From: an uncultured Gemmatimonadaceae bacterium
Lineage (GTDB): Bacteria; Gemmatimonadota; Gemmatimonadetes; Gemmatimonadales; Gemmatimonadaceae
Direction: 5' to 3'
Assembly (NCBI GenBank): GCA_964350145.1
Contig: CAYGJL010000001.1
Coordinates: 25,209-89,208 of the forward strand
Length of the DNA: 64,000 nt
Position numbers and translations under genes: made by a program. Every line of letters starts with the position of its first letter. Position 1 is the stretch's first letter. Shown piece after piece: positions 1 through 64,000 of the stretch. Below the pieces are notes generated by a model, which did no database searches, was not told the origin of the DNA, and was given only the letters and a program-made list of their open reading frames with translations.

Positions 1-858
1 GGTTTGGCGCGGTTTGCCGGCGAGTTCGGCGTGACCTTGCCTGGCTCCGGGCAGACGCAGTCTTCCGAGTTTTACACGATGCTTCTGCACTCGCGTGCGG
101 TGCTCAACGAAATTGCGAACGACACGATCACCGTTCCCGAGTTGGCGGGACAGAAACGAACCGTCTTTCAGCTGTTCGGCGTCGAAGGGGGCTCAGCCGC
201 GAGCCGGGAAGAGCAGGCCGTGGCGGCGCTGAGGGGCGTCATCAAGCCGTCGGTGACAAGGACTACAGGCGTGGTTCACGTCACGGTCGGAACCCGTTGG
301 CCGAGCGTCTCTCTGGCTATTGCGACGCGCCTCGTTCAGGGCGTCAACGACTACAACCAGCGGACGCGTCAGGGGCAGGCGGTATCCGAGCGCAAATTTG
401 TCGAGGGGAGACTGGCTGTCGCTGGCTTCAACCTTCGCGTGGCGGAGGATCGCCTGCAGCGATTCCTGAGCACCAATCGGGAATTTGCACGGTCACCGGA
501 GCTGACATTTCAACACGAGCGCCTTCAGCGGGACCTGGTGTTCCAACAGCAGCTTTTCACCTCGTTGACGCAGGGGCTCGAAGAGGCTCGCATTCGCGAG
601 GTGCGTGACATGCCGGTCGTAAGTGTAGTAGAGGCGCCGTTTGTCTCGACGAATCCTGAAGGGAAGGGGCGCCGTACCCGCGCGCTTCTTGGATTTGCGA
701 TAGGGGGCTTTGTCGGAATTCTCGTGACGTTGATCGGCGCGGTCATGGCACACTACAAGAAAGAATCGGATCCCGAGGCGACTGAATTTCTCGGCGTTCT
801 CGGTGACGCGAAGCGCGACATTCTTTGGCCGGTGCGGTGGTTGCGCCGCAGATCTTGA
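1..858 (+). CDS. Polysaccharide co-polymerase / chain-length determinant (Wzz/GumC-like), C-terminal part; 5' end outside window
   Basis: Frame is open from base 1. Helical region ([20 protein letters not shown]...[16 protein letters not shown]) is followed by a Pro/Gly segment and a terminal TM helix [23 protein letters not shown], the usual PCP C-terminus. First gene of a glycan locus. Confidence 0.6.
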
Positions 859-1862
859 AAGTTCTCGTTACGGGCGCGGCCGGCTTCATCGGCTCCGCCT
901 TGTGCATCAGGCTCCTGGCGCGCGGCGACCATGTCGTCGGCTTCGACAACCATAACGACTATTACGACCCGTCGATCAAGGAGGCGAGGCTGGCGCGGCA
1001 CGCCGACCACGCGAACTACACGCACATTCGCGGCGACCTCGCTGACCGCGCCGCCGTCGATGATGCCTTTGCGCGGCATGCCCCCGCCCGCGTGGTTCAT
1101 CTCGCCGCCCAGGCCGGTGTCCGGTATTCGATGGAAAATCCGCTCGCCTATATCCACAGCAATCTCGTCGGATTCGGCCATATCCTCGAGGCCTGTCGTC
1201 ACGGGGCCGTCGAGCACCTCGTTTACGCCAGCAGCTCCAGCGTTTACGGCGCGAACACCGCGATGCCGTTTTCGGTTCACCACAACATCGACCATCCCCT
1301 CAGCCTGTACGCTGCAACCAAGAAGGCCAACGAGTTGATGGCGCACACCTACAGCCACTTGTACCGCCTGCCGACTACGGGCTTGCGGTTCTTCACGGTC
1401 TACGGGCCGTGGGGCAGGCCGGACATGGCACTTTTTAAGTTCACCAAGGCCATTCTCGCTGGCGAAGCGATTCCCGTTTTTAACCAGGGGAAACACAGGC
1501 GCGACTTCACGTACATCGACGACATCGTCGAAGGCGTGGTGCGCGTTCTCGACAAGCCGGCCGCGCCGAACCCCGATTGGAGCAGCGACCTGCCCGATCC
1601 CGGATCGAGTTTGGCCCCATGGCGGGTTTACAACATCGGCAACAACAGTCCTGTCGAGCTGATGGATTTCATCTCGGCGCTCGAGGCGGCGTTGGGCCGG
1701 ACGGCGACGAAAGAGTTCCTTCCACTTCAACCCGGCGACGTTCCCGAAACCTATGCCGACGTCGGTGATCTTGTCCGCGACATGGGTTACCAGCCGGCAA
1801 CGCGAGTGGAAGACGGAGTAGCACGCTTCGTCGCCTGGTACCGCGATTACTTCCGCGCATAA
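825..1862 (+). CDS. UDP-glucuronate 4-epimerase-like extended SDR (Cap1J/LpsL/WbnF type)
   Basis: [12 protein letters not shown] Rossmann motif; [11 protein letters not shown]; SSSSVYG and YAATKKANE (S-Y-K triad); [14 protein letters not shown]. True start is probably TTG 855 (TTGA overlap with the upstream stop) or GTG 837. Confidence 0.8.
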
Positions 1863-1875
1863 CAAACAACATTCC

Positions 1876-2907
1876 ATGAACAGATTTTCGAATTCGGTCT
1901 CCTCGGGCCGGTGCTACGTCATCGCCGAAGCGGGCCTCAACCACAACGGCTCGCTGGATATGGCCATGCGTCTGATCGACGTGGCGTCGGTCGCGGGCGT
2001 GGACGCGGTGAAATTCCAGAAGCGGACAGTGGACAAGCTCGCCATCGGGTCGGTGCTCGATGCCCCCGACGACCGGTTTCCGGAGTTCGGCAAGACCTAC
2101 AGGGAGATACGCGAGCATCTCGAGTTCACTCTCGACGAGTACCGTGCTCTCAAGGCCTACTCCGAGGCGAAGGGGCTGGATTTCCTCGTCACCGCATTCG
2201 ACACGGAGGCGGTTGATTTCCTCGAGGAGCTCGGCATCGATGTGTACAAACTGGCGAGCCATAGCCTCACAAACCCCGAGCTTCTCGATTACATCGCGCG
2301 GCTTCCCAAGACCGTGATCCTGTCTACGGGTATGGCGGAACTCGGCGAAATCGACGCGGCCGTGGCCGCGTTCAGCCAGCGCGAGGCAACTCTGGCGTTG
2401 ATGCACTGCGTCTCGGCGTACCCGACACCGCCCGCTGAGTGCAACCTCTCGATGATGGGCGTTCTCGCGGATCGTTACGGGCTCACGGTCGGATATTCGG
2501 GTCACGAGCTCGGGTACGTGCCGACGCTTGTCGCCGTGGTCATGGGCGCGGCGTTGATCGAAAGGCATTTCACGCTCGACAAGACGCTGCCCGGCTTCGA
2601 CCACAAGATGTCACTCTCTCCGGACGAGCTGATCGCGATGGTCCGCGACATCCGCCAGATCCCGGCCATCAAGGGCGCGGGTCGCAAGGCGGTAAGCGAC
2701 ACCGAGTGGATCACGCGCCGGAAGTACCACGTGTCGATGGCCTCGGCCGCGGCAATTCCCGCGGGTGCGGTGCTCACCGCGGAAATGGTCACGTGGCGCA
2801 ATCCTGGAACCGGGATACCGGCCAAGGATGCGCATACGGTCCTTGGCAGGCGCGCCAAGTCCAGCATCGGAGCCGACCAACTGCTCTCCGCGGACATGTT
2901 CGAATGA
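1876..2907 (+). CDS. NeuB-family nonulosonic acid synthase (PEP-condensing), copy 1
   Basis: YVIAEAGLNHNGSLDMAMRLID...DAVKFQ N-terminal TIM-barrel signature and a C-terminal SAF-like domain (IPAGAVLTAEMVTWRNPGTGI). About 50 percent identical by eye to the second copy at 31936. Confidence 0.85.
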   Translation: MNRFSNSVSSGRCYVIAEAGLNHNGSLDMAMRLIDVASVAGVDAVKFQKRTVDKLAIGSVLDAPDDRFPEFGKTYREIREHLEFTLDEYRALKAYSEAKGLDFLVTAFDTEAVDFLEELGIDVYKLASHSLTNPELLDYIARLPKTVILSTGMAELGEIDAAVAAFSQREATLALMHCVSAYPTPPAECNLSMMGVLADRYGLTVGYSGHELGYVPTLVAVVMGAALIERHFTLDKTLPGFDHKMSLSPDELIAMVRDIRQIPAIKGAGRKAVSDTEWITRRKYHVSMASAAAIPAGAVLTAEMVTWRNPGTGIPAKDAHTVLGRRAKSSIGADQLLSADMFE

Positions 2908-4283
2908 CGGCCGCCGCCCCGGAAATCTCCATCATCATCCGGACAAAGAACGAGGAGCGCTGGATCGGGCACTGTCTCGCGATGGTGCAGAAGCAGGATC
3001 GATCGGATTTCGAGGTAATCCTCGTTGACAACGCCAGCACCGACGACACGGTCAAGGTCGCGCGCCGGTACCCGCTCGCCGCTGCGTTGAACATCGACAA
3101 GTTCCTGCCGGGGCAAGCGCTGAATGAAGGGATTCGCGCGTCCCGCGGCCGGTTCATCGTCTGCCTGTCCGCGCACTGCATTCCCAAAGCCACGGATTGG
3201 CTTTCCTGCCTGCGGCGAAACTTCGAGGGCGACGAGATGCTGGCCGGGGTTTACGGGCGCCAGCTTCCGCTCAGCTTTACGGAAGCCCTCGACAAGCGCG
3301 ACCTGCTGATCGTCTTCGGGCAGGATCGGCGCGTCCAGATCAAAGACTACTTCTTCCATAACGCCAACAGCATGGTGCGCCGCGAGGTCTGGGATCGTTT
3401 CCCCTTTGATGAAGAGGTCACCAACATCGAAGACCGGGTGTGGGGCAAGGCCGTCACCCACGCGGGGTATCATTTGGTGTACGACCCCGACGCCGCGGTT
3501 TATCACCATCACGGACTGCATCAGGGAAACGCTCCCCAGCGAGCCAAGGGTGTAGTGTCGATCATCGAGCGGATCGACGAAGATGTGGTGAACGACCTGC
3601 CGCTCTCCCTTCGCCCTGAGCACGCCCACATCGTCGCCGTGATTCCGGTACAGGGCGGCGTGGAGCCCGGATCGCATTCACACCGGCTCCTCATGGATGC
3701 GATCGCTGCCGTCAAGAGAGCCCGTTACGTCAACGATGCCTATTTGGTCGCGCCCGCGTCGCTCGACCTCGGGGACGTGGAGGTCCGGCACATCGATCGC
3801 AACTCGATTCCCGGTGTCGATTCGCTCGGCGTGGACGGAGTGTTGCAGCGCAGTCTCCAGTTGATCGAACAGGCCGGCGATTTCCCGGAAGCGGTTCTGT
3901 ATGTCAACTACGATTATCTCCACCGGCCAGCGGGTCTGTTCGACGAGTTGATTCGCGATGCCCAGTACAAGGGTTACGACACTGTATTCCCGGGATATTC
4001 CGACTACGGGCATTACTGGGTCCGCGCGGGGGACGCCGAATACCACCAGACGGACGCATCGCTGAAGGCGCGGTCGGAGCGCGAGCCGGTATTTCGAGCG
4101 CTATACGGTCTCGGCTGCGTTACTTCCGCTTCGATGGTTCGCGCCGGAAAGCTCGTCGGCGGTAGGGTAGGCATCCTTCCCATCAACGATTTCAAGTACA
4201 CGATGCGGTTGAAGGACTCCGGCGCCGCCGAGTTGCCCGCGCTGGAGGGGAGAGCGGATCGTCCCGGCAGTCATGCCCGCTGA
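2904..4283 (+). CDS. Family-2 glycosyltransferase fused to a C-terminal domain of unclear function (possibly a degenerate NeuA/CTP-transferase-like fold)
   Basis: ATG 2904 forms an ATGA overlap with the neuB-like stop. ISIIIRTKNEE...VILVDNASTDDT...IVCLSAHC is a GT-A/GT2 signature. The C-terminal half begins HIVAVIPVQGG, resembling the VIPARGGSK start of cytidylyltransferases but without the RGGSK residues. The ORF-track start at 2439 is rejected because it overlaps neuB in another frame. Confidence 0.6.
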   Translation: MTAAAPEISIIIRTKNEERWIGHCLAMVQKQDRSDFEVILVDNASTDDTVKVARRYPLAAALNIDKFLPGQALNEGIRASRGRFIVCLSAHCIPKATDWLSCLRRNFEGDEMLAGVYGRQLPLSFTEALDKRDLLIVFGQDRRVQIKDYFFHNANSMVRREVWDRFPFDEEVTNIEDRVWGKAVTHAGYHLVYDPDAAVYHHHGLHQGNAPQRAKGVVSIIERIDEDVVNDLPLSLRPEHAHIVAVIPVQGGVEPGSHSHRLLMDAIAAVKRARYVNDAYLVAPASLDLGDVEVRHIDRNSIPGVDSLGVDGVLQRSLQLIEQAGDFPEAVLYVNYDYLHRPAGLFDELIRDAQYKGYDTVFPGYSDYGHYWVRAGDAEYHQTDASLKARSEREPVFRALYGLGCVTSASMVRAGKLVGGRVGILPINDFKYTMRLKDSGAAELPALEGRADRPGSHAR

Positions 4284-5055
4284 GGCCGTCGCGCCCCGCG
4301 TCCTCGGCGTGGTGCTGGCGCGCGGCGGATCGAAGGGCGTTCCACGGAAGAACATTCGCATCGTCGATGGTCATCCACTTATCGCCTACACGATCGTGGA
4401 AGCGCTTCGCTGCCCGCTGATCGACAGATTGATCGTCTCCTCGGAGGACGCGGAGATCAGGCGGGTCGCGATTGAGTACGGCGCCGAGGCGCCCTTTCGC
4501 CGGCCGCCGGAGCTGGCGGTCGATACTGCGCGGTCCGTTGACTGCGACAGGCACGCCGTCGAGTGGGCGGAGAGGGACGAGAGCCGCGCGTATGACTACG
4601 TGGTCGATCTACCGTGCACCAACCCAATGCGCACTTCGACGGACATCGAGGCGGCGCTGCGAAAGATCATCGAGACCGGAGCAGACTCGGTGATCGGCGT
4701 CGCCAGAATCGACGATCATCACCCGATCCGAATCAAGAAGATTGTTGACGATCGAATCCAGGATTTTTGCCTGAAAGAAATTCCCGAGACCAGACGACAG
4801 GACCTGAAGCCGGACGCATACATCAGAAACGGCTCGATCTACGCGGCACGCCGGGACCTGATCGTGAATGGGATTCGGTACGGCACGACGGAGTCGAGGC
4901 CGTACATAATGCCCCCTGAACGGAGCGTAAACGTCGATTCGGAGCTGGATCTCCTCCTAGCGGAGCTCATGCTGCAGCGCGCGGCGCGCGACTATGTCAG
5001 GCCGGTGCGCTCGCGAGCGGAAGCCCAGGCGATTCTGGATGCGTCCGGCGAATGA
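4273..5055 (+). CDS. Acylneuraminate cytidylyltransferase family (CMP-nonulosonate synthetase), copy 1
   Basis: VLGVVLARGGSKGVPRKNIRIVDGHPLIAYTI, the canonical NeuA/CTP_transf_3 N-terminus; 260 aa. Confidence 0.85.
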   Translation: MPAEAVAPRVLGVVLARGGSKGVPRKNIRIVDGHPLIAYTIVEALRCPLIDRLIVSSEDAEIRRVAIEYGAEAPFRRPPELAVDTARSVDCDRHAVEWAERDESRAYDYVVDLPCTNPMRTSTDIEAALRKIIETGADSVIGVARIDDHHPIRIKKIVDDRIQDFCLKEIPETRRQDLKPDAYIRNGSIYAARRDLIVNGIRYGTTESRPYIMPPERSVNVDSELDLLLAELMLQRAARDYVRPVRSRAEAQAILDASGE

Positions 5056-6095
5056 GCACGACCCCAGGCGTTGGGATAGCGGGAAGCGGGTTCGGCGTGC
5101 GGGTGGTGCTTCCTTGCCTCCGCGCGGCCGGCTTTGACGTTCGCACGGTGTGCAGCAGGACTCCTGCCCGTATTGAGGCGGAATCGCGCGCGCACGGCGT
5201 AACCCTGGTCACGTCCGATTATGGCGCGATGCTCGCGGACCCGGCGATCGATTTGGTTTGCGTCGCGACGTATCCGGCGCTGCACGCTGAGATGGCCATC
5301 GCGGCGCTCGAGGCGGGCAAGCATCTCCTGTGCGAGAAGCCGCTGGCGCCGACTGCGCCTGAAGCGATGCGGATTGCCGAAGCGGCGCGCGGCCGCCGGG
5401 TGGTGGCCGCCGTCGATCATGAGCTGAGATTTCATCCCAACTTCGTCCGCACGAGGCACTCGATCGCGAACGGAGAGATCGGCGCGGTGCGGCACGTCGA
5501 ACTGAGATATGCAAGCGCGGTGCGGGTCGATCCGACTCTCCCCTGGACCTGGTGGGCTGATGCTTCGGCCGGCGGCGGACAGCTGAACGCGTTGGGCTCG
5601 CACATGGTTGATGCGCTGACTTGGTGGCTCGATGACGCGGTGGTCGGATCGCAGGGAACGCTCGCCACGTTCGCGGGGACGCGGCCCGTTTCAGGCGGCG
5701 GCTCCGCCGCGGTTACCGCCGACGAGTTTGCATCGTTTCAGCTTCGCTTTTCGCGGGGCGCCGTCGCTTCCGTTGTTGTCAGCGCGGTTGATCCGACCGA
5801 CAGCGGGTTGCGCGTCGAAGTCGTGGGCGAGCGGGGCCGGCTGTCGCTGGACGGTTTCGATTCGCTATCGCTGGCGACCGATCATGCGCCGCCGCGCGAC
5901 ATATCCGTCGAGGACGACCTTTTGGGAATTGATGCGATCGGCTTGAACGGATGGCGCACGTCACTCGTCCGCTACGGCCAACACCTTATAGGCTGTATTC
6001 GCGACGACCTCCCTTTTCTTGGGGCCACACTCGAGGACGGCGTTGAAACACAGCGCGTCCTCGACGCGGTCAGGTCCCGGGACGGGTTGAAGTGA
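5052..6095 (+). CDS. Gfo/Idh/MocA-family NAD(P)-dependent oxidoreductase
   Basis: GIAGSGFGVRV Rossmann start and the HLLCEKPLA motif typical of the family. ATGA overlap with the upstream stop. Confidence 0.75.
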   Translation: MSTTPGVGIAGSGFGVRVVLPCLRAAGFDVRTVCSRTPARIEAESRAHGVTLVTSDYGAMLADPAIDLVCVATYPALHAEMAIAALEAGKHLLCEKPLAPTAPEAMRIAEAARGRRVVAAVDHELRFHPNFVRTRHSIANGEIGAVRHVELRYASAVRVDPTLPWTWWADASAGGGQLNALGSHMVDALTWWLDDAVVGSQGTLATFAGTRPVSGGGSAAVTADEFASFQLRFSRGAVASVVVSAVDPTDSGLRVEVVGERGRLSLDGFDSLSLATDHAPPRDISVEDDLLGIDAIGLNGWRTSLVRYGQHLIGCIRDDLPFLGATLEDGVETQRVLDAVRSRDGLK

Positions 6096-7150
6096 GGATT
6101 TCGGCGGGGGCACTGCAAGCGTTCGTCGCGGAACTGTTCGCGCGTCAGGGCGCCATGCCTGACGAGGCGCTGGAAGTTGCCCAGCACCTCGTGGGCTCCA
6201 ACCTCGCGGGGCACGATTCGCATGGCGTCATGCGCGCACCGTGGTACATGGAGAAGATCGACAAGGGCGAGATCGTGCCGGGCGCTCCGATAACTGTGGA
6301 GCGGGAGTCGGCGACGACGGCCGTAGTGAGTGGTCACTGGGGGTTCGGCCAGCCGATAGCGCGACGCGGAATGGAGTTGGCGATCGAGAAGGCTTCCGCC
6401 CATGACCTCGGATGCGTGACTGTGCGCGAGTGCAACCACATGGGCCGGCTCGGCGCGTACACCACTCTGGCATCGTCGCGCGGCTTCGTCGGAATCGGAA
6501 TGGCCAATCTCCATGGAACCAGCCATTGCGTGGCGCCCTTCGGGGGAATCGACCGCAAGCTGCCGACGAATCCGATCTCGATAGCGTTTCGTCGCGGCGA
6601 GACGCCGGACTTTCTGCTCGACATGACGTCGAGCATCGTCGCTGAAGGAAAGCTTAAGCTGCGCCTCAATCGCGGTGAGCCATTACCGGATGGATGGGCG
6701 ATAGACAGCGAGGGACTGCCTGCATCCAAGCCGGCTCAATTCTACGACGAGCCGCGGGGCGCCATCCTCCCGCTCGGCGGGCCGATGGGCCATAAAGGGT
6801 TCGGACTGTCGCTGGCGATCGATGCGTTGAGCGGGGCGCTGTCGGGCGCTGACTGCTCCAACCCGCGAAGTGGCCGCCACGGCAACGCGTGTCTTTTCCT
6901 GGCGATCAGGATCGAGGCGTTCTGCCCCCTCGCCGAGTTCGAGGCGAAAGTCCGGGAGCTGATGGCGCACGTGCAGAGCGCTCGGCCCATGCCGGGAGTC
7001 GACGGCATCATGGTGCCGGGCGAGCCCGAACATCGATCGGCGCAGGCGGGCGAGCGCGACGGCGTGCTCGTCGATGACATGACCTGGACGGCACTGCGAG
7101 AGCGAGCCGGACGCGCCGGTGTTCACGCGCCGGAGCCGCTCCAGCCATGA
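6092..7150 (+). CDS. Ldh_2 family (malate/L-lactate/sulfolactate-type) 2-hydroxyacid dehydrogenase
   Basis: HDSHGVMRAPWY..., GFGQPIARRGMELAIEKA, NHMGRLGAY, FGGIDRKLPTNPISIA, LDMTSSIVAEGKL, LPLGGPMGHKGFGLSL. These blocks are collinear with the Ldh_2 family as I recall it. GTGA overlap with the upstream gene. Confidence 0.75.
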   Translation: MRISAGALQAFVAELFARQGAMPDEALEVAQHLVGSNLAGHDSHGVMRAPWYMEKIDKGEIVPGAPITVERESATTAVVSGHWGFGQPIARRGMELAIEKASAHDLGCVTVRECNHMGRLGAYTTLASSRGFVGIGMANLHGTSHCVAPFGGIDRKLPTNPISIAFRRGETPDFLLDMTSSIVAEGKLKLRLNRGEPLPDGWAIDSEGLPASKPAQFYDEPRGAILPLGGPMGHKGFGLSLAIDALSGALSGADCSNPRSGRHGNACLFLAIRIEAFCPLAEFEAKVRELMAHVQSARPMPGVDGIMVPGEPEHRSAQAGERDGVLVDDMTWTALRERAGRAGVHAPEPLQP

Positions 7151-8958
7151 CCGCACCCCGCGCCGCGAGCACGTTGCGCCTGCTCGTGCGCCTCTGGCGG
7201 CATCTGAGCCGGCGGCGGCGACGCCAGCTGATGCTTCTTTTCGGCGTCATGCTCCTCTCCGGCGTGGCCGAGGTCGTCAGCCTCGGCGCGGTGCTGCCGT
7301 TTCTTCTCGTGCTCACCGCGCCCGAAAAGGCGTTGCAGCACCCGGTCATAGGGGACATGGCCCGGTCCTGGGGCATCACGACGCCCGATCAGCTCGTGGT
7401 GCCGCTGACCGTAGCCTTCATCGGGCTGGCGCTGGTCGCGGCGGGGATTCGAATGCTCCTGCTGTGGAGCAACACGCGCCTGGCGTTCGCCAGTGGAGCC
7501 GAGCTCAGCAGCGAGGTATACCGACGGACACTGTACCAGCCCTACCGCGTGCATACGGCGCGAAACAGCAGTGAGGTCATCAGCGGACTTTCGATAAAAG
7601 TCGCCGGTGCCGTGAGCGTCCTGTTGTCGCTGCTGATTCTGGCGAACTCGATCGTGCTGTTGGTGGCGATCATGTTCGCGCTGATCGCCATTGATCCCGT
7701 GGTGGCGCTCGAGGCGACGGCGGGGTTCGGTCTGGGGTACGTTCTCATCACGTGGATGACCCGGCGGCGCCTCAGACGGAACAGTGTGCTGATCGCGCAT
7801 GAGCAGACCCAGGTGATCAAGGCGCTGCAGGAGGGACTCGGCGGCATTCGCGACGTCCTGCTCGACGGTACCCAGGGAGTGTACTGCGATGTTTACCGGA
7901 AGGCCGACCATCCACTGCGGCGCGCGCAGGGAAACAACATTTTCATCAGTTCCAGTCCGCGCTACGCAATGGAGGCGCTGGGCATGGTGTTCATCGCTGT
8001 GCTGGCGTTCATCCTGAGCCGTGGAGCAGGCGGTCTCGCAACGGCCTTGCCGGTTCTGGGTGCGCTGGCCCTCGGTGCGCAGCGTCTGTTGCCGGCACTG
8101 CAGCAGGGGTACAGCGCGTGGGCTGCGATCGCGGGGAGCCACGCTTCGCTGTCGGATACGGTTGACCTGCTCGACCAGCCGCTCCCGGCGGAGATTCACC
8201 TGCCGGAGCCCGACCCGCTTCCATTCGGCCAGTCGATCCAGTTCAGCGGGGTGTGGTTTCGCTACGTGAGTGACGGCCCCTGGGTCGTCGAGGACATGAA
8301 CCTGGAAATTCCCAAGGGAGCCCGGGTCGGCTTCGTCGGAACCACGGGGAGCGGGAAGAGCACGACACTCGATCTGCTGATGGGCCTACTGCCTCCCACG
8401 CGAGGCGAAGTTCTCGTTGACGGGCAGCCACTGCGAGGAAGCCGGACAAGAGCGTGGCAGAGGACAATTGCGCACGTGCCGCAGAGCATCTTCCTCGCGG
8501 ACGTGAGCGTGGCGGAGAACATCGCGTTCGGTGTGCCGCGCGGGGCGATCGACATGGAGCGGGTCCACCGCGCCGCGCGTCAGGCGCAAATCGCCGACTT
8601 CATCGAGCACGGCCCCCTCGGGTACGACGCCATGGTGGGGGAGCGCGGCATTCGACTGTCCGGGGGGCAGCGCCAGCGAATCGGTATCGCCCGCGCTCTC
8701 TACAAGGATGCCAGTGTACTAGTTTTCGACGAGGCAACCAGCGCGCTCGACAGCGCCACCGAGCTCTCGGTGATGGAAGCCATAGACGAGCTCAACCGCG
8801 ATCTGACGATCCTGCTCATCGCCCACAGGCTGACGACCGTGCGGCGATGCGATACGATCGTGGAGCTGGAACATGGCAGCGTGGTGGCGCAGGGCACCTA
8901 CGAGCGCTTGCTAGAGACCAGCGCGAGCTTCCGCAGCATTGCGTCCACCATTCGCTGA
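7147..8958 (+). CDS. ABC exporter, fused TMD-NBD half transporter (MsbA/PglK-like)
   Basis: N-terminal hydrophobic half with about 6 helices. Walker A GTTGSGKST, signature LSGGQRQR, Walker B VLVFDEATSALD, H-loop IAHRL. Confidence 0.85.
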   Translation: MTAPRAASTLRLLVRLWRHLSRRRRRQLMLLFGVMLLSGVAEVVSLGAVLPFLLVLTAPEKALQHPVIGDMARSWGITTPDQLVVPLTVAFIGLALVAAGIRMLLLWSNTRLAFASGAELSSEVYRRTLYQPYRVHTARNSSEVISGLSIKVAGAVSVLLSLLILANSIVLLVAIMFALIAIDPVVALEATAGFGLGYVLITWMTRRRLRRNSVLIAHEQTQVIKALQEGLGGIRDVLLDGTQGVYCDVYRKADHPLRRAQGNNIFISSSPRYAMEALGMVFIAVLAFILSRGAGGLATALPVLGALALGAQRLLPALQQGYSAWAAIAGSHASLSDTVDLLDQPLPAEIHLPEPDPLPFGQSIQFSGVWFRYVSDGPWVVEDMNLEIPKGARVGFVGTTGSGKSTTLDLLMGLLPPTRGEVLVDGQPLRGSRTRAWQRTIAHVPQSIFLADVSVAENIAFGVPRGAIDMERVHRAARQAQIADFIEHGPLGYDAMVGERGIRLSGGQRQRIGIARALYKDASVLVFDEATSALDSATELSVMEAIDELNRDLTILLIAHRLTTVRRCDTIVELEHGSVVAQGTYERLLETSASFRSIASTIR

Positions 8959-8998
8959 TCAGTCGCATTCGCGTCAAATCATTAATACCGAGGAGTTG

Positions 8999-9943
8999 AT
9001 GAACACGCTGGTTACAGGGGGGTGCGGTTACAAGGGAAGTGTGCTGGTGCCAAAGTTGCTCGCGCGCGGCCACAAAGTTCGCGTGCTGGATACTGCCTGG
9101 TTCGGCAACTACCTCGCGCCGCATGAGAATCTGATTGTTACGGTGGGCGACGTTCGCGACACAGACGCGATTCCGCTCGACGACGTCGATACCATCATCC
9201 ACTTGTCTTCGGTCGCGAACGATCCGTGCGGGGATCTCGATCCGAAGCTGACGTGGGAGATAAGCGCGCTGGCAACGATGCAGCTCGCGGACAAGGCCGC
9301 GCGGGCCGGCGTCAGGCAGTTCATTTACGCGTCTTCGGGAAGCGTGTACGGCGTCAAGGACGAGGATCAGGTCACCGAAGACCTCGATCTCAAGCCGATA
9401 TCCGAGTACAACAAGACGAAGATGGTTTCGGAGCGCGTGCTGCTGAGTTATTCGGACGACATGGTCGTGCAGATCGTCCGGCCGGCGACCGTATGCGGCT
9501 ATTCGCCGCGGATGCGGCTCGACGTTTCAGTGAACCTCCTGACCATGCAGGCCCTGTCGAAGGGGAGGATGACCGTTTTCGGCGGCAAGCAGGTGCGCCC
9601 GAACATCCACATCGATGACATCACGGACGTGTACCTCCACATGATGGATCACCCGGAGGTTACCGGCACGTACAACGCCGGTTTCGAGAATATCTCCATT
9701 CTCGACATCGCCAGCCTCGTCGCCAAGCATCTGCCCGTCGAGATCGTGGTCACGGAGTCGAACGACCCCCGCTCCTACCGTGTCAACTCCGACAAGCTGC
9801 TGGCCACGGGATTCAGGCCGAAGAAGGACGTGGAGACCGCGATCACCGAGATGATAGACAAGTTCCGGGGCGGCGCACTGCGCGACGAAGACCGCTACTA
9901 CAATCTTAAGTGGATGCAGCAGACACTCTTTCAGCCCAAATGA
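8999..9943 (+). CDS. NAD-dependent epimerase/dehydratase (extended SDR)
   Basis: GAGGAG RBS 4-9 nt upstream of ATG 8999. LVTGGCGYKGS, ASSGSVYG, YNKTKMVSE (S-Y-K triad). Confidence 0.75.
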   Translation: MNTLVTGGCGYKGSVLVPKLLARGHKVRVLDTAWFGNYLAPHENLIVTVGDVRDTDAIPLDDVDTIIHLSSVANDPCGDLDPKLTWEISALATMQLADKAARAGVRQFIYASSGSVYGVKDEDQVTEDLDLKPISEYNKTKMVSERVLLSYSDDMVVQIVRPATVCGYSPRMRLDVSVNLLTMQALSKGRMTVFGGKQVRPNIHIDDITDVYLHMMDHPEVTGTYNAGFENISILDIASLVAKHLPVEIVVTESNDPRSYRVNSDKLLATGFRPKKDVETAITEMIDKFRGGALRDEDRYYNLKWMQQTLFQPK

Positions 9944-10530
9944 GCCCGCGAGCCGGCGCGACACAGGCGCCCTTCTTTGCGGACTACGCCTCGAGACTCC
10001 AGGCGGTCCTCAGCTCCACCGACTGGTCCGACGTCGAGCGGCTCGCGCGCGACATGCGAGATTGCTGGGCGGGTGAACGTCAGGTTTTCCTGTGCGGGAA
10101 CGGTGGCAGCTCCGGTAACGCGAGCCACCTCGCCAACGATCTCCTGTACGGGATCGCCAGGCAGACTGGGGCGGGGATGAAGGTCAACGCGCTGACGACC
10201 AACATCTCGGTCATCACCTGCCTCGCCAACGACGTCGGCTACGAACACATCTTCTCGGAGCAGCTGGCGGTGCAGGCGAATCGGGGCGACCTGCTGATCG
10301 TTCTGTCCGGCAGCGGTCAGTCCCCCAACATCGTCAAGGTGCTGGAGCAGGCGAAGGAGATGGGAGTCCGAAGCTACGCGATCCTCGGCTACTCCGGCGG
10401 GCGGAGCAAGTCACTCGCGGACGTCGCGATCCATTTTCCGATTGACGACATGCAGATCTCCGAGGACCTGCAGCTGATCGTGGGTCACATGGTCATCCAA
10501 TGGCTCTCGGCCAACCGCCCGGTGGCGTGA
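9940..10530 (+). CDS. SIS-domain sugar-phosphate isomerase, GmhA (sedoheptulose-7-P isomerase)-like
   Basis: FLCGNGGSSGNASHLANDLLYG and LLIVLSGSGQSPNIV match the GmhA/SIS pattern; 196 aa. ATGA overlap with the upstream stop. Confidence 0.7.
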   Translation: MSPRAGATQAPFFADYASRLQAVLSSTDWSDVERLARDMRDCWAGERQVFLCGNGGSSGNASHLANDLLYGIARQTGAGMKVNALTTNISVITCLANDVGYEHIFSEQLAVQANRGDLLIVLSGSGQSPNIVKVLEQAKEMGVRSYAILGYSGGRSKSLADVAIHFPIDDMQISEDLQLIVGHMVIQWLSANRPVA

Positions 10531-10533
10531 TCC

Positions 10534-11529
10534 GTGGCGGCGCAGCGGTATGCCGTCATCGGCAGCAACTCGTTCGGCGGGGCCGCATTCGTCGCTCGCG
10601 CGATCAATGATGGAGCGGAGGTCGTTGGCTTCAATCGCTCGCCCGAAGGGTCGGACATCTTCCTGCCGTACCGCCAATCCGCCCGGCGCGCGGCATACGC
10701 TTTCCACCAGGCCGATCTCAACCGGGACCTGACGCGCATTCTCGAGGAGATCGAGCGGTTCCGCCCTGACGCGGTGATCGATTTCGCCGGCCAGGGCATG
10801 GTGGCGGAGAGCTGGCAGAACCCGGCGCAATGGTACACGACGAACATCGTCGCGAAAGTCCGGCTGCACGACGAACTGCGCAAGCGGGAATGGCTCTCGC
10901 GATACGTGCGCGTCTCGACTCCCGAGGTGTACGGCAGTCAGAGCGGGCCCTCGCGGGAATCCTGGACCTACAGTCCGAGCACCCCGTACGCGGTGTCGCA
11001 CGCGGCGACGGACATGAGCTTGCGCGCGTTCCACGCCAACTACGGATTCCCCGTCGTGCTGCCGCGCTTCGCCAATTTTTACGGTCCGGGGCAGCAGCTG
11101 TATCGCATCATTCCGCGCACGATCATCTCCGCGCTGACCGGCAAGAAGCTGCAGCTCCACGGCGGTGGGACGGCTGTGCGGGCGTTCATTTTTGGGGACG
11201 ACGTCGCGGACGGAGTGATGCGGTGCATCCACACCGGCCGAACCGGCGAGGCGTATCATTTCTCGCCGGAGCGCTTCCTCACGATCCGGGAGGTGGTCGA
11301 GACGATTTGTCGGCGCCTCGATGTTCCGTTCGAGTCCGTAGCGGAAGTCGCTCCGGAGCGGCCGGGGAAGGATCACGCCTACCTCATGGATGCGAGCAAG
11401 GCGCGGTCCGAGCTGGGCTGGCAGGAATCGGTCACGTTCGAGGAGGGCGTGGATCGCACGATCGCCTGGATCCGGGCGAACCTCGACGAAATCAAGGGAA
11501 TGCCGTGGGATTACATCCACAAAGCATGA
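10534..11529 (+). CDS. Extended-SDR NDP-sugar dehydratase/epimerase-like protein with atypical active-site residues
   Basis: VIGSNSFGG glycine-rich N-terminus. VSTPEVYG and PYAVSHAA occupy the positions where RmlB-type enzymes have STDEVYG and YxxxK. Confidence 0.65.
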   Translation: MAAQRYAVIGSNSFGGAAFVARAINDGAEVVGFNRSPEGSDIFLPYRQSARRAAYAFHQADLNRDLTRILEEIERFRPDAVIDFAGQGMVAESWQNPAQWYTTNIVAKVRLHDELRKREWLSRYVRVSTPEVYGSQSGPSRESWTYSPSTPYAVSHAATDMSLRAFHANYGFPVVLPRFANFYGPGQQLYRIIPRTIISALTGKKLQLHGGGTAVRAFIFGDDVADGVMRCIHTGRTGEAYHFSPERFLTIREVVETICRRLDVPFESVAEVAPERPGKDHAYLMDASKARSELGWQESVTFEEGVDRTIAWIRANLDEIKGMPWDYIHKA

Positions 11530-11542
11530 GACGGCTACACTA

Positions 11543-12694
11543 ATGACGCAAACGGTAAACTTTCTTCCCGATCAATACCGGGAAACCGGCAAGCTCGAGA
11601 TCAATCACAGCTATCTTCGCGAGCAGTTCGCCGACCACGACGCGATCTGGGCCAGGATGCGGGAAGTGGTGGTTCGCGGCGACTTTACCCTGGGCTCCGA
11701 CGTAGATCTTCTGGAGCGGGAATTCGCGGAGCTGTGCGGCACGAGCCACGCGATCGCTGTTGGCAGCGGGACCGACGCTCTGTTCCTGAGCCTCAAGGCG
11801 CTCGGCGTGGACAAGGGTGACGAAGTCATCACCACGCCGTACACGTTCTATGCGACCATCGGCGCGATAGTGACGGCAGGGGCGACGCCGGTGTTCGTGG
11901 ATGCGGGCGACGACTACAACATTGATCCGGCAGGCATCGAACGGGCGATCACCGGCGCGACCAAGGCGATCATGCCGGTACACTGGTCGGGTAAGCCGTG
12001 TGACATGGATTCCATCGAGGCCACCGCGGCGGGACACGGGCTGGCGGTGGTGGCCGACGCCTGCCATGCGATCAAGGCGACGTACAAGGGGCGCCCCGCG
12101 GGCTCACTGGGCACGACGGCCTGCTTCAGCTTCCATCCGCTCAAGAACCTGAACGTGTGGGGAGACGGAGGAATCATCACCACCGGGTCTGACGACCTCG
12201 CCGACAAGCTGCGCCTGCTGCGCAACCACGGCCTGGCCGGCAGGGACGAGTGCCGCGTGTTCGCGTACAACTCGCGCCTCGACACGATCCAGGCAGTCGT
12301 TGCGCGGCATCTCCTGGGAAAGATCGACCACATCACGGGCTCGCGGGTCGCGAACGCCGAGTACTTCGACGCGGAGCTGCGCGGGATTCCGGAGGTCATC
12401 GTCCCCAAGCGGGAGCGTGACATTTATCAGGTCTACCATCTGTACATGATTCGCTGCGAGCGGCGGGACGAACTCCAGGCGCACCTCGTGGCTCGCGGCG
12501 TGGACGCCAAGGTCCACTATCCGGTGCCCATGCACCTGCAGCCGGCGGCGGCGATGTTCGGTCACAAGGCCGGCGATTTTCCCGTGGCCGAAGCCATCGC
12601 CGGCAGCGCCTTGTCCCTGCCCGTGCACGAATTCATCACGCGCGAGCAGCAGGCACGCGTGGTCGGCGCCATCCGGGAGTTCTATGGCCGCTGA
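11543..12694 (+). CDS. DegT/DnrJ/EryC1/StrS-family PLP-dependent sugar aminotransferase (1 of 2 in tandem)
   Basis: AVGSGTDALFLSLKALG, FSFHPLKNL (PLP lysine), LRNHG. Start ATG 11543; the ORF-track start at 11390 overlaps the upstream gene. Confidence 0.85.
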   Translation: MTQTVNFLPDQYRETGKLEINHSYLREQFADHDAIWARMREVVVRGDFTLGSDVDLLEREFAELCGTSHAIAVGSGTDALFLSLKALGVDKGDEVITTPYTFYATIGAIVTAGATPVFVDAGDDYNIDPAGIERAITGATKAIMPVHWSGKPCDMDSIEATAAGHGLAVVADACHAIKATYKGRPAGSLGTTACFSFHPLKNLNVWGDGGIITTGSDDLADKLRLLRNHGLAGRDECRVFAYNSRLDTIQAVVARHLLGKIDHITGSRVANAEYFDAELRGIPEVIVPKRERDIYQVYHLYMIRCERRDELQAHLVARGVDAKVHYPVPMHLQPAAAMFGHKAGDFPVAEAIAGSALSLPVHEFITREQQARVVGAIREFYGR

Positions 12695-13808
12695 AATGCA
12701 GGTTCCATTCGTGGATCTCGCCCGGCAGTTTCGCAGCATCGAGCCCGAGCTCACGCGGGCATTCCTCGAGGTTGGACGCAGCGGCGTGTACATCATGGGC
12801 GAGCGACTCGAGTCGTTCGAGGCGCGCGCGGCGAGCTATTGCGGCGTTCCACACGCGCTCGGCGTGGCGGACGGGTCCAACGCGCTGTTTCTCCTGCTGA
12901 AGGCGCTCGGTGTCGGACCGGGTGACGAGGTGATAACCGCCACGAACTCGTTCATCGCGACCGCGTGGGTGATCGTGGCGGCCGGCGCGAAGCCGGTGCT
13001 GGTGGACGTGGCCGACGACATGAACATCGACCCGGATCGCGTCGAAGCCGCGGTGACCGCGCGCACCCGGGCGGTGATCCCGGTGCACCTGACAGGACGT
13101 CCCGCGCGGATGGACGAGATCAACGCGATCGCCGGGAAGCACGACTTGTTCGTGATCGAGGACGCGGCCCAGGCGATCGGCGCGCGCTACCGCGGCCGGC
13201 GCGTCGGCTCCCTCGGAACGGGCGCCGGATTCAGCCTGCATCCGCTGAAGAATCTCGGCATCTACGGCGACGGCGGGATCATTACGACGGCGGACGCCGC
13301 GCTGGACGCGAAGCTGCGAAAGCTGCGCAATCACGGGCTCAGGAACCGGGACGAGTGCGAGATGTGGGGCTACAACTCGCGGCTCGATTCCATGCAGGCC
13401 GCATTCGCCGAGATCAAGCTCGACCTGCTCGACGGGTGGAACCAGCGATGCAGGGAGATCGCGGCCATCTACCGTGACGGTCTCGGTGAGATCGTACAGG
13501 TGCCGTCGGACGAGAGCTGGGAGGAGGCGGTATATCACAACTTCGTCATCCGGACCGATGCGCGGGACGCGCTCATTCTCCATCTCAGGGCGCACGGCGT
13601 GGACACGCGAATTCATTATCCGATCCCCATACACATGCAGGAAGCGGCCAAGGACCTCGGGTACGGGCCCGGCGACCTGCCCAACGCTGAGAAATACGCG
13701 AAGACCATGATCAGCCTACCAATCTTCCCGGAGATGACGGACGAGGAAGTCGCGCACGTCGTAGACGGTGTGCGGAGCTTTTCCCGCCCGGCCATGGCGC
13801 TCGCATGA
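12684..13808 (+). CDS. DegT/DnrJ/EryC1/StrS-family PLP-dependent sugar aminotransferase (2 of 2 in tandem)
   Basis: VADGSNALFLLLKALG, FSLHPLKNL (PLP lysine), LRNHG. Confidence 0.85.
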   Translation: MAAEMQVPFVDLARQFRSIEPELTRAFLEVGRSGVYIMGERLESFEARAASYCGVPHALGVADGSNALFLLLKALGVGPGDEVITATNSFIATAWVIVAAGAKPVLVDVADDMNIDPDRVEAAVTARTRAVIPVHLTGRPARMDEINAIAGKHDLFVIEDAAQAIGARYRGRRVGSLGTGAGFSLHPLKNLGIYGDGGIITTADAALDAKLRKLRNHGLRNRDECEMWGYNSRLDSMQAAFAEIKLDLLDGWNQRCREIAAIYRDGLGEIVQVPSDESWEEAVYHNFVIRTDARDALILHLRAHGVDTRIHYPIPIHMQEAAKDLGYGPGDLPNAEKYAKTMISLPIFPEMTDEEVAHVVDGVRSFSRPAMALA

Positions 13809-14647
13809 CGGTCGAGATCTCGCAAGGCGATCTCGACGGGCTGCGCGAGATCGCGCGCGACGCGCGGCTGCGCATCATCACGAATTCGCACGAAACGCAG
13901 ACCCCGCACCTGGGGTCGTGCCTGTCGTGCGTGGACATCCTGATAGCCGCGTACTTTCATTGCCTCAGGCTCGACCCCGCGAACGCGAGAGATCCGAATC
14001 GCGACCGGTTCATTCTGAGCAAGGGCCACGGCGCGGCGTCGTTGTTCCAGGTTCTGGCGATGAAGGGTTTCTATCCCGAGCAGATGCTGGAGACCTACGG
14101 GCAGGACGGAAGCTTGTTCGCGGAGCATCCGCCCAGCCCGGACTACCTGCCGGGGATCGAGGCGGCGACGGGATCGCTGGGTCACGGCCTGCCCATAGGA
14201 CTGGGCATGGCCCTCGCCGCCCGAATCCAGGGGCGCAGCTACAACGTGATCGCTCTGCTCGGTGACGGCGAGTGTAATGAAGGATCCATCTGGGAGTGCG
14301 CGATGATGGCCGCCGCTCAGAACGTGGGGAACCTCGTGGCGATCGTCGATGCGAACAAATGGCAGGCCACCGGCCGCAGCGCCGAAGTCAGCGGCGCCGC
14401 CCCGCTGGTGAACAAGTGGCGCGCTTTCGGGTGGGACGCGCGCGAGATAGACGGACACGACATGCGGCAGCTCGTCGAGGTGATCGCGGAGAGAAGGCCG
14501 AACGAGGGACAGCCGGTCGCGGTCGTCGCGCACACCGTCAAGGGCAAGGGAGTGTCGTTTATGGAAGACGACAACAACTGGCACTACAAGATTCCGTCCG
14601 CGGAGGACATGGTGGCCGTCCGCCGCGAGCTGGGAGCGGCTCGATGA
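13805..14647 (+). CDS. Transketolase, N-terminal (ThDP-binding) subunit of a split enzyme
   Basis: SKGHGAASLFQVLAMKGF, GSLGHGLPIGLGMA, LLGDGECNEGSIWE...VDANKWQ (ThDP GDG...N motif). ATGA overlaps on both sides. Confidence 0.85.
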   Translation: MTVEISQGDLDGLREIARDARLRIITNSHETQTPHLGSCLSCVDILIAAYFHCLRLDPANARDPNRDRFILSKGHGAASLFQVLAMKGFYPEQMLETYGQDGSLFAEHPPSPDYLPGIEAATGSLGHGLPIGLGMALAARIQGRSYNVIALLGDGECNEGSIWECAMMAAAQNVGNLVAIVDANKWQATGRSAEVSGAAPLVNKWRAFGWDAREIDGHDMRQLVEVIAERRPNEGQPVAVVAHTVKGKGVSFMEDDNNWHYKIPSAEDMVAVRRELGAAR

Positions 14648-15564
14648 GAAACGCGTTCGCCGACGAGGTGACGAAGATCGGGGCCGCGGATCCGCGCGTC
14701 GTGCTGCTCACAGGCGACATCGGAAATAAGCTTTTCGACAAGTTCAAGGACAACGCCGGCCCGCGCTTCTTCAACTGCGGCATCGCCGAGGCGAACATGA
14801 TGAGCGTCGCGGCCGGGATGGCTATGTCCGGCCTCCGGCCCGTCGTGTACACGATTACTCCGTTCACCACGACCCGCTGTTACGAGCAGATCCGGGTGGA
14901 CGCGTGCTACCACAATGTTCCCGTGGTCATCGTGGGAACGGGCTCCGGCCTGTCCTACGCCGACCTGGGGCCCACGCACCACTCGTGCGAGGACCTCGCG
15001 ATCATGCGCGTGCTGCCGAACATGACCGTGCTCGCGCCCGCTGACGAGGTCGAGCTGCGGCAGTGCCTGCGCGCCGCGCTCGAGCTGCCGGGTCCGGTGT
15101 ACATGCGGATCGGCAAGAAGGGCGAGCGCGTCACGCCAAAGAAGGACGACAGCTTCGAGCTCGGACGCGCGATCACGGTCCGCGAAGGGGCAGACGTCGC
15201 CCTTATCAGCACCGGCACCGTCCTGCCGATGGTGATGGACGCGTGCGAAATGCTCGCCGCGCGCGGTGTTGACGCGCGCGTCGAGAGCTTTCATACGGTC
15301 AAGCCGCTCGACGAGCCCCGGCTGGGAGAGCTGTTCACGGGCTACCGAGTGGTGGCGACCGTGGAGGAGCACAGCGTGATCGGCGGCCTTGGCGGAGGCG
15401 TCGCCGAGTGGCTCGCGCGGCAGGGGCACGTCAAGGGGCGCCTGATTCAGTTTGGCACCGCTGACGAGTTTCTCCATGAGATCGGCACGCAAACCTATGC
15501 CCGGGCCCGGTTCGGACTGACGGCCGAAAGCATCGCGCACCGTGTGATCGAATCGCTGGGCTGA
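14644..15564 (+). CDS. Transketolase, C-terminal (pyrimidine-binding) subunit of a split enzyme
   Basis: LLTGDIGNKLFDKF, FFNCGIAEANMMSVAAGMA, THHSCEDLAIMRVLPNM. Start ATG 14644; the ORF-track start at 14296 is rejected. Confidence 0.85.
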   Translation: MRNAFADEVTKIGAADPRVVLLTGDIGNKLFDKFKDNAGPRFFNCGIAEANMMSVAAGMAMSGLRPVVYTITPFTTTRCYEQIRVDACYHNVPVVIVGTGSGLSYADLGPTHHSCEDLAIMRVLPNMTVLAPADEVELRQCLRAALELPGPVYMRIGKKGERVTPKKDDSFELGRAITVREGADVALISTGTVLPMVMDACEMLAARGVDARVESFHTVKPLDEPRLGELFTGYRVVATVEEHSVIGGLGGGVAEWLARQGHVKGRLIQFGTADEFLHEIGTQTYARARFGLTAESIAHRVIESLG

Positions 15565-15569
15565 CGGAC

Positions 15570-16190
15570 GTGCGGATCGGCTTCGATTTCGACAACACGA
15601 TCGTCAACTACGACTCTCTCTTTCACAAGGTGGCGGTCGAGCAGGCGCTCGTTCCTCCCGGAACTTCACGGTCGAAGCTGGCCGTTCGCGATTACTTGCG
15701 ATCGATCGGGGGCGAGGAGGACTGGATCGTGCTCCAGGGCTATGTGTACGGCGCGAGGATGGACGAGGCCGATGCTTACCCGGGCGCCATCGAATTCATG
15801 CGGCGCGCGCGTGAGCGCGGCGTGACGATGTTCATCGTCAGCCACAAGACACGGCACCCCTTCAGGGGACCGCAATACGATCTACACGCCGCCGCCCGCC
15901 AGTGGGTGGACCACTACCTCACGGAGTCGGGCGCGCCGCTCATAGTGCCGGACCAGGTTTTTTTCGAGCTGACGAAGGAGGAGAAGATCGCCCGAATATG
16001 CGACACTGCGTGCGATTACTTCGTTGACGATCTGCCGGAAATACTGGTCATGCCCGGATTTCCGGCGAGCACGCGGGCGATCCTGTTCGATCCCGACGCC
16101 ACGCATCCGGCGCAGGAAGGATCGGTGCGCGTCGGATCATGGCTGGACATAGACGCGTTCTTCGAGCACGAGTGGAAGTCCGGCCGCTGA
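15570..16190 (+). CDS. HAD-superfamily hydrolase (phosphatase-like)
   Basis: N-terminal IGFDFDNTIV (DxDxT nucleophile motif), FIVSHKT (motif II-like), YFVDD (motif IV-like). Confidence 0.6.
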   Translation: MRIGFDFDNTIVNYDSLFHKVAVEQALVPPGTSRSKLAVRDYLRSIGGEEDWIVLQGYVYGARMDEADAYPGAIEFMRRARERGVTMFIVSHKTRHPFRGPQYDLHAAARQWVDHYLTESGAPLIVPDQVFFELTKEEKIARICDTACDYFVDDLPEILVMPGFPASTRAILFDPDATHPAQEGSVRVGSWLDIDAFFEHEWKSGR

Positions 16191-17185
16191 GTGAGACGAT
16201 CCAGCGGCTGCTCGCCGGCGCGGGGATCCACGCGCCGGTGCTCGAGGTGAGTCCGGTGGCCGGCGGGGGCAACAACAAGGTCTTCGCCGTGCGGACCGCG
16301 AGCGAGAAGCTCCTGGCCAAGCACTATTTCAGTGACCCGGCGGACACCCGCGACCGGTTGCGCGCGGAGTTCGCTTTCCTGTCCTATGCGCATGGGATCG
16401 GCGTACGCTGCGTGCCCCGTCCCGTGGCATGCGACGCCGCGGCGCACGTGGGGCTGTACGAGTATGTGGAGGGTGGCAAGCTGGGCGCGGGCGACGTGAC
16501 CCGGGAGCACGTCGCGCAGGCCGCCCGGTTCGTGCTGGCGCTCAACCTGTCCGATCGTCGCGCCGGCGCGCGGGATCTTCCGCCGGCATCGGCGAGCGGC
16601 TTCAGCGTCGAGCAGCATCTGGCCCGCGTCGAGGGAAGGATCGGGCGGCTGCTGGCGCTGCGCGGCGACTCGCCGGCCGATGGCGGGGCGGCCGCGCTCG
16701 CCGGACGGCTGGCCGGCGTGCTGCGGGAGCTGCGCGCAAGCCTGACGCTTGCCGGCGCCGCGGTGGGCGGGGAACTCCAGCACGCAGATCGTTGCGTCTC
16801 CCCGTCAGACTTCGGCTTTCACAACGCGCTGCTGAGGGCGGGCGGCGAAGTCGTTTTCATAGACTTCGAGTATGCGGGGTGGGACGATCCGGCCAAGCTC
16901 GTGTGCGATTTCTTCGCGCAGCCCGCCGTGTCTGTTTCGCTCGACCACTTCGAGGAGTTTCTGCGGGTGGCGCTGGGCTACTCGGGCAACGCGGACCTGC
17001 TCGCGGAGCGCGCGCGACTGTTGCTCCCCCTGGTCCAGCTCGAGTGGTGCTGCATTCTGCTGAACGAATTCCTGCCCGACGCCGCCAGCCGGCGCCGATT
17101 CGCCGACCCTGAGCTCGTGCACGGCGTCAGCCGGCGCCGACAGCTCGAGAAGGCACAAGTGCTATTCAATTCAACACTGGGATAA
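16139..17185 (+). CDS. Aminoglycoside/choline-kinase (APH) fold small-molecule kinase
   Basis: GGGNNKVF nucleotide loop. FGFHNALL...VVFIDFEYAGWDDP (Brenner catalytic loop plus DFE metal site). Start may be GTG 16172. Confidence 0.65.
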   Translation: MAGHRRVLRARVEVRPLSETIQRLLAGAGIHAPVLEVSPVAGGGNNKVFAVRTASEKLLAKHYFSDPADTRDRLRAEFAFLSYAHGIGVRCVPRPVACDAAAHVGLYEYVEGGKLGAGDVTREHVAQAARFVLALNLSDRRAGARDLPPASASGFSVEQHLARVEGRIGRLLALRGDSPADGGAAALAGRLAGVLRELRASLTLAGAAVGGELQHADRCVSPSDFGFHNALLRAGGEVVFIDFEYAGWDDPAKLVCDFFAQPAVSVSLDHFEEFLRVALGYSGNADLLAERARLLLPLVQLEWCCILLNEFLPDAASRRRFADPELVHGVSRRRQLEKAQVLFNSTLG

Positions 17186-17187
17186 CC

Positions 17188-17856
17188 ATGGCTTACATAG
17201 ATTTTCTCTCCTCCACGCACAAGAGCACCAAGCGCGATTACCTGGCCCGGGTGAACGATCCGGAGTATCCCAAGGCCAAGGCGGCGGTTCTAGCCAAGCA
17301 GTGGGCGTACGACTACTGGGACGGCGACCGCCGTATCTGTTACGGCGGGTACAAGTACATGCCCGGCCGGTGGGCGCCGGTCGCCATGGCGATGATAGAT
17401 CATTACGGGCTCAAGGTCGGCGACAAGGTCCTCGACATCGGATGTGGGAAAGGGTTTCTGCTGTACGAGATGAGTCTGATCGAGCCGGGCCTCGAACTGC
17501 ACGGAATCGACGTCTCCGAGTACGCCATCGAGAACGCCAAGGAGGAGATCAAGGACCGGCTGCAGGTCGGGAACGCCACCAGCCTCCCGTTTCCCGACAA
17601 TCACTTCGACTTCGTGTTCTCTATCACCACGCTCCACAACCTGCACAACTACGATCTCGACCAGGCCCTTCGCGAGATGGAGCGTGTAGGGAAGAAGAAG
17701 TACCTGTGCGTCGAGTCCTACCGGAACGAGAGCGAGAAAGCCAACCTGATGTACTGGCAAGTCACCTGTGAGGCGTTCTGCACCCCCGAGGAATGGGAGT
17801 GGTGGTTCAAGCAGACCGGCTTTACCGGCGACTATTCGCTGATCTTCTTCGAGTGA
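17188..17856 (+). CDS. Class I SAM-dependent methyltransferase
   Basis: KVLDIGCGKGFLLYE (motif I), LHGIDVSE (motif II), FDFVFSITTLHNL. Confidence 0.75.
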   Translation: MAYIDFLSSTHKSTKRDYLARVNDPEYPKAKAAVLAKQWAYDYWDGDRRICYGGYKYMPGRWAPVAMAMIDHYGLKVGDKVLDIGCGKGFLLYEMSLIEPGLELHGIDVSEYAIENAKEEIKDRLQVGNATSLPFPDNHFDFVFSITTLHNLHNYDLDQALREMERVGKKKYLCVESYRNESEKANLMYWQVTCEAFCTPEEWEWWFKQTGFTGDYSLIFFE

Positions 17857-17861
17857 CGGAC

Positions 17862-18923
17862 ATGGAAATTCCCCGGACGATGAAAGCCGCGATCCTGGTT
17901 GAGCTGCAGCGCCCTCTGGTCGTGGACGAAGTGGAGCTGCCGACGCGGCTCGAAGCTGGCCAGGTACTGGTCAGGATACTGTACAGCGGCATTTGCGGCT
18001 CGCAGCTCGGCGAGATAGACGGCTCGAAGGGGGAGGACAAGTATTTGCCCCACCTGCTGGGGCACGAGGCATCCGGAACCGTGCAGGCAGTCGGGCCCGG
18101 CGTACGATACGTCGCGCCGGGCGACGCCGTAGTCCTCCACTGGCGGAAGGGTCGCGGCATTGACTCCGTTCCCCCCAGCTACAAGTGGAAGGGCGGGACC
18201 CTGAACGCAGGCCATATCGCGACGTTCAACGAGTACGCGATCGTATCGGAGAATCGCGCCACGAAGATCGATTCATCGTACGACATGGAGACGGCCGCGC
18301 TGTTCGGGTGCGCGGTGACGACTGGTTTTGGCGTGGTGGAGAACAACGCGAAGGTGAAGTGCGGCGAGTCGGTGGTCGTGTTCGGAGCCGGCGGAGTCGG
18401 GCTAAACATCGTGCAGGCCGCCGCCATCCGCGGCGCGTATCCCATCATCGCGCTGGACCTCCACGACGGACGACTCGACCTGGCGCGGCAGTTCGGCGCG
18501 ACGCACACGATCAACTCCGGGCGAACCGAAGCACGGGCAGCCATTCTCGAAGCTCTTGGCGGCATACAAGTGGATGTGTTCGTTGACAACACCGGCCAGC
18601 CGGCCATCATCGAGTTGGGTTACGGGCTGACGGGACCGCAGGGCCGCGTCATTCTCGTCGGGGTTCCGCGGAAGGGAAGGAACGTGACCCTCTACTCCCT
18701 CCCGCTGCACTTCGGCAAAGTGATGACGGGCTCCCACGGCGGAGAGGCGAGTCCGGATGAGGACATTCCACGGTATCACAGGCTCGTGACTGCCGGACGG
18801 ATACAACTCAAGCCGCTCATCACGGACCGGTTCCGCCTCGACGACATCAACATCGCGATCGGGAAGATGCGCAGCGGGGAAGTCAGCGGCCGGTGTTCGA
18901 TCGCGATGTCCCCGTCCCCGTAG
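17862..18923 (+). CDS. Zinc-dependent medium-chain alcohol/polyol dehydrogenase
   Basis: CGSQ...LLGHEASGTV (catalytic Zn ligands) and VVFGAGGVGLNIVQAA (GxGxxG). Start ATG 17862. Confidence 0.8.
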   Translation: MEIPRTMKAAILVELQRPLVVDEVELPTRLEAGQVLVRILYSGICGSQLGEIDGSKGEDKYLPHLLGHEASGTVQAVGPGVRYVAPGDAVVLHWRKGRGIDSVPPSYKWKGGTLNAGHIATFNEYAIVSENRATKIDSSYDMETAALFGCAVTTGFGVVENNAKVKCGESVVVFGAGGVGLNIVQAAAIRGAYPIIALDLHDGRLDLARQFGATHTINSGRTEARAAILEALGGIQVDVFVDNTGQPAIIELGYGLTGPQGRVILVGVPRKGRNVTLYSLPLHFGKVMTGSHGGEASPDEDIPRYHRLVTAGRIQLKPLITDRFRLDDINIAIGKMRSGEVSGRCSIAMSPSP

Positions 18924-20032
18924 GATCCCCATTGCAGGCGGTTAGCGACCGACTCGCCGAACGAAGGAGAAAGCGCGCCCTGAAGCGCTTGCCGTTTCGC
19001 GAAGTCAGCGACGCGGCAGCGGGGGTCGACAATCTCAGCGGTCCGGTCAAGGCTGCGCGGCTGCTCACCCGGTACCTGGTGAGGGCAGCCGGTTATCGGT
19101 CTGCCGGGACGATCCTTCGCGTCGTGCTGCGGGGGTTCGGCCCCACGCGCGCCGGGGACCGAACCGGGACACGGGAATACGTCCGATACCTGCTGGAGGT
19201 AAACCGGCTCCGGGTCGAGTACCTCGAGCGGCTGTGCGCGGGCGATCTTCACGGCGCCGTGCAAAGCAAGATCCGGTGGGCGGAGCATGTAATCGCCCGC
19301 TCGCGCAGCACGCTATCCCGCTGGGATGCGCGCAACTATCTGGCCCTGCTCGCGCGACATGGCCACTACGCGGGCGTGGAAGGTCGTTGCGCTGTCCGGA
19401 TCGAGCGGAGGACGGACAGGAAGTTTTACATCTACGGGCCGAACGCCGGGCACCCGCCCGACGAGAAGTACCGCGACTACACCCTTGTCATAACCAAGCC
19501 CGTGGAGCTCGATCTGCGCGCCTTCACCGACAAGATGCTGTTCATCAACAGCATGTACTACGCGAAGCTCGCGCGCGAGCCGGGTCTACGGGAGAGCATC
19601 GTGCGCGAGTACGGCACCATCTTCGTCAGCTGCCGTGAGGCGGAGCTGTCGGAGCCTTTTGTCCGCTCGAAGTTTCCGCTCGGCGGCGACATCGCGTCGG
19701 CGCAGGGCCTCGGGAGGGTGATATACAATCTCCTGCGGACGTACGGCCGGTTCACGTGTGTGATCGAGGGGTTTGACATGTACGTGGGGAAGAGAACCTA
19801 CGCACCTTACTACCCGCATCTGGGGCGCGACAGCAAGGCGATGGTCAGCGAGCGATCTGCCTGCAACGGGCTCAAGGATCATGACGCGCTGTTCAATTTC
19901 TTGTACGTGAAGGAACTGGCCGGGATGCTGGAGGTAGTGGATTCGCTTGCGTTCAAGCGCCTCGTGGGGCTGAGTGGCACACAGTACTTGGACGAACTGG
20001 CCCTGGCCCGGGATTTCACGTCGCTGTGCTGA
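18893..20032 (+). CDS. Orphan protein, no family recognised; C-terminal half has a Cst-II (GT42)-like motif order (tentative)
   Basis: A 379-codon ORF fills the only otherwise unassigned + strand space here, with codon style like its neighbours. FYIYGPNAG..., GRVIYNLLRTYGRFTCVIEGFDMYVG, KDHDALFNFLYVKEL are discussed in findings. Confidence 0.45.
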   Translation: MFDRDVPVPVGSPLQAVSDRLAERRRKRALKRLPFREVSDAAAGVDNLSGPVKAARLLTRYLVRAAGYRSAGTILRVVLRGFGPTRAGDRTGTREYVRYLLEVNRLRVEYLERLCAGDLHGAVQSKIRWAEHVIARSRSTLSRWDARNYLALLARHGHYAGVEGRCAVRIERRTDRKFYIYGPNAGHPPDEKYRDYTLVITKPVELDLRAFTDKMLFINSMYYAKLAREPGLRESIVREYGTIFVSCREAELSEPFVRSKFPLGGDIASAQGLGRVIYNLLRTYGRFTCVIEGFDMYVGKRTYAPYYPHLGRDSKAMVSERSACNGLKDHDALFNFLYVKELAGMLEVVDSLAFKRLVGLSGTQYLDELALARDFTSLC

Positions 20033-20056
20033 CTATCCTTACTTTCATGACTATCC
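20030..20056. repeat. 9-bp direct repeat TGACTATCC x2 (18 bp start to start) in the largest AT-richer intergenic gap
   Basis: Read directly: TGACTATCC at 20030-20038 (includes the upstream TGA stop) and again at 20048-20056. Confidence 0.9.
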
Positions 20057-20062
20057 ACGAAT

Positions 20063-21649
20063 TTGGCGCGCAACGCCCGGTCTCCCCTGGACGGACCGCG
20101 CGCGCGCCCATTCCGATCAATACGGTTAGTGCATAATAAGATTCTCGATCTGGACGAGCTCGCCCGCCAGTTGGATCAGCTCAGGGCGGAAGGAAAGAAG
20201 GTGGTCTTGTCGCACGGTGTGTTCGACTTGCTGCACGTCGGCCACATCCGGCACTTCGAACAGGCAAAGCGTATGGGCGACGTGCTGGTCGTCACGCTGA
20301 CGCAGGACCAGTTCGTGAACAAGGGGCCGCACCGGCCCGCGTTCCCGGAGAACGTGCGCGCCGAATCGCTGGCCGCTCTACGATCCATAGACTTCGTCGC
20401 CGTCAATCGCTGGCCACGGTCGGTGGAGACCATCCGCCTGCTCAAGCCCGATGTGTACGCCAAGGGGCCGGACTACAAGATCGCCGAGAAGGACATCACC
20501 GGTGGAATCACGGCCGAAGCCGAGGCAATTCGCGAGATCGGCGGCGAGATTCGCTTCACGGAAGATGTGAGCTTCAGCTCGTCGCAGTTGCTGAACAAGT
20601 ACTTCTCGCCGTTCACGAAGGAGGTCGCGGATTATCTGGAAGGATTCCGCAAGCGGTATTCGAGCGACGAGATTCTGGACTGGCTCGACAAGGCGTCCCG
20701 CGTGCGCGCTCTTATCGTCGGCGAGGCGATCATCGACGAGTATCTCTTCTGCACTGGTATCGGCAAGTCTACCAAGGACCCGGTGCTCGCGGTGCTGCAG
20801 GAGTGCATCGAGCCCGTCGCCGGCGGCACGCTCGCGATCGCGAATCACCTCGCCGGGCTGTGTGCCGAGGCCGGACTGCTGACGCAGCTTGGCGAGATCG
20901 ATCGGAGAGAGGAGTTCGTGCGCGGCTCGCTCCGCTCGAACATCCGACCTGTGTTCCTCACCAAGTCGGGCAGCCCGACCGTGCGCAAGCGGCGGATCGT
21001 TGACCAGTACTCGGGCAACAAGCTGCTCGAGGTGTACGTGATGGACGACAAGACCACGCAGGGAGAAGACGCGGTGGCCCTCCGGGGGGCGCTGGAGTCC
21101 GAGCTCGACGCGTGGGATATCGCGATCGTCGCCGACTACGGTCACGGCATGATGACCCCGGCGGCCATTCACACCATGTGCGAGCGCGCCCCGTTCCTCG
21201 CCGTGAACGCCCAGTCCAATGCGGGCAATCGCGGCTTCAACCCGCTGTCGCGCTATAAGCGCGCAAGTTACATGTGCGTCGCCGCGCACGAGGCCCGAAT
21301 GGAGTTGCGCGACCGGAACTGCAACCTGAAGGACGCCGTGCTGGAGATCGCCCGTCGTGTGGACTGCCCGCGCTTCACCGTTACATGCGGCAAGGAGGGG
21401 AGCATTCACTTCGACCGGAGCAGCGGTTTCGTCGAAGCGCCCGCGCTCGCCACCAAGATCGAGGACCGCGTCGGAGCGGGCGACGCCGTCCTCGCGATCA
21501 CCTCGCTGCTGTCGTACCTCGACGCGCCGTGGGAGATCATTGCGTTCCTGGGCAACGTCGCCGGGGCGGAGCTGGTCGGCGAGGTCGGCAGCCGGGTCCC
21601 GCTCAACCGCGTGGACCTCGGCAAACACGTCGTTTCGCTGCTCAAGTAA
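20063..21649 (+). CDS. Bifunctional cytidylyltransferase-fold nucleotidyltransferase (N-terminal) / PfkB-family sugar kinase (C-terminal); HldE/RfaE-like with swapped domain order
   Basis: KVVLSHGVFDLLHVGHIRHFEQAK (HxGH nucleotidyltransferase motif) in the N-terminal ~165 aa. C-terminal EDRVGAGDAVLA (PfkB DxxGAGD signature). Start may be GTG 20129. Confidence 0.75.
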   Translation: MARNARSPLDGPRARPFRSIRLVHNKILDLDELARQLDQLRAEGKKVVLSHGVFDLLHVGHIRHFEQAKRMGDVLVVTLTQDQFVNKGPHRPAFPENVRAESLAALRSIDFVAVNRWPRSVETIRLLKPDVYAKGPDYKIAEKDITGGITAEAEAIREIGGEIRFTEDVSFSSSQLLNKYFSPFTKEVADYLEGFRKRYSSDEILDWLDKASRVRALIVGEAIIDEYLFCTGIGKSTKDPVLAVLQECIEPVAGGTLAIANHLAGLCAEAGLLTQLGEIDRREEFVRGSLRSNIRPVFLTKSGSPTVRKRRIVDQYSGNKLLEVYVMDDKTTQGEDAVALRGALESELDAWDIAIVADYGHGMMTPAAIHTMCERAPFLAVNAQSNAGNRGFNPLSRYKRASYMCVAAHEARMELRDRNCNLKDAVLEIARRVDCPRFTVTCGKEGSIHFDRSSGFVEAPALATKIEDRVGAGDAVLAITSLLSYLDAPWEIIAFLGNVAGAELVGEVGSRVPLNRVDLGKHVVSLLK

Positions 21650-21655
21650 CCGGGA

Positions 21656-22903
21656 GTGAAGGCGGGAGAACACGCGTGCACCCTCTGCGCAGGGCGCGTC
21701 ACTGATCTGCTGGATTTCGGGCCGCAGCCGGTATGCAATCGGTTTCTCCCGGCGCCCGACGCAAATGAATACTCGCATGATCTCGCGCTTGGACAATGCG
21801 AATCGTGCGCTCTCGTCCAGATAGTGGACCCGGTGCCGATAGCGGAGCTCGCGTCGCGGTACGAGTGGGTGGTGTATCGCGAGCCCGAGGATCACCTCGA
21901 CGCTCTAGCGCGCGTCATCGCGGAGCTGCCCGGTATCACGCCCGAGTCGGTGGTGGCCGGGCTCAGCACCGTGGATGACTCGCTGCTCCGCCGGCTGCGC
22001 CAGCTCGGTCTGTCGAGGCAGTGGCGGCTGGACACGGCGATAGACCTGGGAGAGGATGTCTATCCGCCGGGAGTGCAGCTCGTGCAGGCGCGGCTCGACG
22101 CCGGCCTGGCGAGCCGGCTCGCGGCCACGCACGGCCGTCCGGACGTATTGATCGGGCGCTTCCTGCTGGAGCACGCGCAGGACGCGAGCCGGTTCCTCGC
22201 CGGCATCAAGGCGCTGATCGGCGACGGCGGGTACGTGGTCGTGGAAGTGCCGGACTGCCGAAAGGCGCAGGAAACGGGTGACTACAGCGCCGTGTGGGAG
22301 GAGCACGCGCTTTATTTCACCGAAGTGACGCTTCAGGAGGCGTTTCGTCGCTCCGGCTTCGAGGTCGTGCGCTTCGTCGCGTACCCGTACGCCATCCAGG
22401 ATTCGCTCGTCCTCATCGCCAGGCCCACGGCGGCGCCGGCAGCCGCCGCGGACGCCCTAGGCGAGGAGCGGGCCCGCTGGCGGGCCTGGGTGCGGGAGCT
22501 ACCGGGCACGCGCGCGCGGGTCCGGAGATTCCTCGGGGACCGGGCTCGCGGCGGCCGTCTGGCGATGTTCGGAGCGGCGCAGCGCGGGTGCAGCTTCATC
22601 AACCTGCTGGAGCTGCAGAGCGAGCTCCACGCCGTGCTGGACGACGACCCGAGGAAGCAGGGCTACTACATGCCCGGCTCGCGCGCGCCGATCCTGCCGT
22701 CCAGCGCTCTGCAAGACGGCGGTTACACTCTATGCTTGCTGGCGGCGCGCCCGGAGAGCCAGGAGCAGCTGCGCCGGGCGCACGCGTCGTTTTCGAAGGC
22801 GGGCGGATCCTTCATCTCCATCTATCCGGACGCGACGTCCGGCCTGCCACTGCTGACCCACATCGAGACAGGGAAAAATGAAGACCACAAAATTCAATCC
22901 TGA
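21656..22903 (+). CDS. NDP-sugar C-methyltransferase family protein (TylCIII/NovU-like architecture), copy 1, with a divergent SAM motif I
   Basis: N-terminal Zn-ribbon CTLC...CESC followed by FGPQPVCNRFL. C-terminal domain (MFGAAQRGCSFINLL...DDDPRKQGYYMPGS) is typical of the family. The motif I position reads VVAGLSTVDDS instead of the (D/E)IGSNDG type. Confidence 0.7.
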   Translation: MKAGEHACTLCAGRVTDLLDFGPQPVCNRFLPAPDANEYSHDLALGQCESCALVQIVDPVPIAELASRYEWVVYREPEDHLDALARVIAELPGITPESVVAGLSTVDDSLLRRLRQLGLSRQWRLDTAIDLGEDVYPPGVQLVQARLDAGLASRLAATHGRPDVLIGRFLLEHAQDASRFLAGIKALIGDGGYVVVEVPDCRKAQETGDYSAVWEEHALYFTEVTLQEAFRRSGFEVVRFVAYPYAIQDSLVLIARPTAAPAAAADALGEERARWRAWVRELPGTRARVRRFLGDRARGGRLAMFGAAQRGCSFINLLELQSELHAVLDDDPRKQGYYMPGSRAPILPSSALQDGGYTLCLLAARPESQEQLRRAHASFSKAGGSFISIYPDATSGLPLLTHIETGKNEDHKIQS

Positions 22904-23435
22904 AGTCTATTTCGCCGCGGGCGACGTCGTGCACGCGACCCGAAGCGACTTCGAATTCCTGCAGCAAGCGGCCGCGGACAGCCCGCGCCGGCGAGCGCGG
23001 GTGTGCGCCCATAAGGACGCGGAAGAGATATTGCACGAAATGATCGTCGTGCTCAAGCGCGATTCGTACCTCATCCCGGAGAAGCACTTCGTCAAGCGGG
23101 AGTCTTATCACGTCATCGAAGGGCTCGCCGACGTCGTGATCTTCGACGAGGAGGGAGAGATCAAGGACGTGGTGCGCCTGGGCGACTACGGCTCGGGCCG
23201 GAGCTTCTACTTCCGCGTGCGCGCGTCGGACTTCTACCACAGCGTGCTCATTCGCTCGGATCACCTGCTGTACCACGAATCGGCGACCGGCCCCTTCCGG
23301 AAAGAAGACACGTTCGTGGCGCCGTGGGCTCCGCCGGAGAGCGACACGGAAGGAAAGAACGCCTATATGAAGGAGCTCGAGCGGCGGGTTGACGAGTTTC
23401 TCGCGAAGCGCGGGGACGGCGATGCCGCAAGCTGA
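22878..23435 (+). CDS. WbuC-family cupin-fold protein
   Basis: About 185 aa. RRRARVCAHKD...LHEMIVVLKRDSYLIPEKH...ESYHVIEG resembles the WbuC cupin family seen in O-antigen clusters. Confidence 0.6.
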   Translation: MKTTKFNPEVYFAAGDVVHATRSDFEFLQQAAADSPRRRARVCAHKDAEEILHEMIVVLKRDSYLIPEKHFVKRESYHVIEGLADVVIFDEEGEIKDVVRLGDYGSGRSFYFRVRASDFYHSVLIRSDHLLYHESATGPFRKEDTFVAPWAPPESDTEGKNAYMKELERRVDEFLAKRGDGDAAS

Positions 23436-24684
23436 CGCCGGCCCGAAGGCGACCGTCCATCACCGGGACAATTGCCGCCTGTGTACGTCATCGGCGGTCG
23501 AGCTGGTGCTCCCGCTCGCGGCCACGCCGCCCGCGGACGCGTACGTTCCGAGGAGCCGTCTCGCCGAGCCTCAGGACCGGTTCCCGCTGGACCTGTACAT
23601 GTGCCGCGACTGCGGGCATGCCCAGCTGCTCGATGTCGTGGACCCAGAGGTCCTGTTCGGCGATTACATCTACGTCACCACCAGCTCCCCGGGCCTCGTG
23701 GAGCATTTCCGGCAATACGCCGAGTGGCTCGAGACCGAGGCGGGCCCGCTGGATGGGAAGCTCGCAGTGGATATCGGCAGCAATGACGGCACGCTGCTGC
23801 GTTTCCTTCAGGGCAGGGGAATGCGCGCTCTCGGTGTGGATGCCGCGGAGCAGATCGCGCGGGACGCCACCGCGTCGGGAGTCGAGACGATCGGCGGCTT
23901 CTTCACGTCCGGGCTCGGCGCCCGGCTCAAGGTCGAGCGCGGCGCCGCGAGCGTCGTGACAGCGAACAACGTCTTCGCTCATGCCGACGACCTCGGCGAC
24001 ATCGCCGATGGGATCCGGGCGCTGCTCGCGCCTGGCGGCATCTTCGTGTTCGAGGTCTCGTACCTGGTGGATCTGGTCACCGGAAAGGTGTTCGACTACA
24101 TCTACCACGAGCATCTCGCCCATCACTCGGTCCGCCCGCTGCAGGGGTTCCTCAAGCGGCACGGCATGGAGCTCGTGGGAGCGGAGCGCGTCGGAACCAA
24201 GGGCGGCTCGCTCCGCTGCACGGCTCAGTTGGCCGCCGGCCCGCGCAGTCAAACCGCTGGCGTTCGCGAGCTGGTTCGCATCGAGGACGAGCTGCGCGTG
24301 CACGAGCCCGAAACGTTCAAGGCTCTGGCGCGGGAGTTGGACGGCATCAAGTCCCGGCTCGCCGGAATGATCCGCGCTTGGCAAGCGGAGGGAAAGACGA
24401 TCGCCGGCTACGGCGCCTCGGCTACCGTCACGACGCTGGTATATCACTTCGACCTTGGCGATTCGCTGAGCTTCATAGTGGACGACAATCCGCGGAGGCA
24501 GGGACTGTACAGCCCCGGTCTGCACATCCCGGTCGTCGCGCCCGGCGCGCTGTACGAGCGGAAGCCGGATGTGGTGATAATTCTCGCCTGGCGTTTCGCC
24601 GAGCCGATCCTCAAGGCCCACCAGCGTTATCTGAAGCAGGGAGGACGGTTCATCATGCCGCTCCCGGAGATCCGCGTCATTTGA
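23422..24684 (+). CDS. NDP-sugar C-methyltransferase (TylCIII/NovU-like), copy 2, canonical motifs
   Basis: Zn-ribbon CRLC...CRDC, LAVDIGSNDGTLLRF (SAM motif I), FVFEVSYL, C-terminal IAGYGASATVTTL...VDDNPRRQGLYSPG. Confidence 0.8.
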   Translation: MPQADAGPKATVHHRDNCRLCTSSAVELVLPLAATPPADAYVPRSRLAEPQDRFPLDLYMCRDCGHAQLLDVVDPEVLFGDYIYVTTSSPGLVEHFRQYAEWLETEAGPLDGKLAVDIGSNDGTLLRFLQGRGMRALGVDAAEQIARDATASGVETIGGFFTSGLGARLKVERGAASVVTANNVFAHADDLGDIADGIRALLAPGGIFVFEVSYLVDLVTGKVFDYIYHEHLAHHSVRPLQGFLKRHGMELVGAERVGTKGGSLRCTAQLAAGPRSQTAGVRELVRIEDELRVHEPETFKALARELDGIKSRLAGMIRAWQAEGKTIAGYGASATVTTLVYHFDLGDSLSFIVDDNPRRQGLYSPGLHIPVVAPGALYERKPDVVIILAWRFAEPILKAHQRYLKQGGRFIMPLPEIRVI

Positions 24685-24697
24685 GGTTCCTGGCAAA

Positions 24698-25573
24698 ATG
24701 AAGGTTCTGCTGATTGGGGGAAGGGGACAGCTCGCAACCAGCTTGCGGGGGGCGCTGGCGGACGACGAAGTCGTGGCTGCCACCCATGGCGAACTGGAGA
24801 TCTGCGACCGGGCGCAAGTGGACGAGTTTGTGGACAGGCTGCGACCCGACATCGTCGTCAACCCAGCGGCGATTCGGAAGCCGGACGAGTGCGAAGCGAA
24901 CCCGGAGAAAGCCTGGGCGGTGAACGCGCTCGGGCCGCGCAATCTTGCGTTAGCCTGTGAGCGCGTCGGGGCGAAGCTGGTCCACATCAGCACGGACAAC
25001 GTTTTCGACGGCACCGCGTCCGCGCCCTATCTCGAGGGGGACCGGACGAATCCGGTCAACGTATACGGGATCACCAAGCTCGCCGCCGAGCAGTTCGTGA
25101 AGGAGATAGCCGGCCGACACCTCATCGTTCGAACGTCGGCGCTCTTCGGGGGTGCACGCGACCCGGGGCGACCGACTAACTTCGTTATGACTTTGTTACA
25201 GCGAGACGCATCCGGCCTCGACACGCATGTCGTGACGGACCAACAGGTGTCGCCGAGCTACACGGAGGACGTCGCGCGGAAGATCGCCTGGCTCGTCCGG
25301 AAGGAGGTCGAGGGAATCTGTCACGTAGCCAACGCGGGCGATTGCAGCTGGCACGAGTTCGCGGAAGCGGTGTTCGAGCTGGCGGGACTCCGCTCGCGGC
25401 TGATATCGATGACGACCGACAAGCTGGGTAGCCCCGCGAGGCGCCTCAAGTATGCCGTGCTGGGCAACGGCGTGCTCGCCCGGCTCGGCGCTGACGACAT
25501 GCCGTTGTGGCGGGACGCGCTGGAGCGATATCTGCGGGAGCTCGGTGCGCGCTCACCGGCCGCTGTGTCGTGA
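24698..25573 (+). CDS. dTDP-4-dehydrorhamnose reductase (RmlD)-like NDP-4-keto-sugar reductase
   Basis: MKVLLIGGRGQLA, HISTDNVFDG, VYGITKLAAEQ (YxxxK), 291 aa. Confidence 0.75.
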   Translation: MKVLLIGGRGQLATSLRGALADDEVVAATHGELEICDRAQVDEFVDRLRPDIVVNPAAIRKPDECEANPEKAWAVNALGPRNLALACERVGAKLVHISTDNVFDGTASAPYLEGDRTNPVNVYGITKLAAEQFVKEIAGRHLIVRTSALFGGARDPGRPTNFVMTLLQRDASGLDTHVVTDQQVSPSYTEDVARKIAWLVRKEVEGICHVANAGDCSWHEFAEAVFELAGLRSRLISMTTDKLGSPARRLKYAVLGNGVLARLGADDMPLWRDALERYLRELGARSPAAVS

Positions 25574-25621
25574 ACTGGAACGTGCCCGCGCGGCGCGATC
25601 ATCTAAAGAAGAGGAGCTGTA

Positions 25622-26611
25622 GTGAGTAACGAAGATTTCATCGCCATGTACCGGACGATGCGGCTGATCCGGCGGTTCGAGGAGCGAATCGTCGAGTTGG
25701 TCAATCGCAACGAGGTGCCTGGCGTTACGCATGAGTACATCGGGCAGGAAGCTGTGGCGACCGGGGTGTGTCACGCGCTGCAGGTGGACGACGTGATCAC
25801 CAGCACGCACCGCGGGCACGGCCACATCCTGGCCAAGGGCGGCGAGCCGCGGCGAATGATGGCGGAGCTGATGGGCAAGTCCACGGGATACAACAGGGGA
25901 CGTGGCGGGTCCATGCACATCGCCGACCTCGGGCTCGGCATTTACGGCGCCAACGGCATGGTCGGCGGCGGCGTTCCGATCGCGTGCGGCGCCGCGTTTG
26001 CGGCCAAGTCGAACGGCACGGGGCGCGTCGCGGTGGCGTTCTTCGGGGACGGCGGCATCAATCAGGGGGTCGTGCTCGAAGCGATGAACCTAGCCGCCGT
26101 GTGGAAGCTCCCGGTGATCTTTGTGTGCGAGAACAACCGCTACGCCGCGACTACGCCGCTGACCGAAGTGGTCGCCATCGAGCGGCTGGCCGATCGGGCG
26201 GCGGGCTACGGCATGCCCGGCTACACGGTGGACGGCATGGACGTTCTCGCGGTGTACGAGGCTACCGCGAAGGCCGTGGCGCGCGCGCGGGCCGGCGGGG
26301 GACCCACTCTGCTCGAGTGCCTGACGTACCGGTACGTCGGACATTTCACCGCGGAGAAGGCGCGCGGATTCAAGTACCGCACCGAAGAAGAGATCACGGG
26401 CATGAGGCGCCGCGATCCGCTCGTCACTTTTCCCGCGTGGCTCGAGCGGGAGAAGATCTGCGATGTCCCGGCCGTTGACGCCGAAGTGGAGCAGCAACTC
26501 GAGGAAGCGGTACAGTTCGCCCGGGAGAGCAAGGAGTCGGCTCCTGAGGAAGCACTCGAAGGAATGTACGCGGTCACGTATCCTGGTCTTCCTGCGCGGG
26601 GATGGATATGA
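25622..26611 (+). CDS. ThDP-dependent 2-oxoacid dehydrogenase E1 component, alpha subunit (pyruvate/acetoin dehydrogenase type)
   Basis: AAGAGGAG RBS upstream of GTG 25622. YRTMRLIRRFEE, HEYIGQEAV, GGSMH, FFGDGGINQG...CENNRYA (ThDP motif). Confidence 0.85.
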   Translation: MSNEDFIAMYRTMRLIRRFEERIVELVNRNEVPGVTHEYIGQEAVATGVCHALQVDDVITSTHRGHGHILAKGGEPRRMMAELMGKSTGYNRGRGGSMHIADLGLGIYGANGMVGGGVPIACGAAFAAKSNGTGRVAVAFFGDGGINQGVVLEAMNLAAVWKLPVIFVCENNRYAATTPLTEVVAIERLADRAAGYGMPGYTVDGMDVLAVYEATAKAVARARAGGGPTLLECLTYRYVGHFTAEKARGFKYRTEEEITGMRRRDPLVTFPAWLEREKICDVPAVDAEVEQQLEEAVQFARESKESAPEEALEGMYAVTYPGLPARGWI

Positions 26612-27579
26612 GAGAGATTCGATACATGGAGGCGTTCCAGGAGGCGATGCACGCCGAAATGGCCAGAGATCCCAGCATCGTCGCCATGGGTGAGGATGTC
26701 CGGCTCGCCATGCGCGGCTTCATGAAGGGGATCCTCGACAGGTTCGGGCCCGAGCGCATCTACGACACGCCGATCTCCGAATCGGCGTTCACGGGACTCG
26801 CGACCGGCGCGGCGATGGCGGGCATGCGGCCGGTGATAGAGTACCAGATCAACACGTTGTTGTACGTCGCGTTCGACCAGTTGGTGAATCAGGCGCAGAA
26901 GCTCCGATACATGATGGGCGGGCAGGGCACCATCCCTGTCACGTACATCATTCCGTCGGGCGCCCGACGCGGTCTCGCCGGACAGCATTCCGATCATCCG
27001 TATCCGCTACTGATGCACATGGGGATGAAGGTCGTGATGCCGTCCACGCCATACGACGTGAAGGGACTGTTGAGCGCTGCGATCCGCGAGGATGACCCCG
27101 TCGCCTTCTTTGTGCCGGTCTCGCTGTTCGGAGTGAAGGGCCCTGTCCCCGAAGAGGAGTATCTCATCCCGCTTGGCCAGGCCGACGTGAAGCGTGAGGG
27201 GACCGACATTACGGTGATCGCCGTTGGCCCGCTGGTGTCCGATGCGCTCGCGTGCGCGGAGACTCTCGCCGCTGAGGGCGTTTCGCTGGAGGTCGTCGAT
27301 CCGAGATCGCTCCTCCCGCTCGACCGTGACACGATTCTCGGATCTGTCCGAAAGACCGGGCGTGTGGTGATATTCGACGACTCCAACAGAACGTGCGGCT
27401 TCGGAGCCGAGCTCGCCGCGATCATCGCGGAGGAGGCTTTCGACTCGCTAAAGGGCCCTGTCCGGCGCATTACGCGGGCGGACGTTCCCGTGCCGTTCAG
27501 CACGCCGATCGAGACCTACGTATTGCCCTCACGCGCACTGCTTCTCGACAGCTGCCGCGCACTGCTCGCCACAGTCTGA
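26602..27579 (+). CDS. ThDP-dependent 2-oxoacid dehydrogenase E1 component, beta subunit
   Basis: VAMGEDV, DTPISESAFTGLATGAAMAGMRPV, NQAQKLRYMMGG, and a C-terminal transketolase-C-like domain. Confidence 0.85.
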   Translation: MDMREIRYMEAFQEAMHAEMARDPSIVAMGEDVRLAMRGFMKGILDRFGPERIYDTPISESAFTGLATGAAMAGMRPVIEYQINTLLYVAFDQLVNQAQKLRYMMGGQGTIPVTYIIPSGARRGLAGQHSDHPYPLLMHMGMKVVMPSTPYDVKGLLSAAIREDDPVAFFVPVSLFGVKGPVPEEEYLIPLGQADVKREGTDITVIAVGPLVSDALACAETLAAEGVSLEVVDPRSLLPLDRDTILGSVRKTGRVVIFDDSNRTCGFGAELAAIIAEEAFDSLKGPVRRITRADVPVPFSTPIETYVLPSRALLLDSCRALLATV

Positions 27580-27815
27580 TGCTGCACGAAGTCCGCATTC
27601 CGAAGCTCGGGCTCGATACGCTCGAGTGCGACATACGGCAGTGGTTCGTCGCTGTAGGCGAGCGCGTGGAGAAGGGCGCGCCGCTTCTGGAGGTCGAGAC
27701 CGAGAAAGCGGTGATGCCGATCGAGGCCGAGGTGGCAGGCATCCTGCGCGAAGCGCGGGTCAAGCCGGGCGAGACCATTGACGTTGGCGCCGTGATCGGC
27801 CTGATCGAGGACTAG
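27579..27815 (+). CDS. Free-standing lipoyl (biotin/lipoyl attachment) domain protein, 78 aa
   Basis: ATG 27579 shares its A with the upstream TGA. IPKLG...EGAPLLEVETEKAVMPIEAEVAGIL carries the lipoyl-lysine context (E-T-E-K-A). No E2 catalytic domain follows. Confidence 0.75.
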   Translation: MLHEVRIPKLGLDTLECDIRQWFVAVGERVEKGAPLLEVETEKAVMPIEAEVAGILREARVKPGETIDVGAVIGLIED

Positions 27816-27872
27816 CTGACGCTGCTGTCCCGCGCGTGCGACTGGATCGAGCAGTCGTTCGCGACAATCGTC

Positions 27873-29111
27873 ATGACGCCGCACCCTGTCGCGGTGGGCA
27901 ACTGCGCCGAAGAGATTTACTTCGGGCTGCTGAAAGCGCGGCGGGAGCGAAAAAAGCTCGCGATACTGCTCCCGTTCGAGCTGTTTCGGCGGGGCGGCCC
28001 ACGGACGGCCAACGGAGTGGTGGCGGCGGTCGGCTCCGAATTCCGCGCCGTCTCCCCTCGCTCGCCTGCCGGGCTGCTCGGCAGGGCGGCTATCACGGCC
28101 TATTTCGGCTTCTTTCGCGTTCTCGGCTTTCTGCTCAGAAAGCTGTTCCGGCGCGAGCTTCCCGCGGTCTATCTCCACCCTGCCCTGGGGACGTACACGC
28201 TCTGGCAGCCGCGCGACGACATGTCCTTCTCCTGGGCGGTCGTTGACGAGTACCGGTGGCGGGAGCAGCTCGCGACGCCATTGCCGGTGTGGCTGGACGA
28301 CGCCGACGGGCAGGTGGCGCTCGGCCAGCTGGGTGCGCTCGGCCTTCCCGGGGACGCGTGGTGGGTGTGCCTGCACGTTCGCGAGGGCGGCTTCTGGGGA
28401 GACCAGTGCGTTGAGCGCAACGCCGACATCGCCAATTACATCGGGGCGATCGAGGAGATAACCAGCCGTGGCGGATGGGTCGTGCGAATGGGCGATTCGA
28501 CCATGAAACGGCTGCCGCCGATGGAGCGGGTGATAGACTATCCCTTCACGGGGGCCAAAAGCCCGCTGATGGACGTGTTTCTGATCAGCGGGTGCCGCAT
28601 GTACATCGGCATGTCTTCCGGCATCTACGAGATAGCGATTCTCTTTCAGCGACCCATAATTCTCACGAATATGTGGAGCTGGATATTTCCCTATCCCCAG
28701 AAGCCCGGCGATCTGAGTCTGCTCAAGCACGTGTATTCCAGGTCGCGCGGCAGATTCCTGTCGCTGAGCGAGTGGCTCGCCGAGCCCTTCGACTCCCACT
28801 TCTTCTACACGGTCGGCGAGGACTACGAGTATCACGAGAACGACAGCGACGAGCTCCGCGCGGTGGTAAGGGAATTTTTCGAGCGGCCCGATAACTGGCA
28901 GCCGACCGAGCTGCAGCGGGCGTTCAGCGAGGGGCGGCTCGTGCACGGACGCCGGCTGCTGGGGCAGGCCGAGCCGATCATCCCGAACAACGACTTCGCC
29001 GACTCGCACCAGCGCTACCGGCTGGCCTCGCGCTTGGAATCCTCAACCGGGTTCCTGGGCTCGGAGTTCGCTCGGCGCAACTGGGAGCGGGACGCGAGAA
29101 ATCCATCATGA
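27873..29111 (+). CDS. Orphan protein, possible glycosyltransferase-like enzyme
   Basis: 412-codon ORF between the lipoyl carrier and legB. N-terminus GNCAEEIYFGLLKARRERKKLAILLP. I loosely recall a similar N-terminus in an NCBIfam family annotated as a putative glycosyltransferase (TIGR04372). This is not verifiable here. Confidence 0.4.
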   Translation: MTPHPVAVGNCAEEIYFGLLKARRERKKLAILLPFELFRRGGPRTANGVVAAVGSEFRAVSPRSPAGLLGRAAITAYFGFFRVLGFLLRKLFRRELPAVYLHPALGTYTLWQPRDDMSFSWAVVDEYRWREQLATPLPVWLDDADGQVALGQLGALGLPGDAWWVCLHVREGGFWGDQCVERNADIANYIGAIEEITSRGGWVVRMGDSTMKRLPPMERVIDYPFTGAKSPLMDVFLISGCRMYIGMSSGIYEIAILFQRPIILTNMWSWIFPYPQKPGDLSLLKHVYSRSRGRFLSLSEWLAEPFDSHFFYTVGEDYEYHENDSDELRAVVREFFERPDNWQPTELQRAFSEGRLVHGRRLLGQAEPIIPNNDFADSHQRYRLASRLESSTGFLGSEFARRNWERDARNPS

Positions 29112-29124
29112 CATCACCAGCAAA

Positions 29125-30123
29125 GTGAAGAAAGTCCTGATCACCGGTGCCGATGGCTTCATCGGCTCGCATCTCACCGAGGCGGCGGTGCGCGCCGGGT
29201 TCGACGTGCGGGCCTTCGTCTTCTACAACTCCTTCAACTCGTGGGGCTGGCTGGATCGGTGCGCGCCCGACGTGAAGGGGAAGTTCGAGGTGTTCGCCGG
29301 CGACGTGCGCGATCCGAACGGGGTGCGGACCGCGATGAAGGACCGCGACGCGGTTCTGCATCTGGCGGCCATGATTGCTATTCCGTATTCGTACGACTCC
29401 CCTGACACGTACGTGGACACCAACGTCAAGGGCACGCTGAACATCGTACAGGCCGCGCGCGATCTCGGCATCGCGAAGGTCGTGCACACTTCGACCAGCG
29501 AGGTCTATGGCACGGCCCGCTTCGTCCCCATCACGGAGGAGCATCCGCTGCAGGGACAGTCGCCCTATTCGGCGACCAAGATCGGGGCCGACCAGCTGGC
29601 GATGTCCTTTCATTCATCGTTCGGGACGCCGGTCAGCATCGTGCGCCCGTTCAACACATACGGCCCGCGGCAGTCGGCCAGGGCGGTGATCCCGACGGTG
29701 ATCACGCAGATCGCCAGCGGGGAGCGCGCCATCCGGCTGGGCGACACGAGACCCACGCGGGATTTCAGCTTCGTGTCGGACACCGTGGCTGGTTTTCTTG
29801 CCGCGATGACATCCGAGCGGAGCGTGGGCGAGGTCATCAACCTCGGGAGCAACTTCGAGATATCCATCAGGGACGCCGCCGCAGCGATCGCCGACGTGAT
29901 GGGGGTGGAGATAGAGATTGTCACGGACCAGCAGCGCGTGCGTCCGGAGGCTAGCGAGGTGGAACGGCTGTACGCCTCGAACGAGAAGGCGCGCGATCTT
30001 CTGGGATGGTCTCCGCGCTACGGCGGCCTCGAGGGGTTCCTCCGGGGGATCGGGGAGACGGTGAACTGGTTCCGAGAGCCCGCCAACCTCGCGGCGTACA
30101 AGTCGGACATCTACAACCTGTAA
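29125..30123 (+). CDS. legB: NDP-GlcNAc 4,6-dehydratase of the legionaminic acid pathway (LegB-type extended SDR)
   Basis: KVLITGADGFIGSHL, FVFYNSFNSWGWLD (typical of the LegB-type family), TSTSEVYG, YSATKIGAD. First gene of a collinear leg set. Confidence 0.75.
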   Translation: MKKVLITGADGFIGSHLTEAAVRAGFDVRAFVFYNSFNSWGWLDRCAPDVKGKFEVFAGDVRDPNGVRTAMKDRDAVLHLAAMIAIPYSYDSPDTYVDTNVKGTLNIVQAARDLGIAKVVHTSTSEVYGTARFVPITEEHPLQGQSPYSATKIGADQLAMSFHSSFGTPVSIVRPFNTYGPRQSARAVIPTVITQIASGERAIRLGDTRPTRDFSFVSDTVAGFLAAMTSERSVGEVINLGSNFEISIRDAAAAIADVMGVEIEIVTDQQRVRPEASEVERLYASNEKARDLLGWSPRYGGLEGFLRGIGETVNWFREPANLAAYKSDIYNL

Positions 30124-30128
30124 CGCAC

Positions 30129-31310
30129 TTGCCCACCCGGACACCGCTCGCTGATCAGGTCGTCGCCGCCGTCGCGGCAGTCGTCGGAAAAGGTCCGGTC
30201 GCGCTGCACGAACCGCTCTTCGTCGGCAACGAGTGGAGCTATCTGAAAGAATGTTTGGACTCGACGTTCGTTTCCTCCGTCGGAAAGTTCGTAGACCGTT
30301 TCGAAGGTGATTTGGCCGCATTCACCGGCGCCGGGTACGCGGTCGCGGTTGTGAACGGCACCGCGGCGCTGCATATCGCGTTGAGCCTCGCCGGCGTACA
30401 GCGGGACGACGAAGTGCTCATCCCCTCGCTCACCTTCATCGCGACCGCGAACGCCGTGAAGTACTGCGGCGCTGTGCCGCACTTCGCCGAGAGCGAGGCG
30501 GCGACGCTTGGACTCGACCCGCGCGCCCTGCGCGAATACCTGACGGCCGCGGCCGAGCTGCGCGGCGGGGTGCTCGTGAACCGCGCTACGGGGCGCGTGA
30601 TCCGCGCACTGGTCCCGATGCACACCTTCGGACACCCGGTGGACATGGAGGGCACGCTGGCCGTTGCCCGGGATTTCAATCTCGCGCTCGTCGAGGACGC
30701 CGCCGAGTCGCTGGGCAGCACCATAGGCGGACGGCATGCCGGGACGTTCGGTCTCCTGAGCTCGCTCAGCTTCAACGGGAACAAGACCATCACTACCGGC
30801 GGCGGGGGAGCGATCCTCACCAACGACCCGACTCTCGCGAAACGCGCCAAGCACCTCACGACCACCGCGAAGGTGCCGCATCGCTGGGAGTACCGGCACG
30901 ACGAAGTCGGATACAATTACCGGCTGCCGAACCTCAACGCCGCGCTCGGGTGCGCGCAGCTGGAGCAGCTACCGCGCTTCGTCGAGGCGAAGCGAAAGCT
31001 GTTCGAGCTGTATCGCGATGCTTTCAGCGGCGTACGCGGCGCCCGCGTGTTCGCGGAGCCGGCTGGCTGCCGGAGCAACTATTGGCTGCAGACGCTGCTG
31101 CTGGACGAGTCCGCCGCGGGGGAACGCGACGCGGTGCTGGCTGCCACGAACGATGCGGGACTGATGACGCGTCCTCCGTGGACTCTGATGCACAGGCTCG
31201 AGCCTTACAAAGACTGCCCCCGGATGCCGTTGGCGGTTGCCGAATCGCTCGAGCGGCGTCTGCTCAACCTGCCAAGCAGCTCGCAGCTGGTGCTGAAGGA
31301 CGGACCGTGA
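30129..31310 (+). CDS. legC: Legionaminic acid pathway aminotransferase (LegC-type DegT family)
   Basis: HEPLFVGNEWSYLKECLDS, VVNGTAALHIAL, SFNGNKTITTGGGGAILTND (PLP lysine). Start inferred as TTG 30129, just after the legB stop. Confidence 0.75.
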   Translation: MPTRTPLADQVVAAVAAVVGKGPVALHEPLFVGNEWSYLKECLDSTFVSSVGKFVDRFEGDLAAFTGAGYAVAVVNGTAALHIALSLAGVQRDDEVLIPSLTFIATANAVKYCGAVPHFAESEAATLGLDPRALREYLTAAAELRGGVLVNRATGRVIRALVPMHTFGHPVDMEGTLAVARDFNLALVEDAAESLGSTIGGRHAGTFGLLSSLSFNGNKTITTGGGGAILTNDPTLAKRAKHLTTTAKVPHRWEYRHDEVGYNYRLPNLNAALGCAQLEQLPRFVEAKRKLFELYRDAFSGVRGARVFAEPAGCRSNYWLQTLLLDESAAGERDAVLAATNDAGLMTRPPWTLMHRLEPYKDCPRMPLAVAESLERRLLNLPSSSQLVLKDGP

Positions 31311-31939
31311 GCAAGGCCGGCCTGCTGCTGCTCGGGGCGGGCGGCCACGCCCGCGCGTGTATCGACGTCATCGAGCAGGAAGACCGGTTTACCGTAGCGG
31401 GTCTGGTCGGGCTGCCGGCAGAAAAGGGCACCGACGTGCTTGGCTATCCGGTGCTGGGCGCGGATGCGGACCTGCCCGAGCTCCTGGCCCAGTTCGAGCA
31501 CGCGCTGGTCACGGTAGGGCAGATCAAGACGCCTGAGCTGAGAATCCGGCTGTTCGGCATCGCCGAGGAGCACGGGCGCACGCTGCCCGCGGTGATATCG
31601 CCGTTGGCGTACGTCTCGCGCCACGCGCGAATCGGCGCCGGCACGGTGGTGCTGCATGGCGCGGTCGTGAATGCAGGCGCCAGCGTGGGGCGGAACTGCA
31701 TTGTGAACAGCCAGGTTCTGATCGAGCACGACGCCGAGATCGGGGATCACTGCCACATCGCCACGGCGGCGGCGGTCAACAGCGGCGTGCACGTCGGCGC
31801 GGGCACGTTCATCGGCAGTGGCACCTGCGTGCGACAGGCTATCCGCATCGGCGAGCGGTGCGTGATCGGCATGGGCCAGCGCGTTCTGGCGGATTGTGAG
31901 CCTGGTACGCGCATGCCACCCTGGTCGGGGCGCGTTTGA
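31307..31939 (+). CDS. legH: NeuD/PglD-family hexapeptide N-acetyltransferase (LegH-type)
   Basis: GTG 31307 (GTGA overlap). LLLLGAGGHARACIDVIE N-terminal Rossmann-like domain and left-handed beta-helix repeats IGAGTVVLHGAVVNAGASVGRNCIVNS. Confidence 0.7.
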   Translation: MSKAGLLLLGAGGHARACIDVIEQEDRFTVAGLVGLPAEKGTDVLGYPVLGADADLPELLAQFEHALVTVGQIKTPELRIRLFGIAEEHGRTLPAVISPLAYVSRHARIGAGTVVLHGAVVNAGASVGRNCIVNSQVLIEHDAEIGDHCHIATAAAVNSGVHVGAGTFIGSGTCVRQAIRIGERCVIGMGQRVLADCEPGTRMPPWSGRV

Positions 31940-32937
31940 AGACGCTGATCATCGCCGAGGCGGGCGTAAATCACAACGGCGATCTCGATCTCGCGCGCCG
32001 CCTGATCGACGTGGCTGCGGCGGCCGGGGCGGACGCGGTGAAATTCCAGACGTTCGTGGCCGACAGGCTCGTGACGGGGCACGCGGAGAAGGCGCAGTAC
32101 CAGAAGGACTCCGGGACCCCCGGCGAATCGCAGCGCGACATGATCCGCCGGCTGGAGCTCGATCGCGAAGCGCATGTGAGTCTCAAGGCGCACGCGATCT
32201 CGCGGAACATCGCCTTTCTCTCGACGGGCTTCGACGTGGAGAGCGTGGACATGCTGGTCGAGCTCGGAGTGTCGCTGCTCAAGGTTCCGTCGGGGGAGAT
32301 TGCCAACCTCCCTTACCTCCGACACGTGGGGCGGTTGGGCTTGCCGGTGATTCTTTCCACGGGCATGGCGACGATGGATGAGATCGGGGCCGCTCTGGAG
32401 ACTCTCGTCGGGGCCGGAGCGCGCCGGGACCGGATCACGGTCCTGCACTGCACGACGGAATACCCGACGCCGATGGATGACGTAAACCTCAAGGCTATGG
32501 TCGCCATCCGGGACGCATTCGGCGTGGACGTCGGCTACTCCGACCACACGATGGGTATCGAGGTCGCCATCGCCGCGGTGGCGCTCGGGGCTTCGGTGAT
32601 CGAAAAACACTTCACGCTCGACCGGAGTCTCCCTGGACCCGACCACAAGGCCAGCCTCGAGCCGGCGGAGCTCGAGTCGATGGTGCGGGCCATCCGGGGA
32701 ATCGAGCGCGCTCTTGGCGACGGCCTCAAGCGGCCGACGGCGGGCGAGGCGCGCAACAGGCTTGTCGCGCGCAAGTCTCTGGTCGCCCGCGTGCCTATTC
32801 GCGCGGGCGAGCAGTTTACAGAGGCGAACCTTGCTGTGAAGCGTCCGGGTAACGGGGTGTCCCCAATGCGGTGGGACGAGGTGTTGGGGCGGAAAGCGTC
32901 CCGTGACTTCGCGCCGGACGAGTTGATCGAGCTGTGA
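31936..32937 (+). CDS. legI: Legionaminic acid synthase (NeuB family), copy 2
   Basis: LIIAEAGVNHNGDLDLARRLID...DAVKFQ, C-terminal SAF domain. TTGA overlap with legH. Confidence 0.85.
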   Translation: MKTLIIAEAGVNHNGDLDLARRLIDVAAAAGADAVKFQTFVADRLVTGHAEKAQYQKDSGTPGESQRDMIRRLELDREAHVSLKAHAISRNIAFLSTGFDVESVDMLVELGVSLLKVPSGEIANLPYLRHVGRLGLPVILSTGMATMDEIGAALETLVGAGARRDRITVLHCTTEYPTPMDDVNLKAMVAIRDAFGVDVGYSDHTMGIEVAIAAVALGASVIEKHFTLDRSLPGPDHKASLEPAELESMVRAIRGIERALGDGLKRPTAGEARNRLVARKSLVARVPIRAGEQFTEANLAVKRPGNGVSPMRWDEVLGRKASRDFAPDELIEL

Positions 32938-34094
32938 CGCGAAAGATCTGCGTCGTCACCGGCACGCGCGCGGACTACGGTCTGCTGCGCCTCGTGATAC
33001 AGGGAATCCGCGACGCACCGGATCTGCGGCTCCAGCTGATCGTTACCGGCACGCACTTCTCGCCCGACTTCGGATCCACCTATCAGGAAATCGAAAGGGA
33101 CGGATTCGTCGCGGACGCCAAGGTGGACATGATGATCGGGGCGGACACGCCTGCTGGCGTGGCAAGGTCGATGGGCACGGGGCTGATCGGATTCGGCGAA
33201 GCGTTCGATCGCCTGCGGCCGGACGTGCTGGTGCTGCTGGGCGATCGGTTCGAGACACTTGCCGCCGGGGCGGCGGCTCTCGTCGCGCGAATTCCCATCG
33301 CGCACCTGCACGGAGGCGAGTCGAGCGAAGGCGCGTTCGACGAGGCTATCCGGCACGCGCTCACGAAGATGGCGCACCTGCACTTCGTCGCCGCCGAGCC
33401 TTATCGGCGGCGGGTGATTCAGTTAGGAGAAGATCCCGCTCGCGTGTTTCACGTTGGAGGCCTGGGCGTGGACGCCGTGAAGCGGCTAAAGCTGCTGGAT
33501 CGCGCCGCGCTCGAGGCCGCGCTCGACTTCCAACTGGGCCGCAGAAACCTCCTCGTTACCTTTCACCCGGTCACGCTGGAGCCGGCGACTTCAGCGTGTC
33601 ACATGGAAGAGCTGCTCGCCGCGCTCGTCGGGCTCGAAGACACGCATCTCATCTTCACCCTGCCTAATGCCGATACCGATCATCGCGTTCTCTTCAACAT
33701 GATCGAGCGATTCGTCGCGGAACGTGCCACAGCCCGCGCGTTCGCGTCGCTCGGACAGTTGCGGTACTTCTCCTGTGTGGCGCAGGTGGACGGTGTCGTC
33801 GGGAATTCGTCGAGCGGCATCACGGAGGTTCCGAGCTTCGGAAAGGGCACCGTGAATATCGGTGACCGGCAGCGAGGAAGGCTGAAGGCCGCTAGCGTGA
33901 TTGACTGCGAGCCGGACAGGGCCGCGATCTCCGCCGCTATTGCGCGGCTGTACTCGCCCGCGTTTCAGTCCACGGCGCTCGAGGCCCGCAATCCCTACGG
34001 CGACGGGGGCGCGAGCGAGGCGATCGTTCGCATTCTGGCGAGCTATCCGTTGGATGGTATCCTCAAGAAGTCCTTTTACGATCTTCCGCAGTAG
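32934..34094 (+). CDS. legG: Hydrolysing NDP-sugar 2-epimerase (NeuC/LegG family)
   Basis: KICVVTGTRADYGLLRLV, VLLGDRFE, AHLHGGE, GNSSSGITE. Confidence 0.8.
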   Translation: MTRKICVVTGTRADYGLLRLVIQGIRDAPDLRLQLIVTGTHFSPDFGSTYQEIERDGFVADAKVDMMIGADTPAGVARSMGTGLIGFGEAFDRLRPDVLVLLGDRFETLAAGAAALVARIPIAHLHGGESSEGAFDEAIRHALTKMAHLHFVAAEPYRRRVIQLGEDPARVFHVGGLGVDAVKRLKLLDRAALEAALDFQLGRRNLLVTFHPVTLEPATSACHMEELLAALVGLEDTHLIFTLPNADTDHRVLFNMIERFVAERATARAFASLGQLRYFSCVAQVDGVVGNSSSGITEVPSFGKGTVNIGDRQRGRLKAASVIDCEPDRAAISAAIARLYSPAFQSTALEARNPYGDGGASEAIVRILASYPLDGILKKSFYDLPQ

Positions 34095-34172
34095 CGAGAG
34101 TTCACACTGAAGACAGACATCGAGAGTGCGGCGACGGACCGGACTGCCCCGACAGAAGCCTGGCGGCAGGCG

Positions 34173-35195
34173 ATGCTCCCGACCGAGGGCACGGTGCAGG
34201 ATGCCATCCGCAGCCTGGACAAATCGGGATTGCAGATAGTTCTGGTCACCGCTGGCGACGAGCGTCTCGTCGGCACGCTCACGGACGGGGACATCAGGCG
34301 CGGTTTGTTGCGCGGCCTCGGCATGGGCGACTCGATCGGCGGAATCGTCAATCGTTCGCCGCTCGTCGTTCCGCCCGAGCTCGGGCGCGATGCGGTCATT
34401 CAGTTCATGCAGGCGAACAAGATTCACCAGTTGCCGATCGTGGGTCCGGATCGCCGCCTCGTCGGCCTGCATCTGTGGGACGAGCTGCTCGTGCCGAGCG
34501 AGCGTGGCAACCTCATGGTGATTCTTGCTGGCGGGAAGGGCTCGCGCCTGAGGCCCGCTACCGACAGCTGCCCCAAGCCGCTGCTGCACGTCGGCGGCAA
34601 GCCCATGCTCGAGCACATCATCGAGCGGGCGAAGGCCGAGGGGTTCCGCCGGTTCGTGATAGCGGTGCACTACCTCGGACACATGATCGAGGCGCATTTC
34701 GGCGACGGGAGCAATTGGGGAGTGGAGATAACGTACCTGCGTGAGGAGAGCCCGCTCGGCACGGCCGGCGCGATCGCCTTGCTGGATCCGCGCCCTACGG
34801 CCCCGTTTCTCGTGACGAATGGCGACGTTCTTACCGACATTCGGTACGGCGAGGTGCTGGATTTCCACTGGCGAAACGGCGCCGGCGCGACCATGGCAGT
34901 GCGACTGCATGAGTGGCAACATCCGTTCGGCGTGGTGCGGACGAACGGAGTGGACATTATCGGTTTCGAGGAGAAGCCGATTGCGAAAAGCCACATCAAC
35001 GCCGGGATCTACGTACTGGAGCCGATGGCGCTGGACGTGCTGCGGGCGGGCGAGCCGTGCGACATGCCGACACTCTTCTCCAGACTGAAGGAAAGATCCG
35101 CCCGTACGATCGTGTACCCGATGCACGAGCCATGGCTCGACGTAGGAAGAGCCAGTGATCTCGAGCAGGCGCAAGGGAATCATTCCGACCGCTGA
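34173..35195 (+). CDS. ptmE: CBS-pair + sugar-1-phosphate nucleotidyltransferase (PtmE-type, GDP-sugar forming)
   Basis: CBS region VQDAIRSLDKSGLQIVLV...GTLTDGDIRR. NTP-transferase motif MVILAGGKGSRLRPATDSCPKPLL. No ATG/GTG/TTG start upstream in frame back to the stop at 34092. Confidence 0.75.
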   Translation: MLPTEGTVQDAIRSLDKSGLQIVLVTAGDERLVGTLTDGDIRRGLLRGLGMGDSIGGIVNRSPLVVPPELGRDAVIQFMQANKIHQLPIVGPDRRLVGLHLWDELLVPSERGNLMVILAGGKGSRLRPATDSCPKPLLHVGGKPMLEHIIERAKAEGFRRFVIAVHYLGHMIEAHFGDGSNWGVEITYLREESPLGTAGAIALLDPRPTAPFLVTNGDVLTDIRYGEVLDFHWRNGAGATMAVRLHEWQHPFGVVRTNGVDIIGFEEKPIAKSHINAGIYVLEPMALDVLRAGEPCDMPTLFSRLKERSARTIVYPMHEPWLDVGRASDLEQAQGNHSDR

Positions 35196-36285
35196 CAGCA
35201 CGGGTCCTCGCGCCGTCACTCGTTCCGCGGAGTCGGGCGGAATCGAGCGCGCGCTGGTGGTGGGGTTGGGCAGCATCGGTCTGCGGCATGCGCGATTGCT
35301 GCGGGAACTCCTTCCCGGCGTCGAGCTGGTGGCGCTGCGGCACGACGCATCGAAGATCGGTGGATCGAGCGGCGTGGACAGGTCATTTTACACCATCGAG
35401 GAGGCTCTGCGCGCGCGGCCGCAAATCGCGGTGATCGCGAGCCCCGCGACGAGGCACCTGGATGCCGCGCTGCCGTTGGCGCAGGCGGGTGTGCATCTGC
35501 TCATCGAAAAGCCGATCGCCGCGGACGTGGAAGGAGTCGCGGAACTGATAGACGTTTGCGCGGCGCGTGGCGTGGTCCTCATGACCGGCTACAACCTTCG
35601 CTTTCTGAGTTCGCTGCGGACATTCCGGGAACTGTTGTCCGGCGGCCGTGTCGGGCGTGTTCTCTCTGTCCGGGCGGAAGTCGGTCAGTATCTACCAGCA
35701 TGGCGTCCGTCCGCCGATTATCGCGCCGGTGTGTCGGCGTCGAGCTCGCTTGGCGGGGGAGTGCTGCTCGAGCTCAGCCACGACATCGACTATCTGCGCT
35801 GGCTGTTCGGAGAGATCGAATGGGTCAGCGCTATTCAGCGAAAGCAGAGCGCGCTCGATATTGATGTGGATGACACCGCGCATCTCACTTTCGGTTTTGC
35901 TTCCGCCGATGCGAGCGCACCGCTGGTCGCGAATCTCAACATGGATTTCATCCGCCACGACGCGTGTCGGACCTGCACGGCGATCGGCGAGACCGGTACG
36001 CTCCGCTGGGACGCGCGGCACGGCGCGGTGGACGTGTACGACGAAGGCAGCACCGATTGGGCCTCGTTGTTCGTCGAGGAGCCGGAGCGGGACGTGAGCT
36101 ACCGCGCCCAATGGCTCCACTTCCTTTCGTGCATCGCTGGTGAGGCGAGGCCTCTCGTATCGGGTGAGGATGGGCTGGCCGCGCTGAGCGTGGTCGCTGC
36201 CTGTCGCGAATCGTCGCGTTCCGGAATGGTCGTTCCCGTAAATACGGAGCGCCTGCGACACGCGCCTGCGGTGGTGCCGACGTGA
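35155..36285 (+). CDS. Gfo/Idh/MocA-family oxidoreductase accompanying the leg genes
   Basis: LVVGLGSIGLRHARLL Rossmann start and HLLIEKPIA family motif. Start uncertain (35155 overlaps ptmE by 41 nt). Confidence 0.7.
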   Translation: MISSRRKGIIPTADSTGPRAVTRSAESGGIERALVVGLGSIGLRHARLLRELLPGVELVALRHDASKIGGSSGVDRSFYTIEEALRARPQIAVIASPATRHLDAALPLAQAGVHLLIEKPIAADVEGVAELIDVCAARGVVLMTGYNLRFLSSLRTFRELLSGGRVGRVLSVRAEVGQYLPAWRPSADYRAGVSASSSLGGGVLLELSHDIDYLRWLFGEIEWVSAIQRKQSALDIDVDDTAHLTFGFASADASAPLVANLNMDFIRHDACRTCTAIGETGTLRWDARHGAVDVYDEGSTDWASLFVEEPERDVSYRAQWLHFLSCIAGEARPLVSGEDGLAALSVVAACRESSRSGMVVPVNTERLRHAPAVVPT

Positions 36286-36986
36286 GCGTCGTAGCCCTCA
36301 TCTGCGCGCGCGGCGGATCCAAGGGAGTTCCGGGAAAGAACATCCGCCCGCTCGGCGGCCGGCCGCTCATGGCCTGGGCGGTCGATCAGGCGCTCGCGGT
36401 GGAGCGGATCGAGCGGGTGATCGTTTCCACGGATTCTCCCGAGATAGCCGACGTCGCCCGCGCAGCCGGAGCCGACGTTCCCTTTCTCCGCCCGGCGGAG
36501 CTTGCCCGGGACGACAGCTCGGAGTGGCTCGTGTGGCGGCACGCGCTCGATTTCATGAAAGCGCGCGACGGCGAATATCCGGACGTGCTGATCGTGGTGC
36601 CGGCGACCGCGCCGCTGCGCAGCGTCTCGGACCTGGAACGCTGCCTCGATGAATTCGCTCTTGGCGGTGCAGACATCATCATTACTGTCAGCGACGCGCA
36701 CCGCAGTCCGTATTTCAACATGGTCAAGCTCGGTCCGGACGGCGCAGTGTCGCTCGTCATACCGGGCGCGACGATCGACCGGCGGCAGGACGTACCGGTG
36801 GTCTACGACATGACGACCGTAGCGTACGTGGCAAAACCCGAGACCATCATGACGCGAAACGGCATCTTCGACGCGAGAGTCAGGTCGGTTTACGTTCCAG
36901 CGGAGCGCGCTCTGGACATCGACACGTTGTTGGACTTCCGGATCGCGGAATGTCTCATGGCAAGTGCCAAGGCAGGCGCGGAATGA
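36282..36986 (+). CDS. legF: CMP-legionaminic acid synthetase (NeuA/CTP_transf_3 family), copy 2
   Basis: VVALICARGGSKGVPGKNIRPLGGRPLMAWAV; 234 aa. GTGA overlap with the upstream gene. Confidence 0.8.
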   Translation: MSVVALICARGGSKGVPGKNIRPLGGRPLMAWAVDQALAVERIERVIVSTDSPEIADVARAAGADVPFLRPAELARDDSSEWLVWRHALDFMKARDGEYPDVLIVVPATAPLRSVSDLERCLDEFALGGADIIITVSDAHRSPYFNMVKLGPDGAVSLVIPGATIDRRQDVPVVYDMTTVAYVAKPETIMTRNGIFDARVRSVYVPAERALDIDTLLDFRIAECLMASAKAGAE

Positions 36987-37783
36987 CTGGCCTCGCCGGG
37001 TTGATGAGTCTCGAGGGCCGCCGCGCCGTCGTGACCGGCGCGGCTGGGCGGCTGGGCGGTGTAATCGCGGGAACTCTCGCCGAACTCGGTGCCAGTCTGG
37101 TGCTGGTGGATAAGCCGGGGTCGGACTACGGTGCGCTCCTGAAGGATCTGGAGTCGGTCGGCAAATCTCCCGTCGAGACGATGGACTGCGACCTGGAGCT
37201 CGAGCAGGATCGGGAGGGCCTGATCCAGCGAATCCGACTGGCCGGGTCGCTGCATGTCCTCGTCAACAACGCGGCGTTCGTTGGCGACTCGAAGCTGACA
37301 GGCTGGTCAACGGAGTTCGAGCGGCAAACGGTGGCCACCTGGCGCCGAGCGCTCGAGGTCAACCTTACGGCCGTGTTCGACCTCTCGAAGGGACTCGCCG
37401 GGCTGCTGCGCGAGAGCGACGGGGGAAACATCATAAACGTGGCGTCGATTTACGGGTCGTACGCGCCCGATTACAGCTTGTATGCCGGGACCGCAATGGG
37501 AAATCCGGCGGCGTACGCCGCATCCAAGGGCGGCATGATTCAGCTTACGCGCTGGCTGGCGACTACTCTCGCGCCGCAGGTGCGCGCGAACGCGATTTCG
37601 CCGGGCGGTATCCTGCGCGGCCAGCCTGACATTTTCGTCAAACGGTACGAGGAGCGAACACCGCTGGGGCGGATGGCGCGCGAGGAGGACTTCATTGGCG
37701 CTGTCGCCTATCTGGCTACAGACCTCTCGCGCTACGTCACTGGTCAGAACCTGGCCGTTGATGGCGGCTGGGGACTGTGGTGA
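36983..37783 (+). CDS. Classical SDR oxidoreductase accompanying the leg genes (PtmA-like position)
   Basis: ATGA overlap at 36983. AVVTGAAGRLGG, NNAAF, YAASKGGM (YxxxK). Confidence 0.75.
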   Translation: MTGLAGLMSLEGRRAVVTGAAGRLGGVIAGTLAELGASLVLVDKPGSDYGALLKDLESVGKSPVETMDCDLELEQDREGLIQRIRLAGSLHVLVNNAAFVGDSKLTGWSTEFERQTVATWRRALEVNLTAVFDLSKGLAGLLRESDGGNIINVASIYGSYAPDYSLYAGTAMGNPAAYAASKGGMIQLTRWLATTLAPQVRANAISPGGILRGQPDIFVKRYEERTPLGRMAREEDFIGAVAYLATDLSRYVTGQNLAVDGGWGLW

Positions 37784-37805
37784 TGCGGTCGCGCAGGGCG
37801 CGGAA

Positions 37806-39086
37806 ATGAAGTTCACGCGAACGGCCAGAGTACTGCTGACCGAGTTGAAATACATCAGACGGGGTTTGACCTGGCCCGAGTTCGCCTTGTTCGTGTCCCG
37901 AAGGGCGGGATACCGCGCGTGGCAGCGGGTCTCCGATCCGAGCGCGTTCAAAGCGAAGTGGCAATCGATGGCCGCGCCATCCGCGGCAGGCAGGCTTAAC
38001 GAGCGGGTCTCCTGGCCCGCGGGCGAACCCACATCCGGCGTGCGTGTGCCGGAGTGCACGATCAACTGGGTAATGCCGGACTTCGGCACCACGCACGGCG
38101 GACATCTCAACATTTTCCGCTTCATGCAGATGATCGAAAGCCAGGGGTACCGGTGCCGCGTTTACATCGACGGCAACACGCAGTTCGCTTCCGCGGCGAG
38201 AGCGCGGGCGGCAATTCGGAAGCACTTCGGGCCGGTCGAGGCGGAAGTTTTCCTTGGCAGCACGGAAATGGCCCCGGCGGAGTTTACGTTCGCGACCACC
38301 TGGTGGTCGGCATACGCTGTGCGGCGCTTCGCCGACACGAGGCACAAGTGCTACTTCGTGCAGGATTTCGAGCCGGCGTTTTTCCCGGCCGGAAGCGAAT
38401 ACATCTTCGCCGAGAACACGTACCGGTTCGGCTTCACGGCGATAACGGCAGGGACGTGGCTGTCGGAGAAGCTGCATCACGAATACGGGGCGCGGACGTT
38501 CCCGCTGGGATTTTCTTACGACAAGCGACTGTACAGCGGGAGTGTCGCGCTGCCCAAGGTCGGGAAGCCGATCCGTATTTTCTTCTATGCCAGGCCGACG
38601 ACGCCGCGGCGTGGATTCGACGTCGGGGTTCTCGTTCTCGCCGAGGTGGCACGTAGGCATCCGGACGTGGAGATCGTGATGGCCGGCTGGGATCTCTCGG
38701 CGTACGACATTCCGTTCAAGCACAACGATTTGGGCGCGCTGTCGCACAGCGCTCTGCCCGCTCTCTTCGAAAGCTGTGACATCGGCCTGGTGCTATCGTA
38801 TTCGAATCTTTCGCTGCTTCCGCTCGAGCTCATGGCATGTGGCTGCGCGGTCGTAAGCAACAGAGGCCCGAATGTCGAGTGGCTCTTGAGCGAAGCCAAC
38901 TCGGTCCTGGTCGATTCCGACATCGACGCTCTCGCTGGCGCAATTTGCGGGCTGATCGAAGATTCGGCCGCGCGAGCGGCGCAGCAGCGAGCGGGTCTCG
39001 AATTCGCGGCGGGGACGGATTGGCGGGCTGAGGGCGCGCGATTCCATGCGGCGCTAGAGCAGATCCGCGCGGCAGGCAAGGCCTAG
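37806..39086 (+). CDS. GT-B glycosyltransferase, WsaF-like / group 1
   Basis: INWVMPDFGTTHGGHLNIFRF (WsaF-like N-domain). C-terminal DIGLVLSYSNLSLLPLELMACGCAVVS (group-1 EX7E-type region). Start ATG 37806. Confidence 0.7.
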   Translation: MKFTRTARVLLTELKYIRRGLTWPEFALFVSRRAGYRAWQRVSDPSAFKAKWQSMAAPSAAGRLNERVSWPAGEPTSGVRVPECTINWVMPDFGTTHGGHLNIFRFMQMIESQGYRCRVYIDGNTQFASAARARAAIRKHFGPVEAEVFLGSTEMAPAEFTFATTWWSAYAVRRFADTRHKCYFVQDFEPAFFPAGSEYIFAENTYRFGFTAITAGTWLSEKLHHEYGARTFPLGFSYDKRLYSGSVALPKVGKPIRIFFYARPTTPRRGFDVGVLVLAEVARRHPDVEIVMAGWDLSAYDIPFKHNDLGALSHSALPALFESCDIGLVLSYSNLSLLPLELMACGCAVVSNRGPNVEWLLSEANSVLVDSDIDALAGAICGLIEDSAARAAQQRAGLEFAAGTDWRAEGARFHAALEQIRAAGKA

Positions 39087-39120
39087 CTCGTGACCCTTCG
39101 CGCATTCGGCGGCTGATGGG

Positions 39121-40059
39121 ATGACGCCGAAGTCGAAGCGTGTTCTTGTCACCGGTGGTAGCGGCTTCATAGGGACTCACCTGTGCGCGGGGCTCAGGAC
39201 GCGTGGATGGGAGCCGGTCGTGCTCGATCCCGTCGCTCCGAATGGCGGCGACTGCGAGTTCCACCAGGGCGACATGTCCACGCTGATTGGCCCGAAGGCG
39301 TTCCTGCTGGAAGATGTCGGCGCCGTAATTCATCTGGCGTGGACGACCAAGCCGGGCTCCGCCACTGACGCTCCGCTGCACGACGTCGAGACGAACCTCG
39401 CCGCGGGGATTCGCATGCTGGATATCATCGTGAAGCTTCCGAGACCGCCTCGCGTCATCTTCGCCTCGAGCGGCGGAGCGGTGTACGGTGCGACCACGAG
39501 CACGTTGATCGACGAAGATCATCCGACGGCGCCGCTCAGCGCCTACGGTGTCGGAAAGCTCGCGTTCGAGAATTATCTCCGGCTGTATGGGCATCTGCAC
39601 GGTCTCGACTACCTTGTTTTCAGGCCGAGCAACCCCTACGGTGAATTCCAAAATCCGCTGGGAAGCCAGGGCGCCGTAGCGGTCTTTTTGGGGAAGATCG
39701 CCCGCGGTCATGACATCGCCGTTTGGGGTGACGGTAGCGTGGTGCGGGATTATCTGTATGTGGGAGATCTCGCGGACGCGTTCGAGCGGGCACTGGAATA
39801 CCGTCCCGGCGACGATGAGCCTCGCGTGTTCAACGTGGGGAGTGGGCTCGGCATGAACATTCGCGAACTGGTCGCGGCACTGTCCGAGATCGCCGCGCGT
39901 CCCGCGCGAATCGTCTACTCGGCGGGAAGGATGACCGACGCCCCGCGGGTCGTCCTCAATATCGACCGCATCCGGCGGCATCTTGGCTGGCAGCCATCGA
40001 CTTCGATGGATGTCGGATTGCGACGCACGTGGGAATGGGTCCGGGCCCGCGTTCAATGA
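39121..40059 (+). CDS. NAD-dependent NDP-sugar epimerase (GalE-like extended SDR)
   Basis: VLVTGGSGFIGTHL, ASSGGAVYG, YGVGKLAFE (S-Y-K). Confidence 0.75.
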   Translation: MTPKSKRVLVTGGSGFIGTHLCAGLRTRGWEPVVLDPVAPNGGDCEFHQGDMSTLIGPKAFLLEDVGAVIHLAWTTKPGSATDAPLHDVETNLAAGIRMLDIIVKLPRPPRVIFASSGGAVYGATTSTLIDEDHPTAPLSAYGVGKLAFENYLRLYGHLHGLDYLVFRPSNPYGEFQNPLGSQGAVAVFLGKIARGHDIAVWGDGSVVRDYLYVGDLADAFERALEYRPGDDEPRVFNVGSGLGMNIRELVAALSEIAARPARIVYSAGRMTDAPRVVLNIDRIRRHLGWQPSTSMDVGLRRTWEWVRARVQ

Positions 40060-40066
40060 GCAGAAT

Positions 40067-41407
40067 GTGACCGATGCCGGGATTGTTCCCGCGGAGTTGT
40101 ACCGCAGGCACCGAGAACAGTTCAGCGAAATCCTCCCCTGGCTCTCGGCGTATTACGACGGTCATGCAAACGCGGCGAAGATCATCACGCTGCTTGATTA
40201 TTGGCTGTTTGCCAGCCGTGCCGTGGCTGCTGCATACGGGCTCGACGGCGTGCGGGCGTTCTGCGGAAGCGGATTCCGGAGTCCCATCCGATTCGCATAT
40301 CAGTTCGAGTTCGAAGTGGACATCAGCCTGAGGTTGTCCCGTCGCCCATACACGTCGGTCGCACGGCTGGTCGCCGCCTCATTGCCGAAGGCGTACCTTC
40401 CCGGTGGACGGGTCCGTTCGATTCATTCCAGGGTCCTGGCGCGCCTGACGCGCTTCGCGCTGGCAAGCTCCCCGATCTCGTTTCGCGATGAGCGGAAGGC
40501 CGAGCTTGCGGAGAGGCTCACTCCTTTCTTCGCCGACGCTGGATCCTCGGCGCGGCAGCTCGTCGACCAGTCTATGCCGGTCGTTTTTTTCGCTGATCAG
40601 ATCGACGTCCCACGCCGGCGGATCCTGAACGTGGATGGGGCGCCCGCGGCGTTCATGGATTTCTGCGGCTTCGAGAACCTCCTTCTGTTCAGCTGTGGCG
40701 CCAACATCACTGGCCGCCAGCACGGAGGCGGATACGACCTTTTTCGCGTGGATTACTTTCTAGCATACGAGCGGCGACTGTGCGACCGCTTCGTGGGTTG
40801 GGGGCTGAGCGGGGACGACGAGCGGCAGCATAGATATCCGCGAACACGCTCCACCAGCGCGTCGTCGCGCTCCCCGAGGAGAGTCGTGATCGTGGAGCGG
40901 CCGCTGTATCCCAGGCTGATGTTGTATCTCAGCCCCTCTTCATACGTGCAGTACCACGACAACGACCTCGTCTCGTACGTTTACGCCGAGCTCCAGGACT
41001 GGGGGCGGCCGTACTTCAGCATGCCGTATCCGGGCCGCCTGCGGTCGCACGCCTACGACGGGAAGCGAGGCGAAGAGCTGCCGAGCAGAGGGAGAGGTGA
41101 AGCCGGCCTGCGTCCGGACGACATCGTAATCTTCGATATCACGAGTGCGTCGCTGATGCACCACTGCATCGAAAACGATATGATCTTCATTCTCGTGGTC
41201 GGTCGCTCGGACGTCGATGAGTTCACGCCCCGCCAGGCGGAGTGGTTTCGAATTCTGCGCGAGGCTGGACTCGCGTTTTTCCAGGACGACGCGGGAATGC
41301 TCGCGTCGAAGTTGCGGGAGGCCACGGCCGACAGTTTCGAGCTGCCGCGCTCAGTGCGGGAGTATCATCAGAGGACGTTCATCGAAATCCCGGGCGTGGC
41401 CGCGTGA
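40067..41407 (+). CDS. Orphan protein, no domain recognised; candidate transferase
   Basis: Long ORF (39983-41407 in the track; GTG 40067 avoids the overlap with the epimerase). I loosely recall similar proteins (LIC12162-type putative transferases) beside nonulosonate genes. This is not verifiable here. Confidence 0.4.
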   Translation: MTDAGIVPAELYRRHREQFSEILPWLSAYYDGHANAAKIITLLDYWLFASRAVAAAYGLDGVRAFCGSGFRSPIRFAYQFEFEVDISLRLSRRPYTSVARLVAASLPKAYLPGGRVRSIHSRVLARLTRFALASSPISFRDERKAELAERLTPFFADAGSSARQLVDQSMPVVFFADQIDVPRRRILNVDGAPAAFMDFCGFENLLLFSCGANITGRQHGGGYDLFRVDYFLAYERRLCDRFVGWGLSGDDERQHRYPRTRSTSASSRSPRRVVIVERPLYPRLMLYLSPSSYVQYHDNDLVSYVYAELQDWGRPYFSMPYPGRLRSHAYDGKRGEELPSRGRGEAGLRPDDIVIFDITSASLMHHCIENDMIFILVVGRSDVDEFTPRQAEWFRILREAGLAFFQDDAGMLASKLREATADSFELPRSVREYHQRTFIEIPGVAA

Positions 41408-41472
41408 TCCCGGTCCATGAGGTGGCGTCCGCCGGAGCGCCCACACAAACACATTGAGTAATCGGAGAAACG

Positions 41473-41769
41473 GTGCCGTCCGAGAGTGAGTTGCTGGAAT
41501 CCATTTACGAAACGATTCGCGAATTCAACGGCCAGCTCCCGCCGGACGCGCGTCTGGCGTGCGCCCCTGAGACGGTGCTGGTTGGCGACGGCGGTGTGCT
41601 GGATTCGCTCGGCCTGATCAACTTTCTGGTCATGCTGGAGGATTCGCTGGAGGCGGGTCTGGGGCGCCGCGTGACACTGCTCGACGAGCGTTACATGTCG
41701 GCCGAAGACGGGCCGTTTCGCACCGTTCGATCACTGGCCCGGCATGCCGCAGCCGAGGCCGCGAAGTGA
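41473..41769 (+). CDS. Acyl/peptidyl carrier protein (phosphopantetheine-binding)
   Basis: 98 aa. GGVLDSLGLINFLVMLE contains the DSL serine attachment motif at the start of helix II. GGAGAA RBS upstream of GTG 41473. Confidence 0.65.
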   Translation: MPSESELLESIYETIREFNGQLPPDARLACAPETVLVGDGGVLDSLGLINFLVMLEDSLEAGLGRRVTLLDERYMSAEDGPFRTVRSLARHAAAEAAK

Positions 41770-41829
41770 GCGGTGACTTCGCCGCCGACTGTCGTCGCGG
41801 CCGGGCATTCACAACCCAGATAGTTACCA

Positions 41830-43614
41830 ATGACTGACACGACGACTTCGGCCGCTCGCTTTGCTGCGGACGGTTTTCTGGTTTTACATCCGGAACAGGT
41901 CTTTACTCCAACTGATCTGTCCGAGCTGGAGCGGCTTGCCAGCGCTGCGTTGCCGGCGTGGGCGGACGGGAGCGTCAACCCGCTGGAGAACGACAGCCAC
42001 GCGGATCCGCGCTTCGACTACGCCATTGACCGCGAGGACGGAGTCCAGCTGCGCGGTGTCGCGCTGCGGCACCGTTTCCTGAGAGGTCATGGCAGCCTGG
42101 ACAGCGCGCTCGACGACAACTTCCTGTTCGGAAAGCGCGCGGCGCTCGAAATCCGGAGGTGGCCCGATCCGCTGATCAGCTTCGCGGAGAACTCCAGGTT
42201 GCGCGGCCACGTTGCCGGCGTCCTGGGCTGCTCCGAGCTAGCGTTGCATGATGGGGCGATAGCGGCGGTTTATCCCGGGTGTGCGGGCGAGGCCCGGCAA
42301 TATCACATCGATACCCCGTCATTCATGCAGAGCCCTTCGGACCCGCTACCCTCAACGGCCGTACTCATGACGGCGGTGGTGTATCTGTCCGACGTGGATT
42401 CGGCCTCGGCGCCCTTGCGGCTGATCCCTGGCTCGCACGCACGTTACCAGGAAATCAACGAGAGTGCGGCGCGCTCTTTGAGACGGTCGCCGGAGCGGAA
42501 CAACGTCTTGCCGGGCGGCCACACGTGGGAGGAGATGTTGCCGGCCGGTTTGCCGACCCCGCGCACGATCATCGGGCGGAAAGGCACGGTCGTATTCCTG
42601 CACGGCAACCTGCTGCACGCCTGGGCGGAAAACGCGACTGAAAGCACGACGAGGACGATGTTACTGCACTTCTCCTGTGCGTCGCACGCGAGCGCGTTCA
42701 CGCGGAGGCCGCTCGATCGCGCGAGTTCGGCGCGCGCGTATCGCGCGTTCAGCGACAAGGCCCTGGTCGCGAGAACGATTGGCACGGAGGCGCGGCTGCT
42801 GTCGCGCAAGCGCGTGATCAAGCATCGCGATTCCGTAACGGAGTTTTTCAAGGACGGCTGGAAAGAGCCGATCCGCCCATACTACTACCGGCTGCAGAAG
42901 AAGCTCCGCCGCGTGCGCGACAAGCCCGTCGAGTCCAAGCGTTTTCTCAACGTGGGAGCGGGTGTGGCCTGGCGGCATCCGGAAGTGATCTGCCTGGACC
43001 ACGAGCTGCCGAACTCGGAAGTGGCGCTGGATCTGAATTACCCGGTCCCGCTGCCGTTCGAGGATGCCCGCTTCGAGGGAGTGTACACCTCTCACTGCAT
43101 GGAGCATTTGAAGGAATCACAGGTGGTGTGGTGGATTCGCGAAGTGCTGCGGACGTTGCGGCCCGGCGGCGTGTTTCGGGTCACGGCTCCCGACATCAAG
43201 GCCTATCTCGACGCGTACGATGCGCGGGACGCGAGCTACTTCGACTGGATCCGGGGAAGAGCGGCGTACCACTACGACGGTTGGCTTCGGTTGATCGTGC
43301 GGATGTTCGCCGAGCCCGTCGTGGACAACTATTCGGATGAGGAGCTCAAGCGTCTCTACGAAACGATGCCACGCGCGGAGTTTCTCGAGTTCTTCAACGC
43401 GCAGGTGGAGAAAGTCGAGGATGAGCGGTACCTGAACCCGAGCTGTCACAAGTCGTGGTGGTCGGGGGAGAAGTTCCGCGACTGCATGCTGGAAGCGGGG
43501 TTCTCCTCCGCCGCGCTCACGTCCCGGACCGGCTCGGCGTGCGCGGTGTTTCGCGAAAACGCGTTCAACCGCACTAGGACGCACATGAGCTTTTACGTCG
43601 AGGGCACGAAGTAG
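41830..43614 (+). CDS. Fusion: PhyH-type Fe(II)/2-oxoglutarate dioxygenase (N-terminal) + class I SAM methyltransferase (C-terminal)
   Basis: FAADGFLVL, YHIDTPSF (HxD), LRLIPGSH, GTVVFLHGNLLHAW (distal His). C-terminal FLNVGAGVAW (motif I) and FEGVYTSHCMEHL...LRPGGVFRVTAPD. Confidence 0.7.
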   Translation: MTDTTTSAARFAADGFLVLHPEQVFTPTDLSELERLASAALPAWADGSVNPLENDSHADPRFDYAIDREDGVQLRGVALRHRFLRGHGSLDSALDDNFLFGKRAALEIRRWPDPLISFAENSRLRGHVAGVLGCSELALHDGAIAAVYPGCAGEARQYHIDTPSFMQSPSDPLPSTAVLMTAVVYLSDVDSASAPLRLIPGSHARYQEINESAARSLRRSPERNNVLPGGHTWEEMLPAGLPTPRTIIGRKGTVVFLHGNLLHAWAENATESTTRTMLLHFSCASHASAFTRRPLDRASSARAYRAFSDKALVARTIGTEARLLSRKRVIKHRDSVTEFFKDGWKEPIRPYYYRLQKKLRRVRDKPVESKRFLNVGAGVAWRHPEVICLDHELPNSEVALDLNYPVPLPFEDARFEGVYTSHCMEHLKESQVVWWIREVLRTLRPGGVFRVTAPDIKAYLDAYDARDASYFDWIRGRAAYHYDGWLRLIVRMFAEPVVDNYSDEELKRLYETMPRAEFLEFFNAQVEKVEDERYLNPSCHKSWWSGEKFRDCMLEAGFSSAALTSRTGSACAVFRENAFNRTRTHMSFYVEGTK

Positions 43615-45303
43615 GTGAGCGCCGCGGATCAGGGTAGTGGCGTGAAGGTCATTTCAGACTTCAACGCCGATCTGTTCGGCCGGTACCTGACGAACGCGCT
43701 CGGTGCGGAGATGCCCGTGGAGGTCTGCGCTTTCGGCCAGGTCTATCAGGAACTCGCCGCACCGAACGACAACGCATCCACTGCCGCGGCGGTAGTGTGG
43801 ACGCGCGCGCAGGGCGTCGTTGCGAGCTTCGCGCGGGCGATGGAGTTTCATGAGGTGCCCCATGAGGCGGTGCTCGCCGAAGTGGATGCGTTCGCGGATG
43901 TCGTCGCACGATTCGCCACGGGCATCAGGTACGTTTTCCTCACGAGCTGGATCGTGCCGCCTGGTCGGGGCTACGGATTGCTCGATCATCGTCCGGGTCT
44001 GGGAATCGCGCATTTGGTAGCGCGCATGAACGCGCGGCTGTCGGAGCGGCTGGCTTCGGCTTCGAACGTCTACATCCTCGACGCGGAGCGATGGATGAGA
44101 GCCGCCGGCGCGCGCGCCGCAGCGCCGAAGATGTGGTACGCGGGCAAGGTTCCGTACGGCAATTCCGTCTTCGAGCAGGCGGCGCTCGACGTGGCGGCCG
44201 CGCTGGAAGGTCTCGCTGGCCGGTCGCGTCGCCTCATTGTCCTCGACCTCGACAATACCCTATGGGGTGGCGTGGTCGGTGAAGGCGGCTGGCAGGGTTT
44301 GACTTTGGGTGGTCACGATCACGTCGGTGAGGCGTTCGCCGACTTTCAGCGTGCCCTGGCCGGGCTCCGCCGCCGCGGCGTTCAGCTCGCCGTCGTCAGC
44401 AAGAACGACGAGGACGTCGCGCTCGATGCCATCGACAAGCACCCGGAGATGGTCCTGCGCCGCGGAGATCTCGCCGGCTGGAGAATCAACTGGGGAGACA
44501 AGGCGCAGAACATTGCTGCTCTTGTCGCGGAGATCAACCTCGGTCTCGCATCGGTGGTGTTCATCGATGATAGCGCCATCGAGCGGGCGCGAGTCAGGGA
44601 GACCTTCCCGGAAATCCTGGTGCCGGAATGGCCCGCGGATCCTGCCCAATACCGGGCAGCGCTCGAATCGCTGCGTTGCTTTGACTCGGGTCCGCTCAGC
44701 GGGGAGGATCGCCAGCGCGGAGACATGTATGCCGCCGAGCGTGAGCGCCGCGCCAGCTTCGAGCGTGTCGGCTCGCTCGATGATTGGCTGAAGACGCTGG
44801 ACATCACCGTCGAGGCAGCCGACGTGAGCGACGCCAACATCAAGCGCGCGGCTCAGCTCTTCAACAAGACGAACCAGATGAACCTCTCGACTCGGCGCTT
44901 GACCGAGCGCGAGTTGCTGGAATGGGCCACTGATCCGGCGAGACGGCTGTGGGCGATTACAGTCGCGGACCGGTTCGGCACGTCCGGCCTCACGGGCATA
45001 GTCGCGATCGAAGTGGAAGGCGAGAAGGCGAGACTGACTGATTTCCTGCTGAGCTGCCGCGTGATGGGAAGGAGGGTGGAGGAGACCATGCTGTATCTCG
45101 CGGAGTCGCACGCCCGGGCTGCCGGCGCCCGCGCGATCGTCGCGGAGTTCGTTCCCACGGATCGCAACCGGCCGTGTCGCGAGTTTTTCGAGGGCACGGG
45201 AATGCGACTGGCGGGCGACAACCTGTTTGTGCGGGATCTCGACGGCGCGCCGCAGCCGCCCGAGTGCGTCACTCTGGTCGAAACCGCGGACGCGCGAGGT
45301 TGA
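43615..45303 (+). CDS. FkbH-like HAD-IIIC phosphatase / glyceryl-loading enzyme with C-terminal GNAT-like domain
   Basis: LIVLDLDNTLWGGVVGE (DxDxT), VVSKNDEDVA, INWGDKAQNI, VFIDDSAIE, and FLLSCRVMGRRVE (the conserved Cys motif of FkbH/OzmB-type enzymes). Confidence 0.8.
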   Translation: MSAADQGSGVKVISDFNADLFGRYLTNALGAEMPVEVCAFGQVYQELAAPNDNASTAAAVVWTRAQGVVASFARAMEFHEVPHEAVLAEVDAFADVVARFATGIRYVFLTSWIVPPGRGYGLLDHRPGLGIAHLVARMNARLSERLASASNVYILDAERWMRAAGARAAAPKMWYAGKVPYGNSVFEQAALDVAAALEGLAGRSRRLIVLDLDNTLWGGVVGEGGWQGLTLGGHDHVGEAFADFQRALAGLRRRGVQLAVVSKNDEDVALDAIDKHPEMVLRRGDLAGWRINWGDKAQNIAALVAEINLGLASVVFIDDSAIERARVRETFPEILVPEWPADPAQYRAALESLRCFDSGPLSGEDRQRGDMYAAERERRASFERVGSLDDWLKTLDITVEAADVSDANIKRAAQLFNKTNQMNLSTRRLTERELLEWATDPARRLWAITVADRFGTSGLTGIVAIEVEGEKARLTDFLLSCRVMGRRVEETMLYLAESHARAAGARAIVAEFVPTDRNRPCREFFEGTGMRLAGDNLFVRDLDGAPQPPECVTLVETADARG

Positions 45304-45337
45304 CGAAGCCGCGCGATGGCGGCGCCTGGTTGCCTGA

Positions 45338-46378
45338 ATGAGTCTGGAAGTACGCCTGTGCGAGGCCCACGAGATCGGTCTCGTCATGAAGTTCCTCCAC
45401 GAGCATTGGGCCAGGGACCACGTTCTGTCGCGCGATCGCGCGTTGATGGACTGGCAGCATGAGCGCCCGGACGGGCGGTATAACTTCATCGTCGCCTCGC
45501 GCGGCAGTGACAGCGGGTTGCTAGCCGTGCTCGGCTTCATTCCGACGTCCAGGTATGACCCCCAACTCGCCGAGCAGACCGTCTGGCTGGCGCTCTGGAA
45601 AGTCAGGCCCGACGCTGCGGCGGCTGGCCTCGGCCTCGCAATGCTCCGGCATCTCACGTCCATGCATGGTGATTCCGCTGTAGGGGTGGTCGGAATCGGG
45701 CCGGCGGAGCACCTGGGGATGTATCGGGCATTGCGCTTCGCGACGGGACATTTGTCGCAGCACTACATGCTCAACGACTCCGTGACGGATTTCCGGATCG
45801 CGCGCGTGCCCGTTCGCCCGGCGAGTGGCGCTCCAAGGTCCGGCGGCGCGAGCCTCCGCCTGCTCGCGGACGACGACCTCAGGGATGACGGCGCCCTGGC
45901 CCGGCGACTGCGGGACGAATCGGCCATCCCGCGCAAGAGCGCGCGGTATTTCCGGTCGCGCTTCTTCAACCACCCGGTGTACACCTACGAACTGTACGCC
46001 GTCGAGGCCGGAGATCGTGCCGGCATCGTCGCGACCAGACTGGCCGTTCACGAAGGGCGCAGTGCGTTGAGAATCGTGGACTATCTCGGGAGCGAGTCGC
46101 TCTTTGGCGAGATCGGGGAGGGGGTCCAGGAGCTGCTACAGTCCGCGGGCGCCGAATACGCCGACGTGTGGAATGCCGGCTTTTCACCTTCTACGTTCGC
46201 GGAAGCCGGGTTCGCCAAGGTGGAGCCGGAGGGAGCGATCGTGATCCCGAATTACTTCGAGCCGTTCCTGCAGCGTAACGGGCGTATCTCGTACGCTCTC
46301 CGGTCCACGCTGTCGCGGCCACTCGCGATCTTCCGCGCCGATGGCGATCAGGATCGCCCGAACGAGCCGGGCCGATGA
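45338..46378 (+). CDS. Hypothetical protein, possibly a GNAT-fold acyltransferase
   Basis: 346-codon ORF. N-terminal region (VLGFIPTS...WLALWKVRPDAAAAGLGLAMLRHL) is GNAT-like by eye. No firm motif. Confidence 0.4.
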   Translation: MSLEVRLCEAHEIGLVMKFLHEHWARDHVLSRDRALMDWQHERPDGRYNFIVASRGSDSGLLAVLGFIPTSRYDPQLAEQTVWLALWKVRPDAAAAGLGLAMLRHLTSMHGDSAVGVVGIGPAEHLGMYRALRFATGHLSQHYMLNDSVTDFRIARVPVRPASGAPRSGGASLRLLADDDLRDDGALARRLRDESAIPRKSARYFRSRFFNHPVYTYELYAVEAGDRAGIVATRLAVHEGRSALRIVDYLGSESLFGEIGEGVQELLQSAGAEYADVWNAGFSPSTFAEAGFAKVEPEGAIVIPNYFEPFLQRNGRISYALRSTLSRPLAIFRADGDQDRPNEPGR

Positions 46379-47802
46379 GCTCCGAGGTGATCGGAACGCG
46401 CGCGTTCTCGACGCTGGATCAGCGCTTCTTCAGCGATCTCTCGGGAGACTGGAATCCGGTGCACGTGGACGGGGAGTACGCCCGGAGAACGATGTTCGGC
46501 GACGTCGTAGTCCACGGGATCCACGCCGTGTTGTGGGCGCTGGACAGATACGCCGCGGTCGGCGGCGAGGCGCCCGCGACCTTGGGGGCGCAGTTCGTGA
46601 AGCCGATCTTTCTACATGAAACGATCACTCTGCGATCGATCGACGAGGGCGGCACCAGGATGCTCGTGTTGTCCAGCGACTCGGTCACGCTGGCGACTGT
46701 GTCTCTCAACCCGCAGGTGCGGGCTTCGAACGTAGCCGCGGCCCGCGCCACGGGTTGGCCCACTGGGCCGCGGGCGCTTGGCCGGGAAGAACTCGCTAGA
46801 AGCGAAGCGGAACTGCCCTTCGATTCCGACCTGGAAGCGCTTGCCGCCGCATTTCCGTCGCTAGCCCGGTTGATCGGGAGTCGCGCCTGCGGAACGATCA
46901 TGCTGTTGTCCCGTCTGGTGGGGATGGAGTGTCCGGGCAAGCAGTCCTTGTTCGCCGGTCTGCGGTTGTCGTTGGAGCGCAGCGAACGCGACGCGCTCAC
47001 GTACCGCGTGAAACGGTCGGAGCCAGCCTTCGCGCCGGTCGAGATGGAGTTTTCCGGACCCGACGCGACCGGAACCGTGGCCGCGTTCTTCCGTCCCGCG
47101 GAAGTCGCGCAGCCCACGTTCGCGGAGCTGCGCCGGCGCGTCGAGGCGTCGGAGTTCGCGACCACCCGCGCGCTGGTCGTTGGCGGCTCGCGGGGACTCG
47201 GCGAAGCGACGGCCAAGCTGCTTGCGGCTGGCGGCGCCGAAGTAGCCGTCACGTACGCCGTGGGGGCCAGCGACGCCGAGCGCGTGCGTCGCGAGATCGT
47301 GGAGGGAGGCGGTCGTTGCCAGGTGCACCAGCTCGACGTGCTCGACCCGGAGCGGTCGCTCGCCGGCATTTGCAAGGGATTCGACTTCGATACCGCGTAC
47401 TACTTCGCGACGCCCCGGATCAACGGACGCCGGAAGGCCATGTTCGAGCCGGAGAGACTCCGCGCCCTCGAACGGTACTATGTGGATGCATTCGCCGACT
47501 TCTGCCGGCTGATCGGTGCCGCCACGGGCGCCGACACGGTGGTGTTTTATCCGTCCACGATCTTCATCGACGAGCATAGCCGGGACAACATCGAGTACGC
47601 GGCGGCCAAGGCGGCGGGCGAAACTCTCGGCGCGTATCTGACCAGTTCGCGGGTGGTGCGTGTGATCTCGAAGCGCCTGCCTCGGATGGCGACGGATCAG
47701 ACGGCCGGAATCGTCCAGGTCACGGTCGCAGAGACGGTCTCCGTGCTGCTCGACGCGGTGCGGGAGGTGAACGCCGCCGCGCTCGCCCTCTCCGCTCGGT
47801 AG
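46375..47802 (+). CDS. Fusion: MaoC-like (R)-hydratase/dehydratase hot-dog (N-terminal) + SDR (C-terminal)
   Basis: FSDLSGDWNPVHVDGEYA (MaoC hydratase motif). C-terminal ALVVGGSRGLGEA and EYAAAKAAGE (YxxxK). ATGA overlap upstream. Confidence 0.7.
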   Translation: MSSEVIGTRAFSTLDQRFFSDLSGDWNPVHVDGEYARRTMFGDVVVHGIHAVLWALDRYAAVGGEAPATLGAQFVKPIFLHETITLRSIDEGGTRMLVLSSDSVTLATVSLNPQVRASNVAAARATGWPTGPRALGREELARSEAELPFDSDLEALAAAFPSLARLIGSRACGTIMLLSRLVGMECPGKQSLFAGLRLSLERSERDALTYRVKRSEPAFAPVEMEFSGPDATGTVAAFFRPAEVAQPTFAELRRRVEASEFATTRALVVGGSRGLGEATAKLLAAGGAEVAVTYAVGASDAERVRREIVEGGGRCQVHQLDVLDPERSLAGICKGFDFDTAYYFATPRINGRRKAMFEPERLRALERYYVDAFADFCRLIGAATGADTVVFYPSTIFIDEHSRDNIEYAAAKAAGETLGAYLTSSRVVRVISKRLPRMATDQTAGIVQVTVAETVSVLLDAVREVNAAALALSAR

Positions 47803-47806
47803 ACGC

Positions 47807-48784
47807 GTGCCACTCACCGTCGTGATGTACCACTACGTCAGGCCGCTCCGAGGCTCGCGCTATCCTGGGATCAAGGGGCTCGAGCTCGAGCACTTTGAAG
47901 GGCAGCTGGCGTACATCGACCGGCATTACACTCCGGTGACGATGGAAGCCGTGGTCGCCTCGCTGCGGGGTGAGACGGAGCTGCCAGCCAATGCCGCGCT
48001 GTTGACGTTTGACGACGGTTACCGCGACCACTACGATCACGTTTTGCCGCGGCTCGCAAAGCGGCGCTGGCAGGGTTGCTTCTTCGTCCCGGCGTCGCCC
48101 GTCCTGGCGAGCGTCATGCTCGCCGTGAACAAGCTTCATTTCGTTCTCGCCGTGGCTCCGTCCGCCGGAGGGCTGGTTCACGAAACCGAGCGGCTCATGG
48201 ACTCGGCGCGTGGCGAGTTGGAGCTTCCATCGTCGGCCGAGTTGCGCGCGAAGCTGTACAGCCCGACCCGTTTCGATTCCGCCGACGTCGCGTATCTCAA
48301 ACGCCTGCTGCAGCGAGTGCTGCCCGAAGGATTCAGGTCGTCGGTTCTCTCGACTCTCTTCGCGCAATTCGTGACCGAGGACGAACGTGGATTCGCCGAA
48401 GAACTTTATCTGTCGGTTGACGACCTGAGCGAGATGCTCTCGGCGGGAATGCACGTCGGCGGTCACGGCGACAGGCACCGGTGGCTCGGCAGTCTCTCGC
48501 CCGCGGAGCAGCGCGAGGAGCTGACCGCGTCGGTCGGCTTCCTCCGGTCGATCGGAGCCGCCGGTGAGGCCTTCAGCTTTTGCTATCCGTACGGTGACTA
48601 CAACACCGTCACGCTCGACCTATTGGCCGAGCTCGGTTGTTCCGTCGCGTTCACTACGCGCGTGGACCTGGCCACGATGGGCGCTGTCCCGCGGCTCGGG
48701 GTGCCGCGGCTCGACACGAACGACCTGCCGACGACGGCTGGCGCGGCGGCGAACGAGTGGGCCCGCAAAGCCCTCGTCGTCTAG
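47807..48784 (+). CDS. Polysaccharide deacetylase (NodB homology, CE4-like)
   Basis: VVMYHYV, ALLTFDDGYRDHY (TFDDG motif 1), GGHGDRH (His motif 2). Confidence 0.75.
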   Translation: MPLTVVMYHYVRPLRGSRYPGIKGLELEHFEGQLAYIDRHYTPVTMEAVVASLRGETELPANAALLTFDDGYRDHYDHVLPRLAKRRWQGCFFVPASPVLASVMLAVNKLHFVLAVAPSAGGLVHETERLMDSARGELELPSSAELRAKLYSPTRFDSADVAYLKRLLQRVLPEGFRSSVLSTLFAQFVTEDERGFAEELYLSVDDLSEMLSAGMHVGGHGDRHRWLGSLSPAEQREELTASVGFLRSIGAAGEAFSFCYPYGDYNTVTLDLLAELGCSVAFTTRVDLATMGAVPRLGVPRLDTNDLPTTAGAAANEWARKALVV

Positions 48785-48901
48785 AGGCCGCCCATGGAGC
48801 AGGGGCCGGCGTGTGGGCGTCGCACGTGAAAGCGGCACCGATTATTATCAGATTCCGGCGCGAGGTCCGCGACGCGCCCCGCTACGTCGTTCAATCCTGA
48901 G

Positions 48902-49543
48902 ATGAAAGACAACGCAATCGTAATCATAGATTATGGAATGGGGAACTTGCGATCGGTGAGTAACGCCCTCGCATTCCTCGGCTGTGAATCCAGCATCTCC
49001 GATCGGCCGGAAGAAATCGAGCGCGCCGCGGCTCTGATCCTGCCGGGTGTCGGCGCGTTCGGCGAGGCCATGCACAACCTCGCTGAAAGGAATCTGGTGG
49101 ATCCTATCCGGCGAGCGGTGGGCGGGAGTGGCACGCCGCTGCTCGGGATCTGTCTCGGCATGCAATTGATAGCTGAGCGGAGCGATGAGCGCGGACGGCA
49201 CGAGGGGCTCGCGCTCATTCCCGGAGAAGTGAGCCGCATACCGGTTCCAGCGGGTCTACCGCTGCCGCATGTGGGCTGGAACCCGATTTCCGTCGTTCGG
49301 CCGGACCCGTTTCTCTCGGGCCTGGAAGATGGCGAAAGCTTCTACTTTGTTCATAGCTACTGCCTCAGCACCGACGATGAGTACGTTGCCGCGCGCTGTT
49401 CCTACGGCGTCGATTTCGTCGCGGCGGTCCAGCACGACAACATCTTCGCTACACAGTTCCACCCCGAGCGGAGCCAGACGAGCGGCCTGCGCATTCTCCG
49501 GAACTTCGTAACGTTCGCTCAAGCGGCTCAGCCGACCGTTTAG
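48902..49543 (+). CDS. hisH: Glutamine amidotransferase subunit, HisH family (glycan-locus paralogue)
   Basis: IVIIDYGMGNLRSV, LPGVGAFG, LLGICLGMQL (nucleophile Cys), FHPERS. Confidence 0.85.
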   Translation: MKDNAIVIIDYGMGNLRSVSNALAFLGCESSISDRPEEIERAAALILPGVGAFGEAMHNLAERNLVDPIRRAVGGSGTPLLGICLGMQLIAERSDERGRHEGLALIPGEVSRIPVPAGLPLPHVGWNPISVVRPDPFLSGLEDGESFYFVHSYCLSTDDEYVAARCSYGVDFVAAVQHDNIFATQFHPERSQTSGLRILRNFVTFAQAAQPTV

Positions 49544-49547
49544 CGCA

Positions 49548-50420
49548 GTGTTGAAGAAGCGCTTGATCGCCTGTCTCGTGGTGCGGGACGGGCTGATCGT
49601 TCAGAGCATCGGGTTCAGCCGCTACCTGCCCATCGGCCGTCCGAAGATCGCCATCGAATTCGTCGCGCGGTGGGACGTGGACGAGATTGTCGTGCTGGAC
49701 ATGAGCGCTGCGCGCGCCGGACGGGGCCCCGATCTGGAAGTGATCGCCATGGCCGTGGAGCGCTGCTTCGTGCCCCTTACGATCGGCGGCGGAATCCGGT
49801 CGCTGACGCAGGTCACGGACGTGATCCGCGCCGGGGCCGACAAGATCGCCATCAACACCATGGCAATAGAGTCGCCCGACTTCATCACCCGGTGCGCGGA
49901 CGCCTACGGCAGCCAGTGCGTGGTCGTGTCCATCGACGCCAGGCGCGCGGCCGACGGAAGGCACGAAGTGTTCGCCGACTCAGGCACGAGACCAACGGGT
50001 GTTGATGCTCCGGCATGGGCCGCTGAAGTCGAGCGGCGCGGCGCTGGCGAAATCTTCATCAATTCGATCGACCGGGACGGGTCGAAGCTCGGTTACGACG
50101 TGGATCTGATTCGCAGCGTCACCGACGCGGTCAGCATCCCCGTCATCGCCTGCGGTGGCGTCGGAACGTATCGCGACTTTGCGCCCGGCATCATCGACGG
50201 TGGCGCCTCGGCGGTAGCGGCCGCGAACATCTTCCACTACATCGAGCACAGCACCATCGTCGCCAAGGCCCACCTGCGCCGCGCGGGCATCGACATTCGC
50301 CTCGACAGCCTGGCCAACTATGCCAAGCTGAACTTCGACGAGCAGGGGCGTCTGCTGAAGCTGACTGACGCGGAGCTCGAAGAGATCACGCACGAGCGTT
50401 TCGAGCTCAACTCGATATGA
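49548..50420 (+). CDS. hisF: Cyclase/synthase subunit, HisF family (glycan-locus paralogue)
   Basis: [43 protein letters not shown]; 290 aa with a C-terminal extension. Confidence 0.8.
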
Positions 50421-51745
50421 AATACTGCGCGCGTTGCATGTATCCGGCGAATCATCCCTACGGCATCGTATTCGACGAGGCCGGAGTGTGCAGCGGCTGC
50501 CGCGTGCACGAGGAAAAGGATTTTCTCGACTGGGGCGCGCGCGGCAGGACGCTCGAAGGCATCCTGGACGGATACCGGACCAAGGCGGGACACAACTTCG
50601 ACTGTGTAATTCCAGTCACGGGCGGAGGCGACAGCTATTTCATCGTTCACGTGGCGAAGCACGTCTACGGGCTGAACCCCCTGCTCGTCACCTACAACCA
50701 CGAGTACAACACCAGGCGCGGCATACGGAACCTGGGAAATCTCGTCTCGGCGCTGGACTGCGATCTAATGCAGTACACGCTTGCGCCGGACCAGCTGCAG
50801 AAGATCACGCGGCACACGCTACGGAAGTACGGCAGCATGTATTGGCACGTGCTCGCTGGGTACCTGACCTTCCCGGTCCAGGTAGCGGTGAAGTTCAAGA
50901 TCCCGCTGATCATCTGGGGAGTGCAGCCGTTCTCGGATCAGGTTGGCATGTTTTCCCATCTCGACGAAGTGGAGATGACGGAGAAGGCGCGGAAGGAGCA
51001 CGGCCTGTTCGGCGTCAGCGCTGAAGACGTGGTGGACCAGTCGGCCGGGGTGACGCGCCGCGACGTGCAGCCGTTCATCTACCCGTACGACAACGAGCTG
51101 GAGCGAATCGGTGTACGTGGTCTGTACCTGAGCAACTACATCCGCTGGGACTCGAAGGCGCAGCACGAGCTGATGATAGACATGTATGGCTACGAGTCGG
51201 CCGCCCAGCAGCGCACGTTCAACACGTACGAGGACGTTCACTGCTTTCACTCTGCCGGTGTGCACGATTACCTGAAGTTCCTGAAGCTGGGTTACGGCAA
51301 GGTGACCGACCACGCCTCCCGGGAGATCCGCCTGCGGCGCATGTCGCGGGAGGAAGGGGCGCGGATGGTGGAGCGGTATTCCTCGCAGCCGCCCGCGGAT
51401 TTGCCGCTCTTTCTCGAGTGGGTCGGCATGACGGAACGCGAGTTCTACGACTGCGTCCGTGATCGCCGTGATCCGGCGATCTGGAAGAAGGCGCGCGGCG
51501 TCGAATACGAGCTGCTCGACTCGATCGCGAATCACGTGGACGGGCCGCAGGTCGAGGCGGTGAGGCTAGAGCGCCGCGAAGCGTGCGAGTTTCGCGTCAC
51601 GCCGCAGGCCGAGGACACGGCGGAGGACTCGTATCTGCTGATGGGTCGCGGCTACATCGACGGGATGAATTACGCTTCGGTGGAGGATCGAGTTCCCGGT
51701 GGGGGGATGACTCCGCGTCTCGAGCCGATCCCGTCGCCGCTATGA
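50417..51745 (+). CDS. N-acetyl sugar amidotransferase family (WbpG/PseA-like PP-loop enzyme), copy 1, with variant PP-loop
   Basis: N-terminal Cys cluster CARC...CSGC. PP-loop position reads CVIPVTGGGDSYF (TGGGDS instead of SGGKDS). Confidence 0.7.
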   Translation: MKYCARCMYPANHPYGIVFDEAGVCSGCRVHEEKDFLDWGARGRTLEGILDGYRTKAGHNFDCVIPVTGGGDSYFIVHVAKHVYGLNPLLVTYNHEYNTRRGIRNLGNLVSALDCDLMQYTLAPDQLQKITRHTLRKYGSMYWHVLAGYLTFPVQVAVKFKIPLIIWGVQPFSDQVGMFSHLDEVEMTEKARKEHGLFGVSAEDVVDQSAGVTRRDVQPFIYPYDNELERIGVRGLYLSNYIRWDSKAQHELMIDMYGYESAAQQRTFNTYEDVHCFHSAGVHDYLKFLKLGYGKVTDHASREIRLRRMSREEGARMVERYSSQPPADLPLFLEWVGMTEREFYDCVRDRRDPAIWKKARGVEYELLDSIANHVDGPQVEAVRLERREACEFRVTPQAEDTAEDSYLLMGRGYIDGMNYASVEDRVPGGGMTPRLEPIPSPL

Positions 51746-52881
51746 ACGCCTATCCGGTGCGACACTGCAAGCGGTGCGTGCTTCCGAGCACGAAACCCGG
51801 CCTCCTCATCGATGACGAGGGCGTGTGCAGTGCCTGCCGTCAGGTCGAGCGGAAGAAGCTGATCGACTGGGACGCGCGGGAGGCCGAGTTGGCGGCGCTG
51901 TGCGACAGCATCCGCGGCAAGAACGGCAATGGCTACGACTGCATCGTGCCCGTGAGCGGCGGCAAGGACAGCACGTACCAGGTCTGGGTGATGAGCAAGG
52001 TACACGGCCTGAAAGTGCTTGCCGTGAACGTCGTCGCGCACCTCCAGACGCGCGAGGGCATACACAATCTGAACGCGATGGTCGAACACCTCAATGTCGA
52101 TCTCATCAAGGTGAACGTCCGTCCGACCACCTTGAAGAAGATCCGGAACTCCGCGTTCTTCAAGATCGGCAACCCCAACTGGGCCGAGCATCGGGTGATC
52201 TTCGCGGCGGTAGCGCGCACGGCCCTGCTGTACCACGTTCCCCTGGTGGCATGGGGCGAGGACATTGCGGTCGAGTTTGGCGGCAATCGCGCGAAGTCCG
52301 TCACGCAGGAGGGCTCGGCCGAAGAGCTCATCAACAACGATCTTTTCCGGGAAGCAACGCTGGAGGACTTGCTCGGTACGGACGTCAGGCCGAGCGAGCT
52401 CCTTTTCTATATGCACCCCGACAAGGACGAGCTGAAGCGTCGTGGAATCCGGAGCATCTATCTGGGGCACTACCGGTGGTGGGACGGAACCAAGCACTAC
52501 CTGAAGGCGAAGGAATTCGGCTTCCGGCCGCGCAGAGAAGGTCCGCTCTCCGGCAACATCCTCGACTACGACAACATCGACGAGAAGCTCTGCGAGGTCA
52601 ACATCTGGTTCAAGTTCCTCAAGCACGGCTTCTGGCGCCCGCACGATCAGTCCTGCTACAAGATCTGGAACGGGTACATGAGCCGCGAGGAAGCGGTCGA
52701 GCTGATTCATGCCAAGCAATACGAGTTTCCGATCGAGTACTTCCAGGAGTACCTGGAGTATCATGAGATGACCGAGCGGCAGTTCCGGGACAACGAGGAC
52801 AAGTGGAGAAATCCGCGCCTGTGGCATCAGGTCAACGGCGAGTGGAGGCTCCGCTACCCCATTGAACAGCTGGTTGAGTAG
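51742..52881 (+). CDS. N-acetyl sugar amidotransferase family (WbpG/PseA-like PP-loop enzyme), copy 2, canonical
   Basis: ATGA overlap at 51742. CKRC...CSAC. CIVPVSGGKDSTY (canonical PP-loop). Confidence 0.75.
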   Translation: MNAYPVRHCKRCVLPSTKPGLLIDDEGVCSACRQVERKKLIDWDAREAELAALCDSIRGKNGNGYDCIVPVSGGKDSTYQVWVMSKVHGLKVLAVNVVAHLQTREGIHNLNAMVEHLNVDLIKVNVRPTTLKKIRNSAFFKIGNPNWAEHRVIFAAVARTALLYHVPLVAWGEDIAVEFGGNRAKSVTQEGSAEELINNDLFREATLEDLLGTDVRPSELLFYMHPDKDELKRRGIRSIYLGHYRWWDGTKHYLKAKEFGFRPRREGPLSGNILDYDNIDEKLCEVNIWFKFLKHGFWRPHDQSCYKIWNGYMSREEAVELIHAKQYEFPIEYFQEYLEYHEMTERQFRDNEDKWRNPRLWHQVNGEWRLRYPIEQLVE

Positions 52882-52896
52882 CCGCGGCGTGACGGC

Positions 52897-53673
52897 ATGA
52901 TGAAGCTTTTTAGCCACTATCCGTACTACGCCCAGCTCGGTCTCACCGTGGCTGCGAGAGCGTTCAACATCGCGACCCGACGGCGCTGCTCGGATTACGG
53001 TAAACTGGCGCCGTTTTTCCAGGGCAAGGTCGGCCTTGAGATCGGGGGGCCGAGCACGATTTTCAAGGCCAACCACCTGATTCCGGTCTACGACCGCGCC
53101 AGTTCGGTGGACAGCTCGAACTTCAGCGACAAGACAGTCTGGACCAGAGGGCGCGAGCGTGACGTCTTCGGACTGGCGCTAAGGGATACCTTCGTTTGCG
53201 ACGCATCGGAGATGAATGCGTTTGAAGACGAGTCCTACGACTTCATTCTGGCGTCTCATGTGCTCGAGCATCTGGCCAATCCGCTGAAAGCGTTGACCCA
53301 CTGGAAGCGTGTGGTGAAGCGAGGGGGAGCGATTCTCCTTGTGGTGCCGCACAAATCGCGAACCTTCGACGTCCGACGTCCCTTCACGACTTTCGAGCAT
53401 CTCGCGGAGGATTACAGGAACGACACTCCGGAAACCGACATGACTCACGTCGAGGAGGTACTGGAGATGCATGAATGGCGGCGCGACGCCGGATGCCTTG
53501 ACGCGGAGCACTTTAGGGCACGGTGCCTGGATAATGCCGCGAACCGCTGCATTCACCACCACGTCTACAGCCCGGAGCTGCTTGCGAGCTGTTTTGAGTT
53601 CTGCGGGATGGAGACGGTGAGTGTTTCGGTCGAGTATCCCTACCACATCGTTGGAACGGCGATGAAACGCTGA
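52897..53673 (+). CDS. Class I SAM-dependent methyltransferase
   Basis: VGLEIGGPS (motif I variant), YDFILASHVLEHLANP, GGAILLVVP. Confidence 0.65.
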   Translation: MMKLFSHYPYYAQLGLTVAARAFNIATRRRCSDYGKLAPFFQGKVGLEIGGPSTIFKANHLIPVYDRASSVDSSNFSDKTVWTRGRERDVFGLALRDTFVCDASEMNAFEDESYDFILASHVLEHLANPLKALTHWKRVVKRGGAILLVVPHKSRTFDVRRPFTTFEHLAEDYRNDTPETDMTHVEEVLEMHEWRRDAGCLDAEHFRARCLDNAANRCIHHHVYSPELLASCFEFCGMETVSVSVEYPYHIVGTAMKR

Positions 53674-53676
53674 GGG

Positions 53677-54696
53677 ATGAGAACCACGCCAACGCTTCTC
53701 CCATCAGCGATGCCAGCCGCCACGCGGGTCATGAGACTGAAAAGACCGCAGGTGGTGCCCGAGCAGAAAGCCCTGTTCTTTCTTGGAAATGCCGCGGTGT
53801 TCGTCATCGTGGCCGTGTTCCTCAATCTCCTGGGAAGGTACGTATCAAATGACGTAGGCGAGTATGTCCTGCTATGGGACAGGGTGCGTGACCTCGACTT
53901 TCTGGACGCGTGGCTAGGCTTGCGGTACGAGATAGGATCGCTTTTGGTGTTCTGGCTTGTCGCCCAGGTGCTCTCCCCGCTGGCGACTTTCTATTTCGTG
54001 GGTCTGGCCGCGTTCTCGGTCAAATTCTATTTGATCAGAAGGTATCTGCACTATCCATTGATCGCGCTATGTCTCTACGTCGCGCTGTTTCTCCACCTGC
54101 ACGATGCCAACCAGATCCGGGCCGCCATCGCGGCGTGCTTCGTTCTATATGCCGTCGTGGCGCCCACCGGCGGGCGGCTGTCTTTCCTGGTGCTTGCCGG
54201 CATCGCGAGTCTGTTCCACTATTCGGGATGGATCATTCTGGTGCTGTATGGTGTTCGCGCGCCGATAACCGGGCTTGCGGCAATCGTCGTAGTGAGCTTC
54301 GCTTGGGATTACGTCATAGCCAGCTCGGCAGCGCTCAGCTTCGCGGTGCTTTTTCTATCCAGAGAGGCGAAAGGGGTGAATCTGACCAACTCGCTTTTCG
54401 TCATGCAGGCGGTCATCGCGATCGCGATCGCGTTGCAGTGGAAGCGCTTGAGCGAAGCTCAAAAAAAAGGTGCCTACCTTGTCGTGTGCGGGGTCGTGTT
54501 TTACGTATCGTTCATCGACAATCCGATCATGGCCCACCGCCTGCGCGAGCTGTCCATGATTGGAGTCTTCCCGCTGTTGTTCTTGGGCGACCGCAAGTGG
54601 AGGTACACGTTCGTCATGATATGGATGGGAGTCGCCTATATGGCGGCATACGACCTGGCCCTTGTTCTGATTGAGATGTTTTCGGCCATGGCGTGA
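53677..54696 (+). CDS. Polytopic membrane protein, EpsG-family Wzy-type glycan polymerase
   Basis: About 9-10 hydrophobic helices. YEIGSLLVFWL and HDANQIRAAIAACFVLYA resemble EpsG-family conserved blocks. Visibly lower GC than its neighbours. Confidence 0.6.
   Translation: MRTTPTLLPSAMPAATRVMRLKRPQVVPEQKALFFLGNAAVFVIVAVFLNLLGRYVSNDVGEYVLLWDRVRDLDFLDAWLGLRYEIGSLLVFWLVAQVLSPLATFYFVGLAAFSVKFYLIRRYLHYPLIALCLYVALFLHLHDANQIRAAIAACFVLYAVVAPTGGRLSFLVLAGIASLFHYSGWIILVLYGVRAPITGLAAIVVVSFAWDYVIASSAALSFAVLFLSREAKGVNLTNSLFVMQAVIAIAIALQWKRLSEAQKKGAYLVVCGVVFYVSFIDNPIMAHRLRELSMIGVFPLLFLGDRKWRYTFVMIWMGVAYMAAYDLALVLIEMFSAMA
54461..54468 (+). repeat. A8 homopolymer inside the Wzy-like CDS
   Basis: Read directly: gctc-AAAAAAAA-ggtg, encoding QKK. 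Confidence 0.9.
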
Positions 54697-54875
54697 GACG
54701 GCAAAGCCCCCTCCGCGGGGCGACGCCGCTTCCATCCCCAGTGATATGGCCAATCCTAAGGTCCATGACGTCGTTGAAGGAAACGTGTCAACGCTTGGGC
54801 TTGCTGGCTCGCTGGCTGCCACGTGGCATCGCCGGCGAAGCCGCGCGCAAAGACGTCCGGGAAATGGGGGGAGTG

Positions 54876-55952
54876 ATGCGCGTATTGCTGCTGCATAAAT
54901 ATGGGCGTCGGGCCGCAAGTTTCAGGCATCGCTTCGAGCAGTACATCCCGTATCTCGACGAGGCTGGGCTACAGTGTACCGTTTCGTCGCTGCTTGAGGA
55001 GGATTATCTCAAGGACATGTTCCTTGCGGACAGGCGAAATCTTTTTGCCGTTATGCGCGGCATTTTCCGGCGCGTGCGAGTGCTCGTCGGCGTTCGCAAG
55101 TATGATCTCGTCATCATCGGGCAGGATCTGTTTCCGTTCGCTCCGGCCATTTTTGAGCGGTATCTGAACATTCGCGGCGTTCCGTATATCTTCGACTACG
55201 ACGATCCCATTTTCCACCAGTACGACATGCACCGCTCGCCGGCTGTGCGACTTCTGCTGGGAAGGAAACTGCAGGCTGTTATCAGAGGGGCGGAGCTGGT
55301 GTTCGCCGGCAGCCCGTATATCGCTGCTTACGCCCGCGTCGTAAACGCGAATGTCGAGTATCTGCCAACTGTCGTCGATCTCGAGGTTTTCCGCCAGCTA
55401 AAGGACCATCGCGTCCGGAACGGCCAGTTCGTGGTCGGCTGGATCGGCTCACCGTCCACGGCGGTTTACCTCAAAGCGCTCGTGCCGGTGCTGAGGCGCT
55501 TCTGCGCGAGTACCGGCGCGCGAGTCGTGCTCGTGGGCTCCGGCCCGGTCGATCTGCCTGGCGTGCCCACCGAGATCCGGGAGTGGAGTGAGCAGACCGA
55601 AGTCGAAGAAATCTTGCGATTCGACGTAGGCATCATGCCAATGGCCGATGACCAGTGGGCGCGCGGCAAGTGCGGGTTCAAGCTGGTTCAGTACATGGCT
55701 TGTGGCCTTCCAATAATCGCTTCACCCGTCGGAGTCAGTCCCGTGGTCGTGACGGATGGTGTGGAGGGGTTTCTTCCCCCGGGAGACGAGGGATGGCTCG
55801 CCGCCATGCATTCGCTGCATGCCGATGCGGAATTGGCGGCGCGCATGGGTCGCGCCGCGCGCAAGCGAGTGGAGGCCGCATACTGTCTGCAGGTCACAGC
55901 TCCACGCTTCGTTGCCGGAGTACAACGCGTGCTGGCGGGCACGCCGAAATGA
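54876..55952 (+). CDS. GT-B glycosyltransferase, family 4 / group 1
   Basis: GGGGGGAG RBS about 4-5 nt upstream of ATG 54876. MRVLLLHKYG start. C-terminal FDVGIMPMADDQWARGKCGFKLVQYMACGLPIIASPVG. The alternative GTG 54693 would add a 61-aa Arg/Pro-rich extension. Confidence 0.7.
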   Translation: MRVLLLHKYGRRAASFRHRFEQYIPYLDEAGLQCTVSSLLEEDYLKDMFLADRRNLFAVMRGIFRRVRVLVGVRKYDLVIIGQDLFPFAPAIFERYLNIRGVPYIFDYDDPIFHQYDMHRSPAVRLLLGRKLQAVIRGAELVFAGSPYIAAYARVVNANVEYLPTVVDLEVFRQLKDHRVRNGQFVVGWIGSPSTAVYLKALVPVLRRFCASTGARVVLVGSGPVDLPGVPTEIREWSEQTEVEEILRFDVGIMPMADDQWARGKCGFKLVQYMACGLPIIASPVGVSPVVVTDGVEGFLPPGDEGWLAAMHSLHADAELAARMGRAARKRVEAAYCLQVTAPRFVAGVQRVLAGTPK

Positions 55953-56857
55953 CGTCAGAGCCGGTGATGGAAAAAGGCGCGTTCTGCATCTCGATCGACT
56001 TGGAGGCCGCGTGGGGTGTCTGGGACAAGCTGACCCCGCAATATCTCTCGAAATGCCTCGAGCTCGAACGGATGATCGTAGATCGGATTCTCTCGATCTT
56101 CGACCGGTACGACATTTCCGCGACTTGGGCGATCGTGGGGCATCTGCTCGAGAAGCGTGGGGACCGGGCCGCTGGCGAGCTACCCGCCTGGTACGCCCCT
56201 GACATGATCGAGGCGATTCGCGCCGCCAGAACGGAGCAGGAGATCGGTTCCCACAGCTTCGCCCACATTTATTTCTCGGAGAACACGAGCGAACGGGTGC
56301 AGTCCGACCTCGCTGCCGCGCGCACGATTCATGAGCGATACGGACTCGAGTTCACCTCTTTCGTGTTCCCGCGCAACATGGTGAGTCACCTGCCGTTGCT
56401 GGCGCGCGCGGGCATCAGGGTTTTCCGGGGGATCGATCACGGCTGGCACATGGCAGCGCCCGGGCGTCATCCGGTTGCCAGAATCCTGCATCTCCTCGAC
56501 ACGATGATTCCATTGGCGCCCGCCGTGGTGCGGCCCGTGATGCATCCCGGCGGATTGGTGGAGCTACCCGGGTCAAGGCTGCTCATGGGACGCAACGGCC
56601 TCCGCAAGCTTGTCCGCCCCGCGGTTCTCGAACTCAAGGCGAAACGCGGACTTAGGGCGGCTGCCCGCGACAAGGGCGTGTTTCATCTCTGGTTCCATCC
56701 GACCAACTTCTACTACGACAGCGAGCGTCAGTTTGCAACTCTCGAGACCATCGTCAGGGAAGCCGCACTTTTGCGCGGCCAGCAGCGCCTCGACATCGTG
56801 CCAATGCGAAGTTTCGCAGGCGACACGGTCAGGGCTCGCGCGATGGCGGCGCACTGA
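55949..56857 (+). CDS. Polysaccharide deacetylase-family protein (second, divergent)
   Basis: ATGA overlap at 55949. FCISIDLEAAWG (Asp motif), ISATWAIVGHLL, IGSHSFAH (HSxxH motif). Confidence 0.65.
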   Translation: MTSEPVMEKGAFCISIDLEAAWGVWDKLTPQYLSKCLELERMIVDRILSIFDRYDISATWAIVGHLLEKRGDRAAGELPAWYAPDMIEAIRAARTEQEIGSHSFAHIYFSENTSERVQSDLAAARTIHERYGLEFTSFVFPRNMVSHLPLLARAGIRVFRGIDHGWHMAAPGRHPVARILHLLDTMIPLAPAVVRPVMHPGGLVELPGSRLLMGRNGLRKLVRPAVLELKAKRGLRAAARDKGVFHLWFHPTNFYYDSERQFATLETIVREAALLRGQQRLDIVPMRSFAGDTVRARAMAAH

Positions 56858-56880
56858 CTCCACACGCGCCAGAAGGCATC

Positions 56881-57792
56881 GTGAATGCTCGAATCACCGC
56901 CGAAACCGCCCACACCGGCCATATGCCGGATCTGATCAGCTTGGGACGGACGTACTATCGGCCTGACAGCCCCGTGCTGAACGAGGCATCCCTGAAATGG
57001 TTATATGTGGACAACCCGGACGGCGCCGCTACTCTGATCATCGCGCGGGAAGGCGACCTGTGGATAGGCCTTATCGCGCTGATTCCAGTGATGCTGGAGC
57101 ACTCGGGCCGGCTGCAGCGGTCGACATACGCGGTCAATGTGCTCACCCATCCGGAACACCGCGGCAAGAAGCTGTTCGTGAAAATGATCGGACACGCGCG
57201 GAGTCTGCTTGCGGCCGAGGACCGCTGGCTGCTCGGCCATCCTAGCGCCAGCGCCACGCCGGGCTGGACACGGCAGGCGATGGAGTTCAGGGATCCGCGG
57301 GATCTGTACATCGCGAAGTTCCACCCGCCGTTTTCGTCCGTGCGCAAAAGGCGGATCAGGACGCTGGAGGAGTTGCGGGACATTTCGCCACTTTTCTGGA
57401 TCGAGGTGGCGAACCGGCCGGACGTGCATGTCAGATACACACCGGAGTTCTTCGCGTGGCGCTTTCTCGACGCGCCGCACAGGGAGTACGTTGTGTCGGC
57501 TGTCGAAGAGCGCGGGACACTGCTCGGCCTGACCGTGACGCGACGATTCAAGGGACCGTTCGATCTCATGGTCGATTTCGTGGGACCCGTGCGCACGATG
57601 GGAAAAATCCTTGCCAGTGGGCGGCGCCCGACTCTGGTCGCCCATCCGATCGCTGGAAGCGTCGGGGCCGAGGTGACGAAGGCATGCTGGAAGCTGCCCG
57701 TACGTCGCCAGCTCCCGTTCTTCGCGACGACTTGGGACCCAGACAATGTCTTCGACATGACTGGAATCAGTCTTGCCGCAAGCGATATTTAA
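56881..57792 (+). CDS. GNAT-family acyltransferase (probable)
   Basis: AVNVLTHPEHRGKKLFVKMIGHA resembles GNAT motif A (R/Q-x-x-G-x-G/A variant); 303 aa. Confidence 0.5.
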   Translation: MNARITAETAHTGHMPDLISLGRTYYRPDSPVLNEASLKWLYVDNPDGAATLIIAREGDLWIGLIALIPVMLEHSGRLQRSTYAVNVLTHPEHRGKKLFVKMIGHARSLLAAEDRWLLGHPSASATPGWTRQAMEFRDPRDLYIAKFHPPFSSVRKRRIRTLEELRDISPLFWIEVANRPDVHVRYTPEFFAWRFLDAPHREYVVSAVEERGTLLGLTVTRRFKGPFDLMVDFVGPVRTMGKILASGRRPTLVAHPIAGSVGAEVTKACWKLPVRRQLPFFATTWDPDNVFDMTGISLAASDI

Positions 57793-57840
57793 GCCCGCCC
57801 GCGCTCCGGCTGGTCAACTACCTTGAATACGAAGGAAGGA

Positions 57841-58587
57841 ATGCAGGTTAATAAGGATCGCGTATGTTTCGTCACCGGCGGCACCCGAGGGATCGGCAAA
57901 GCGATCGCTCTTGCGTTTCTCGCCCAGGGGGTGAGGGTCGCGGTGAATTATTTCGGCGACGAAGCGTCCGCGGCCCAGATGAAGCACGAATGCTCGGAGT
58001 TCGACGATCGCTTTCTCCTCGTGCGGGGCGATGTTTCCAACTGGGCCGAAGTCGAGGGTGGGTTTCAGCAGATCTTCGACCGCTTCGGAAGCGTTGACAT
58101 TCTCATCAACAACGCCGGGATCGCGATGGACCGATCCTTCCTCAAGATATCGAACGAGGACTGGAATCGCGTCCTGGCGGTGAATCTCACCGGGCCGTTT
58201 TACTGCTGCCGCATGGCCGTTCCCAAAATGATAGAGGCGAAGTGGGGAAGGATCATCAATATGTCCTCAGTCATTGGTCAGGCGGGCAATTTTGGGCAGA
58301 CGAACTATGCCGCGTCGAAGGCGGGATTGATCGGATTCACCAAGGCTCTGTCGAGAGAGCTTGCCCCCAAGAACATTACGGTGAACGCGATCGCTCCAGG
58401 ATTCGTGAATACCTCGATGACGCAGGGGATACCGTCTGCGATCCGGGAGAGTATCACCGAGAAGATCTCCATCGGCAGGTTCGGGGACACCCGTGACATT
58501 GTCGCCGCCGCCGCCTTCCTCTGCGCTGACGAATCCAGCTACTTGACCGGCAGCGTGCTCAACGTTGACGGCGGCTATCATGGCTAG
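57841..58587 (+). CDS. fabG: 3-oxoacyl-(ACP/CoA) reductase, FabG-type classical SDR
   Basis: GAAGGAAGGA RBS before ATG 57841. FVTGGTRGIGKA, NNAGI, NMSSV...YAASKAG (S-Y-K). Confidence 0.8.
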   Translation: MQVNKDRVCFVTGGTRGIGKAIALAFLAQGVRVAVNYFGDEASAAQMKHECSEFDDRFLLVRGDVSNWAEVEGGFQQIFDRFGSVDILINNAGIAMDRSFLKISNEDWNRVLAVNLTGPFYCCRMAVPKMIEAKWGRIINMSSVIGQAGNFGQTNYAASKAGLIGFTKALSRELAPKNITVNAIAPGFVNTSMTQGIPSAIRESITEKISIGRFGDTRDIVAAAAFLCADESSYLTGSVLNVDGGYHG

Positions 58588-58631
58588 GTCGCAGTGCGAT
58601 CCGAAAGCTCCAGGCTCCAGGTCGTGAATTA

Positions 58632-60605
58632 ATGTGCGGTTTCGCCGGCTTCCTTGGCGGAGTTGCCCGTGAGAGCCAGGCTGCGGAAGAGTCTCTTCTG
58701 CGATCGCTCGCCGACACGATTAAACACCGCGGTCCGGACGACTCGGGCTACTGGTGTGACCAGGACCGGCGGATAGGCTTGTGCCTCCGTCGCTTGTCTA
58801 TCGTAGACCTGTCGCAGGCGGGACATCAGCCGATGCACTCGGCAAGCGAACGCTACGTGATAGTCTACAACGGAGAGATCTATAACCACGTTGACCTGCG
58901 AAAGGCGCTGGACGCATCCCTGAAATCGCACCCGTGGCGCGGTCACTCGGACACCGAAACGTTGCTGGCGGGCTTCGATGCTTGGGGCATCGAGGCCACC
59001 CTGAATCGCGCCGTCGGAATGTTCGCGTTCGGTGTGTGGGATCGCCGGGAGCACACGCTCACCCTCGCGCGGGATCGGATCGGGGAGAAGCCGTTGTACT
59101 ACGGGTGGCAAGGCGGGGGTAGCGACGCGGTTTTTCTGTTCGGGTCGGAACTCAAGGCATTGCGCGCGCACCCGGCTTTCGAAAACAGGATCGACAGGAA
59201 CGCGCTGAATCTTCTCCTGCGGCACAACTGTATCCCCGCACCGTACTCCATCTATCAGGGAATCTTCAAGCTCCGGCCCGGACATCTATTGACGGTTTCG
59301 CTGGCTGAACGCGAGCCGAGGACCTGGGCCTATTGGTCCGCGGCGCAGGCGGCGAGAAGCGGCGTAGCCAATCCATTCGCCGGGAGCGACTCGGAGGCGA
59401 TTGACGCGCTGGAGGAGATTCTGACCGACGCGGTAGGACGGCAGATGATGGCGGATGTGCCGCTTGGCGCTTTTCTCTCGGGAGGGGTTGATTCTTCGAC
59501 TGTGGTCGCGCTGATGCAGGCACAGTCCCCACGTCCGGTGAAGACTTTTACGATCGGCTTTCACGAGGCGGGCTATGATGAAGCCGGGCACGCGAAGGCG
59601 GTCGCCGCGCATCTCGGCACGGATCATACGGAGCTGTACATCAGTGCGGAGCAGGCGATGGCGGTCATTCCCGCCCTGCCGACCATGTACGACGAGCCGT
59701 TCTCCGACTCGTCCCAGATTCCCACTTTTTTGGTGTCGCAGCTCGCGAGGGAGCGCGTCACCGTTTCGCTTTCAGGGGATGGAGGCGACGAGCTGTTCGG
59801 CGGATACAACAGGTACGCGATTACGGCGAGACTCTGGAACGGATTGGGGTATGTGCCGCCCGCATTGCGCGAGATGATGGCGAAAGGATTGAACGTGGTT
59901 TCCCTGAACTCATGGAACAGGATCGCGAGCGCCGTCGAAAATTGGCTCCCTCGTTCCGCGCGCCCCACGCAATTGGGAAATTTCCCCCACAAGGCCGCCG
60001 GAGTTCTTGCGAGCCGGTCGCCGGAGGAACTGTACTTCCGTCTCGTCTCGCATTGGCAGAAGCCGGAGTCGGTGGTGCTGGGCGGCCATGAGCCTCCCAC
60101 GCTGGTGACCAGCGACGCGCCCGACCTCGAGGGGCTTGACGACGTGCAGCGAATGATGGCGCTCGACATCATGACTTATCTTCCCGATGACATCCTCGTC
60201 AAATTGGACAGAGCGGCGATGGCCGTGTCGCTCGAGGCGCGGGTTCCGTTTCTCGACCACCGCGTCGTGGAGTTCGCATGGCACCTCCCCCAGGTGATGA
60301 AGATTCGCCGCGGGCAAACCAAATGGGCGCTGCGTCAGGTTCTTTCCCGGCATGTGCCTTCGAGCCTGATCGAGCGGCAGAAGAAGGGATTCGGGATTCC
60401 GCTCGACGCGTGGCTGCGCGGTCCGCTGCGGGGGTGGGCGGAAGATATGCTCGACGAATCGCGGCTGATGCGGGAGGGATATTTTGATCCCGCGCCGATT
60501 CGCTGGCGATGGAAGGAGCATCTCTCCGGCCGGCGCAATTGGCAGCATCACTTGTGGGATGTCTTGATGTTTCAGGCGTGGCTTGAGTCCCAGCGGTCGC
60601 AATGA
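58632..60605 (+). CDS. asnB: Asparagine synthase (glutamine-hydrolysing) family amidotransferase, AsnB/WbpS-like
   Basis: MCGFAGF N-terminal nucleophile Cys, YNGEIYNH, FLSGGVDSS PP-loop; 657 aa. Confidence 0.85.
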   Translation: MCGFAGFLGGVARESQAAEESLLRSLADTIKHRGPDDSGYWCDQDRRIGLCLRRLSIVDLSQAGHQPMHSASERYVIVYNGEIYNHVDLRKALDASLKSHPWRGHSDTETLLAGFDAWGIEATLNRAVGMFAFGVWDRREHTLTLARDRIGEKPLYYGWQGGGSDAVFLFGSELKALRAHPAFENRIDRNALNLLLRHNCIPAPYSIYQGIFKLRPGHLLTVSLAEREPRTWAYWSAAQAARSGVANPFAGSDSEAIDALEEILTDAVGRQMMADVPLGAFLSGGVDSSTVVALMQAQSPRPVKTFTIGFHEAGYDEAGHAKAVAAHLGTDHTELYISAEQAMAVIPALPTMYDEPFSDSSQIPTFLVSQLARERVTVSLSGDGGDELFGGYNRYAITARLWNGLGYVPPALREMMAKGLNVVSLNSWNRIASAVENWLPRSARPTQLGNFPHKAAGVLASRSPEELYFRLVSHWQKPESVVLGGHEPPTLVTSDAPDLEGLDDVQRMMALDIMTYLPDDILVKLDRAAMAVSLEARVPFLDHRVVEFAWHLPQVMKIRRGQTKWALRQVLSRHVPSSLIERQKKGFGIPLDAWLRGPLRGWAEDMLDESRLMREGYFDPAPIRWRWKEHLSGRRNWQHHLWDVLMFQAWLESQRSQ

Positions 60606-60636
60606 CCCCGGAGGCGCGCCAACGCTCGGCTGAAAG

Positions 60637-61758
60637 GTGAAAGTCGTCGTCATATCGAACTATTCCGAGTCGCTGATCAACATCCGCGGCCCCTTGCTGC
60701 GGGCGATGACGGCTGCAGGGCACGATGTCGTCGCCTGCGCGCCCGGGGAGAACGAGGCCCTGCGCGCCCGACTCCGAGCGCTGGGTGTCCGGTACCAGCC
60801 CGTGCCGCTGCAGCGCACGGGACTTAACCCGCTGATGGACCTGCGGTCGGTGATCACGCTGGCTCGCCTCTTCCGGCGCGAGAAGCCGGATCGCCTTTTC
60901 ACCTATACGATCAAGCCCGTGATGTACGGCTCGCTGGCTGCCAGGCTAGCGGGGATGCAGCGCGAGCAGGTGTTCTCGATGATAACGGGGCTGGGTTTTG
61001 CGTTCACGTCCAATTCGGTCAAGCAGCGGTTATTGAGTTCTCCGGTGCGCGCGATGTACACGGCCGCGCTCGCGCACAATGCCGGCGTATTCTTTCACAA
61101 TCCGGATGACAGGAGGCTGTTCCTGGACCTGGGCATTCTTCGGCCCCCGACCCGGGGACTACTGATGAACGGTTCCGGCATCGATCTCGTCGAGTTCGCC
61201 GAGCTGCCACCGCCGCTCGGACCGCCCGTCTTCCTTCTGATCGCGCGCCTTCTCAAGGGGAAGGGAATCGAGGAATACGTAGAGGCCGCGTCCGCGCTCA
61301 AGGCGCGCTACCCTGCGGTGAGATTCCGGCTGGTTGGTCCTGAGGACACGAACCCGGCCGGCATCGCCGCGGAGAAGCTGCGGCAGTGGGCAGCGCGGGG
61401 GGACATCGAATACGGCGGAGGGGTGCGGGACGTCAGGCCAGAGCTGGCCGGAGCCAGCGTGTTCGTTCTGCCATCCCACCGGGAAGGTACCCCTCGCGCC
61501 GTCTTAGAGGCGATGGCGGTGGGGCGCGCCATCGTCACGACGGACGCGCCAGGCTGCCGCGAAACAGTGCGGGAGGGTGAGAACGGCTTTCTAGTCCCCG
61601 TCGAGGATCCGCTCGCTCTCGCGCGGGCGATGGAGCGCTTCATTCTCGACCCCGATCTTATCATGCCGATGGGACGGGCCAGCCGCGCGATTGCCGTGGA
61701 GAAGTACGATGTCAATAAGGTGAACAGGGGCCTGCTTCGAGAAATGGGACTGAAGTAG
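60637..61758 (+). CDS. GT-B glycosyltransferase, family 4 (PglA/WbuB-like context)
   Basis: KVVVISNYSESLINIRGPLL N-terminus. FVLPSHREGTPRAVLEAMAVGRAIVTTD (EX7E region). Confidence 0.75.
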   Translation: MKVVVISNYSESLINIRGPLLRAMTAAGHDVVACAPGENEALRARLRALGVRYQPVPLQRTGLNPLMDLRSVITLARLFRREKPDRLFTYTIKPVMYGSLAARLAGMQREQVFSMITGLGFAFTSNSVKQRLLSSPVRAMYTAALAHNAGVFFHNPDDRRLFLDLGILRPPTRGLLMNGSGIDLVEFAELPPPLGPPVFLLIARLLKGKGIEEYVEAASALKARYPAVRFRLVGPEDTNPAGIAAEKLRQWAARGDIEYGGGVRDVRPELAGASVFVLPSHREGTPRAVLEAMAVGRAIVTTDAPGCRETVREGENGFLVPVEDPLALARAMERFILDPDLIMPMGRASRAIAVEKYDVNKVNRGLLREMGLK

Positions 61759-61823
61759 GCGCTGCGAGTCGCGAACCTGTTTATACTCAGCGACCACCCC
61801 ACGAGACAGCGTTCTAATCCCGA

Positions 61824-62930
61824 ATGACAGCTCCCTCCTTCCGGTACTATCGCGGCCGCGTCGGCCTCTATGACATCCTGCGTCAGCTGGGTGTCGGCCT
61901 TGGCGACGAGGTGGTGCTTCAGGCTTTTACCTGCGTGGCCGTGCCTGAGGCCATCATGGCGGTGGGCGCGACGCCCGTGTGGGCGGATATCGCTCCGAAT
62001 AGCGTCAACGTGGACCCCGCGAATCTGGCTGCCAGGATCACTCCGCGAACCCGGGCCGTCATCGTACAGCACACGTTTGGCGTTCCGGCCGAGCTCGACT
62101 CGATCCTGCCCCTGGTGCAACGGCATGATCTTCCGCTCGTGGAGGACTGCTGCCATGCCCTGGCTTCCACTTTCAGGCAGCGCATCCTCGGAACCATCGG
62201 CGTCGCGGCTTTCTGGTCCTACGAATGGGGCAAGCCGATTGTAGCTGGAGTCGGTGGCGAAGCGGTGTTCAACGATCTGACCCTGCGAGCCAAGGCGGAG
62301 GCCGTTTTTGGGAAGGATTTCGCGCCGGCACCGACTATGAAATCCGGAGTGATTGCGGCGCAATATCTGATGCACGCACTGCTGTACTCGCCACGTCGCT
62401 TCTGGTGGGTCCGGAGCGCGTTCCACGCGCTCGGGCGCGCTGGAATCGCGCAGTCCAACTACAATCCCGTCGGCCCAGGCGTCGCCAAGGCCGCCGATTT
62501 CGGATGGCGCATGTGCGGCTTTTCCCAAGGCCGTTTGGAACGGGCACGTGCCCGCGCGCACGCATCGTTACCCGCGCGCGTGCGGCAGGCGGAGCGATAT
62601 GCCACCGGGTTGCGACCGACGTCTGCCCAGCGCGTCGAAATTCCCCCTGGCGCCGAAGCCGTCTACTCGCGGTTCCCGATTTTCGTACCCCGCAAGCGGG
62701 AACTACTCGCGAGCGCGCGGTCATCCAATCTCGAGATAGCCGAATGGTATGCGACCCCCGTGCATCCTCTCCTCGGCGATGATCTGCGACATGTGCACTA
62801 TGCCCCTGGAATGTGCCCTCGCGCGGAAGCTGCGGCCGAGTCGTTCGTTTCGTTGCCGTTGGGCGACAAGGTTACGCCGGGCTTCCAGGATGAGCTGATC
62901 GACCTGATCAATCGGCATGCAGCCGGCTGA
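61824..62930 (+). CDS. DegT-family PLP-dependent sugar aminotransferase (fourth in the window)
   Basis: LGDEVVLQAFTCVAVPEAIMAVGATPVWADI, VIVQHTFG, LVEDCCHA, SYEWGKP (putative PLP lysine). Confidence 0.65.
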   Translation: MTAPSFRYYRGRVGLYDILRQLGVGLGDEVVLQAFTCVAVPEAIMAVGATPVWADIAPNSVNVDPANLAARITPRTRAVIVQHTFGVPAELDSILPLVQRHDLPLVEDCCHALASTFRQRILGTIGVAAFWSYEWGKPIVAGVGGEAVFNDLTLRAKAEAVFGKDFAPAPTMKSGVIAAQYLMHALLYSPRRFWWVRSAFHALGRAGIAQSNYNPVGPGVAKAADFGWRMCGFSQGRLERARARAHASLPARVRQAERYATGLRPTSAQRVEIPPGAEAVYSRFPIFVPRKRELLASARSSNLEIAEWYATPVHPLLGDDLRHVHYAPGMCPRAEAAAESFVSLPLGDKVTPGFQDELIDLINRHAAG

Positions 62931-63591
62931 AATTCGGCTGCTGTCCAGCTCGGAATCGCCCGAGCTGTTCACCGAGATCGCGCGCCTGCACGCGGAAGAG
63001 ATAAGCGAAGGTTTTCTGACGTCGTTGGGCGTGCCGCTGCTGAGCAGGCTCTACCGCGCCATCGCGTGCAGCCCACACGCGTTCATCCTCGTCGCCGGCG
63101 GGGACGGACACATCGTCGGATTTCTCTGCGGATCGACCGACACTGGCGAGGTCTACCGCCATGTCCTGACGCGCTCCTGGCCGCACATCCTCCCGAAGCT
63201 CGCTGGTCGCGTCTTCCGCTGGACTACAGTCAAGCGGCTGTGGGAAACCATACGTTATCCTTCGCGTACGCCGTCACCGGATCTGCCTTCGGCAGAGATC
63301 CTGAATTTCTGTGTGACCGGGCGACTTCAGCGCAGCGGCGTTGGGCGTCGCCTTTTCGCGGTCATGGAATCAGAATTCTCCCGGCGGGGAGTCCGGGAGA
63401 TCCGGATCGTTACAGGCGCTCAACAGCTTTCGGCGATTCATTTTTACGAGAAGATCGGGGCTGAGCCCGCAGGCTCCATCGAGGTCCACTCGCAATCCGA
63501 GTCACGTTTGTTTCGATATTCGATCAAGGAAGCGCGACCACCCGAGCCGGGATCAGTTCCGTCGAGACCCAATGACAAAACGCTTTATTGA
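62917..63591 (+). CDS. GNAT-family N-acetyltransferase
   Basis: ILNFCVTGRLQRSGVGRRLF (motif A, QxxGxG), FYEKIG. Confidence 0.65.
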   Translation: MQPAEIRLLSSSESPELFTEIARLHAEEISEGFLTSLGVPLLSRLYRAIACSPHAFILVAGGDGHIVGFLCGSTDTGEVYRHVLTRSWPHILPKLAGRVFRWTTVKRLWETIRYPSRTPSPDLPSAEILNFCVTGRLQRSGVGRRLFAVMESEFSRRGVREIRIVTGAQQLSAIHFYEKIGAEPAGSIEVHSQSESRLFRYSIKEARPPEPGSVPSRPNDKTLY

Positions 63592-64000
63592 TGTGGTGCT
63601 GAGCGCGGTTGCGCTGCTGGTTTTTTCACCCTTGCTGCTCGCGATTGCCGTCTGGGTCAAGCTCGACTCACCCGGACCCGTGTTCTACCGCGGCCAGCGT
63701 GCCGGGAAACACAATCGGCCGTTCGGGATTTACAAGTTCCGTAGCATGGTGATGAACGCGGAGCGCGTGGGCGGGTCGTCCACGGGTGATCACGACCCGC
63801 GCATAACCCGCTCCGGTCGCTTCATTCGCAAATACAAGATCGACGAGCTCTCGCAGCTCATCAACGTGCTGATCGGCGACATGAGTCTGGTCGGTCCGCG
63901 GCCGGAGGTGCTTTCCTACACGTCGAAATATCAGGGCGAGCTGCTGGAAATCCTGGAAGTGCGCCCAGGTATCTCCGATTGGGCGACGATCTGGAACGCC
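63572..64000 (+). CDS. Small PglC/WbaP-C-type phosphoglycosyl transferase (bacterial sugar transferase), 3' end outside window; NOT in the supplied ORF track
   Basis: My own translation from ATG 63572 is open to base 64000: [60 protein letters not shown]...[38 protein letters not shown]. The re-entrant helix, the KFRSM block and the DE...PRP blocks are the PF02397 signature. Confidence 0.85.

What the first reader, a model, noticed from the sequence alone, without database searches (positions are those of the whole stretch)
41473..48784. Carrier-protein-based acyl-decoration module in a glycan operon: ACP, PhyH::MT, FkbH, GNAT-like, MaoC::SDR, deacetylase
Six consecutive genes look like a small thiotemplate pathway. 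A DSL-motif carrier protein is followed two genes later by an FkbH-type enzyme with DLDNTLWGG and the SCRVMGR cysteine motif. In methoxymalonyl-ACP and tetronate biosynthesis, this enzyme family dephosphorylates 1,3-bisphosphoglycerate and loads a glyceryl unit onto an ACP. The module also encodes three tailoring functions: an Fe/2OG dioxygenase::O-methyltransferase fusion, a hydratase::ketoreductase fusion, and a GNAT-like candidate transferase. It ends with a NodB-type deacetylase that could expose an amine for re-acylation. The simplest hypothesis is that an amino sugar, most attractively the 5-N or 7-N position of legionaminic acid, is de-N-acetylated. It would then be re-acylated with an ACP-borne glyceroyl-derived acid (hydroxylated, dehydrated or O-methylated). 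Glycerate-derived N-acyl groups are known on nonulosonates and amino sugars. Examples are O-methylglyceroyl pseudaminic acid on Campylobacter flagellin and the tetronate on Vibrio cholerae O1 perosamine. To my knowledge this particular gene set, with its two fusion proteins, is not described.
Basis: partly seen in the sequence, partly recalled or inferred. Interest (0 to 1): 0.75.

Follow-up and report, generated by a model that had tools for sequence, protein, structure and literature searches.

The report
Carrier-protein N-acyl swap cassette for legionaminic acid
Inside a large sugar-coat gene cluster sits a small, widely conserved but undescribed gene set that probably builds a three-carbon hydroxy-acid on a carrier protein and uses it to replace an acetyl group on a sialic-acid-like sugar, which gives candidate genes for sugar decorations whose genetic basis the papers read here still call unknown.

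Summary
Six co-directional genes at 41473-48784 encode a DSL-serine carrier protein, a PhyH::methyltransferase fusion, an FkbH enzyme (TIGR01686, 280 bits against a cut-off of 147), a 346-aa protein with no family model, a MaoC::SDR fusion and a NodB-type deacetylase. The 346-aa protein ('g4') folds as a tandem GNAT.

A complete legionaminic acid pathway lies directly upstream and a WbuX/Y/Z acetamidino cassette directly downstream. The window has no ketosynthase or lipid genes.

Comparative genomics gives the main result:
- g4 defines a large unannotated family (2,750 clusters; at least 428 species).
- Of 49 g4 loci with enough flanking DNA, 47 have a carrier-protein loader (FkbH or, alternatively, an AMP-ligase), 40 an ACP and 38 the deacetylase.
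- ACP-FkbH-g4-MaoC::SDR-deacetylase recurs in about 10 distant lineages.

The likeliest mechanism is deacetylation followed by re-N-acylation from acyl-ACP. This is the logic of NodB/NodA/NodF and LpxC/LpxD, here with a glycerate-derived unit that MaoC::SDR probably converts to lactyl.

The PhyH::MT fusion is the weak point. It is rare, usually sits in a different ulosonic-acid cassette, and has lost its iron ligands in 5 of 12 homologues. No biochemistry exists for any of this.

The parts
41473..41769 (+). Dedicated acyl carrier protein (98 aa), with Ser45 in the LDSL motif
   Evidence: The motif is read. Ser45 is invariant in 14 of 14 homologues. The PDB profile hits are carrier proteins. 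hhalign gives 95.9% probability against an ACP cluster that passes Pfam PP-binding. The gene is always directly upstream of FkbH in type-A loci.
41830..43614 (+). Fusion of a PhyH-type Fe/2OG dioxygenase (about residues 1-300) and a class-I SAM methyltransferase (about residues 345-594). It is a rare insertion between ACP and FkbH, and its target is unresolved.
   Evidence: Pfam hits. AlphaFold2 model pLDDT 77. Foldseek top hits are SnoK, SnoN, EctD, HygX and proline hydroxylases. Only 12 clusters exist in 5.8 billion proteins. H159, D161, H263 and R275 are present here but lost in P0122-P0125 and P0132, while the MT motifs are invariant. Gene contexts.
43615..45303 (+). FkbH-type enzyme with an N-terminal domain (1-195), a HAD-IIIC phosphatase domain (DLDNT) and a C-terminal domain carrying Cys481 (SCR motif). 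It is the predicted loader of a glyceryl unit from 1,3-bisphosphoglycerate onto the ACP.
   Evidence: TIGR01686 279.6 bits against a cut-off of 146.65. PDB 3slr (BF1531) E=8.5e-41 over the HAD part. D211 and D213 conserved in 42 of 44, Cys481 in 43 of 44. An ACP is present in 25 of 25 FkbH-containing loci.
45338..46378 (+). 'g4', a tandem-GNAT protein of an unannotated family. It is the predicted acyl-ACP:amino-sugar N-acyltransferase and the signature gene of the cassette.
   Evidence: No Pfam or NCBIfam hit. AlphaFold2 pLDDT 90.9, pTM 0.90. Foldseek matches Eis2, NMT and VipF at probability 1.0, TM about 0.5. Family size is 2,750 clusters at 50% identity, and at least 428 species genomes carry it. 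Residues G97-L98-G99 and the C-terminal DGDQDRP are conserved. A loader is nearby in 47 of 49 loci.
46375..47802 (+). Fusion of a MaoC (R-hydratase/dehydratase) domain and an SDR ketoreductase domain. It is predicted to convert glyceryl-ACP to lactyl-ACP through pyruvoyl-ACP.
   Evidence: Pfam hits. The hydratase-2 motif SGDWNPVH has D25 and H30 conserved in 9 of 10. The SDR residues GGSRGLG, S394, Y408 and K412 are conserved in 9-10 of 10. PDB hits are FabG-type reductases and R-specific enoyl hydratases. It is found only in loci that also have FkbH and the window-type ACP.
47807..48784 (+). Cytoplasmic NodB/CE4-type deacetylase (alternative start 47825). It is predicted to remove the N-acetyl group that is then replaced.
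   Evidence: PF01522 69.7 bits. D69 and D70 conserved in 63 of 65, H220 and H224 in 63 of 65. PDB hits are PgaB, IcaB and BpsB deacetylases. No signal peptide. It lies within about 10 kb of g4 in 69 of 82 loci, mostly directly adjacent.
48902..52881 (+). Acetamidino cassette of HisH-like glutaminase (48938-49543), WbuZ/HisF-like (49548-50420) and two WbuX-type N-acetyl-sugar amidotransferases (50438-51745, 51742-52881). It probably converts the other N-acetyl group to acetimidoyl.
   Evidence: TIGR01855, TIGR03572 and TIGR03573 (twice). The cassette is directly linked to the ACP-FkbH cassette in 7 related loci and in L089.
29125..37783 (+). Legionaminic acid pathway (GDP-sugar route): LegB, LegC, NeuD-family N-acetyltransferase, NeuB/LegI, NeuC/LegG, PtmE-like CBS-nucleotidyltransferase, PtmF-like oxidoreductase, CMP-nonulosonate synthetase and PtmA-like SDR. 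It is the presumed source of the substrate.
   Evidence: TIGR04180 514 bits (cut-off 475), TIGR04181 530 bits (cut-off 420), TIGR03570, TIGR03569, TIGR03568 and others; Pfam neighbourhood.

Best explanation
Five of the six genes form a conserved cassette: ACP, FkbH, the tandem-GNAT protein g4, MaoC::SDR and the NodB-type deacetylase. The cassette most likely exchanges one N-acetyl group of legionaminic acid, or of a cytoplasmic precursor, for a three-carbon hydroxy-acid built on a carrier protein.

Proposed steps:
1. FkbH dephosphorylates 1,3-bisphosphoglycerate, holds glycerate on Cys481 and passes it to the phosphopantetheine arm of the adjacent ACP, giving glyceryl-S-ACP. This is inferred from family membership and conserved residues.
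2. The MaoC domain eliminates the 3-hydroxyl to give enol-pyruvoyl, then pyruvoyl-ACP. The SDR domain reduces the 2-keto group to give lactyl-ACP. This is inferred only from domain chemistry and from the fact that the fusion occurs exclusively with FkbH.
3. The cytoplasmic deacetylase removes an N-acetyl group from the sugar (inferred).
4. g4 transfers the acyl group from ACP to the freed amine. This is inferred from its fold and from its near-obligatory linkage to an ACP and an ACP loader.
5. The adjacent WbuX/Y/Z genes turn the remaining N-acetyl into acetimidoyl. The predicted product is a Leg carrying one acetimidoyl and one lactyl or glyceroyl-type N-substituent, analogous to Pse5Am7Gra of Tannerella forsythia.

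The PhyH::MT fusion is a lineage-specific insertion. Its methyltransferase half may O-methylate the hydroxy-acid, as stand-alone MTs in 12 related cassettes may do. Equally, it may serve the second ulosonic-acid pathway encoded at 0.8-9 kb.

Which nitrogen (N5 or N7) is exchanged, and at what stage (nucleotide-sugar, free Leg or CMP-Leg), are not resolved.
For: - Domains and catalytic residues are intact and conserved.
- g4 has a tandem-GNAT fold.
- Among 49 g4 loci with at least 5.5 kb on both sides, 47 carry a loader (FkbH 25, AMP-ligase 25, both 3), 40 an ACP, 38 the deacetylase and 26 a NulO gene within 5.5 kb. FkbH always comes with an ACP, 25 of 25.
- The order acpW-FkbH-g4-MaoC::SDR-PDA is the same in Burkholderiales, Elusimicrobiota, Hyphomicrobiales, Parvibaculum, Gammaproteobacteria, Prochlorococcus and Acidobacteria genomes and in soil contig L089. 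A Gemmatimonadales locus (L010) has the same five genes with g4 and MaoC::SDR swapped.
- A minimal acp-FkbH-g4-PDA form also exists, in L016, L019, L021, L023 and L039.
- MaoC::SDR occurs only with FkbH and the window-type ACP.
- A Leg pathway lies directly upstream and an acetamidino cassette directly downstream.
- The deacetylase lacks a signal peptide, which fits cytoplasmic chemistry.
- The window has no KS, AT or condensation genes.
- N-glyceroyl and lactoyl NulO substituents are chemically known (PMC5378307, PMC8157484).
Against: - There is no biochemical or genetic evidence for any step.
- The window ACP does not reach Pfam PP-binding on its own.
- g4 could use acyl-CoA rather than acyl-ACP, or could O-acylate.
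- NulO genes lie within 5.5 kb of g4 in only 26 of 49 loci. Several Firmicutes loci show none within 10 kb, so the family's acceptor need not always be a NulO.
- The window encodes at least four other DegT-type aminotransferases and a second deacetylase plus GNAT-like pair, so another amino sugar could be the target.
- The glyceryl-to-lactyl conversion rests on analogy with bryostatin and FR901464 loading modules, recalled from memory. No open-access source was found for it.
- A test for the cassette in Tannerella was uninformative.
Confidence: 0.6

Rival explanations
1. The acyl group stays glycerate-derived and is hydroxylated or O-methylated by PhyH::MT on the carrier protein, giving a (di-)O-methylglyceroyl-type N-acyl group like that on Campylobacter jejuni pseudaminic acid. 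MaoC::SDR would play a side role.
For: - PhyH::MT lies between ACP and FkbH, with its stop codon abutting the FkbH start. The same layout is kept in L089 at about 57% identity.
- The window copy keeps the Fe and 2OG ligands.
- Stand-alone MTs sit inside 12 related cassettes.
- Di-O-methylglyceric-acid Pse is known in C. jejuni, whose glycosylation island holds an FkbH-domain gene (PMC3068675, PMC7099621).
Against: - In L086, L087, L088 and L090 the fusion is not next to ACP or FkbH. It follows a NeuB/GT2/CMP-synthetase/dehydrogenase set.
- The iron triad is lost in 5 of 12 homologues, including L089's copy.
- The MT half shares only the generic SAM-binding core with the cassette MTs.
- MaoC::SDR is conserved with FkbH in 10 loci and needs a substrate, and glyceryl-ACP is the obvious one.
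Confidence: 0.25
2. The cassette decorates a different acceptor from legionaminic acid. This could be another amino sugar of the repeat unit, or it could be an O-acylation, with the CE4 enzyme acting as an unrelated de-N- or de-O-acetylase.
For: - The window encodes many other amino-sugar genes: DegT at 11.4-13.8 kb and 61.8-62.9 kb, plus a second deacetylase and GNAT-like pair.
- Only 26 of 49 g4 loci have a NulO gene within 5.5 kb.
- CE4 enzymes include O-acetyl esterases (general knowledge).
Against: - Within ±10 kb of g4, 33 of 82 loci hold a CMP-NulO synthetase, 26 a NeuB and 25 a NeuC. That is far above any background rate.
- The cassette here sits between the Leg pathway and the acetamidino genes, and that linkage to WbuX/Y/Z recurs in 7 loci.
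- The g4-deacetylase coupling fits amine exposure.
Confidence: 0.2
3. FkbH acts only as a HAD phosphatase. ACP plus MaoC::SDR supply a fatty-acid-derived acyl group, such as (R)-3-hydroxybutyryl, which is the commonest non-acetyl N-acyl group on these sugars.
For: - MaoC plus SDR is the combination of domains that interconverts enoyl, 3R-hydroxyacyl and 3-ketoacyl thioesters; the PDB hits include MFE-2, PhaJ and FabG.
- 3-hydroxybutyryl NulOs are well known (PMC11040635).
Against: - The Cys of the SCR motif is conserved in 43 of 44 FkbH homologues.
- The FkbH-ACP linkage is 25 of 25.
- MaoC::SDR never occurs without FkbH.
- No KS or thiolase is present to make a C4 unit.
- Leg is 9-deoxy, so no sugar-phosphate phosphatase step is expected (established pathway knowledge).
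Confidence: 0.07
4. The module belongs to a small polyketide, tetronate, methoxymalonyl or lipid pathway that is merely embedded in the glycan locus.
For: All biochemically characterised FkbH enzymes serve polyketide pathways (PMC7489565).
Against: - The 64 kb contain no KS, FabH-like, AT, acyl-CoA dehydrogenase or HADH (FkbI/FkbK-type) genes. Every annotated gene is a sugar or glycan gene.
- The same cassette sits in NulO loci across many phyla.
Confidence: 0.03

Closest known systems
Nod-factor N-acylation: NodB (CE4 deacetylase), NodA (N-acyltransferase), NodF (dedicated ACP). Recalled from established knowledge.
   Same: The logic is the same. A cytoplasmic NodB-family deacetylase removes an N-acetyl group from a sugar, and an acyltransferase then re-acylates the amine from a dedicated acyl-ACP. 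The deacetylase here belongs to the same Pfam family (PF01522).
   Different: - The acyltransferase is a tandem GNAT, not a NodA-family protein.
- The acyl group is a C3 glycolysis-derived unit loaded by FkbH, not a fatty acid made by NodE/NodF.
- The presumed acceptor is a nonulosonic acid, not a chitooligosaccharide.
LpxC/LpxD in lipid A biosynthesis (established knowledge)
   Same: De-N-acetylation of a GlcNAc-derived sugar, followed by N-acylation from a hydroxyacyl-ACP.
   Different: The enzyme families are unrelated: a zinc LpxC fold and a left-handed beta-helix LpxD. The pathway uses housekeeping ACP and a long-chain acyl group.
FkbH plus stand-alone ACP in methoxymalonyl-ACP and tetronate biosynthesis (FK520, tetronomycin, tetromadurin Mad7/Mad8 and Mad14/Mad12; PMC7489565)
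   Same: The FkbH domain scores above the curated cut-off, with the DxDxT motif and the Cys motif, and it is paired with a small dedicated ACP. The expected first product is the same, glyceryl-S-ACP.
   Different: - There are no FkbI/FkbK-type dehydrogenases, no FkbG-type partner and no FabH-like tetronate synthase or PKS.
- The downstream partner is a GNAT-fold transferase in a glycan locus.
- An extra roughly 195-aa N-terminal domain is present.
Campylobacter jejuni NCTC 11168 flagellin glycosylation island (cj1302 FkbH-domain gene; Cj1295-dependent di-O-methylglyceric-acid pseudaminic acid; PMC7099621, PMC3068675)
   Same: An FkbH-domain gene sits in a NulO glycosylation locus of an organism whose NulO carries a glycerate-derived acyl group.
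   Different: No function is published for cj1302 in the literature I could search. I could not test whether C. jejuni has g4 or the CE4 deacetylase. That locus serves flagellin O-glycosylation, whereas this one is an EpsG/ABC-transporter polysaccharide locus.
Tannerella forsythia Pse5Am7Gra (5-N-acetimidoyl-7-N-glyceroyl pseudaminic acid; PMC5378307, PMC6120980)
   Same: The predicted product here is also a NulO with one acetimidoyl and one C3 hydroxy-acid N-substituent. That pairing matches the repeated linkage of the FkbH cassette with WbuX/Y/Z genes.
   Different: It is a Pse rather than a Leg backbone. The gene for Gra is stated to be elusive, and the presence of this cassette in Tannerella could not be tested.
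Tandem-GNAT acyltransferases Eis and N-myristoyltransferase (PDB 6rft, 5uut)
   Same: Two fused GNAT domains in about 350-400 residues, transferring an acyl group from a pantetheine thioester to an amine (fold match).
   Different: Sequence identity is only 10-13% and TM about 0.5. No Pfam GNAT model matches g4. The family-specific invariant C-terminal DGDQDRP motif is absent from those enzymes.
FkbH-DH-KR-ACP loading modules of bryostatin (BryA) and FR901464. Recalled from memory; not verified in the papers available.
   Same: FkbH loading followed by a dehydratase and a ketoreductase, proposed to turn glyceryl-ACP into lactyl-ACP.
   Different: There the DH and KR are PKS-type domains within a megasynthase. 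Here they are a MaoC hot-dog dehydratase fused to a classical SDR, acting in trans.

Membership tests
FkbH (TIGR01686, HAD-IIIC glyceryl transferase/phosphatase) | Whole-domain HMM score above the curated cut-off | tested here: met
   279.6 bits against a cut-off of 146.65, covering profile positions 4-321 of 323.
FkbH (TIGR01686, HAD-IIIC glyceryl transferase/phosphatase) | HAD nucleophile motif DxDxT, with the Lys and Asp-Asp motifs | tested here: met
   D211-L-D213-N-T215, K263 and D318-D319 are each conserved in 40-43 of 44 homologues.
FkbH (TIGR01686, HAD-IIIC glyceryl transferase/phosphatase) | Conserved cysteine in the C-terminal domain. Its role as the site of the glyceryl-S-enzyme intermediate is recalled from the OzmB work, not re-read. 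| tested here: met
   S480-C481-R482 is conserved in 43 of 44 homologues.
FkbH (TIGR01686, HAD-IIIC glyceryl transferase/phosphatase) | Paired with a dedicated carrier protein | tested here: met
   An ACP is present in 25 of 25 FkbH-containing g4 loci. In type-A loci it is directly adjacent; in this window and in L089 only the PhyH::MT fusion lies between ACP and FkbH.
FkbH (TIGR01686, HAD-IIIC glyceryl transferase/phosphatase) | Uses 1,3-bisphosphoglycerate and forms glyceryl-S-ACP | not testable with these tools
   This needs in vitro reconstitution with intact-protein MS.
Acyl carrier protein (PP-binding, PF00550) | Phosphopantetheine-attachment serine in a DSL motif | tested here: met
   L43-D44-S45-L46, with Ser45 in 14 of 14 homologues.
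Acyl carrier protein (PP-binding, PF00550) | Sequence membership in PF00550 | tested here: inconclusive
   No Pfam hit at E<=0.01. NCBIfam ACP gives E=0.008. The PDB profile search gives a best E=0.0015, with mostly carrier proteins among the hits. hhalign gives 95.9% probability against cluster c16, which passes the PF00550 threshold.
Acyl carrier protein (PP-binding, PF00550) | Four-helix carrier fold and actual phosphopantetheinylation | not tested
GNAT superfamily (g4) | GNAT fold | tested here: met
   AlphaFold2 pLDDT 90.9. Foldseek probability 1.0 to the tandem-GNAT proteins Eis2, NMT and VipF, TM 0.45-0.55.
GNAT superfamily (g4) | Match to a curated GNAT sequence model | tested here: not met
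   No Pfam or NCBIfam family at E<=0.01. All database homologues are 'hypothetical protein'.
GNAT superfamily (g4) | Pantetheine/pyrophosphate-binding loop (motif A, xxGxG/A after strand beta-4) | tested here: inconclusive
   G97 is nearly invariant and L98-G99 invariant at the start of helix 98-109, following strand 81-89. This is consistent with motif A, but it was not superposed on a ligand complex.
NodB/CE4 deacetylase (PF01522) | Domain score above threshold, with the Asp-Asp and His...His metal and catalytic motifs | tested here: met
   69.7 bits against a cut-off of 23.1. TFDDG D69 and D70 in 63 of 65, H220 and H224 in 63 of 65.
MaoC / hydratase-2 dehydratase (PF01575) | Domain score above threshold and the hydratase-2 motif with catalytic Asp and His | tested here: met
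   39.8 bits against a cut-off of 27. In S-G-D25-W-N-P-V-H30, both D and H are conserved in 9 of 10.
Classical SDR | Gly-rich cofactor motif and the Ser-Tyr-Lys catalytic residues | tested here: met
   adh_short 30.2 bits against a cut-off of 26.6. GGSRGLG, S394, Y408 and K412 are conserved in 9-10 of 10.
PhyH-type Fe(II)/2-oxoglutarate dioxygenase | HxD...H facial triad and the 2OG-binding Arg | tested here: met
   H159, D161, H263 and R275 are present in the window protein. The family is not uniform: they are replaced in 5 of 12 homologues. Pfam scores 37.8 bits against a cut-off of 22. The fold is confirmed.
Methoxymalonyl-ACP pathway (FkbG/H/I/J/K) | FkbK-type 3-hydroxyacyl dehydrogenase and FkbI-type acyl-CoA dehydrogenase accompanying FkbH and the ACP | tested here: not met
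   No HADH or ACAD family gene is in the window.
Tetronate 'glycerate utilisation' operon | FabH-like ketosynthase that condenses glyceryl-ACP with a polyketide | tested here: not met
   No KS or FabH-like gene is in the 64 kb, nor among the recurrent neighbours of g4.
Legionaminic acid biosynthesis locus (context) | LegB, LegC, N-acetyltransferase, hydrolysing 2-epimerase, NulO synthase and CMP-synthetase | tested here: met
   TIGR04180 and TIGR04181 score above their equivalog cut-offs. TIGR03570, TIGR03569 and TIGR03568 also score above cut-off. A CTP_transf_3 synthetase is present.

The most novel reading that the evidence does not exclude
The g4 family would be the founding member of a widespread class of carrier-protein-dependent nonulosonic-acid N-acyltransferases, spanning at least 428 species and many phyla.

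Together with a CE4 deacetylase, g4 would form a plug-and-play 'N-acyl exchange' core. Interchangeable loaders attach to it: FkbH for glycolysis-derived C3 acids, or a DltA-like AMP-ligase for other acids. Tailoring enzymes (MaoC::SDR, SDRs, MTs) would add further variety.

Such a system would generate much of the unexplained N-acyl diversity of bacterial sialic-acid-like sugars, including glyceroyl, lactoyl and O-methylated forms. This locus would make a Leg bearing an acetimidoyl group plus an (O-methyl)lactyl or glyceroyl group.
Probability: 0.45. Interest if true: 0.8.

Novelty: new variant of a known kind. Interest (0 to 1): 0.68.

Why it matters
Legionaminic and pseudaminic acids decorate flagella, capsules, O-antigens and S-layers of many pathogens and commensals. 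Their N-acyl groups determine antigenicity, phage recognition and immune recognition.

The core pathways are known. The enzymes that install non-acetyl N-acyl groups are not:
- The gene for the N-glyceroyl group of Tannerella Pse5Am7Gra 'remains elusive' (PMC6120980).
- A 2024 study calls the N-modification enzymes 'largely unknown' and the order of N-acylation an open question (PMC11040635).

The cassette defined here gives concrete candidates that can be cloned: loader, carrier, tailoring enzyme, deacetylase and transferase. It assigns a role to a protein family of about 2,750 clusters that has no annotation. It also predicts from gene content which organisms carry which acyl group.

If confirmed, it would allow:
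- chemoenzymatic synthesis of N-modified CMP-nonulosonates;
- better serotype prediction from genomes;
- a first example of FkbH chemistry used outside polyketide biosynthesis.

Tried and rejected
1. A sequence search of g4 against the PDB gave only spurious low-complexity matches to IcmE/DotG repeats. I rejected these; the fold search was informative instead.
I replaced it with profile-profile comparison.
3. I tested whether Tannerella forsythia, the organism with the chemically defined N-glyceroyl Pse, has the cassette, by searching with a Bacteroidales g4 profile. Almost all hits are unnamed, so the result is uninformative.
4. I looked for an open-access source for the FkbH-DH-KR to lactyl-ACP precedent (bryostatin, FR901464). 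None was found, so the analogy is marked as recalled from memory.
5. I tried to identify the organism and database names through exact-sequence look-ups. There are no names; the contigs are metagenomic or MAG-derived, the longest 165 kb.
6. I considered that PhyH::MT replaces the stand-alone MT found in 12 related cassettes. Only the generic SAM-binding core is shared (hhalign 92.8% over 85 columns), so orthology is not supported.
7. I considered that the second deacetylase (55949-56857) is a paralogue of the cassette deacetylase. There is no significant similarity. The adjacent GNAT-like gene shows only a weak local match to g4 (E=0.004).
8. I considered a polyketide, tetronate or methoxymalonyl role and rejected it, because no KS, ACAD or HADH genes are present (and the neighbourhood tables).

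Full report
**1. What is in the sequence**

HMM scans confirm four of them:
- a PhyH dioxygenase domain fused to a class-I methyltransferase (594 aa);
- an FkbH-domain protein (562 aa; TIGR01686, 279.6 bits against a cut-off of 146.65);
- a MaoC dehydratase fused to an SDR (475 aa);
- a Polysacc_deac_1 (NodB/CE4) deacetylase (325 aa).

The other two have no family hit.
- The 98-aa protein carries LDSL with a serine that is invariant in 14 of 14 homologues. Its profile finds mostly ACP and D-alanyl carrier proteins in the PDB, though weakly. It matches a cluster of canonical ACPs from equivalent positions in other loci at 95.9% hhalign probability, and that cluster passes Pfam PP-binding.
- The 346-aa protein, which I call g4, gave a confident AlphaFold2 model (pLDDT 90.9, pTM 0.90). 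Its best structural matches are the tandem-GNAT acyltransferases Eis2, N-myristoyltransferase and VipF.

**2. Context in the window**

The whole 64 kb is one + strand glycan locus.
- Directly upstream (29125-37783) is a complete Campylobacter-type legionaminic acid pathway. LegB and LegC score above their equivalog cut-offs. It also has a NeuD-family acetyltransferase, NeuB, NeuC, a CBS-nucleotidyltransferase, a GFO oxidoreductase, a CMP-synthetase and a PtmA-like SDR.
- Between that pathway and the module lie a WsaF-type glycosyltransferase, an epimerase and a weak LIC12162-like protein.
- Directly downstream are HisH, WbuZ/HisF and two WbuX-type N-acetyl-sugar amidotransferases. This set makes acetamidino groups. 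A methyltransferase, EpsG and glycosyltransferases follow.
- The rest of the window encodes a second NeuB/CMP-synthetase cassette with an ABC exporter, sugar C-methyltransferases, TPP-dependent branching enzymes, several DegT aminotransferases, and a second deacetylase plus GNAT-like pair.
- No ketosynthase, acyltransferase, condensation, acyl-CoA dehydrogenase or HADH gene is present. This removes the polyketide, tetronate and methoxymalonyl readings.

**3. Comparative genomics, the main new evidence**

g4 has no annotation anywhere, yet it is a large family. A full HMM search finds 2,750 clusters at 50% identity, 1,144 of them at E<=1e-30. At least 428 species genomes encode it.

I fetched 80 of those loci and did two things:
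- I searched them with every window protein, split by domain.
- I clustered all ORFs within 5.5 kb of g4 without prior assumptions.

The results:
- g4 and the deacetylase are the conserved core, present together in 69 of 82 loci and mostly adjacent.
- Counts among the 49 loci with at least 5.5 kb on both sides of g4:

| Feature near g4 | Loci (of 49) |
|---|---|
| Any carrier-protein loader | 47 |
| FkbH | 25 |
| AMP-binding ligase | 25 |
| Both loaders | 3 |
| Recognisable ACP | 40 |
| Deacetylase | 38 |
| NulO gene within 5.5 kb | 26 |

- Every FkbH locus also has an ACP (25 of 25).
- Three architectures emerge:

| Type | Gene order | Where found |
|---|---|---|
| A | acpW-FkbH-g4-(MaoC::SDR)-(MT)-PDA, often followed by HisH-HisF-WbuX-WbuX | Proteobacteria, Acidobacteria, Elusimicrobiota, Gemmatimonadales, Prochlorococcus |
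| B | FkbH-acp-(SDR)-g4-PDA | Bacteroidota and others |
| C | PDA-g4-FkbM MT-GFO-AMP ligase-acp | Firmicutes |

- MaoC::SDR occurs in about 10 loci, always with FkbH and the window-type ACP.
- Catalytic residues are conserved throughout the families: FkbH DxDxT 40-42 of 44 and the SCR cysteine 43 of 44; MaoC Asp and His 9 of 10; SDR Ser, Tyr and Lys 9 of 10; deacetylase Asp-Asp and His...His 63 of 65.

**4. Mechanism**

*Shown:*
- the domain identities;
- intact and conserved active-site residues;
- the fold of g4;
- a cytoplasmic deacetylase, with no signal peptide;
- the statistical linkage of g4 to an ACP, an ACP loader, a CE4 deacetylase and NulO genes.

*Inferred:*
- FkbH converts 1,3-bisphosphoglycerate to glyceryl-S-ACP, as in polyketide pathways (PMC7489565).
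- MaoC dehydrates the 3-hydroxyl to give pyruvoyl-ACP, and the SDR reduces it to lactyl-ACP.
- The deacetylase exposes an amine on Leg or a precursor.
- g4 transfers the acyl group from the carrier to that amine.
- The WbuX/Y/Z genes amidinate the other N-acetyl.

The logic is that of NodB/NodA/NodF and LpxC/LpxD, carried out with different protein families and a glycolysis-derived C3 unit.

The minimal type-A and type-B cassettes, which lack MaoC::SDR, would give N-glyceroyl, the group found on Tannerella Pse5Am7Gra. Lactoyl and glyceryl substituents are both listed among known prokaryotic NulO modifications (PMC8157484).

Which nitrogen is exchanged is open.
- The need for a deacetylase favours N5, whose acetyl comes from GlcNAc.
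- The usual position of acetimidoyl at N5 favours N7.

**5. The PhyH::MT fusion**

- The fusion is rare, with 12 clusters in 5.8 billion proteins.
- One soil contig, L089, has proteins about 55-65% identical and repeats the exact layout ACP-PhyH::MT-FkbH-g4-MaoC::SDR-PDA-HisH-HisF-WbuX-WbuX.
- In L086, L087, L088 and L090 the fusion instead follows a NeuB/GT2/CMP-synthetase/(GFO+Ldh_2 or 2-hydroxyacid dehydrogenase) set. In L087 and L088 it also precedes an ABC transporter and LIC12162.
- The window has that same set at 0.8-9 kb, but without the fusion.
- The dioxygenase ligands (H159, D161, H263) and the 2OG-binding Arg are replaced in 5 of 12 homologues, including L089's copy. The methyltransferase motifs are invariant.
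- The window copy keeps the ligands. Its N-terminal half is a genuine PhyH fold, closest to SnoK, SnoN, HygX and EctD.

The conserved activity is therefore methylation. Hydroxylation is optional. The target may be the hydroxy-acid on the carrier, the second ulosonic acid or the finished glycan, and this is unresolved.

**6. Comparison with what is known, and novelty**

In 7.7 million open-access papers and bioRxiv, only one paper mentions FkbH together with glycan, legionaminic or pseudaminic. It merely notes that cj1302 in the C. jejuni flagellar glycosylation island has an FkbH domain (PMC7099621). No paper combines nonulosonic, glyceroyl and acyl carrier protein.

The Tannerella papers state that the gene for the glyceroyl group is elusive (PMC6120980). 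A 2024 paper calls the N-modification enzymes largely unknown (PMC11040635).

The component families are known. The deacetylate-then-reacylate-from-ACP logic is also known from Nod factor and lipid A. I therefore rate this as a new variant of a known kind rather than categorically new. The transferase family itself is uncharacterised, and FkbH chemistry outside polyketides would be new.

Subscription-only literature could not be searched, so prior description cannot be fully excluded.

**7. Verdict**

The core model has strong comparative support. The PhyH::MT role is doubtful. The product is more likely lactyl-type than glyceroyl in this locus.
- Confidence in the general mechanism is about 0.6. 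Confidence in the specific glyceryl-to-lactyl step is about 0.35.
- Interest is 0.68.

Noticed in passing
window 837-8958: A second ulosonic-acid cassette lies here: a Polysacc_synt_2-type epimerase, NeuB (1876-2907), GT2 (2904-4283), CTP_transf_3 (4273-5055), a GFO oxidoreductase, an Ldh_2-family dehydrogenase (6092-7150) and an ABC exporter (7147-8958). The locus therefore probably makes two different CMP-activated ulosonic acids. In other organisms the same cassette is followed by the PhyH::MT fusion (L086, L090; variants in L087 and L088).
   Followed up: partly
window 55949-60605: A second Polysacc_deac_1 deacetylase (55949-56857) is followed by a 289-aa GNAT-like protein (56923-57792), which gives a weak Acetyltransf_9 hit and a weak local similarity to the second half of g4 (E=0.004). 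A FabG-like SDR (57841-58587) and an AsnB-type amidotransferase (58632-60605) come next. This may be a second deacetylation and re-acylation set, or an amidation set, for another sugar.
   Followed up: partly
PhyH::MT homologues P0122-P0125 and P0132 (loci L086, L089, L090); window 41830-43614: In 5 of 12 homologues the dioxygenase half has lost the HxD...H iron ligands and the 2OG-binding Arg, while the methyltransferase half stays invariant. In part of the family the dioxygenase domain seems to survive as a non-catalytic module.
   Followed up: yes
window 50438-52881; also L003, L006, L014, L016, L033, L075, L089: Two tandem WbuX-type N-acetyl-sugar amidotransferase paralogues follow HisH and HisF, and both are conserved in the related loci. 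It is not explained why two are needed. They might form a heteromer or serve two acceptors.
   Followed up: no
window 13805-15564, 20129-27579: Genes for unusual branched or C-methylated sugars are present: split transketolase-like TPP enzymes (13805-15564 and 25622-27579), two Methyltransf_13/14 sugar C-methyltransferases (21656-22903 and 23422-24684) flanking a DUF6016 gene (22878-23435), an HldE-like kinase/nucleotidyltransferase (20129-21649), and an APH-type kinase with a HAD protein (15570-17185).
   Followed up: no
loci L036, L040, L048, L049, L054, L057, L061, L064, L073, L078 (Firmicutes): An alternative 'type C' cassette has the order PDA-g4-FkbM methyltransferase-GFO oxidoreductase-AMP-binding ligase-ACP-DAHP-synthase-like. 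The AMP-ligase plus carrier pair resembles DltA/DltC. It suggests that other acids, possibly amino acids, are loaded for N-acylation in these bacteria.
   Followed up: partly
g4 family; window 45338-46378, residues 333-341: A (K/R)-A-D-G-D-Q-D-R-P motif lies a few residues from the C-terminus and is invariant in the 36-sequence alignment A1 (69-74 of 80 locus ORFs). The closest structural relatives, Eis and NMT, are known (from memory) to use their C-terminal carboxylate in catalysis. Whether this motif plays a related role is untested.
   Followed up: no
window 43615-44200 (FkbH residues 1-195): The FkbH protein has an N-terminal domain of about 195 aa with no family assignment. tblastn detects it in only 16 of the 43 FkbH-containing loci. 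The solved but uncharacterised Bacteroides fragilis protein BF1531 (PDB 3slr) also has about 200 residues before its HAD domain. The function of this domain is unknown.
   Followed up: no
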